From assembly GCF_003610535.1 (NCBI RefSeq), contig NZ_RAPN01000001.1:955320-979319 (forward strand): a stretch of DNA of 24,000 nucleotides, given 5' to 3'. This stretch comes from Mangrovibacterium diazotrophicum. GTDB lineage: Bacteria > Bacteroidota > Bacteroidia > Bacteroidales > Prolixibacteraceae. Positions 1 through 24,000 of the stretch are shown piece by piece (within the stretch, counting starts at the first letter, position 1; each line of letters begins with the position of its first letter). A program made the position numbers and the translations under genes. The notes below the pieces were generated by a model. The model ran no database searches and was not told the origin of the DNA. It saw only the letters and a program-made list of their open reading frames with translations.

Positions 1-1463
1 TTCAAGATGGCAACGTTGTAATTGACGATGACTGCGTATATGTTGATTCTGGTTTGGTAAAATCGAGCCAATTTTTGAGAAAGAACGATATTGTAATTGT
101 CGGATCAACTGGAAGTAAGGCCTTAATCGGGAAAGCTGCAATTTGCAATGAAGATAGAAATGACATCGCGTTTGGCGCCTTCCTAATGCTATTAAGACCA
201 AACAAACTGATCACGGGCCGATATTTTGATTATTTCTTTTTATCTGATTTTTACAGACAGGAAATTAGGCAATTGGCAGGCGGAATTAACATCAACAATA
301 TTAGAAAAGAGCATATTGAAAATCTTGTGTTTCCTCTTCCTCCTCTTGCCGAGCAGCAGCGGATTGTGGCCAAGCTCGACAGCTTGTTTGCCCGCATTGA
401 GAAGTTGAAAGCAAGCATGGAGCGTATCCCGCAACTGCTGAAAGACTTCCGCCAGGCCGTGCTCACCCAAGCCGTTACCGGCAAACTCACCGAAGAGTGG
501 CGCGAAGGGCGGGAGCTGGAAGAGTGGGAAAGTTCAAGCATAGGAAAGTTATTCGATGTAAAAACCGGGGCAACCCCCAATCGGAGTACTACCGGTTATT
601 ATTCCAATGGGACTATCCCTTGGTTGAAGTCGGGACAAGTTAAAAATGAGTTGATTTTTGAAGCTGAAGAATATATTACAGAGATAGCTGTTAAAGAAAC
701 GAATGCTAAAATTTTTCCGATCGATACTCTTTTAGTAGCAATGTATGGAGAAGGAAAAACTCGTGGGCAAGTTGGATGGATGAAATTAGAAGCAGCAACT
801 AACCAAGCAGTAGCGGCGTTGGTTAATGAAGCAATGCCTTTGATTACAAGAAGCTATGTTTTTTTCTATTGTCTGAGCCAATACAATGAAATTAGGGCGA
901 AAGCAGAAGGAGGAAATCAGCCTAATCTTAATCTTTCAAAAATCAAAAACTGGGAAATCCAAATTCCAAGTATTGATGAGCAAAAAGAAATCGTACGCCG
1001 AGTAGAGTCGCTATTTGCCAAAGCCGATTCTTTGGAAGCTCAATACCAAAACCTAAAAGGGAACTTAGAGCAACTGCCTCAAGCACTGTTGGCTAAAGCT
1101 TTCCGCGGCGAGCTGGTGGAGCAACTCCCAACAGATGGCGATGCGCGAGATTTGTTGGCGGAGATACAGGAACTGAAAGGTGAAACAGCAGCTAAAGGAA
1201 GAAGTCGAACTTCCACTGCGGTAAGAAAAAAATCAACGATCAAAAATATGGATATTGAATCTATAATAAAGGAACATTTCAAAGATGAGAAGTTCTCATT
1301 CGATGATTTGAAGAGAGTAACAAAAGGTGATTATGAGACAATCCAGAAGAAGGTCTTTGAATTACTAAAGCGGAAAAAAGGATGGGGTTTAGTTCAAGAG
1401 TTTGATGACGGGAGAAAACAAATGATGTTAAAATCCAGAAACTATGAAACTAAAAAAGGTTAG
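1..1463 (+). CDS. hsdS: Type I restriction-modification specificity subunit HsdS (5' end cut by the window edge; first full codon at nt 3)
   Basis: The frame stays open from nt 3 (QDGNVVIDDDCVYVDSG... precedes the listed TTG at 54). Two variable target-recognition regions are separated by the two conserved HsdS helical spacers. These are LPPLAEQQRIVAKLDSLFARIEKLKASMERIPQLLKDFRQAVLTQAVTGKLT and IPSIDEQKEIVRRVESLFAKADSLEAQYQNLKGNLEQLPQALLAKAFRGELV. TAG stop at 1461-1463. Confidence 0.9.
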   Translation, partial: QDGNVVIDDDCVYVDSGLVKSSQFLRKNDIVIVGSTGSKALIGKAAICNEDRNDIAFGAFLMLLRPNKLITGRYFDYFFLSDFYRQEIRQLAGGININNIRKEHIENLVFPLPPLAEQQRIVAKLDSLFARIEKLKASMERIPQLLKDFRQAVLTQAVTGKLTEEWREGRELEEWESSSIGKLFDVKTGATPNRSTTGYYSNGTIPWLKSGQVKNELIFEAEEYITEIAVKETNAKIFPIDTLLVAMYGEGKTRGQVGWMKLEAATNQAVAALVNEAMPLITRSYVFFYCLSQYNEIRAKAEGGNQPNLNLSKIKNWEIQIPSIDEQKEIVRRVESLFAKADSLEAQYQNLKGNLEQLPQALLAKAFRGELVEQLPTDGDARDLLAEIQELKGETAAKGRSRTSTAVRKKSTIKNMDIESIIKEHFKDEKFSFDDLKRVTKGDYETIQKKVFELLKRKKGWGLVQEFDDGRKQMMLKSRNYETKKG

Positions 1464-2952
1464 TCTGAAGAATCCCGGTGCTAATGGTTTACTAAGGGAA
1501 TTTGAATGGATTGCAAACTACGATTTAGATGATGTGAAGAGCCTAAATCCCAAATGTTTGATTGGAGTAAATGGCTCTGGTAAGTCTCAATTGTTGGAGG
1601 CTATTACTGAGATTTTCTATTTGCTGGAAGATCACTGGAAGAACAAAAACAAACTACCCGCCGATTTGTGCTTTAACTTAGAGTTCTTTCTAAACCGACC
1701 AGAAGGGATACACGAAGTAAGAATCACAAAGGAAGAAAAGAAAAAGGTTGAGGTATATGAAAGTGATGGCGCTGAGTTTTTTGAGTACAGCGGAAAACTT
1801 GAAGAATTGCTACCTCAAAGAATCGTTGGCTATACATCTGGTCAAAATGAAACTCTCTCTCTACGATACCTAGATGTTTATTCTGGTTATGCAGAAGAAG
1901 TCGGAAGTGCAGCCCTGAAACCGGAAAGTAAAGATAAAACCATAGAAACTCCGCGCTTCTCATGGGTTGATTATGATTCCAATATTGCGGTGCTTGTTGC
2001 AAATTTCATGCTCCGAAGTTCTACCGACTTATTGCCTTTTGAAAGTCAAATCAGGTTACAATCTATCGACTCATTCAGAGTTATCGTTCAATTAAAGTCA
2101 GGTAAAGAAATAAAACTCACCCATGAACTTGAAGGGTATATCGACAATCTAAAGCGGATTTCGACGACATATGACTACCTAGAATCAAGACAGTCATATG
2201 TGTTTGACTACTTCGTTGATGATCAATCACGAAGGGCATTTAATTCTTTCTTCAAAAACGCGTCTGAATTATTTCTTGCATTCTACAAACTGGGCCTGTT
2301 GAACGAATTAATGATTCAAAAGAAGGTAAGAGAAGGTATTAAAAAACAAAGAAAAGATCATAAAACAATTGTAAAACCGCCGATTGTCCCTGATAGTGAT
2401 AAAGTGTTTCGATTTGATCGAGTAAAAGTAAACAGGACTGATATAAAGCATGAAATCGACTATATCGGATTAAGTGATGGAGAACACCAATTCGTTCATA
2501 TTCTGGGTACAATATTAATGTTTGATGAGGATAACACGCTATTCTTATTGGACGAGCCTGAGTCTCACTTCAATCCGATTTGGAGGATCCAGTTTCTTAA
2601 AACAATTAAAGAAATCACGAAGCATCGCTTTCAGGACTTCTTAATTACTACACATGCACCATATCTACTGTCTGATACGCCGAGAGAAGATATCTACATT
2701 TTTAAACGAAATGGAAACGATGTGACAATTGAGGAGCCGTCAAAAACCACATTTGGAGCATCATTTGACGAGCTACTTGATATTGCCTTTGAAATTAAAC
2801 CACCTATTAGTCAACTATCGACTGAAAGGATCAACAACCTAGTTGAGTCTCAAAGCGAGGATGAAATAAGAAAAGGTATAGCGACAATCGGAGAGTCAGC
2901 CCAAAAAATTAGACTTTTCCAAAGACTCGTAGAATTAAAGAACAAAAACTAA
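1444..2952 (+). CDS. ABC/SMC-like AAA ATPase (restriction-system-associated; PtuA-like)
   Basis: Walker A is GVNGSGKSQLLEAI and an ABC-signature-like LSDGEHQ is present. Walker B is LFLLDEPESHFNP and an H-loop-like ITTHAP follows. A ~250-aa insert lies between Walker A and the signature. The ATG at 1444 overlaps the hsdS 3' end by 20 nt. Confidence 0.8.
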   Translation: MKLKKVSLKNPGANGLLREFEWIANYDLDDVKSLNPKCLIGVNGSGKSQLLEAITEIFYLLEDHWKNKNKLPADLCFNLEFFLNRPEGIHEVRITKEEKKKVEVYESDGAEFFEYSGKLEELLPQRIVGYTSGQNETLSLRYLDVYSGYAEEVGSAALKPESKDKTIETPRFSWVDYDSNIAVLVANFMLRSSTDLLPFESQIRLQSIDSFRVIVQLKSGKEIKLTHELEGYIDNLKRISTTYDYLESRQSYVFDYFVDDQSRRAFNSFFKNASELFLAFYKLGLLNELMIQKKVREGIKKQRKDHKTIVKPPIVPDSDKVFRFDRVKVNRTDIKHEIDYIGLSDGEHQFVHILGTILMFDEDNTLFLLDEPESHFNPIWRIQFLKTIKEITKHRFQDFLITTHAPYLLSDTPREDIYIFKRNGNDVTIEEPSKTTFGASFDELLDIAFEIKPPISQLSTERINNLVESQSEDEIRKGIATIGESAQKIRLFQRLVELKNKN

Positions 2953-4010
2953 TGTTGTTTAAATATTCATATGTGTCTCATGCTTCAACTGAAGACTTTT
3001 ATAAAGAAGTTCAAGTTGTTTTTAAAAATCTTTGGAGAGAGCGGAACAACCTGGGAACTTTTTCACTAACGACGCAGTTATTTACGAGTGAGCAAATTAA
3101 GACCCTAAGGAAATCAAAGAAGTTTAAGCAATTGCTGGAAAATTTTATCAATAATTTTCTTCAATTAGAAGCAGAAGAGCAGAAGGAAGTACTAAGAGCA
3201 TTTATTTGGGAAAATACTATTTCTAGCAGATTGTCTGATATAAACACGCGGATACTTTGCAAAGAAGAACTTCCTTCATCCATTAGAGACCAGACCAAGG
3301 AATTATTTTACTATCTGTATAAAGAAAGGTTCAGAAAGAAGTATTTGAACACTTACTATCCTATATTTTACAATCGTCATAGAAATCGATATTGTCCCTT
3401 TTGTGGCTTGGAAAAAATACCTGCTGCAAACTCGAATAAAAAGCGAGAATATGACCATATTCTCCCAAAATCAATTTATCCTTTTGCAGCGGTTAACTTG
3501 AAAAATCTAGCACCTTCCTGCATTTTCTGTAATGAAGACGCTAAGAAGGATAAAGACATCATTTTTTCTACTAACATAAATGGAGCAAAGCGAAGAAGGG
3601 CTTATGATTACGTTTACGATGGAGACCTGTTAGTAGTTGATATACGAATTGAGAATAGGACTGTATTCCCAAATGCAAATGGGGAGAACAGTGATTGGAT
3701 TCTTACTATTCTCCCTGATGAAGATAAAACAAGGACATGGGATGAAGTTTTTTGCATAAAAGAAAGGTACATCGAGTATCTTGATCAACACTATAATGAT
3801 TGGATTAAAGAGGCCGTTGGATACTGCTTAAGTGATAGTTCACTAACTGATTTGGAAATAAAATCGTCGATAGTGAAGATGCTTACTGGGTTAAATACAG
3901 CAAGCAATGACAATATGGAGAGTAAGCTCAAATTGCGCTTTTATGAGTTGATTTCTAGTGATACAAATTCAATTCCATTTCAGACTATTCAAACAGCGCT
4001 AAACCTGTAA
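2952..4010 (+). CDS. HNH endonuclease-domain protein (PtuB-like core with long N- and C-terminal extensions)
   Basis: The HNH/His-Me finger pattern is RYCPFCG...REYDHILPKSIYPFAAVNLKNLAPSCIFCNEDAKKDKD (CxxC...DH...N...CxxCN). The start overlaps the ATPase stop (TAATG, 1-nt overlap at 2952). Confidence 0.7.
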   Translation: MLFKYSYVSHASTEDFYKEVQVVFKNLWRERNNLGTFSLTTQLFTSEQIKTLRKSKKFKQLLENFINNFLQLEAEEQKEVLRAFIWENTISSRLSDINTRILCKEELPSSIRDQTKELFYYLYKERFRKKYLNTYYPIFYNRHRNRYCPFCGLEKIPAANSNKKREYDHILPKSIYPFAAVNLKNLAPSCIFCNEDAKKDKDIIFSTNINGAKRRRAYDYVYDGDLLVVDIRIENRTVFPNANGENSDWILTILPDEDKTRTWDEVFCIKERYIEYLDQHYNDWIKEAVGYCLSDSSLTDLEIKSSIVKMLTGLNTASNDNMESKLKLRFYELISSDTNSIPFQTIQTALNL

Positions 4011-4015
4011 TAAAT

Positions 4016-4447
4016 ATGAGAACCAATACCCGCTATCACAACTTGGACTTTGTTACCGACACGCTTTGTTACAAGCAAATCGGCAGTTCAACGCTATTCG
4101 TTAGAGATGGCAATTACTTATTGTCTCCTTCGGTATCAGAAGGACAAAACGGTGCATATTGGATCGATATCCGGCAGGCTAATCTGGAACAAATTTCCGA
4201 TCGTAATAACTGTGATTTATTGATCCGGATTGTCCCGGATTTATTTTGCTTGTGCAAACTAAGCCACATCAATAAGCTGCTATCCCCGACATTGATGGAT
4301 AACCGTCCAAACTCAGGTCACGTTTGGGGCATCAAGTTGGACATTAAGCAATTTAAAAAGACTGTTGATATCCGAAGCAACCGCAATAGAGAAATATTCG
4401 TCACTGTTCCTTTACTGACAAAAGAAGAGCTTCTCAGAATGACATAA
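4016..4447 (+). CDS. Hypothetical 143-aa protein, no recognisable motif
   Basis: Clean ATG ORF. It lies 5 nt after the double stop (TAATAA) of the HNH gene and 21 nt before mcrB. Strand and AT-rich composition match the neighbours. No TM segment and no catalytic motif recognised. Confidence 0.55.
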   Translation: MRTNTRYHNLDFVTDTLCYKQIGSSTLFVRDGNYLLSPSVSEGQNGAYWIDIRQANLEQISDRNNCDLLIRIVPDLFCLCKLSHINKLLSPTLMDNRPNSGHVWGIKLDIKQFKKTVDIRSNRNREIFVTVPLLTKEELLRMT

Positions 4448-4468
4448 AACTACTAAACCAAAAATCAA

Positions 4469-7066
4469 ATGACTAAGCAATTTTCGTGGGTGCCTTTTTA
4501 TAAAGAACTATTTTCCATCGTATTGACTTTCGAGGAAAGACAAACAGAGCTGATTGAGTTTCTGAAATACTTAAAGAATGAAATGAAACTTCCGGTCACA
4601 CCTGTACACAACGATATAAACAAAAGTGACAAACAGATTCAACTGAGAGAGATTGATCCCTTTACATTTATCGGAGCATTAAATCGTGGGGTCACTCATG
4701 ATAACCGTACCAGGATAGCAGAACTATTCAAAGAGCATTTCGAGATTGCTGCCGAAACCCCAAGCGACTTCGACGGGATACCTGTTATGAATGCCATGAG
4801 GTCTTGGTATTTTTCTTATGAAAAAGATAGAGGGAAAGACGACATTCCGTTGCTGTGGCAATTGGCAAAAGAAGCACCCAAAGGAATAGATAATATTTCT
4901 CCCAAATTATTTGATGATTGTTTGAAGTTAAAAGGAGTCGGAGCTCCATACCTTACGATGGGGCTTTTTTGGGCTGCTCCTGAACTATTTTCTGCGTGTG
5001 ACCAGGTAATGTTCAATTATATTTCTGGCATAACAGGCAAAAAAATAAAAGTGACGAATTTTAATTCTTACAAAGAATATTTTAAAACAGTTAAAGACCT
5101 ATTCCCTGACAAACAATTATTTGAGGTATCATACGACGCGTGGCATAATAATCAAGATAGTGAGACGAGTGAAGGTGAAAATGAGGAAGAAGAGAACGAA
5201 AACGAGACTTACTATTGGTTATATAGTCCTGGTCCAAAATCTGCTTTTTGGGAAGAGTTCTACACCCATGGAATCATTGCAATTGGTTGGGATCAACTTG
5301 GCAATCTTGAAAATTATGAAAACAAAAGTGACATTGTAACTGCCTTACAAAATCTTTCCACAGAAGAGAATCCAGGCTCAATGAAGAACGATTCAACTGC
5401 TTGCTGGGAATTTGCAAACGACTTAATGCAGGGAGATGTGATTTTCGTTAAAAACGGAGTTAAAGAACTTATCGGAATGGGAATCATTGAAGGTGATTAC
5501 TATTTTGACGATGAACGCACATATTTTAAGAACGTCAGAAAGGTTCAATGGATTAAAAAAGGAAACTGGCCTGTCGATTTTTATCTATCAGCGAAGACTC
5601 TAACCAATGTAACAGAGTACAAGACTGAACATCCTGATTATGAATTTTATCATGAGCGCCTTGATGCTATAATCAACGGAGCTTACAAACCAATTGAAAA
5701 AGATGACAGCAGTGTTATACATGAGCTTCATCCTCTGAATCAAATTCTCTACGGACCTCCCGGAACTGGGAAAACGTTTAATTCCATAAACCACGCTGTT
5801 GCTATCATTGAAGGTAGATCGCTTGATGACATCATGGATGAAAGCCAGGGAAACAGAGAAAGCGTACTAAATCGATTTAACAGCTACAAGGAAGTTGGAC
5901 AAGTTGTTTTCACGACCTTCCACCAAAGCATGAGCTATGAAGATTTTATCGAAGGGATAAAACCAATTGAAATCGAAGGCAAGTTACATTACGAAGTAAA
6001 AGATGGACTCTTCAAGCTAATATCTGACCGAGCTCTACAAAACCAAAAGCAATCGCGCAAATCAGACACCTTAAAACCGTTTGAAGAAGTGTGGCATGAT
6101 TTTCTAGCCCCGCTCTCTGATGAGAAAACGATTCCGATCAAGATGAAAAAATCGTCTTATCAGATCACTGAAGTTACAGACCGGACGATCTTCTTTGACA
6201 AAGAAGTGGGCGAAAGCAAGCACTCATTAAGCGTTGGAACATTAAAAAATATGTACCTGGCTCAGCAAAATGATATCATCCATGGAGGGTTGCAAGGGTA
6301 CTATGAACCGCTACTAGATCTGCTATTGAAAAAAGGTAAAAGCTCAGTATCTGTTGATCCTAAAAACTTTGTATTGATTATTGATGAGATTAACCGTGGC
6401 AACATTGCTCAGATATTTGGTGAATTAATAACGCTTTTAGAGCCAGATAAGAGAGTTGGCGCCAAAGAGGCTCTTACGGTAACTTTGCCATACAGCAAAC
6501 AGAAAAGTTTTGGGGTTCCATCGAATTTGTATCTGATTGGTACTATGAATACGGCAGACCGAAGTGTTGAGGCTTTGGATACCGCATTAAGAAGAAGGTT
6601 CGCTTTTACGGAGGTTTTACCAGACCCAGAAATACTTAAAGAGTGCAGTCCTCTGCTAAACAACGGAGAGGAGTTTAAGCTGCCCGGCGGCCTCGATAGG
6701 TTGGTGGAGCTTATGACTATTATAAACAAGCGTATCGAGAAGCTAATCGACAAGGATCACACAATCGGACACAGCTACTTCTTGGGTGTTGAAACGCTTA
6801 AAGATTTAAAGTCTGTTTTTGTAAATAAAATCATACCCTTATTGCAAGAGTACTTTTATGGAGATATGGCTAAAATAGGCCTGGTGCTTGGTGAAGCTTT
6901 CTTTGAGATATCGAAGTCAGACACAGAAGAAAACATCTTTGCCAGGTTTAAACACGATGCTTTAGACGACTTAATCGATCGTAAGGTATATAAGCTCAAA
7001 ATAAATTGGGAGAGTGACGATGAATTTGTTAGCGCCATCAATGATTTGATCGATCCCAATGTCTAA
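4469..7066 (+). CDS. mcrB: McrB-family AAA+ GTPase subunit of a type IV (modification-dependent) restriction system, with ~415-aa N-terminal extension
   Basis: Walker A is LYGPPGTGKTF (nt ~5750). Walker B is VLIIDEINRGNIAQIFGELITLLE. The McrB signature is LIGTMNTADRSVEALDTALRRRFAF. The N-terminus has a helical domain (MTKQFSWVPFYKELF...) and an acidic linker DSETSEGENEEEENENE. A PUA/EVE-like beta module follows (YYWLYSPGPKSAFWEEF...IAIGW...GDVIFVKNG...IGMGIIEG...VRKVQWI). Confidence 0.9.
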   Translation: MTKQFSWVPFYKELFSIVLTFEERQTELIEFLKYLKNEMKLPVTPVHNDINKSDKQIQLREIDPFTFIGALNRGVTHDNRTRIAELFKEHFEIAAETPSDFDGIPVMNAMRSWYFSYEKDRGKDDIPLLWQLAKEAPKGIDNISPKLFDDCLKLKGVGAPYLTMGLFWAAPELFSACDQVMFNYISGITGKKIKVTNFNSYKEYFKTVKDLFPDKQLFEVSYDAWHNNQDSETSEGENEEEENENETYYWLYSPGPKSAFWEEFYTHGIIAIGWDQLGNLENYENKSDIVTALQNLSTEENPGSMKNDSTACWEFANDLMQGDVIFVKNGVKELIGMGIIEGDYYFDDERTYFKNVRKVQWIKKGNWPVDFYLSAKTLTNVTEYKTEHPDYEFYHERLDAIINGAYKPIEKDDSSVIHELHPLNQILYGPPGTGKTFNSINHAVAIIEGRSLDDIMDESQGNRESVLNRFNSYKEVGQVVFTTFHQSMSYEDFIEGIKPIEIEGKLHYEVKDGLFKLISDRALQNQKQSRKSDTLKPFEEVWHDFLAPLSDEKTIPIKMKKSSYQITEVTDRTIFFDKEVGESKHSLSVGTLKNMYLAQQNDIIHGGLQGYYEPLLDLLLKKGKSSVSVDPKNFVLIIDEINRGNIAQIFGELITLLEPDKRVGAKEALTVTLPYSKQKSFGVPSNLYLIGTMNTADRSVEALDTALRRRFAFTEVLPDPEILKECSPLLNNGEEFKLPGGLDRLVELMTIINKRIEKLIDKDHTIGHSYFLGVETLKDLKSVFVNKIIPLLQEYFYGDMAKIGLVLGEAFFEISKSDTEENIFARFKHDALDDLIDRKVYKLKINWESDDEFVSAINDLIDPNV

Positions 7067-8297
7067 GGTCAGAAAGAATATTATAACTGTCTATGAGCAC
7101 CAAAGCCTAAAGATGGATGTAGACAAAGGCTTTAGTCAAGGGCATTTGGAGGCTTTGCAACGCTATTATGGAGAAAAAGGCACAAACTACTATGGACTGA
7201 TACACAAAGGGGTTAAATTCAGTCAATACGTTGGTGTAATTCAAGTGGGGAGTCTGACCATTGAAGTTCTTCCCAAGACAGATGGTGAAAATCAGAATTA
7301 CTGGCGGTCTCTATTAATCGGGATGCTGAGATCAGTTGGGAGCATAAAGGTGGACAATGCTGGATCTTCCCAACTAAAGATCAGGTCAAACTCAATTTTG
7401 GATCTCTATTTTGAGTTGTATGTAAGTGAATTGGAAGCATTAATTCACAGAGGGTTAATTAAGCAATACCGAAGAATTGAAGAGAATACAACGGCTTTAA
7501 AAGGGAAGCTGCAATTTGGCAGGCAACTGAAACATAACCTTATCCATAAAGAAAGGTTTTTTGTGAACCACCAGTCTTACGATGGCAATCATGTCTTCAA
7601 TCAGATCCTATATGCTGCATTGAAATTAACAGGGGCAGTATGTAATTCACCATTGCTGACTAGTCGTATTGGGGCGCTCCTACTCGCTTTTCCCGAAGTT
7701 GACAGTATTAAGGTCACTGAAGCTACTTTTAACAGGCTGTGCCTCGACCGGAAATCAGAGCCATATCGAGAATCTCTCAATATTGCCCGAATGCTGCTAC
7801 TAAACTATCATCCAGATATCAGTACTGGTGCTCATAACGTGTTGGCCTTAATGTTTGACATGAATGTCCTCTGGGAACGATTTATTTTAGCTAGTTTAAG
7901 ACGTTATGCCAACGACGGCAATTCTGTGTTGGGAAAAATTAGAAAGTCGTTCTGGAAGCCGGAAAATGGCTCTAAAGCTAGCATAGAACCAGATATCGTA
8001 ATGGAAAAAGATGGACAGACTTTGGTTTTGGATACAAAATGGAAAGTAATTAAAAACAATCGTCCGTCAGATGATGATTTAAAACAGATGTATGTTTACG
8101 CGAACTATTATCAGTCCCTTCATACCGCACTCGTTTATCCTGCGACCGGTAACAGTTCGATCAAAGGAAATTTCTACCATGAAATAGATGGAACACAAGG
8201 CAAGCCTTGTTCTGTAATCCGTATCGCCTTGCCTCCTGAGCCAGTTAGTATTAAAAAGTGGCAACAGGAGATTAGTGAGATTTTGGTAGGCGTTTAA
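7059..8297 (+). CDS. mcrC: McrC-family nuclease subunit (PD-(D/E)xK)
   Basis: 8-nt overlap with mcrB (ATGTCTAA). The C-terminal PD-(D/E)xK-type motif is IEPDIVMEKDGQTLVLDTKWK. Size and position are typical of McrC. Confidence 0.85.
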   Translation: MSKVRKNIITVYEHQSLKMDVDKGFSQGHLEALQRYYGEKGTNYYGLIHKGVKFSQYVGVIQVGSLTIEVLPKTDGENQNYWRSLLIGMLRSVGSIKVDNAGSSQLKIRSNSILDLYFELYVSELEALIHRGLIKQYRRIEENTTALKGKLQFGRQLKHNLIHKERFFVNHQSYDGNHVFNQILYAALKLTGAVCNSPLLTSRIGALLLAFPEVDSIKVTEATFNRLCLDRKSEPYRESLNIARMLLLNYHPDISTGAHNVLALMFDMNVLWERFILASLRRYANDGNSVLGKIRKSFWKPENGSKASIEPDIVMEKDGQTLVLDTKWKVIKNNRPSDDDLKQMYVYANYYQSLHTALVYPATGNSSIKGNFYHEIDGTQGKPCSVIRIALPPEPVSIKKWQQEISEILVGV

Positions 8298-8627
8298 GTT
8301 TTCCAGTTTAGTAGACAATTAAAAGAGTGACGGGCGAAGATATCTCAAGTTATTAGGCACTACATTGGGAATTCATAACTCAAATTACATTATGCAAATG
8401 TGTAAAATTTATTACCTTGACAATCCCAATAGCCAATTAAGCAAAAAAATGAATAACCAATTTGAACAACAACAAAGCAACTGGCTAGAGAAAGTCGCTG
8501 ACGGATGCCACAATTGTAAAACAAATCCCGAGTATGCAATGGACTTTGACTTCTATGCCTGTCAGTCGGACAACTCCAATTGACATTCTCAACCAATAAA
8601 AAGATAAACTAATCTAAATGACCTTAT

Positions 8628-11543
8628 ATGGAAACAAAGGTCCAATTGGGGACAGTCGTTTTTTGGCGACATACATTTGGATTCATTGCGATTGAGGATT
8701 TATCTCTCGCTTATTTTTTTCATCGCTCCTCTCTGCGCGATCCTAACCAACATGTAGAATTGCTCGATCAATTCGAGTTCGAAATAGCTGAAACAGACAC
8801 TGGCAAGTTTAAAGGGAAAGCGAGAGCTATCAATCTGCGATTTGTAGAGAAGGGGCGAGTCGACGATCCTCGCTTTGACCGATATGTTGGAACCTTGAAA
8901 TCATGGAATAAAGGTATTGGGCATATCACCACAGAACAGCTGATTGAAACTAGTGAAGTGTACGTTAACACATCTCGAATCCTCGGAGAGCGTCCTCATC
9001 TTTCTCAGGGCGAATTGCTTGTTTTCTGCCCTGTCCAATCTGCTAAATCCCCATCAAATATACTAGCATTGTTTGCATACCCAGTCGATTCCGAGAATGA
9101 CTTGTCCTTTTTAAAACAACAATATTTTGAGACAAGGATTCCTGAATTAGGAAATTATTTATTGAAACAATCAGAGCTAACAGACATTGATCTACAAATA
9201 ATTGAACTTTTCAGCATAGAACGGATAGAGGGGCGGAACATCGAGGGTTATGCAAAACTGAAAGAGGATCTAAAGCGTATTAAAGCGCAGTTTGGATACT
9301 TACCGCCATATAAAGATCTTTTAATTTTTGCAGATGAAGGCTTTTTATTGCAGCTCTTCATTGAAGGTATTATTCCTGACTTCCGATACGAAGATGTCTT
9401 ACATTATTTTCTAAACACAACGTCTATTCAAAAGAAAGAGATACTGTTTCGATTAAATCAGGATGACCAACAACAGATTATCAAAGAATATTTAAACTGG
9501 ATTAAAATCTATGTTGATCTAAATTCAATAGGAAACGAAATTAAGTGTTACCTCGATATTACACATCGTGATAAAAACCTAAAGGATGAAGCCGCATACC
9601 AAGGTCTTGCAGAGATCTTGCTTACAACTTTACCTGTAAGCGAGGTAAAAAAACTGTGGATCAAGAAATATATCGAATTACCACAAAAGTTTATCAAAGA
9701 CAATTTTGATTTAAGCAATCCATATGAAATAATTACATTGTTAGACTCTGAAGACGAGTCGCAAAAACAAATAGCAATCCGTTTGCTTAACGAACAAATA
9801 CTTGAGGTTACCGAGGGTGAAATTCTAAAAAACTATACTTACTACGTCGGCTGGTTAAAATTCATTCAAATCCACAATTCCAGACTATTCCACAAAGAGT
9901 TTACAGAAGCATTGAACGCGTTACCTATCCAGGATAAATATTGTCTGTGGATATTCGATATTTTGCCTTCAATCGACTATACCGCAATACCGCCCTTCGT
10001 CTTCGAGCAGTGTGACTACTATTTACGACTTAGGTCGGCAACCAAAGATCAATACTTTTCTTTCCTAACGAACCATATTGAACAAAATGAGCTGAACGAC
10101 TTTATTCAACAATACGCTTGGAATGAGTTGGTTCAACCCTGCTTCCCCAAAAGTGATACTACGTATTCGCTCTTAGTCGACATATGCGACTGGCAAAAGA
10201 AGTACCAGAATAATACGATTGAAATAGATCCATTAGCAGAGTGTGTTTATCACTCAATTCCAAAGTTTACTGTTCAACACGTTCGTTTGTGGCTTTATGA
10301 TTTTGTAAGCCCGGAGTATCTGGACTATTACGGCTTTCGAGAAGCCTTTAAAAAGTTAAACAATCCAGAAAAAGTCGAGTTCCGAAATAAAGCTAATTGG
10401 CACTCAAAACTTGAATTAGATGAAGAAGCAAAACTAACTGTTGAGCCTTGTACTAATTTCACAGAAACCGAAGATGGTGAGATAATTTACAAGGCTCGGC
10501 TAAATAACATTTATTTTACAAACGGATATTTAGCACTCCGGCTTGAAGATCGTAGCTACACCCAACGTTTTTATGCACCAGAGGTAAGCACAGGTCTGAA
10601 CTCAATAAGTGAATTTAGCAATTTAATTGATCGGGAAATAACAATCCTAGTACGTGAAAAACAGATCCAAAAAGTCGATGATAACCTCTACATAATTCTT
10701 TCCGAAGTTTTTCGGAATTATTTGCTAAAGGCGTTAGCTACTCCTATCGCAAAAAACAAAAAATCCAAGCGAAGCTATGCCTATGCAGAAAACATGGAAC
10801 TTCGGAAACAAGTTTTGAATTACCTAAAAATAATCCAGACGCCAGATAAAAAAACAGTCATATTGGACGAGCCACATGCTTACTATCGACGACTCGACGA
10901 ATCAGTTGAATTCCCCGACGTAGAAAAAGTTGCTCTTTATTCAATCAAAACCTCAGACGGATATGCAATTATCTGGGAAAACATAGATTACAGCTTCGAC
11001 CGAGCAAGCTTTGTTTTTAAAACCACAGATGAAAGCTATGGAAATCTTGTTGAAAAACTCACACTTGCTATTACCCGTTTGGGGCAACTACGCTCAACCT
11101 TGCGAAAACTAGATCCCGATATTAACGAACTACATGAGTTTAAAAACAGCTTAGGTTATGTCGGTACAGTTCTAAAAAAGAGGGGGCAAAACGATGCTTT
11201 TGAATCATGGAAAAACAATCTTACTGAGACTATCAATCGAAAAATACCTCCACAAACAGATCGTCTGTTTGACGAAATTTGGAGAGAACTTAATATAGAT
11301 TCAACCAAATCAGTAAGGCATACTAATCCTCTTCCTGATAAAAAAGGGATAAAGACTGTCGATACAGGAGAAGATAATTCGTCAACTAAAGAAGAAACAA
11401 TTGTGACGGAGAGAAACGATCAGCCCCCAGGTCAAACATCTAGTTTCTCAAACCAATCTCCATATAAGGAAAGGGAAGCAGTTTTATCAGCCTTAAACGA
11501 AATTAACAACCTATTTGAAAACCTACTAAAAATGAAAGAATGA
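8628..11543 (+). CDS. 971-aa protein with two N-terminal cold-shock-like (OB-fold) domains; the remaining ~800 aa are uncharacterised
   Basis: CSD 1 is GTVVFWRHTFGFIAIEDLSLAYFFHRSSL (RNP1-like HTFGFI, RNP2-like YFFHR). CSD 2 is YVGTLKSWNKGIGHITTEQLIETSEVYVNTSRIL...GELLVF. The long uninterrupted ORF has the island's composition. I could find no Walker, HNH, HEPN or clear PD-(D/E)xK motif. Confidence 0.75.
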   Translation: METKVQLGTVVFWRHTFGFIAIEDLSLAYFFHRSSLRDPNQHVELLDQFEFEIAETDTGKFKGKARAINLRFVEKGRVDDPRFDRYVGTLKSWNKGIGHITTEQLIETSEVYVNTSRILGERPHLSQGELLVFCPVQSAKSPSNILALFAYPVDSENDLSFLKQQYFETRIPELGNYLLKQSELTDIDLQIIELFSIERIEGRNIEGYAKLKEDLKRIKAQFGYLPPYKDLLIFADEGFLLQLFIEGIIPDFRYEDVLHYFLNTTSIQKKEILFRLNQDDQQQIIKEYLNWIKIYVDLNSIGNEIKCYLDITHRDKNLKDEAAYQGLAEILLTTLPVSEVKKLWIKKYIELPQKFIKDNFDLSNPYEIITLLDSEDESQKQIAIRLLNEQILEVTEGEILKNYTYYVGWLKFIQIHNSRLFHKEFTEALNALPIQDKYCLWIFDILPSIDYTAIPPFVFEQCDYYLRLRSATKDQYFSFLTNHIEQNELNDFIQQYAWNELVQPCFPKSDTTYSLLVDICDWQKKYQNNTIEIDPLAECVYHSIPKFTVQHVRLWLYDFVSPEYLDYYGFREAFKKLNNPEKVEFRNKANWHSKLELDEEAKLTVEPCTNFTETEDGEIIYKARLNNIYFTNGYLALRLEDRSYTQRFYAPEVSTGLNSISEFSNLIDREITILVREKQIQKVDDNLYIILSEVFRNYLLKALATPIAKNKKSKRSYAYAENMELRKQVLNYLKIIQTPDKKTVILDEPHAYYRRLDESVEFPDVEKVALYSIKTSDGYAIIWENIDYSFDRASFVFKTTDESYGNLVEKLTLAITRLGQLRSTLRKLDPDINELHEFKNSLGYVGTVLKKRGQNDAFESWKNNLTETINRKIPPQTDRLFDEIWRELNIDSTKSVRHTNPLPDKKGIKTVDTGEDNSSTKEETIVTERNDQPPGQTSSFSNQSPYKEREAVLSALNEINNLFENLLKMKE

Positions 11544-12460
11544 CTGAACAAGAAATAAACGAACAGTTAGAAAAGGAAGTTCTGCGACTGACAGCAATTT
11601 TGGACCAGGCTTCACTGTCTAGTACCATCAACAAACGAATATTTTTTGAGCAAAATCAACTCAACCAAGCGCTTGCAGAAATAGACACAACAGTGCAGGA
11701 ATTGGGATTAAAGATCTTAGACATTAGTAACTCTTTGAAATTAAAATCCGATGACGATGACAAGAAATTAGACTGGTTAAACGAGTCCTTCGATGATTTA
11801 AGGAAACTCAAAAAAGACTTAAACCTGCAAAGCACAAATTTAGCCAATGAGCTGAAAAAGGTCCAGAATAACATTGCCTTACTTTCCGCAAAAAATGAAG
11901 ATATTGAGAAAAAATTAATAGTTGCTGAAAATGGGATGAGTGAAACTGAAGAGAACACCTCAAAGATTCTTGAATTAAATAGAAAAATTGACAACGTTAT
12001 CGGCAAAAAGAATTATGCAACGAGTCTATTTTTTTCAGTCTTAGTAGTAGCTATAATAATTTTCTTCTTATGGAATACAAGGCTATCCAATTCTATTGAT
12101 GAGTACAAGGTTAGTACTATTACGTTCTCACAAAGCATTGCAAAGCAAAAAGCAAGAACCCAAGATTTAGAATCTCGTTTGAAAAAGATGGAAGAATTCC
12201 CAGATCCAATTCCCTCCAATACGATTGAATCAAATTCAATATCTATTTCCAAAGAACCTATTAAGATATCCCAATTAAAAGTACGAGCAACATTGTGGAA
12301 TGATAGTAACTTACCAAAAATGGAAAGCATTGAATCTTTTGATCAAGGTACCAAGGTCTATGTTTTAAGTGAGCCAATAAAAACTTATGATCGATCTATG
12401 ATCAAAGTAAGGATTGAAGGAAAAGAAGGTTATATATTTTCATCGTCCATATTTAAATAA
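11540..12460 (+). CDS. 306-aa coiled-coil / single-pass membrane / SH3b-like protein
   Basis: ATGA overlap with the upstream gene. Residues 1-155 are heptad-rich and charged (coiled coil). One hydrophobic helix ATSLFFSVLVVAIIIFFLW lies at aa ~160-178. The C-terminal ~60 aa are VRATLWNDSNLPKMESIESFDQGTKVYVLSEP...IKVRIEGKEGYIFSSSI, a pattern typical of bacterial SH3 (SH3_3) domains. Confidence 0.7.
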   Translation: MTEQEINEQLEKEVLRLTAILDQASLSSTINKRIFFEQNQLNQALAEIDTTVQELGLKILDISNSLKLKSDDDDKKLDWLNESFDDLRKLKKDLNLQSTNLANELKKVQNNIALLSAKNEDIEKKLIVAENGMSETEENTSKILELNRKIDNVIGKKNYATSLFFSVLVVAIIIFFLWNTRLSNSIDEYKVSTITFSQSIAKQKARTQDLESRLKKMEEFPDPIPSNTIESNSISISKEPIKISQLKVRATLWNDSNLPKMESIESFDQGTKVYVLSEPIKTYDRSMIKVRIEGKEGYIFSSSIFK

Positions 12461-12688
12461 CAAAACACAAAAGAACTGAACTTGCTCAAAGAATTTAGAT
12501 ATTTAATAGAAAAAACAAGCTCTATGGATGAAATCAGGCACCAATTATAGTCTAAATCGGTGCAATTCGGCCCTAAATATTTTCCTGTTTTATTCCTTTG
12601 TTTTCTCCAAAGAAAGAGTTAGTTACAAAAGTTGCATCACGGAAATTTTATGATTATTTTTATCTAAAGTAGACTCAAATAGAAAGCT

Positions 12689-12991
12689 ATGGCAAAAGGA
12701 GTAAAAACTGGTGGACGGAGCAAAGGGACCCCTAACAAGCTTACTGGAACGGTGAAAGAGATGATCCTTCAAGCAATTTCTATGGAAATTGAGAACTTGC
12801 CTGCGATTTTAAAGGAGCTTGAACCAAAAGAAAAAGCTGATTTTGTGATTAAGTTACTTCCTTACATCTTACCTAAAGCAAAAGAAGTGTCTGGTATGCA
12901 AGGGGGGTGGACCAGCTCTCACGATAGATTTGTTGAAGGTATCATGGAAAAGATGAGAAAGTCTCCTCCGCTGAAATCCACTGCAAGTTAG
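12689..12991 (+). CDS. Hypothetical 100-aa protein with basic Gly/Lys-rich N-terminus
   Basis: ATG ORF after a 228-nt AT-rich gap. The N-terminus MAKGVKTGGRSKGTPNKLTG resembles basic N-termini common in small phage/integrative-element proteins. This comparison is from memory and is not a family assignment. The ORF is followed by the terminator hairpin. Confidence 0.45.
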   Translation: MAKGVKTGGRSKGTPNKLTGTVKEMILQAISMEIENLPAILKELEPKEKADFVIKLLPYILPKAKEVSGMQGGWTSSHDRFVEGIMEKMRKSPPLKSTAS

Positions 12992-13051
12992 TGATTCAAT
13001 TTAGATCGGTTTTCCAAATCTTTGTATCCTATTTGTATCTTATGAAATACA

Positions 13052-13083
13052 AAAGCCTGATTATCAATCGACAATCAGGCTTT
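13052..13083. terminator. Bidirectional intrinsic-terminator-like hairpin
   Basis: Perfect 11-bp inverted repeat AAAGCCTGATT (13052-13062) / AATCAGGCTTT (13073-13083) with a 10-nt loop. The GC core is flanked by an A-run on one side and a T-run on the other. It lies between the 100-aa ORF stop and the tRNA 3' end. Confidence 0.5.
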
Positions 13084-13088
13084 ACAAG

Positions 13089-13162
<74 letters not shown>

Positions 13163-13230
13163 ATCCTTATTTTTGCTTTTGAAAACTGCGCTCGAAACCG
13201 AACGATCGACAGCTTTCTTAAAAGCGGTGG

Positions 13231-13238
13231 CAAAGATA
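13231..13238 (-). promoter_or_regulatory. Possible Bacteroidota -7 box (TATCTTTG on minus strand) upstream of tRNA-Arg
   Basis: The + strand CAAAGATA is the reverse complement of a TAnnTTTG match. It lies ~69 nt upstream of the tRNA 5' end. Confidence 0.3.
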
Positions 13239-13335
13239 TAAAAATATCAAAAAAACCAATACGACTTAATTTAATTTTTCGCTGTTTCTGCATCTGTTCC
13301 GACTTTCTTCACCAATTCGACCGGCCGGAATTTTA

Positions 13336-13343
13336 TACTTTTG
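13336..13343 (+). promoter_or_regulatory. Bacteroidota -7 box TACTTTTG upstream of the MFS gene
   Basis: Exact TAnnTTTG match ending 8 nt before the ATG at 13351. This implies a leaderless or near-leaderless transcript. Confidence 0.4.
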
Positions 13344-13350
13344 CAGCCGT

Positions 13351-14532
13351 ATGAGCAAAATGGTCCGCAACAATTTAATCAACCTCTACCTTATTAAGTT
13401 TGCCAAATGGTTCAATTTGGTCATGCCCGTGGTGGTCTTGTTCTACCAGGACAATGGCCTGAGCATGCAGCAAATTTTCCTACTGAAATCCATCTACTCC
13501 ATCGCGATGGTGTTGATGGAAATTCCGTCGGGTTACCTGGCAGATGTGTGGGGACGTAAGAAAACCCTGATCCTGGGTGGCTTTCTGGGAGCTGCCGGGA
13601 TGGCGGTATATAGTTTTTCCTATGGATTCTGGGCTTTTGCCGCCGCCGAAATCATTTTGGGTGTTGGCTACAGCTTTATTTCCGGCTCCGACTCTGCCCT
13701 ACTCTACGATACGCTGAAAGCCGCCGAGCGCGACAAGGAATACATCAAACAGGAAGGGTGGATTACCTCTGCCGGGAACTTTGCAGAAGCGATTGCTGGC
13801 GTTTGCGGCGGATTGCTGGCAACCATGAGTTTGCGACTGCCGTTTTATGTCCAATTTGGGATCGCATCGGTGGCCATACCTGCAGCCCTCTTATTGAAAG
13901 AACCGAGGTTACAATCCATCGAATTAAACAAAAGCTTCAAATCGACACTGAATACCGTTAAGGAAACCTTTCAGCATCCCTTGTTGAGATCGGCTTTGCT
14001 AGTGTCTTCCTTTGCGGGAACGGCCTCGCTTACCTTTGCCTGGTTTGTTCAGCCTTATTTTAAAGAAGCCCAGTTGCCCGTTTCCCTATTCGGGATTATG
14101 TGGACTTTGCTGAACCTGTCGGTCGGCGTTTCTTCCATGTTTTCCTACAAAATTGAAAACAAGCTGGGCCAACGAAACTCTTTACTGGTAATCATACTGG
14201 GATTTGCCATCGGCTTTTTCCTGGCGGCCTGGGAGGTCAGCCTGATTGGTATCGGCCTGCTGTTCTTTTTCTACCTCGTACGCGGGATTGCCCATCCAAT
14301 TCTGAAAGATTACATCAACCGCTACACCGATTCCGAAGTTCGGGCAAGCATCCTGTCAATTCGGAATTTCGTGATTCGAATCAACTTTGCCATTATTGGA
14401 CCGGCTTTGGGCTATTTAACCGACCAGTTCAGCCTGTCACTGGCGCTGATTGCCACAGGTACCGGATTCTTGGTATCAGCCTTGTTGAGTATGGGGCCGC
14501 TTTGGAAAGCGAATATTCAAAGATCCAACTGA
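13351..14532 (+). CDS. MFS transporter
   Basis: About 12 hydrophobic segments. The MFS motif A (G-x3-D-x2-G-R-K/R) is present as GYLADVWGRKKTLILG between TM2 and TM3. Confidence 0.85.
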   Translation: MSKMVRNNLINLYLIKFAKWFNLVMPVVVLFYQDNGLSMQQIFLLKSIYSIAMVLMEIPSGYLADVWGRKKTLILGGFLGAAGMAVYSFSYGFWAFAAAEIILGVGYSFISGSDSALLYDTLKAAERDKEYIKQEGWITSAGNFAEAIAGVCGGLLATMSLRLPFYVQFGIASVAIPAALLLKEPRLQSIELNKSFKSTLNTVKETFQHPLLRSALLVSSFAGTASLTFAWFVQPYFKEAQLPVSLFGIMWTLLNLSVGVSSMFSYKIENKLGQRNSLLVIILGFAIGFFLAAWEVSLIGIGLLFFFYLVRGIAHPILKDYINRYTDSEVRASILSIRNFVIRINFAIIGPALGYLTDQFSLSLALIATGTGFLVSALLSMGPLWKANIQRSN

Positions 14533-15296
14533 AGCCCGTCGTATGAGAGGTGGACGTTCTCGGGCAGGATTTTTTCAACCTCATCGTGCAAGCCCATCAG
14601 GTGCGAAATGTGCGTCAGATAAGCTGTTTTCGGCTTCACTTCGTCGATCAACTGCAATGCTTCTTCCAGGTTGAAGTGCGAAATGTGCTTCTCGATACGC
14701 AAAGCACCAACGACCAAAACATCCAGGTTCCTGAGTTTCTCCTTTTCTTCTTCCTCGACCCGGTTCACATCGGTTAGGTAAGCGAAATTGCCAAAGCGAA
14801 ATCCAAATACCGGCAGGCGATGGTGAAAACCACGGATCGGCAAAATATCCGTCGACTTGATATTGAATGCTTTATTTTCGAGTAAGTGAAGATTCATTTG
14901 CGGAATTCCCGGGTAGCGGTTCGGCTTAAAAACGTAGTCGAACACCCGTTTGATGGTGTCCTGCACCCTCTCCTCGGCATAAATATCCGTCGGGTGTCCC
15001 TGCACCCAATTGAACGCGCGAATATCATCCAGCCCAAATACATGGTCAACGTGTTCGTGTGTCAGGAGGATCGCATCCAAAGTCCGCTGCCTGATGCGCA
15101 ACATTTGCTGGCGAAAATCGGGCCCGGCATCAATCACCAGTTTCAAACCATCAATTTCAATGTATAAAGCCGAGCGCAACCGGTTGTCTTTCGGATTTTG
15201 CGACTGGCAAACCGGGCAATCACAGGCAACAACCGGCACTCCCTGCGAGGTTCCCGTTCCCAGAAATTCAATATGCATTTGCGGTGAGTTTTCCAT
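14517..15296 (-). CDS. MBL-fold metallo-hydrolase (PhnP-like family)
   Basis: The HxHxDH motif is LLTHEHVDHVFGLDD. The N-terminal IEFLGTGTSQGVPVVACDCPVCQS is typical of this family. The start is uncertain: the listed ORF starts with TTG at 15302, and ATG candidates lie at 15296 and 15278 (MHIEFLGTG). Confidence 0.85.
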   Translation of the reverse strand: MENSPQMHIEFLGTGTSQGVPVVACDCPVCQSQNPKDNRLRSALYIEIDGLKLVIDAGPDFRQQMLRIRQRTLDAILLTHEHVDHVFGLDDIRAFNWVQGHPTDIYAEERVQDTIKRVFDYVFKPNRYPGIPQMNLHLLENKAFNIKSTDILPIRGFHHRLPVFGFRFGNFAYLTDVNRVEEEEKEKLRNLDVLVVGALRIEKHISHFNLEEALQLIDEVKPKTAYLTHISHLMGLHDEVEKILPENVHLSYDGLQLDL

Positions 15297-15306
15297 GAGC
15301 AAGGCT

Positions 15307-15314
15307 CAAAACTA
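15307..15314 (-). promoter_or_regulatory. Possible -7 box (TAGTTTTG on minus strand) for the MBL hydrolase gene
   Basis: The + strand CAAAACTA is the reverse complement of a TAnnTTTG match, just upstream of the minus-strand start codons. Confidence 0.35.
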
Positions 15315-15353
15315 CAAAAAATAGAAATGACGAGGCTTTGCACTTAAATTAAT

Positions 15354-15361
15354 TAATTTTG
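15354..15361 (+). promoter_or_regulatory. -7 box TAATTTTG for the methyltransferase gene
   Basis: Exact TAnnTTTG match 16 nt upstream of the ATG at 15377. It overlaps the listed TTG start at 15359, so it argues for the 15377 start. Confidence 0.4.
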
Positions 15362-15376
15362 AAGAAAATTATTTCA

Positions 15377-16078
15377 ATGGCCAATTTGTACCTCATCCCG
15401 ATCACTCTCGGAGAAAGCGAACTTGAGTCGGTGATCCCCGCTACGCACCGCGAAATTATTCTTTCGATTTCACATTTTATTGTTGAAAATGTGCGCACAG
15501 CACGTCGTTTTCTGAAGAAGGTTGACCGGGAAATTGACATTGATAGCCTTCATTTTTACGAGCTCAATAAACACACCGACAAGAAACAACTGCACAGTTA
15601 CCTTGATCCATTGAAACAAGATCTTCACATTGGAATTATGTCCGAAGCTGGTTGCCCCGGAGTAGCTGATCCGGGAGCGGATGTTGTGCGTATTGCCCAC
15701 GAGAAAAACGTCAAAGTTGTGCCATTGGTAGGCCCGTCCTCCATCCTTTTAGCCATGATGGGCTCGGGCATGAACGGCCAAAACTTTGCCTTCAACGGCT
15801 ACCTGCCGATTCAAAAAAACGAGAAGGCACAACAGATCAAGTTGCTCGAAAAACGAATCTACACCGAAAACCAAAGCCAGTTGTTTATTGAAGCGCCCTA
15901 CCGTAACCTGCAATTGCTGGACGATCTGCTGCAAAATTGCCAGCCGCACACCAAGCTTTGCATCGCCTGCGACCTGACCTTGGAGACCGAATTCATCAAG
16001 ACACAATCGATCGAAGCCTGGAAAAAATCGAAACCGGATATCCAGAAACGACCAGCGATCTTTGTATTGGGCCAATAA
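15377..16078 (+). CDS. SAM-dependent methyltransferase, tetrapyrrole-methylase (TP_methylase) superfamily, RsmI-like
   Basis: Supporting matches are LYLIPITLGE..., SEAGCPGVADPGADVVRIAHEKNVKVVPLVGPSSILLAMMGSGMNGQNFAFNGYLP and LFIEAPYR. These fit the RsmI-type pattern (AG-P-DPG ... PGPSA ... F-GFLP). The listed ORF starts at TTG 15359; ATG 15377 is preferred. Confidence 0.8.
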   Translation: MANLYLIPITLGESELESVIPATHREIILSISHFIVENVRTARRFLKKVDREIDIDSLHFYELNKHTDKKQLHSYLDPLKQDLHIGIMSEAGCPGVADPGADVVRIAHEKNVKVVPLVGPSSILLAMMGSGMNGQNFAFNGYLPIQKNEKAQQIKLLEKRIYTENQSQLFIEAPYRNLQLLDDLLQNCQPHTKLCIACDLTLETEFIKTQSIEAWKKSKPDIQKRPAIFVLGQ

Positions 16079-16176
16079 ACCGATTCCCGCGCTAAGTTGA
16101 GCTGAATTTCAACGAATCGACAAGCGATTTCGTACACGACAGTATTACGGGAACAGCCGCAAATGGAACCAAACAA

Positions 16177-16184
16177 TATTTTTG
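16177..16184 (+). promoter_or_regulatory. -7 box TATTTTTG upstream of the radical SAM cluster
   Basis: Exact TAnnTTTG match 46 nt upstream of the ATG at 16230, inside a 151-nt intergenic gap. Confidence 0.4.
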
Positions 16185-16229
16185 TTCATTCCTTTTTGAC
16201 GCGTCGAAAGAAACCTGTAATATTAGGCG

Positions 16230-17600
16230 ATGAAAAAAAACCGAGACTACACCTTTCACGAGGCTACGACCAGCTTGTGCTCTGACTGCATGCAACGGAT
16301 TCCGGCGAAAATCGTGCTGAAAGACGGGCACGTTTTTTTGAAGAAATCCTGTCCTCAACACGGCATTCATTTTGAGTTGCTGGAGGAAGATGCCGATTAC
16401 CACTTGGCGAAAAGACGCTACGACAAACCTGGAACTTTTACCACAGCTCAAACCAGTATCCGGAAAGGTTGCCCCTACGACTGCGGACTCTGCCCGGATC
16501 ATGATCAACATACCTGTATCGGACTCATCGAAGTTACCAACCAATGCAATCTGAACTGCCCGGTTTGCTTTGCAAATAGCGGCAAAGAGGAATTCCTTAC
16601 ACTGGAGCAGATTGACCAGATCCTGGATAAATACATTGCGTTGGAAAACGGCGATGCAGAGATCCTGCAAATCAGTGGTGGCGAGCCGACTGTTCATCCT
16701 CAAATTCTCGAGATTATTCAGCTGGCACTGTCCAAAAAAATCCGTTTTGTGATGCTGAATACCAACGGGGTGAGAATAGCGTCGGATAAGGAATTTGCAC
16801 GGCAGTTGAGCCAGTTCAAAGAGCGCTTTGAGGTTTACCTGCAGTTCGATGGTTTCAAGGAATCGACTCACCGGCATTTCCGCGGAAAGGACCTTCGCGC
16901 GGTTAAGCAGAAAGCCATTGATAATTTACTGGAAGAAGGCGTCCCGGTCACTTTGGTTTCAACCGTTGAAAATGGAATTAATGACGACGAGTTGGGACCG
17001 ATTGTTGAATTTGGCATGAATCGAAAAGGAATTCGTGGCGTCAGTTTCCAGCCTGTAAGCTATTTCGGACGGATTGATTCAACAGCCAACATCAAACGAA
17101 GCACACTCTCCGGAATTATCAAACAGCTGGAGTCACAGCTCAGCTCTGTGTTTAAACCCGGAGACATTATTCCGTTGCCCTGCAATGTGGAGCGCGTAGC
17201 TATTTCGTATCTCATCAAGGACAAGAAAGGCCGTTTCACACCGCTGCCCCGAACTATAAAAGTTGACAGTTACCTGCCGGTTATCGAAAACACCTTTGCC
17301 TTCGATGCCGAGCGTTTTGTCAACGAGCAAGTTCGCCACATCCAGAATAACCTGCAACTGTGCGATTGTTTCAAACTCGTCAACGATATTTACAAATACA
17401 TTCCCCGAAACTACAAGCTAAAATCGGCCGAAGACCAAAAGAATTTCATCGATGAAAATACCTTTCGGATCAGCATCACCTCGTTCCTGGACAAACACAA
17501 CTTCGATCTGAAATCAGCGCAAAAGGAATGTGTTCACATCCTGACACCCGATTTAAAGCGAATGCCATTTTCAACCTATAACCTGTTGTACCGAAAATGA
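16230..17600 (+). CDS. Radical SAM enzyme with N-terminal zinc-ribbon/rubredoxin-like knuckle and auxiliary Cys cluster
   Basis: The radical SAM motif is CNLNCPVCFA (CxxxCxxC). GGEPT is present as a SAM-binding motif. The upstream auxiliary motif is CPYDCGLCPDHDQHTC. The N-terminal knuckle is CSDCMQRIPAKIVLKDGHVFLKKSCPQHG. Confidence 0.85.
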   Translation: MKKNRDYTFHEATTSLCSDCMQRIPAKIVLKDGHVFLKKSCPQHGIHFELLEEDADYHLAKRRYDKPGTFTTAQTSIRKGCPYDCGLCPDHDQHTCIGLIEVTNQCNLNCPVCFANSGKEEFLTLEQIDQILDKYIALENGDAEILQISGGEPTVHPQILEIIQLALSKKIRFVMLNTNGVRIASDKEFARQLSQFKERFEVYLQFDGFKESTHRHFRGKDLRAVKQKAIDNLLEEGVPVTLVSTVENGINDDELGPIVEFGMNRKGIRGVSFQPVSYFGRIDSTANIKRSTLSGIIKQLESQLSSVFKPGDIIPLPCNVERVAISYLIKDKKGRFTPLPRTIKVDSYLPVIENTFAFDAERFVNEQVRHIQNNLQLCDCFKLVNDIYKYIPRNYKLKSAEDQKNFIDENTFRISITSFLDKHNFDLKSAQKECVHILTPDLKRMPFSTYNLLYRK

Positions 17601-18187
17601 TGAACCAGGTATCCGATATCACCATCCTGATTTGTCTGTTGGCACTTTTCATCGCCATCCTCATCAATTTCGTGGAGCGAAACAAAAAGGTTCAGACTGA
17701 AAAGAAAAGCATTGTTGAAACCGGCTCGATGACGGGCTTTTTCATCTTTTTCTACCTGCTGATCCGCTTTAAAATCGGGGACCTTCAGCTTCCGGAAACA
17801 GCTGCACTTATTCTCAAACCCATCGGTTTGCTTCTGGTTATCGCCGGAACCTACATCAATATTCGCAGCCGCAAAACATTGGGTGCGAATTGGGCCAACC
17901 AGGTCACCCTTTACACCGATCAACAGGTGGTTTGCTCGGGTATGTATAAATACATCCGCCACCCGCTTTACAGCTCCATCATTGCCATGTTTTACGGAGC
18001 CTGCCTGGTGTACCCGAACTACCTGGCATTTGCAGCCAACACCCTCATCTTCGTCCCTTTCATGTACTATCGGGCCAGGCAGGAGGAAAATCTGCTCCGG
18101 AAACGTTTGCCCGGTTACGAAGAGTACAGACGAAAAACCGGTTTATTCATTCCTAAACTGATTAAAAATGAAAGCAATTCCAATTAA
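17597..18187 (+). CDS. Integral-membrane methyltransferase of the ICMT/PEMT (isoprenylcysteine carboxyl / phospholipid methyltransferase) family
   Basis: ATGA overlap with the radical SAM gene. There are multiple TM helices. The C-terminal signature is LVCSGMYKYIRHPLYSS...YRARQEENLLRKRLPGYEEYRRKTGLFIP. Confidence 0.8.
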   Translation: MMNQVSDITILICLLALFIAILINFVERNKKVQTEKKSIVETGSMTGFFIFFYLLIRFKIGDLQLPETAALILKPIGLLLVIAGTYINIRSRKTLGANWANQVTLYTDQQVVCSGMYKYIRHPLYSSIIAMFYGACLVYPNYLAFAANTLIFVPFMYYRARQEENLLRKRLPGYEEYRRKTGLFIPKLIKNESNSN

Positions 18188-18587
18188 TGCATTTCGCTTT
18201 TGCAAAATAACGGTCACCCTGCTGGTTTGGCTGGCCTTTGCCTTCCAATCAATGCCACTACTGGTGATCGTGTTCTTGATCCTCGGATTATCAGCCCTGT
18301 TGAAAATTCAGCGGGCACCTCTGATAGTCCTGTATTCATTCACGATCGAAAGAATTATTCCCTCGCGAATGAAAGAAGTACACGAAACAGGCCTTCGCTT
18401 TGCGCACAGTTTGGGCACGGTGCTTTGTGCGATTTGCATCGCCTTGACAGTACTCTTTCCAACCGTTGGCTGGTGGTATGTGCTGGCATTTGCTGTTTTA
18501 AAAACGGTGTCGATGCTTGGCCTGTGCCCGGGTGAAGCCATGTATTCCTGTTACGCAGAAGGGAGCTGCAGTATTTTCAAAAAATGA
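18168..18587 (+). CDS. Small ~4-TM membrane protein (DUF4395-like; assignment from memory only)
   Basis: 20-nt overlap with the upstream gene and ATGA overlap with the downstream gene. It has four hydrophobic segments and a Cys-containing C-terminus GLCPGEAMYSCYAEGSC. Confidence 0.55.
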   Translation: MKAIPINAFRFCKITVTLLVWLAFAFQSMPLLVIVFLILGLSALLKIQRAPLIVLYSFTIERIIPSRMKEVHETGLRFAHSLGTVLCAICIALTVLFPTVGWWYVLAFAVLKTVSMLGLCPGEAMYSCYAEGSCSIFKK

Positions 18588-19366
18588 TCGACAATCACAC
18601 ATTCCCGGCAAATTGGGGAATTTTCCCCGTCATCTTTCGAATTGGCAAACTCGAAGTCAGTTCCTACTCCTTCTTTGTGCTGCTTGGGTTGATTGTCGGG
18701 CTCTCCGTTTATTTCCTCCTCGCCAGACGCTACAAACAAGCCAGCGAGAACTCATTCTATGTGGTTGTTGCCGGCGTTGTTGGCGGTATTTTGGGAGCCA
18801 AACTCCCTTACTGGATTTTCAACTACCAGGTCATCGTGGAAAACTACCCGAATATCGGCCCCATTCTTTCCGGGCGAACCATTACCGGCGGACTGATTGG
18901 CGGTACTTTGTCGGTTATCTACATCAAACGCCGGCTGGGAATTACCGATAAAAAAGGCAATCTGTTTGCACCGGCCATTGCTATTGGCGTGGCCATTGGC
19001 CGACTCGGATGCTTTGCCCGTGGCTGCTGCTATGGCGAGCCAACCACTTTGCTCTGCGGAGTCAATTTCGGAGATGATGTTCTGCGCCACCCGACTCAAC
19101 TCTACGAAACGGTATTCTTCATTGGATTCTTCATCTACAGCCTGATCCGGATAAAAAGTGCGCCACCGGGATTTCTGTTTTATGCGCTTATGAACAGCTA
19201 CTTCATCCTTCGTTTTTTCGAAGAATTTATCCGCTACAACGACCAGTTCTTTTGGGGGCTTTCCTTCTTTCAATACATCTCAATTGTCGCTGTCGTCTTT
19301 ATCAACCTGAAACAATACCTTGAAAAAACTCAACATCATGGAAGACTATTATCAACAAAAAGGTAG
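18584..19366 (+). CDS. Prolipoprotein diacylglyceryl transferase (Lgt) family protein, divergent paralogue
   Basis: The Lgt hallmarks HPTQLYE and the GR-loop are present, the latter as the Cys-rich variant GRLGCFARGCCYGEP. The protein is polytopic. Confidence 0.8.
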   Translation: MIDNHTFPANWGIFPVIFRIGKLEVSSYSFFVLLGLIVGLSVYFLLARRYKQASENSFYVVVAGVVGGILGAKLPYWIFNYQVIVENYPNIGPILSGRTITGGLIGGTLSVIYIKRRLGITDKKGNLFAPAIAIGVAIGRLGCFARGCCYGEPTTLLCGVNFGDDVLRHPTQLYETVFFIGFFIYSLIRIKSAPPGFLFYALMNSYFILRFFEEFIRYNDQFFWGLSFFQYISIVAVVFINLKQYLEKTQHHGRLLSTKR

Positions 19367-19649
19367 AAAGGTCATAGATTTTCTACTTGGTTTCATTATG
19401 AATTTTGGAATCGCGCTGGCCGTCATGTTTGGCCTCGGAATTCTATTCGTTGCGGGCCTGGCAACAGTCAAACTCACACATATTCTGATTATTTCCATTA
19501 CCATCATCGGTTTGACGCTTTTGGAAATTTCCATTATCCGGAAGTACTTAAAACAACGTCGGTACATCGCAATCGGGCTGATTGTCGGGATTGTATTCCC
19601 GCTCTTGGTCGTGGGAACCTGCTCGCCGCTCATCTTTTCACTGACCTAA
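19338..19649 (+). CDS. Small 3-TM membrane protein, hypothetical
   Basis: The ATG at 19338 (MEDYYQQKG...) is preferred over the listed TTG at 19320. It overlaps the Lgt-like gene's 3' end by 29 nt. Three hydrophobic helices. Confidence 0.45.
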   Translation: MEDYYQQKGRKVIDFLLGFIMNFGIALAVMFGLGILFVAGLATVKLTHILIISITIIGLTLLEISIIRKYLKQRRYIAIGLIVGIVFPLLVVGTCSPLIFSLT

Positions 19650-19852
19650 ATCGTCCGGGAAAATTCACCCCCGGACATGCTGAAATGACCGGAAATATTT
19701 GGACTGAGTGCATAATTGTTCGTACTCATTTTTCGATACGCTTCGTTATACGGAAACTTCCAATAGGCATTCGCGTAAGTTAATTATTGAAGACTTTAAA
19801 CTCTCTTTTTCTTATTCTTAACAGTTTGCGATTCACCTTCAATATTAAACTT

Positions 19853-20668
19853 ATGGTATTGCTGATGTCTACATTTACAGTCGTTGTCATTATTGTCGGC
19901 GGCATCATCTTTTTTGTGTGGTTGGGATCCGTAGTGGTGCAATACTTCAGTCACTTGGCTGTTGTCGGTTGCGATGTACCTGTAGTGGTGATGTATCTGG
20001 GAGAAAAGGATAGTGTTAAAGGCTTCCTGTTGGAAAAGCCTCGGTACACGACTCAATTTTCGGGTGTAAACGGGAAACTGGAATTCTTTCGTGACAAAGA
20101 TTTCTACCGGCTGAGTGATCCTCCTGAAAACCTTGGGATCACGCTCATTCAAACGACAGGAACGAATAATCCGGCTGTTCAGGAATTGCATGGACTTCAG
20201 GTTGGGCAAGGTGAATTAACAATCTCGGTCGACCCGGCCGATTCGCGGGATTTCAAGGAAATCTATGTTCCGGTTTTTGTGATCGATCCTGCAACTACCG
20301 GCTTCCTCATTCTAATCCGAAAAGCTGCACACGAGGCCGGTAAAAAATGGTACCACGGTGCAACCGGTAATTTCTTTCCCAATTTCTTCGGAGGACAATG
20401 TCGGGGGCTTTGCGACCAATGGGCAGACTGGCTAGGCGGCTGGATGATCCGGCATAATGATGGGACAATTTGTAAAATTGAAAAAGTGGTTTACAATACC
20501 ACTAAAACGGGATTCAGACACGTAGCTCTTCGAATCACCATCTGTGAGTCGGGTCATGTTTATTACGTCGATGGGCATAAAAATCCGGATAATCCGGTGG
20601 TTCCTGGTGCCGATTACGAACAGAAGCATGGAGTACCGGAGACCCACTATGAAATTTGGAGCCAATAA
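19853..20668 (+). CDS. Membrane-anchored hypothetical protein; possible C-terminal Cys/His (papain/CHAP-like) domain
   Basis: The listed ORF starts with TTG at 19787. The in-frame ATG at 19853 gives MVLLMSTFTVVVIIVGGIIFFVWLGSVVV, a signal anchor. The C-terminal region contains FFGGQCRGLCDQWADWL, FRHVALRI and GHVYYVDGH. Confidence 0.55.
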   Translation: MVLLMSTFTVVVIIVGGIIFFVWLGSVVVQYFSHLAVVGCDVPVVVMYLGEKDSVKGFLLEKPRYTTQFSGVNGKLEFFRDKDFYRLSDPPENLGITLIQTTGTNNPAVQELHGLQVGQGELTISVDPADSRDFKEIYVPVFVIDPATTGFLILIRKAAHEAGKKWYHGATGNFFPNFFGGQCRGLCDQWADWLGGWMIRHNDGTICKIEKVVYNTTKTGFRHVALRITICESGHVYYVDGHKNPDNPVVPGADYEQKHGVPETHYEIWSQ

Positions 20669-20805
20669 ACCTGCTTGCTGCTTTTTTAAAAATTGAAAAG
20701 CGACTATTTCGACATTTGCAATTGTCACTTTCCGCTTTTGCAAGAATGATTAAGTTTTAGCAAATCTCAGGCAATCTCGTATATTTAGGCGATTAAACCC
20801 TGAAT

Positions 20806-22035
20806 ATGCAATTTTTCCAAAAGCTCAAAGACCTCGGGCCGGGCGTGCTGGTCACCGCCGCATTCATCGGGCCGGGAACAATAACCACCTGTACTTTAGC
20901 CGGAGCCAATTATGGCTATGTCCTTTTGTGGGGACTAACCTTTAGTATTTTGGCTACGATCGTATTGCAGGAGAAAGCTGCGCGCTTGGGCTTGGTTACC
21001 CGCATGGGCCTGGGCGAAGCCGTTCGACAACAGTTTGCAAACCCGGCGATGCAATACCTGGCGATCGCCCTCGTGCTTTCGGCTATTTTAGTTGGAAATG
21101 CAGCCTACGAAACTGGCAACATCCTTGGTGCTGCCTTGAGTTTGGAAGAACTATCCGGTTTATCCACTATCCCAATCGGAAACCTGAACCTGAAAATCTG
21201 GGGGCCGGTGATTGGTTTGCTTGCCTGGCTGATCCTGGAACTGGGAAGTTACAAAAGCCTTGAGAAGTTCATCATCGGGCTGGTCATCCTCATGAGCCTG
21301 ACCTTTATTACCACAGCCTTTTTTATTCAACCTGACCTGTGGGCTATTCTGAAGGGCATGTTTGTACCGGCGATACCTGAAGGTTCGTTTGTTTTCGTCA
21401 TGGGGCTAATTGGAACAACCGTAGTACCCTACAACCTGTTTTTGCATGCCTCGGCTGTGCAGGAACGCTGGAAAAGCGCCTCCGATCTGGGCAAAGCCCG
21501 CACGGACCTGTCAACGGCTGTGATCCTTGGAGGATTGATTTCAATGTCGATCGTCATCACAGCAGCGATGACTTTTCACGGGCACGCGGTTTCCATTACA
21601 GGAGCCGGAGATCTGGCCGAACAACTTGAACCGTTGCTCGGGAACTGGGCCCGCATTTTCATGTCGCTTGGCTTGTTCGCAGCCGGTATTTCGTCGGCCA
21701 TCACCGCACCCTTGGCTGCCGCCTACGCCACTTCCGGAATATTGGGATGGAAGGCTGGCTTTGGCGATCTCCGCTTCAAACTCGTTTGGCGATCTGTCCT
21801 TTTAATCGGCATCGTTTTCTCGCTTTTGGGTTACAAACCCATCCAGGCAATCTTGTTTGCTCAAATCGCGAACGGCCTTTTGTTGCCGTTCATCGCCATA
21901 TTCTTAGTGATTGTCATGAATAACAAAAAATTGCTGAGCGTGCATGCCAATAACCGCTGGCAAAACATCACAGCAATTATCGTTGTTGTGGTGGCCATTG
22001 CGCTGGGATTAAAAAGTATTGTAAGTTTGCTGTGA
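20806..22035 (+). CDS. Nramp-family membrane transporter (YcsG-like, pxp-operon associated)
   Basis: The N-terminal Nramp pattern is GPGVLVTAAFIGPGTITTCTLAGANYGYVLLWGL...LQEKAARLGLVT. About 11 TM segments. The stop overlaps the pxpA start (ATGA-type, 22032-22035). Confidence 0.85.
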   Translation: MQFFQKLKDLGPGVLVTAAFIGPGTITTCTLAGANYGYVLLWGLTFSILATIVLQEKAARLGLVTRMGLGEAVRQQFANPAMQYLAIALVLSAILVGNAAYETGNILGAALSLEELSGLSTIPIGNLNLKIWGPVIGLLAWLILELGSYKSLEKFIIGLVILMSLTFITTAFFIQPDLWAILKGMFVPAIPEGSFVFVMGLIGTTVVPYNLFLHASAVQERWKSASDLGKARTDLSTAVILGGLISMSIVITAAMTFHGHAVSITGAGDLAEQLEPLLGNWARIFMSLGLFAAGISSAITAPLAAAYATSGILGWKAGFGDLRFKLVWRSVLLIGIVFSLLGYKPIQAILFAQIANGLLLPFIAIFLVIVMNNKKLLSVHANNRWQNITAIIVVVVAIALGLKSIVSLL

Positions 22036-22796
22036 TGAAAATTTTGCATGTAGATTTGAATTGTGACCTGGGTGAAGGAATCGGCAACGATGCTGCAGTA
22101 ATGCCTTTTATTTCATCTGCAAATATTGCTTGTGGCTACCATGCAGGCAATGAAATGACCATGCGCGAGACTGTGCTTCTGGCGAAAAAATGTGGCGTGA
22201 GTATTGGGGCACATCCGGGCTACGATGACAAGACCAACTTTGGCCGCACGCCGATGGATTTAACAGCTAGTGAAGCTGAAGAGCTGGTATTTAAGCAGAT
22301 CAAAAAATTACAGAAAATCGCCGAATCCGAAGGCTGTAAGCTGACACATGTGAAGCCGCACGGTGCATTGTACAACCAGGCAGCAATAGACATTAATTTG
22401 GCCAGTGCGATTGCCAGAGCAATCTACAAAGCCGATCCGAAACTGCTTTATGTCGGGTTGGCCAACTCGCAAATGGGCGAAGCTGCAAAAGCGTTTCAAC
22501 TTCAGTTCGTGTCCGAGGTATTTGCCGACAGGGCCTACACGGACGAAGGCCAGCTGGTTTCCCGGCAACTCGACGGAGCTGTGATCCACGATCCGGTAAG
22601 CTGCACCTCCCGAGTTCTACAAATGGTAACGCTTGGAACCGTTGAGAGCATCGGTGGGAAACGAATCGCCATTCAGGCGGACAGTATTTGCATCCATGGC
22701 GACAACCCAGAAGCGATTGCCCTGGCCAAAGCCATTCACGATGCATTGGTCGCAAACGACCTAAAGATCGAACCAATCACGACCACACATGATTAG
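22032..22796 (+). CDS. pxpA: 5-oxoprolinase subunit A (LamB/YcsF family)
   Basis: The family N-terminus is HVDLNCDLGEGIGNDAAVMPFISSANIACGYHAGN, followed by GAHPGY and VKPHGALYN. Confidence 0.9.
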   Translation: MMKILHVDLNCDLGEGIGNDAAVMPFISSANIACGYHAGNEMTMRETVLLAKKCGVSIGAHPGYDDKTNFGRTPMDLTASEAEELVFKQIKKLQKIAESEGCKLTHVKPHGALYNQAAIDINLASAIARAIYKADPKLLYVGLANSQMGEAAKAFQLQFVSEVFADRAYTDEGQLVSRQLDGAVIHDPVSCTSRVLQMVTLGTVESIGGKRIAIQADSICIHGDNPEAIALAKAIHDALVANDLKIEPITTTHD

Positions 22797-23472
22797 CTAT
22801 TTCCCCTTGGGAGACTCGGCCATCCAACTCACCTTCGGCGACTCGATTAACGAAGAAACCAATCGGAAAATCTACGCCTACATGCGGATTTTAAAGGAGT
22901 TTGAAATTCCGGGAATCATCGAACTGGTACCGTCTTATACGAAACTGATCGTTCATTACAACCCACTCGAAATCGGAATTCACGAACTGGTGGATAAACT
23001 GAAAGAGCTGGAACAACAAGGTATAACACCAGCTGAAAGCGAAATGAAAATTGTCGAAATTCCGGTGTTGTACGGGCCAACTTTCGGCAGCGATTTGGAG
23101 GTGGTGCTGCAACATACCGGGCTGACTGAAGAAGAATTGATTACCCAACACAGCGCACCGATTTACAAAGTTTATATGCTCGGCTTCACACCCGGATTTT
23201 GCTATTTGGGAGGAATGCCTGCCCTGTTGGCGACTCCGCGCAAAAAAACGCCCTCAGCCAAAATTCGGGCAGGCTCGGTGGGTATTGCCGGCGAGCAAAC
23301 AGGTGTCTATCCCATCGAAAGCCCCGGAGGATGGCAGATTATTGGACGAACACCACTTAAGCTTTTCAATCCCGAGCGTGAGCAACCGTTTCTGGTTGAA
23401 GCCGGGAACAGCATTCGCTTCTACCCCATCAGCCAAACAGAGTTTGACCAATTAAATGAGTACGATGCGTAA
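22789..23472 (+). CDS. pxpB: 5-oxoprolinase subunit B (KipI / allophanate hydrolase subunit 1 family)
   Basis: Supporting matches are GFTPGFCYLGGMPALLATPRKKTP...GSVGIAGEQTGVYPIESPGGWQIIGRTPLKLF. 8-nt overlap with pxpA. Confidence 0.9.
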   Translation: MISYFPLGDSAIQLTFGDSINEETNRKIYAYMRILKEFEIPGIIELVPSYTKLIVHYNPLEIGIHELVDKLKELEQQGITPAESEMKIVEIPVLYGPTFGSDLEVVLQHTGLTEEELITQHSAPIYKVYMLGFTPGFCYLGGMPALLATPRKKTPSAKIRAGSVGIAGEQTGVYPIESPGGWQIIGRTPLKLFNPEREQPFLVEAGNSIRFYPISQTEFDQLNEYDA

Positions 23473-24000
23473 AATCCGGATCATTCAAAAAGGACTGCTC
23501 ACCACCATTCAGGATGCCGGGCGACTTGGCTACCAGCAATATGGTATGCCTGTTTCCGGCGCGATGGATTTGGTGTCGTTGCGCCTGGCCAATCTGCTGG
23601 TTGGAAATTCGCCGGATGAAGCCTGCCTGGAAACAACTTTCCTGGGGCCCGAAATTGAATTCCTTGCGGATGCGGAAATCGCCGTTTGCGGTGCTGAAAC
23701 AGACCTGCGATTGAATGGTTCTCCCATTGCTTTAAACTGCAACCATCGGATCTGCCGAGGCGATATGCTGAAACTGGGAACCTGCAAGCGCGGCTTGCGG
23801 AATTACATCGCCTTTGCTGGAGGGCTGGACGTTCCGGTCGTCATGGGCAGCAAATCGACCTACCTGAGAGGTAAACTGGGAGGCTGGCAAGGGCGAGCGC
23901 TCGAGAATGGCGATGTGCTTCCTCTTGGTGAAGCGCGTCCGTTTCAACAAAGAAGCTTGACGGATAATCCGACTTGTTTACCGCAACCAACCAACGAAAT
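23465..24000 (+). CDS. pxpC: 5-oxoprolinase subunit C (KipA / allophanate hydrolase subunit 2 family), 3' end beyond window
   Basis: This ORF is not in the supplied track because it has no stop in the window. I translated it by hand from the ATG at 23465: MRKIRIIQKGLLTTIQDAGRLGYQQYGMPVSGAMDLVSLRLANLLVGNSPDEACLETTFLGPEIEF... It stays open to nt 24000 and overlaps the pxpB stop by 8 nt. Confidence 0.85.
   Translation, partial: MRKIRIIQKGLLTTIQDAGRLGYQQYGMPVSGAMDLVSLRLANLLVGNSPDEACLETTFLGPEIEFLADAEIAVCGAETDLRLNGSPIALNCNHRICRGDMLKLGTCKRGLRNYIAFAGGLDVPVVMGSKSTYLRGKLGGWQGRALENGDVLPLGEARPFQQRSLTDNPTCLPQPTNE

What the first reader, a model, noticed from the sequence alone, without database searches (positions are those of the whole stretch)
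8628..12460. Unrecognised two-gene module (tandem-CSD giant protein + coiled-coil/TM/SH3b protein) inside a defence island
Seen: the 971-aa and 306-aa ORFs overlap by ATGA (11540-11543). They are isolated by a 330-nt gap after mcrC and a 228-nt gap downstream, so they look like a self-contained operon. They share the island's AT-rich composition. Gene 1 opens with two cold-shock-like OB folds. I found no Walker A, HNH, HEPN Rx4-6H or convincing PD-(D/E)xK motif in its remaining ~800 aa. Gene 2 has a long coiled coil, one TM helix and an SH3b-like C-terminus. Established: anti-phage genes cluster in islands, and a nucleic-acid-sensing protein paired with a membrane-spanning partner is a common abortive-infection layout. 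Inference: this is a candidate new defence system. The CSD head would sense phage ssRNA/ssDNA and the membrane protein would act as effector or anchor. I do not recognise the pair as any named system.
Basis: partly seen in the sequence, partly recalled or inferred. Interest (0 to 1): 0.82.

Follow-up and report, generated by a model that had tools for sequence, protein, structure and literature searches.

The report
Conserved two-gene candidate defence module
A 971-residue protein with two cold-shock domains and a small membrane-anchored coiled-coil protein form an unannotated gene pair that is conserved across Bacteroidota, usually sits among anti-phage genes, and probably senses foreign nucleic acid, though no function has been tested.

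Summary
ORFs 8628-11543 (971 aa) and 11540-12460 (306 aa) overlap by ATGA and lie in a low-GC island that ends at a tRNA-Arg.

Gene 1 is not an orphan. An exhaustive HMMER search found about 60 full-length relatives at roughly 30% identity, with no Pfam, NCBIfam, PADLOC or PHROG family beyond the cold-shock domain (CSD). AlphaFold2 (pLDDT 82) gives two N-terminal CSD barrels, a ~450-aa helical scaffold, and a C-terminal domain whose only coherent structural match is the DNA-binding C-terminal domain of Tn7 TnsE (marginal). A disordered linker and a conserved tail helix follow.

In every locus with enough downstream sequence (31 of 31 scored, plus later loci), a tightly coupled gene follows. 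It encodes a coiled-coil protein, usually with a C-terminal membrane anchor. Distant relatives that share only gene 1's C-terminal module keep the tail helix and this partner.

The window's gene 2 has the same position, coupling and topology, but its sequence similarity to the partner family is not significant. Its SH3b label is unconfirmed.

Thirteen of 18 neighbourhoods carry restriction-modification, BREX, Hma, Septu or similar genes. No relatives were found in phages or plasmids.

Verdict: a real, conserved, undescribed candidate defence module. The mechanism is inferred, not shown.

The parts
8298..8627 (+). Upstream intergenic gap (330 nt). Presumed promoter region. It contains a non-conserved 63-codon ORF (8392-8583).
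   Evidence: The sigma-70 scan is not above chance and does not suit Bacteroidota promoters. The small ORF and the gap DNA have no counterpart in related loci.
8628..11543 (+). Gene 1: 971-aa cytosolic protein (WP_120271842.1), a member of an unannotated family of about 60 full-length 50%-identity clusters.
   Evidence: AF2 model with mean pLDDT 82.
8640..8849 (+). CSD1 (residues 5-74): canonical cold-shock barrel with RNP1 (Y/F-G-F-I) and RNP2 (F-F-H) motifs.
   Evidence: Pfam CSD E 7e-5, below the gathering score for this sequence alone. 28 of 42 relatives match CSD. Profile against Unr CSDs gives E 7.7e-13. Motif conservation. Strands.
8883..9083 (+). CSD2 (residues 86-152): second, less canonical OB/CSD-like barrel.
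   Evidence: AF2 strands. Foldseek alignments to tandem CSDs of Unr and to the RNase II/R N-termini span 160-230 columns. W93, G98 and R117 are conserved.
9102..10439 (+). All-helical scaffold (residues 159-604).
   Evidence: AF2 secondary structure. Only low-probability ARM/importin-alpha-like Foldseek matches, probability 0.25-0.5. No Pfam or PDB sequence hit.
10449..11237 (+). Conserved C-terminal beta-rich/alpha-beta module (residues 608-870). It is the best-conserved part of the family (motifs YxEDW, EPxN..RRLD, IIWENID.S.DRATYVFK, RKxRG) and has a marginal TnsE-CTD-like structural match.
   Evidence: Alignments. Sub-model with pLDDT 88 and pTM 0.75. Foldseek PDB: TnsE C-terminal domain 5d17/9d5l/5d16, E 0.03-0.4, probability 0.6-0.96, target TM 0.51. 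No sequence-level PDB hit. Shared with longer distant relatives P0082, P0091 and P0096.
11295..11459 (+). Low-complexity, predicted-disordered linker (about residues 890-944).
   Evidence: pLDDT below 50 for residues 890-945. Poorly conserved.
11460..11537 (+). Conserved tail helix (residues 945-970; window 'VLSALNEINNLFENLL', family 'LLNxLKxFNQxFTENL'). Candidate docking element for the partner.
   Evidence: Retained in distant relatives that share only the C-terminal module. The docking role is an inference.
11540..11543 (+). ATGA stop/start overlap, implying translational coupling.
   Evidence: The same -4 gap occurs in 10 of 31 loci, and gaps are -11 to +22 nt in 30 of 31.
11540..12460 (+). 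Gene 2: 306-aa bitopic membrane protein (WP_120271843.1) occupying the conserved partner position.
   Evidence: It is a singleton by sequence.
11540..12004 (+). Cytoplasmic coiled-coil region (residues 1-155). Residues 2-22 align weakly to the partner family's N-terminal motif.
   Evidence: Heptad periodicity. hhalign places residues 2-22 on motif positions 3-23 with P 0.0056 and probability 6.6%. With null2 off the score is 10.5-12.4 bits and 2 of 1000 shuffles reach it, but an internal coiled-coil segment also reaches about 10 bits.
12011..12079 (+). Single transmembrane helix (about residues 158-180). N-in topology is inferred.
   Evidence: Kyte-Doolittle maximum 2.58. The flanks are KK before the helix and net neutral after it. 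Tail-anchored relatives force an N-in orientation.
12092..12457 (+). Extracytoplasmic C-terminal domain (residues 185-306). Beta-rich, lineage-specific, SH3b identity unverified.
   Evidence: Other lineages carry different post-TM domains: L003, L038, L040 and L041.

Best explanation
This is a self-contained, horizontally acquired two-gene conflict module, meaning anti-phage or anti-mobile-element.

Gene 1 encodes a large cytosolic protein with no recognisable catalytic domain. It reads nucleic-acid structure.
- Its two N-terminal cold-shock/OB barrels bind single-stranded nucleic acid.
- Its conserved C-terminal domain resembles the duplex-binding C-terminal domain of TnsE and would bind adjacent double-stranded DNA.
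- Together they would recognise single-strand/duplex junctions, such as those on replicating, injected or conjugating foreign DNA. This is the same logic as the Tn7 target selector TnsE.

A flexible linker ends in a conserved tail helix. That helix docks onto the N-terminus of the gene 2 product, a dimerising or oligomerising coiled-coil protein. In most lineages, including this one, the partner is anchored in the inner membrane. The complex would therefore sit at the membrane, where foreign DNA enters, and act stoichiometrically by sequestering or occluding the invading nucleic acid, or by signalling through the partner.

Shown: the domain architecture, the conservation of the pair, the tight coupling and the defence-rich neighbourhoods.
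Inferred: nucleic-acid binding, junction specificity, tail-helix docking, membrane localisation and any protective effect.

Rough probabilities:
- conserved functional pair: about 0.95
- conflict or defence role: about 0.6
- this specific mechanism, given a defence role: about 0.35
For: Family and structure:
- Gene 1 has about 60 full-length relatives with conserved architecture.
- The tandem CSDs are supported by profile, structure and motif conservation.
- For the C-terminal module, the only coherent Foldseek matches are seven TnsE-CTD chains, one of them DNA-bound.
- TnsE itself is built from two N-terminal OB/SSB-like domains plus a duplex-binding CTD, and it targets replication structures (PMC10293859; PMC12153342).

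The pair:
- A same-strand partner starts -11 to +22 nt after the stop in 30 of 31 loci.
- The partners share an N-terminal motif and a coiled coil, and 20 of 29 unique sequences have a TM helix, which lies at the C-terminus except in the long partners with post-TM domains.
- The gene 1 tail helix is conserved.
- Distant relatives that share only the C-terminal module keep both the tail helix and an anchored coiled-coil partner (L044, HMM E 1e-8).

Context:
- Thirteen of 18 contexts are defence-rich. Type I RM, Septu-like and McrBC genes are in the window. BREX occurs three times. Hma and a DpdF/PsyrT-like helicase appear. MmeI/type IIG/type I RM and helicase-nucleases appear. A PLD nuclease appears. 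GmrSD plus an integrase flank a distant relative.
- The window island has low GC and abuts tRNA-Arg.
- There are no relatives in IMG/VR, phage or plasmid collections.
Against: - There is no experimental evidence of any kind.
- The TnsE-CTD match is marginal (E 0.03, TM 0.51 normalised to the target, rmsd 6-9 Å) and has no sequence support (no Pfam TnsE hit).
- The C-terminal module's most conserved residues are largely acidic (E721, D722, E748, D757, E784, D787, D791). That suits a metal or catalytic site better than a DNA-binding surface, so an unrecognised enzyme is possible.
- Nine of 29 partner sequences lack a TM helix.
- The window's gene 2 is not significantly similar to the partner family.
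- Five of 18 contexts show no defence genes.
- The neighbourhood tally is small, only partly annotated, and has no measured background rate.
Confidence: 0.5

Rival explanations
1. Abortive-infection system in which the small partner is the effector. Gene 1 senses phage nucleic acid through its CSDs and releases or activates the coiled-coil TM protein, which oligomerises and permeabilises the inner membrane. The cell dies or arrests before phage release.
For: - The sensor-plus-single-pass-membrane-protein layout and the defence-rich neighbourhoods fit this model.
- Gene 1 has no recognisable enzymatic effector domain.
- The coiled coil would favour oligomerisation.
Against: - A 113-aa partner class with no TM helix is conserved in 9 loci, so membrane insertion is dispensable in part of the family.
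- One TM helix with 0-3 residues beyond it is a minimal anchor, not an obvious pore.
- The variable extracytoplasmic domains in five lineages suggest anchoring or sensing rather than a conserved lytic function.
Confidence: 0.2
2. Not an immune system. The pair is island or mobile-element cargo with another role in nucleic-acid handling. Examples are a membrane-tethered factor for establishment, replication or targeting of an integrative element (TnsE-like target selection), or an RNA chaperone or regulator.
For: - The TnsE-like architecture, given that TnsE serves a transposon.
- The window island abuts a tRNA gene.
- A distant relative sits next to a tyrosine integrase.
- Five of 18 contexts lack defence genes, and in L011 the pair sits between mraZ/ftsL and an ABC transporter.
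- CSDs are classic RNA chaperone domains.
Against: - No TnsA/B/C genes, no other transposase and no conjugation genes appear in the Pfam-annotated neighbourhoods. The only recombinase seen is the tyrosine integrase beside distant relative L044.
- There are no relatives on plasmids, phages or viral contigs.
- The flanking genes change from locus to locus while only the pair is constant. This is typical of defence-island cargo rather than a part of one element's core machinery.
Confidence: 0.2
3. The pair is an accessory of the adjacent McrBC (a CoCoNuT-like extended type IV restriction operon), with the CSD and coiled-coil parts supplied in trans.
For: - mcrB/mcrC lie immediately upstream on the same strand.
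- CoCoNuT systems combine McrBC homologues with CSDs and coiled coils (PMC11090510).
Against: - There is a 330-nt gap.
- None of the other 17 neighbourhoods has McrBC next to the pair.
- The window's McrB has the canonical MNTADR (NxxD) signature, not the NxD signature of CoCoNuTs (PMC11090510).
- Neither protein of the pair has a McrB GTPase or McrC domain.
Confidence: 0.03
4. Sub-question on gene 2: the window's 306-aa gene is not the orthologue of the conserved partner. It would be an unrelated coiled-coil/TM gene that displaced the partner (non-orthologous replacement).
For: - The partner HMM finds all other partners (E 1e-5 to 1e-44) but gives gene 2 only 4.5-5.9 bits, E 1-2.6.
- Gene 2 has no homologue in 5.8 billion clusters.
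Against: - It has the same position, the same ATGA coupling and the same N-in coiled-coil-then-TM topology.
- The HMM score decays gradually in divergent lineages: 32, 22 and 13 bits for L042, L040 and L041.
- The only hhalign alignment places residues 2-22 on the family's N-terminal motif.
- The gene 1 tail helix is retained in the window.
Confidence: 0.3

Closest known systems
TnsE, the replication-structure target selector of Tn7
   Same: - The overall logic is shared: two N-terminal OB-fold domains that bind single strands, plus a C-terminal DNA-binding domain (PMC10293859; PMC12153342).
- The TnsE CTD is the only coherent structural match to gene 1's conserved C-terminal module.
   Different: - There is no sequence similarity, and the structural match is marginal.
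- Gene 1's OB folds are cold-shock domains, not PriB-like SSB folds.
- Gene 1 has a ~450-aa helical insert, a tail helix and a dedicated coiled-coil/TM partner, all of which TnsE lacks.
- No TnsABC transposition genes lie nearby.
CoCoNuT type IV restriction systems (CnuB/CnuC with CSD and coiled coils)
   Same: - They offer a defence-context precedent for CSD-like OB folds combined with long coiled coils, predicted to engage RNA or ssDNA (PMC11090510).
- The window pair sits next to an McrBC.
   Different: - In CoCoNuTs the CSDs and coiled coils are fused to, or operonic with, McrB-like NxD GTPases and McrC nucleases.
- Here there is no GTPase and no nuclease. The neighbouring McrB is a canonical NxxD type, and other loci lack McrBC.
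Kiwa (KwaA membrane protein plus KwaB DNA-binding protein). The comparison rests on my own knowledge of the literature.
   Same: It is a two-gene system that pairs a membrane protein with a large cytosolic protein acting on DNA without an obvious nuclease domain. It is a possible functional analogue for a membrane-tethered, stoichiometric mode of action.
   Different: - There is no homology: the PADLOC models returned no hit of any kind for either protein.
- KwaA is polytopic, whereas this partner has a single TM helix and a cytoplasmic coiled coil.
- KwaB has no CSDs.
Tandem cold-shock-domain proteins (Unr/CSDE1; N-terminal CSD1-CSD2 of RNase II/R)
   Same: They are the best sequence and structure matches for residues 1-152. 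CSD1 has a canonical RNP1/RNP2 surface.
   Different: These are RNA-binding translation regulators or exoribonucleases. Gene 1 has no RNB catalytic domain or further CSDs. Its remaining ~800 aa and its membrane partner have no counterpart there.

Membership tests
Cold-shock domain (Pfam PF00313) - gene 1 N-terminus | Sequence match to the CSD profile | tested here: met
   The window protein alone scores 23 bits, below the gathering score of 27. However, 28 of 42 relatives match, best E 2.7e-9, and the family profile hits Unr and CspA CSDs at E 7.7e-13 to 1e-4.
Cold-shock domain (Pfam PF00313) - gene 1 N-terminus | Five-stranded beta-barrel with RNP1 and RNP2 aromatic motifs | tested here: met
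   AF2 strands at 5-74 and 86-152. Foldseek target TM 0.6-0.8 to single CSDs. Y/F17-G18-F19-I20 and F30-F31-H32 are conserved.
Cold-shock domain (Pfam PF00313) - gene 1 N-terminus | Binds ssRNA or ssDNA | not testable with these tools
   Needs EMSA or fluorescence anisotropy with the purified N-terminal fragment.
TnsE (Tn7 target selector) | Sequence membership (Pfam TnsE_C PF18623 / PDB TnsE sequences) | tested here: not met
   No Pfam hit for the window protein or 41 relatives. The C-terminal profile gives 0 hits at E<=10 against PDB sequences, which should include the TnsE chains.
TnsE (Tn7 target selector) | C-terminal domain fold | tested here: inconclusive
   Foldseek: 5d17 (four chains), 9d5l and 5d16 are the top seven hits, with E 0.03-0.4, probability 0.6-0.96, target TM 0.43-0.53 and rmsd 6-9 Å.
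TnsE (Tn7 target selector) | Encoded with tnsABC(D) inside a Tn7-like element | tested here: not met
   No TnsA/B/C or other transposase genes in the Pfam-annotated neighbourhoods. The only recombinase seen is a tyrosine integrase beside distant relative L044.
CoCoNuT / McrBC-linked systems | McrB-like GTPase (NxD signature) and McrC homologue as core, conserved in the operon | tested here: not met
   The pair has no P-loop or McrC domain. McrBC is adjacent only in the window. The window's McrB carries MNTADR, an NxxD signature.
Any system in PADLOC-DB v2.0 (including Kiwa, Zorya, Septu, Lamassu and the PDC candidates) | HMM match of either protein | tested here: not met
   0 families for both proteins at E<=0.01.
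Conserved partner family (coiled-coil, usually tail-anchored) - membership of the window's gene 2 | Position and coupling: same strand, starting within about 20 nt of the gene 1 stop | tested here: met
   The window has an ATGA overlap. The same -4 gap occurs in 10 of 31 loci.
Conserved partner family (coiled-coil, usually tail-anchored) - membership of the window's gene 2 | Topology: N-terminal cytoplasmic coiled coil followed by a single TM helix | tested here: met
   20 of 29 family sequences have the TM helix.
Conserved partner family (coiled-coil, usually tail-anchored) - membership of the window's gene 2 | Sequence match to the family profile, including the N-terminal motif IEQQLQxELxRLKKAIEYIEQA | tested here: inconclusive
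   - hmmsearch gives 4.5-5.9 bits, E 1.1-2.6.
- hhalign aligns residues 2-22 to the motif with P 0.0056 and probability 6.6%.
- With null2 off the score is 10.5-12.4 bits and 2 of 1000 shuffles reach it, but an internal coiled-coil segment scores about 10 bits too.
Bacterial SH3 (SH3b) - gene 2 C-terminus | Match to an SH3b profile or to a known SH3b sequence | tested here: not met
   No Pfam family at E<=0.5. No SH3b among PDB hits at E<=10. No BLASTP alignment to a Pfam-verified SH3_3/SH3_4 protein. Only a UniRef label supports it.
Defence-island gene family (guilt-by-association criterion of defence-system discovery screens) | Most family members lie near known defence genes | tested here: met
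   13 of 18 distinct contexts have such genes within 10 kb. The sample is small and only partly annotated, and no background rate was measured.
Defence-island gene family (guilt-by-association criterion of defence-system discovery screens) | Confers protection against phage or mobile elements | not testable with these tools
   Requires cloning and challenge assays.

The most novel reading that the evidence does not exclude
The pair is a previously undescribed, non-enzymatic immune system built on the same structural logic as the Tn7 target selector TnsE. A membrane-tethered sensor recognises single-strand/duplex DNA junctions on entering or replicating foreign DNA and neutralises it by binding. 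This would imply an evolutionary or convergent link between a transposon's replication-fork targeting protein and host defence.
Probability: 0.2. Interest if true: 0.85.

Novelty: new variant of a known kind. Interest (0 to 1): 0.62.

Why it matters
If the pair protects against phages or plasmids, it would add a defence system from Bacteroidota, a phylum under-represented in experimental defence screens. Its large subunit has no known catalytic domain, and its architecture parallels TnsE. That would make 'recognition of replication-type DNA structures at the membrane' a directly testable immune principle. It would also give a function to a family of about 60 sequence clusters with no annotation, plus a wider set of giant proteins that share the C-terminal module.

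The comparative result is already useful for annotation and for designing experiments. The conserved unit is the C-terminal module, the tail helix and the coiled-coil partner. The N-terminal parts and the extracytoplasmic partner domains are interchangeable.

Tried and rejected
- **K-mer-indexed homology search.** It returned only self-hits for both proteins. Seeding it with the 42-sequence alignment also failed because the candidate cap filled. Only the exhaustive HMMER search revealed the family.
- **Locus search with the 42-sequence alignment.** A 12-sequence alignment worked.
- **Motif seen by eye.** I first thought gene 2's N-terminus matched the partner motif. HMM tests did not support this at any usual threshold, and later tests stayed inconclusive. 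I report it as inconclusive.
- **PD-(D/E)xK or another nuclease in the C-terminal module.** I considered this because of the conserved acidic residues and the alpha-beta-beta-beta-alpha order. No nuclease fold appears among the Foldseek hits, and there is no profile hit. I rejected it as unsupported, but an unrecognised enzyme is not excluded.
- **Whirly/PUR-like reading of the C-terminal module.** Only very low-probability hits support it, so I did not pursue it.
- **Prophage or plasmid origin.** No relatives in IMG/VR, INPHARED phages or PLSDB, and no meaningful PHROG hit.
- **RNA elements or repeats in the flanking gaps.** Rfam finds only the tRNA, and the repeats are at chance level.
- **att repeat of the tRNA.** None lies within the window. 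The other island end is outside the window.
- **Domain clues from longer proteins that share the C-terminal module.** No Pfam domains were found in them.
- **Genome context beyond the window.** The exact-protein look-up found no record for the window's gene 1.

Full report
**1. Observation**

The two ORFs are exactly as described. Gene 1 is 8628-11543 (971 aa) and gene 2 is 11540-12460 (306 aa), both on the + strand, sharing ATGA at 11540-11543. A 330-nt gap follows mcrC and a 228-nt gap precedes the next ORF. GC is 0.33-0.39 over the pair and throughout 1-13000, then rises to 0.46-0.52. The boundary coincides with a tRNA-Arg(TCT) gene at 13088-13162 on the minus strand, so this is a classical tRNA-flanked acquired island.

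Upstream lie an HsdS gene, a PtuA/PtuB-like (Septu or PDC-M01/M62-type) ATPase pair, a 143-aa unknown, a McrB-like protein of 865 aa, and McrC. Neither ORF can be a chance ORF at this composition, since P(no stop in 306 codons) is 1.5e-10. The source is Mangrovibacterium diazotrophicum (Bacteroidota, Marinilabiliales). The proteins are WP_120271842.1 and WP_120271843.1.

**2. Gene 1 belongs to a conserved, unannotated family**

Pfam gives only a sub-threshold CSD hit. PADLOC, NCBIfam and PHROGs give nothing, and PDB sequences give only Unr CSDs. The word-indexed search found only the protein itself. The exhaustive HMMER scan of 1.84 billion representatives found 96 hits, 60 of them at E<=1e-30. 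About 45 are full-length proteins of 935-1100 aa at 24-33% identity, aligned over residues 4-880.

Alignments show conservation along the whole length, strongest in the C-terminal third. The motifs there are YxEDW, EPxN..RRLD, IIWENID.S.DRATYVFK and RKxRG. Of 42 members, 28 match Pfam CSD and none matches anything else meaningful.

**3. Architecture**

AlphaFold2 with the family alignment gave mean pLDDT 82. The model contains:
- barrel 1 (residues 5-74) and barrel 2 (86-152);
- an all-helical region (159-604);
- a beta-rich part (611-683) and an alpha/beta part (723-870);
- a disordered stretch (890-945) and a terminal helix (945-970).

Foldseek against the PDB puts tandem Unr CSDs first (E 2e-6), followed by the CSD1-CSD2 heads of RNase II/R. 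The helical part gets only low-probability ARM-like matches. The family profile hits Unr CSDs at E 7.7e-13. CSD1 keeps the canonical RNP1 (Y/F-G-F-I) and RNP2 (F-F-H) residues in 36-42 of 42 sequences.

I modelled the C-terminal module separately (residues 601-895; pLDDT 88, pTM 0.75). Its top seven Foldseek hits are all chains of the C-terminal domain of Tn7 TnsE, one of them DNA-bound (E 0.03-0.4, probability 0.6-0.96, target TM about 0.5). Everything below is noise, no enzyme fold appears, and the viral library gives nothing. There is no sequence-level support. I treat this as a lead, not a classification.

The lead is attractive because TnsE is described as two N-terminal OB/SSB-like domains plus a duplex-binding C-terminal domain that together target replication structures (PMC10293859; PMC12153342). 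Gene 1 has the same order of parts, with a long helical insert.

One caveat applies. The invariant residues of the module are mostly acidic, which would also suit an unrecognised metal-dependent enzyme.

**4. The pair is conserved**

Pattern scans fetched 8 genomic and 23 metagenomic loci, and exact look-ups added more. In 31 of 31 loci with at least 0.5 kb downstream, the window included, a same-strand ORF starts -11 to +22 nt after the gene 1 stop. There is one exception at +148. Ten loci use the same 4-nt overlap. The loci looked up later (L038-L042) follow the same rule.

These partners are 113-468 aa long and share:
- an N-terminal motif (IEQQLQxELxRLKKAIEYIEQA);
- a coiled coil of variable length;
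- a TM helix in 20 of 29 unique sequences, at the C-terminus except in the long partners below.

Nine sequences form a 113-aa class without a TM helix. Five lineages, the window among them, add different extracytoplasmic domains after the TM helix. None has a Pfam match.

Gene 1's extreme C-terminus carries a conserved helix, LLNxLKxFNQxFTENL in the family and VLSALNEINNLFENLL in the window.

Three much longer, distant proteins share only gene 1's residues ~540-870 (P0082, P0091, P0096). All three keep this tail helix. In the two loci examined they are again followed by a coiled-coil, C-terminally anchored ORF. The one in L044 matches the partner HMM at E 1e-8. The conserved unit is therefore the C-terminal module, the linker and the tail helix, together with the coiled-coil partner. 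That the tail helix docks on the partner's N-terminal motif is my inference.

**5. Status of the window's gene 2**

Gene 2 has the conserved position, coupling and topology. The coiled coil is supported by a hydrophobic periodicity peak at 3.5 residues over residues 1-155, which 0 of 500 shuffles reach, with no prolines in that stretch. One TM helix lies at about 158-180, and the flanks are consistent with an N-in orientation.

By sequence, however, it is a singleton. Partner-family HMMs that recover all other partners give it 4.5-5.9 bits (E 1-2.6). hhalign aligns residues 2-22 to the family motif, with P 0.0056 but probability only 6.6%. A shuffle test with composition correction off gives 2 of 1000, but an internal coiled-coil segment scores nearly as well. 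HMM scores do decay gradually in divergent lineages: 32, 22 and 13 bits. I consider gene 2 a probable, very divergent orthologue, but non-orthologous replacement is not excluded.

The SH3b assignment could not be reproduced. It rests only on a UniRef label.

**6. Genomic context**

Thirteen of 18 distinct neighbourhoods contain recognised defence genes within 10 kb:

| Locus | Defence genes nearby |
|---|---|
| Window | Type I RM (HsdS), Septu-like pair, McrBC |
| L003 | HmaA/HmaB |
| L004 | DpdF/PsyrT-like helicase |
| L007/L035 | MmeI-type RM, 1810-aa helicase |
| L008/L036 | WYL, RmuC, type IIG RM |
| L018 | Methylase-SNF2 fusion |
| L023 | BrxA, BrxB, BrxC, PglX |
| L032 | UvrD-PDDEXK, NERD helicase, methylase |
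| L033 | HsdM, HsdR |
| L038 | SNF2 helicase, YhcG, Eco57I-type methylase |
| L040 | PLD/NgoFVII-like nuclease |
| L041 | Complete BREX, AAA_21, PIN |
| L042 | TOTE helicase module, BREX, CD-NTase |

Five show none: L001, L005, L006, L011 and L013, some of which were only partly annotated. A distant relative sits beside GmrSD and a tyrosine integrase.

Only the pair is constant from locus to locus, and no third gene is conserved. McrBC is adjacent only in the window, and that McrB has the canonical NxxD signature, so a CoCoNuT-type link is unlikely. No relatives occur in IMG/VR, phage or plasmid collections. The tally is suggestive, not a statistical enrichment, because I could not measure a background rate.

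**7. Mechanism**

My best reading is in the Best explanation section. In short, gene 1 is a TnsE-like nucleic-acid-structure sensor with no recognisable catalytic domain. It is tethered through its tail helix to a coiled-coil partner that is usually membrane-anchored, and it acts at the membrane on incoming or replicating foreign DNA.

The architecture, the conservation of the pair and the context are shown. Binding specificity, docking, localisation and protection are inferred.

The main rivals are these:
- An abortive-infection model with the partner as a membrane effector. The TM-less partner class weakens it.
- A non-immune island or mobile-element function. The absence of transposition genes and of plasmid or phage copies weakens it.

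**8. Novelty**

Six literature searches found no description of this family or pair. The nearest literature is CoCoNuT, for CSD plus coiled coil in defence, and TnsE. No Pfam, NCBIfam, PADLOC v2.0 or PHROG model covers either protein beyond the CSD. I could not check newer defence-system catalogues or AlphaFold DB.

I rate it a new variant of a known kind: a defence-island two-gene module with a sensor and a membrane partner, built from previously undescribed protein families. Interest is moderate to high, limited by the absence of functional data and by the marginal TnsE match.

Noticed in passing
window 13088-13162 (-): A tRNA-Arg(TCT) gene sits exactly where GC rises from about 0.35-0.40 to about 0.47-0.52. 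Its 3' end faces the island, so the island looks like a tRNA-targeted integrative element. No att-like repeat of the tRNA lies within the window, so the other end is beyond position 1.
   Followed up: partly
window 12689-12991 (+): A 100-aa ORF between the pair and the tRNA has a weak match to PHROG 11043 of unknown function (E 5e-5). It may be a remnant of the element that brought the island.
   Followed up: partly
window 1444-4447 (+): A PtuA-like ATPase (AAA_15/AAA_21) and a PtuB/PDC-M01B/PDC-M62B-like protein overlap the end of hsdS by 20 nt. A 143-aa ORF with no family follows. This looks like a Septu-like pair embedded in a type I RM locus.
   Followed up: partly
window 4469-7066 (+): The McrB-like protein is long (865 aa). 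Its GTPase core is canonical (GPPGTGKT, MNTADR). Its N-terminal ~400 aa have no Pfam match, although residues ~250-407 match PADLOC PDC-S02 and type II REase models. This may be an unusual DNA-reader domain.
   Followed up: partly
window 8392-8583 (+): A 63-codon ORF with a CxxC...C pattern lies inside the '330-nt gap' upstream of gene 1. It has no counterpart upstream of the pair in any related locus.
   Followed up: yes
L001 11250-11591, L013 12931-13272, and 7 further loci (L012, L014, L016, L019, L025, L033, L034): A conserved 113-aa class of partner proteins lacks the TM helix and ends in 'LKxLKWYQKLFG'. In L013 the next gene is on the opposite strand, so no TM segment is encoded separately. 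Membrane anchoring is therefore not universal in the family.
   Followed up: partly
L043 6637-7911 and 8001-11303: In a distant relative, the gene upstream of the 1100-aa protein that bears the C-terminal module encodes 424 aa starting with a CSD-like sequence (GIITKVHADRSGFLRGQNGAHYRFYADG). This suggests a split version of the gene 1 architecture.
   Followed up: no
L004 3732-4607: The 291-aa ORF directly upstream of the gene 1 homologue, after a DpdF/PsyrT-like helicase, weakly matches the partner-family HMM (E 8e-5 to 2e-4). It may be a second coiled-coil paralogue or a composition effect.
   Followed up: no
L040 4716-5906 and L041 13045-14025: Two long partners share a homologous ~200-aa extracytoplasmic domain (BLASTP E 2.5e-57) after a Pro/Ala-rich linker. 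It has no Pfam match and is unrelated to the window's post-TM domain.
   Followed up: partly
window 16230-19366 (+): Outside the island lies a same-strand cluster of a radical-SAM protein with an HMPTM-type zinc ribbon, a PEMT/ICMT-family methyltransferase, DUF4395 and a prolipoprotein diacylglyceryl transferase. It may be a lipid or lipoprotein-modification operon.
   Followed up: no

Follow-up and report, generated by a model that had tools for sequence, protein, structure and literature searches.

Five overlapping or coupled open reading frames on the forward strand of a 24,000-nucleotide stretch of Mangrovibacterium diazotrophicum DNA (the window) encode, in order, a radical SAM enzyme, an ICMT/PEMT-family methyltransferase, a DUF4395 protein, a paralogue of Lgt and a small membrane protein (Table 1). 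A previous sequence-only reading had described the cluster as tightly coupled, and all four junctions bear this out: the radical SAM and ICMT-like genes share an ATGA at 17597-17600, the DUF4395 gene starts (ATG 18168) 20 nt inside the ICMT-like gene (end 18187), a second ATGA at 18584-18587 joins DUF4395 to the Lgt paralogue, and the small-protein gene, read from ATG 19338, overlaps the Lgt-paralogue gene (end 19366) by 29 nt. The family assignments of that reading also held in Pfam (Zn_ribbon_HMPTM plus Radical_SAM, PEMT/ICMT, DUF4395 for what it had called a 4-TM protein, and LGT). The TAnnTTTG box that it placed upstream of the first gene is present as TATTTTTG and is compatible with a Bacteroidota promoter, as weak evidence for one; because matches to the motif are not commoner in the window than expected by chance (17 versus 22), it is only the position of the box that speaks for this role.

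Table 1. Coordinates of the features discussed, counted from the first letter of the window.
Feature	Coordinates	Strand	Basis
TATTTTTG	16177..16184	+	Match to Bacteroidota TAnnTTTG promoter box; ends 45 nt upstream of first ATG
Radical SAM enzyme, Tes / GDGT-MAS / TrsS superfamily, cassette clade A, 456 aa	16230..17600	+	Pfam, NCBIfam, 7TOL alignment
ICMT/PEMT-family integral membrane SAM-dependent methyltransferase, 196 aa	17597..18187	+	Pfam, 4A2N alignment
DUF4395 membrane protein, 139 aa	18168..18587	+	PF14340, 54.4 bits (cut-off 24.5), family member
Lgt paralogue, 260 aa	18584..19366	+	PF01790, 121.4 bits (cut-off 24.9); extra copy
Small three-TM protein, 103 aa, probable lipidation substrate	19338..19649	+	No family match; alignment of relatives
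TGC codon of invariant Cys95 (small protein)	19620..19622	+	Read from sequence

The radical SAM enzyme carries an N-terminal zinc ribbon, the radical SAM motif CNLNCPVC and the auxiliary-cluster motif GCPYDCGLCPDH, with Pfam matches to PF23545 (Zn_ribbon_HMPTM) and PF04055 (Radical_SAM). Its earlier description as a multi-cluster radical SAM enzyme was correct as to family but missed the kinship to Tes/GDGT-MAS: phmmer aligned the protein over its full length (residues 10-455, E=7e-76) with GDGT-MAS (7TOL), and the zinc ribbon, CxxxCxxC and auxiliary-cluster Cys motifs align identically, which makes it a full-length homologue. With the M. jannaschii enzyme (7TOL/7TOM; NF045702) it shares the auxiliary-cluster motif as GCPYDCGLCP-H and has a conserved C-terminal segment in common. 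It differs from Tes in forming its own clade, co-diversified with an Lgt-like partner, and in being hosted by bacteria with ester lipids, whereas archaeal Tes acts without an Lgt-like partner (PMC8941075). Against the NCBIfam Tes model (NF045702) the enzyme scores 298.7 bits, below the equivalog cut-off of 450, and for other members of cassette clades A, B and C the scores lie between 260 and 337 bits; because none of the three clades reaches the cut-off, Tes-type tail-coupling chemistry can be suggested for the window enzyme by analogy only. The best-scoring named NCBIfam model is TrsS (NF045646), which matches nearly full-length at 351.1 bits, under an equivalog cut-off (490 bits) that none of the three clades reaches. 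TrsS is presented as a radical SAM (seleno)protein (Haft and Tolstoy 2025, as cited in PMC13188914); the window enzyme differs in needing no selenocysteine codon, since its reading frame is open.

The methyltransferase scores 46.8 bits with PF04191 and 46.5 bits with PF04140 (cut-offs 24-25), which makes it a member of both families. Its best solved relative is the M. acetivorans ICMT (4A2N, E=1.7e-9), to which residues 63-189 align, that is, the cofactor-binding C-terminal half with the RHPxY and EE..L...Y..Y motifs. The score against the isoprenylcysteine methyltransferase equivalog NF040696 is 74.4 bits, below the cut-off of 160, and weak NCBIfam matches to LmtA, PEMT and MddA (methanethiol S-methyltransferase) fall far below theirs. 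The AlphaFold2 model of the DUF4395 protein (pLDDT 87.5) is a four-helix membrane bundle with a C-terminal Cys-rich helix, for which a structure search found no solved fold relative; the C-terminal CP..Y..C segment weakly resembles a YgaP-like TM domain (E=0.04), and C12, H80, C120, C128 and C134 are invariant in a 14-sequence alignment.

For the Lgt paralogue, the AlphaFold2 model had E. coli Lgt (5AZB) as its sole significant PDB match (E=1.3e-8, TM 0.64; next match E=0.1). Counterparts of E. coli Y26, R143, G154, R239 and E243 are retained, as are the lipid-phosphate-binding arginines and the HPxQxYE motif; this fold and these residues are common to the paralogue and the Lgt of the bacterial Lgt/LspA/Lnt lipoprotein maturation pathway. 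The paralogue departs from E. coli Lgt in being an extra copy, in scoring 78.8 bits with TIGR00544, below the equivalog cut-off of 118.9, and in three replacements at positions implicated in catalysis by the E. coli enzyme, namely N146 to Cys, E151 to Cys and H103 to Thr (E. coli numbering). The sequence-only reading had argued that this is not the housekeeping lgt and had proposed looking for a canonical copy; one lies elsewhere in the genome (G000:C1:489897-490631) and scores 238 bits with PF01790, versus 121 bits for the window paralogue. A canonical Lgt is also kept in the other cassette hosts examined. The Cys-rich loop (GRLGCFARGCCYGEP) had been taken as a sign of the non-housekeeping role, an argument that fails: an Elusimicrobia and a Nitrospirota genome each have a single Lgt gene (199 and 237 bits), and both genes encode the same GCFxxGCCYG loop. 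Because these sole, presumably functional Lgts carry them, the Cys variants need not abolish Lgt activity, to judge from the sequences; CC variants among distant Lgts are on record in a preprint (10.1101/2025.03.27.645668). MSMEG_5408, the second M. smegmatis Lgt homologue (Y26H, N146C), shares the N146C change and the extra-copy status with the window paralogue, which differs in keeping Y26. MSMEG_5408 is non-essential; there is speculation that it favours another lipid as substrate (10.1101/2025.01.07.631728; 10.1101/2025.03.27.645668), and it is described with a "presumed low Lgt activity" (10.1101/2025.03.27.645668).

The fifth product, for which no Pfam family was matched, had been listed as a small TM protein; it is a membrane protein, but its probable role as a substrate had been missed. 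Its last helix reads RKYLKQRRY-IAIGLIVGIVFPLLVVGT-C-SPLIFSLT, and L90, G93 and C95 are invariant in alignment A1. Among 80 relatives the Cys is invariant (80/80), with Gly at -2 in 100% and Leu at -5 in 97%; at least two Lys/Arg residues are followed by an uncharged stretch from -17 to -1 and by L-L-x-x-G-[A/T/S]-C, and the tails after the Cys comprise 6-15 aa, mostly 7-8 aa (8 residues in the window). Read from these alignments, the segment resembles a lipoprotein signal peptide that has been moved to the C-terminal end. The basic stretch, the uncharged helix and the small residues ahead of the Cys are common to classical lipoprotein precursors, whereas an N-terminal lipobox followed by a mature domain, as in a classical bacterial prolipoprotein, is not what was found: the motif occupies residues 90-95 of 103, the helix that would serve as "signal peptide" comes last of the three in a membrane protein of about 100 aa, the Gly at -2 is invariant among relatives, a short tail follows the Cys, and the window motif is an atypical lipobox in having Thr at -1 and Gly at -2. 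Furthermore, unlike in the prolipoprotein system, the cassette Lgt gene moves together with those for a radical SAM enzyme, a methyltransferase and DUF4395. Because of its invariant, C-terminal, lipobox-like Cys, the small protein is the probable substrate, and this Cys probably receives the lipid.

The small-protein gene has no second copy of its kind in the genome. It is present at 18 of the 19 type A loci with downstream sequence, the exception (L028) having none nearby, and three loci (L017, L027 and L023) carry 2-5 tandem copies; in L023, with five, paralogue identity is 50% before the Cys and 15% after it. Homologous small Cys proteins are encoded 3' of the radical SAM gene in many type B loci, and at many Bacteroidota type B loci no small Cys gene was found nearby.

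Conservation of the five-gene order in other genomes, which the sequence-only reading had named as a check, was borne out at about 20 independent loci with unrelated flanks. Hosts of the cassette include Bacteroidales, Clostridia, CPR bacteria, an Actinobacteria MAG and DPANN archaea; the order was seen in a same-genus genome, metagenomic Bacteroidota, a CPR bacterium, Firmicutes-like contigs and DPANN archaea, in nine named genome records and two further Bacteroidota. The five-gene set of the window represents a single copy of a cassette that is horizontally mobile and occurs across phyla and domains; the searchable literature holds no description of it. Lgt-like and Tes-like genes are also paired in two further layouts, seen in Acidobacteriota, Bacillota, Planctomycetota and other phyla, and when loci were searched by the radical SAM gene alone an adjacent Lgt-like gene was present at 18 of 20 Bacteroidota loci. 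Trees of the radical SAM and Lgt-like proteins contain the same three layout-specific clades (SH-aLRT support 98-100), and patristic distances of the type A proteins are correlated (r=0.78, a value reached by none of 2000 permutations in a Mantel test). These gene comparisons show an older core of Lgt-like, Tes-like and small-protein genes. The view of the cluster as a dedicated tailoring pathway thus stands as regards a dedicated, conserved unit but had missed the conserved Lgt-like/Tes-like core.

We give about even odds (roughly 0.5) to the interpretation that the cassette serves as a dedicated, self-contained system for protein S-lipidation, with the radical enzyme remodelling the lipid. 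The small protein would insert with its N-terminus and basic loop on the cytoplasmic side, and helix three would hold the Cys at the outer membrane face, much as a prolipoprotein presents its lipobox; there the Lgt paralogue would transfer a glyceryl-lipid (by analogy, diacylglyceryl from phosphatidylglycerol) onto the thiol. At the cytoplasmic face the Tes-like enzyme would perform radical C-H chemistry on the hydrocarbon tails of the lipid, either while it is in the donor or once it is bound to the protein; to go by the analogy of Tes, the reaction would be a tail-to-tail C-C coupling, which could yield a macrocyclic or membrane-spanning anchor. The ICMT-like enzyme would methylate a lipid-linked acidic or nucleophilic group in the cytoplasmic leaflet, and DUF4395, with its four invariant Cys and one His, may provide one of these steps with a dock in the membrane, a thiol site or a metal site. 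The cell's housekeeping Lgt and LspA are separate from the cassette. In CaaX-type processing of eukaryotes and archaea, thioether lipidation of a near-C-terminal Cys is followed by ICMT carboxyl methylation. The cassette likewise brings together a near-C-terminal Cys, a lipid transferase and an ICMT-family methyltransferase (compare Ma-ICMT, 4A2N), but its transferase is Lgt-type rather than a soluble prenyltransferase, it contains no CaaX protease, the Cys is followed by 6-15 residues instead of three, and this Cys is predicted to be non-cytoplasmic.

The topology of such an S-lipidation system is awkward, with Lgt chemistry and the target Cys at the outer leaflet and both SAM-dependent enzymes at the cytoplasmic face; because of this separation, the substrate of the latter cannot simply be the exposed Cys tail. 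Also counting against S-lipidation are the replacement of N146, E151 and H103, the low Lgt activity presumed for the N146C-bearing MSMEG_5408 (10.1101/2025.03.27.645668), the atypical lipobox of the window motif, the lack of a small Cys gene at L028 and at many Bacteroidota type B loci, and the scores of all three radical SAM clades below the Tes cut-off.

A rival reading, which we consider rather unlikely, is pure membrane-lipid remodelling. Membrane-spanning or macrocyclic bacterial lipids would be the product of the Tes-like enzyme, and the Lgt-like protein would do no more than bind phosphatidylglycerol-type lipids or pass them on, or else would transfer the glyceryl-lipid to an acceptor other than protein; the methyltransferase would modify a head group, and the small protein would serve as a structural subunit, its Cys having another role. 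This reading draws on the full-length homology to GDGT-MAS, on the brGDGT synthesis hypothesised for bacterial Tes homologues (PMC8941075), on the frequency of type B pairs in Acidobacteriota and Planctomycetota, phyla discussed as brGDGT sources (PMC11868695), on the ability of ICMT/PEMT-fold enzymes to methylate lipids as well (compare the weak LmtA and PEMT matches), and on the type B loci without a detectable small Cys protein. It leaves unexplained, however, the lipobox-like Cys helix beside an Lgt-fold gene at 18 of 19 type A loci and the tandem small-protein copies with variable tails; archaeal Tes needs no such Lgt-like partner (PMC8941075), and CPR and DPANN genomes, in which the cassette often occurs, reportedly lack lipid synthesis (PMC11868695).

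A special case of S-lipidation, and in our judgement an improbable one, is a ribosomal lipopeptide factory; it has in its favour that the tandem paralogues keep the leader and vary in the tail (50% versus 15% identity in L023). RiPP-type precursor peptides combine a constant leader with a variable core, often in several tandem copies. The small protein would be a precursor whose leader is membrane-embedded, signal peptidase II or another protease would cut before the Cys after S-lipidation, and the product would be a lipopeptide of 7-16 residues, possibly methyl-esterified, such as a signal or envelope component. Signal peptidase II requires a small residue at -1, and the relatives have small residues there and short tails, mostly 7-8 aa; LspA is encoded in the window's genome and in four of the five other host genomes tested. 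On the other hand, the window motif has Thr at -1, the cassette contains no protease or exporter, LspA was not found in a Woesearchaeota MAG (a 0.6 Mb assembly that may be incomplete), and the C-terminus would be extracellular, beyond the reach of a SAM-dependent methyltransferase. Least probable, and in our view highly unlikely, is a membrane complex for handling thiols, metals or metalloids, in which the invariant Cys residues (the C..CC loop of the Lgt-like protein, the four Cys and His of DUF4395 and the small-protein Cys) form a relay or metal site and the radical SAM enzyme and methyltransferase have as their substrate not a lipid but some small compound of sulfur, selenium or a metalloid. 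TrsS as the nearest NCBIfam model, the weak MddA match and the faint YgaP-like character of DUF4395 point this way, but those weak matches are far below cut-offs, the C..CC loop is not cassette-specific, the Lgt fold and lipid-phosphate-binding arginines are retained, and what surrounds the small-protein Cys has the architecture of a signal peptide, not of a metal site.

Extending the S-lipidation reading beyond the window, we propose, as a doubtful generalisation, that many "bacterial Tes homologues" act with an Lgt paralogue on the lipid anchors of dedicated small membrane proteins and do not make free membrane-spanning lipids. The outcome would be a protein modification not known before, in which a near-C-terminal Cys bears a thioether-linked glycerolipid that radical chemistry has remodelled and perhaps made macrocyclic or bilayer-spanning; bacteria and DPANN archaea would exchange the system. 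If the S-lipidation reading is right, it would amount to a second, substrate-dedicated branch of Lgt-type protein lipidation and would for the first time tie protein lipidation to radical chemistry of the Tes type on lipid tails, and it would provide a working context for DUF4395 and for the unexplained second Lgt copies of many genomes. Bacterial Tes homologues would then have to be read differently in surveys that take them as markers of branched-GDGT producers; in the sampled Bacteroidota, an Lgt-like gene adjoins 18 of the 20 Tes-like genes. The reading would also place Lgt-family genes in DPANN archaea, although according to two recent papers archaea have no Lgt homologues or none that has been identified (PMC12462473; 10.1101/2025.03.27.645668). 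Cultured hosts exist for type A (Mangrovibacterium marinum, Clostridium bowmanii, C. lacusfryxellense and related strains) and for type B (Paenibacillus, Cohnella, Neobacillus, Dyella and Oleiagrimonas), and the S-lipidation idea is therefore directly testable.

The five-gene order, first noticed in the sequence of the window alone, was recovered in many genomes across phyla. Gene order and orientation are identical in a genome of the same genus (G001), and this arrangement recurs in two more Bacteroidota genomes, in the CPR bacterium ACD_18C and on metagenomic contigs that are Bacteroidota-like (adjoining the nusA-infB genes), Firmicutes-like (3.7 Mb, adjoining a hydrogenase gene), Clostridia-like and, in two cases, DPANN archaeal. 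Nine named genomes also carry it, from Nanoarchaeota, Magasanikiibacteriota, Woesearchaeota, an Actinobacteria MAG, three Bacteroidales (including Lentimicrobium), Clostridiaceae and Eubacteriales. The cassette is a conserved and mobile unit, with flanking genes that differ at every locus. It is also rare and patchy, being present in three of six genomes of the window's genus and, in this five-gene layout (type A), in 3 of 301 evenly sampled Bacteroidota genomes. In both the radical SAM and the Lgt-like trees the window copies lie nearer to CPR and DPANN copies than to other Bacteroidales copies, including that of a genome from the same order, a placement that indicates horizontal transfer of the five-gene unit. 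Within the window the genes (listed in the table) are tightly coupled, and the junctions claimed earlier were read again from the sequence: the first and third are ATGA (17597 and 18584), and the second and fourth are overlaps of 20 nt (18168) and 29 nt (19338).

Features of the cassette in the window and of selected copies at other loci
Feature	Location	Strand	Basis or remark
Radical SAM protein, 456 aa	16230-17600	+	ORF
ICMT/PEMT-family membrane methyltransferase, 196 aa	17597-18187	+	ORF and family match
DUF4395 protein, 139 aa	18168-18587	+	ORF and family match
LGT-family protein, 260 aa	18584-19366	+	ORF and family match
Small protein, 103 aa, without family match	19338-19649	+	ORF
TATTTTTG, fits Bacteroidota TAnnTTTG box	16177-16184		Sequence match
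Extended DUF4395 copies	L019:7949-8428; L024:8080-8625; L026:5502-5996; L027:5516-5995		
Five tandem small Cys paralogues, 110-121 aa	L023:9269-11126		After Lgt paralogue, DPANN-type archaeon; leaders conserved, post-Cys tails divergent

Co-encoded in the cassette is a small protein with an invariant lipobox-like cysteine. L90, G93 and C95 are invariant across an alignment of thirteen cassette-encoded copies, and a profile search with the small proteins retrieved 70 relatives from the database, none of which has a name or a Pfam domain. Over 80 unique sequences, the Cys and the Gly at -2 are both invariant, Leu occupies positions -5 and -6 in 95-97%, and A, T or S occupies -1 in 94%. There are zero charged residues among the 17 positions before the Cys, at least two K/R (mean 4.75) lie upstream of this uncharged stretch, and the tail after the Cys spans 6-15 residues (7 or 8 in 65 of the 80). 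A lipoprotein signal peptide consists of a basic n-region and a hydrophobic h-region, followed by small residues and a Cys; judged by these residue statistics, the C-terminal region of the small protein has the same architecture, with the difference that the motif here lies in the third and last helix of a membrane protein of ~100 residues. Lgt acts at the outer face of the membrane, and by the positive-inside rule the Cys of the small protein would be placed at that face. The small Cys gene directly follows the Lgt paralogue in 18 of the 19 cassettes with downstream sequence, locus L028 being the exception. It is the sole such gene in the window's genome; two copies each are present at loci L017 and L027 and five at L023. 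The L023 copies share 50% identity over the 30 residues that precede the Cys and 15% beyond it.

For the Lgt-like protein, E. coli Lgt was the only solved structure matched by the AlphaFold2 model (pLDDT 78.7; E=1.3e-8, TM 0.64). Counterparts of Y26, R143, G154, R239 and E243 and the HPxQxYE motif are retained; N146 and E151 are both replaced by Cys, and H103 by Thr. The sequence-only reading had argued that this is not the housekeeping lgt, and a canonical copy is indeed found elsewhere in the genome, where another LGT-family gene lies at C1:489897-490631 and reaches 238 bits, compared with 121 for the cassette gene. Other cassette hosts likewise contain both a canonical Lgt (214-259 bits) and a paralogue (85-143 bits). 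The Cys-rich loop, which had been given as the reason for that argument, does not support it: GCFxxGCCYG also occurs in the sole Lgt genes of an Elusimicrobia genome and a Nitrospirota genome, which score like canonical Lgts (199 and 237 bits, respectively). Replacements of N146 and E151 by CC and CD have also been recorded in distant Lgts (preprint 10.1101/2025.03.27.645668). By these comparisons the loop is compatible with true Lgt activity, and we rejected it as a marker of new function. A possible relative is MSMEG_5408 (N146C), the second Lgt homologue found in M. smegmatis (10.1101/2025.01.07.631728; 10.1101/2025.03.27.645668). Three LGT-family genes (254, 136 and 127 bits) were observed in an Actinobacteria HGW MAG (G349, locus L029), one of them being the cassette paralogue.

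Lgt homologues are described as absent or unidentified in archaea by a preprint (10.1101/2025.03.27.645668) and by a second recent paper (PMC12462473). The DPANN Lgt-like copies found here are exceptions, and were probably acquired with the cassette. A Nanoarchaeota MAG of 1.5 Mb (G346, locus L026) encodes a canonical Lgt (246 bits) and LspA, signal peptidase II (118 bits), beside the cassette; either a wrong assignment of this bin or an admixture of bacterial sequence accounts for them, or a DPANN archaeon has the bacterial lipoprotein pathway.

Residues 10-455 of the radical SAM enzyme align with the solved GDGT-MAS (also Tes), the tetraether and macrocyclic-archaeol synthase (7TOL, E=7e-76), and the alignment matches up the zinc-ribbon cysteines as well as the GCPYDCGLCP-H and CNLNCP-C (radical SAM) motifs. 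Its scores against the NCBI models for the radical SAM (seleno)protein TrsS (351 bits, cut-off 490) and for Tes (299 bits, cut-off 450) are both below threshold; it is therefore related to the two families but belongs to neither. The nearest named homologue, from Mangrovibacterium marinum, is 81% identical. Searching with the Lgt paralogue revealed two other layouts that pair Lgt-like and Tes-like genes, and this pair forms an older core of the cassette. All three radical SAM clades fall short of both the Tes and the TrsS cut-offs. Type B has a sister-clade radical SAM gene immediately preceded by an Lgt-like gene, whose loop reads GRIGCFLTGLxDxTYG, and was found in Acidobacteriota, Paenibacillus, Cohnella, Neobacillus, Heyndrickxia, Dyella, Oleiagrimonas, Cylindrospermum and Tepidisphaeraceae; in type C the radical SAM gene precedes the Lgt-like gene, in Planctomycetaceae, Gemmataceae and Pirellulales. 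When Bacteroidota were searched with the radical SAM enzyme alone, an Lgt-like neighbor was present at 18 of 20 loci (type A, 2 of 2; type B, 16 of 18). The pair has co-diversified: both trees divide into three identical groups that coincide with the layouts (SH-aLRT support 98-100%), and patristic distances of type A radical SAM and Lgt-like proteins correlate at r=0.78, with 0 of 2000 permutations as high, figures that speak to co-inheritance and co-transfer and not to function because related sequences do not count as independent observations.

In many type B loci, too, the gene next after the radical SAM gene encodes a small membrane protein ending in LL[N/V/T][A/G][A/G/T]C plus a short tail, and the type A small-protein profile (HMM) recognizes 7 of 17 type B small Cys proteins. 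A strict G-x-C motif had wrongly suggested that type B loci lack such proteins; a looser scan finds them at many of these loci. At the Acidobacteriota type B loci L034, L035 and L052, small ORFs lie between the Lgt-like and radical SAM genes (e.g., L035:6795-7046) and have a Cys motif (LGAGSC) after the first hydrophobic segment, not the last; this may be the substrate motif in an alternative position.

The methyltransferase matches M. acetivorans ICMT over the cofactor-binding half (4A2N, E=1.7e-9) and scores far below the isoprenylcysteine methyltransferase equivalog cut-off; its gene and that for DUF4395 are confined to type A loci. The confidently predicted model of DUF4395 (pLDDT 87.5) comprises a membrane bundle of four helices and a C-terminal helix rich in Cys, and had no significant match in the PDB (best E-value 1.1). 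C12, H80, C120, C128 and C134 are invariant among cassette copies. YgaP-like_TM (E=0.04) and TMEM70 were discarded as relatives, these being weak Pfam matches far below the cut-offs. An N-terminal extension with an additional C-x-x-C (SCQNCSTD or SCKTCSTD) was observed in CPR and DPANN copies of DUF4395 and is missing from Bacteroidota and Clostridia copies.

We favor the interpretation that the cassette is a dedicated protein S-lipidation system, in which the Lgt paralogue would lipidate the invariant cysteine of the small protein, the Tes-like enzyme would perform radical chemistry on the hydrocarbon tails of the donor or attached lipid, the ICMT-like enzyme would methylate a lipid-linked group, and DUF4395 would provide a thiol, metal or docking site. 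That the whole cassette is instead a thiol- or metal-handling complex appears very improbable. The main difficulty for the S-lipidation reading is topology: both SAM-dependent enzymes must work on the cytoplasmic side, whereas the cysteine would lie, like the Lgt active site, on the outer side. The lipid is a more plausible target for the SAM-dependent enzymes than the peptide tail. The bilayer midplane is where lipid tails meet, and Tes provides a precedent, coupling two lipids at this position (PMC8941075; PMC13459092).

Lipid remodeling by itself, along the lines of the hypothesis published on bacterial Tes homologues and brGDGTs, is the strongest competitor and is nonetheless unlikely. Less likely again is a released ribosomal lipopeptide. 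LspA is present in the window's genome (one lspA) and in four of five other host genomes tested, and was not found in the fifth, a 0.6-Mb Woesearchaeota MAG, a distribution that argues neither for nor against cleavage of the small protein. The known systems closest to the S-lipidation system favored here are the Lgt-LspA-Lnt lipoprotein pathway and archaeal Tes/GDGT-MAS, with CaaX processing with ICMT close by analogy. In the searchable literature we found no paper that connects an Lgt-family gene with one for a Tes-like radical SAM enzyme, and none on the small proteins; searches on DUF4395, on tetraether with diacylglyceryl transferase, and on Lgt with radical SAM and lipobox gave no account of the cassette, and a preprint on Lgt diversity does not mention radical SAM.

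Upstream of the cassette, the TAnnTTTG box that had been claimed does fit the Bacteroidota motif, but adds little because shuffled sequence contains it at least as often (22 matches, vs. 17 in the window). A scan for terminators and sigma-70 promoters gave matches inside genes only and showed no convincing terminator downstream of position 19649. A protein of 293 aa (19787-20668) was rejected as a sixth member of the unit, PPK2 taking that position in the same-genus genome; it is membrane-anchored, has no Pfam, NCBIfam or other family match and is not conserved beside the cassette. Directly upstream on the same strand, an ORF of 239 aa (15359-16078) had no significant Pfam match even at E<=1. 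GC content is 34-42% in 1-13000 of the window compared to 43-52% in 13001-24000, and the cassette sits in this GC-richer right part, from which its composition is not distinct.
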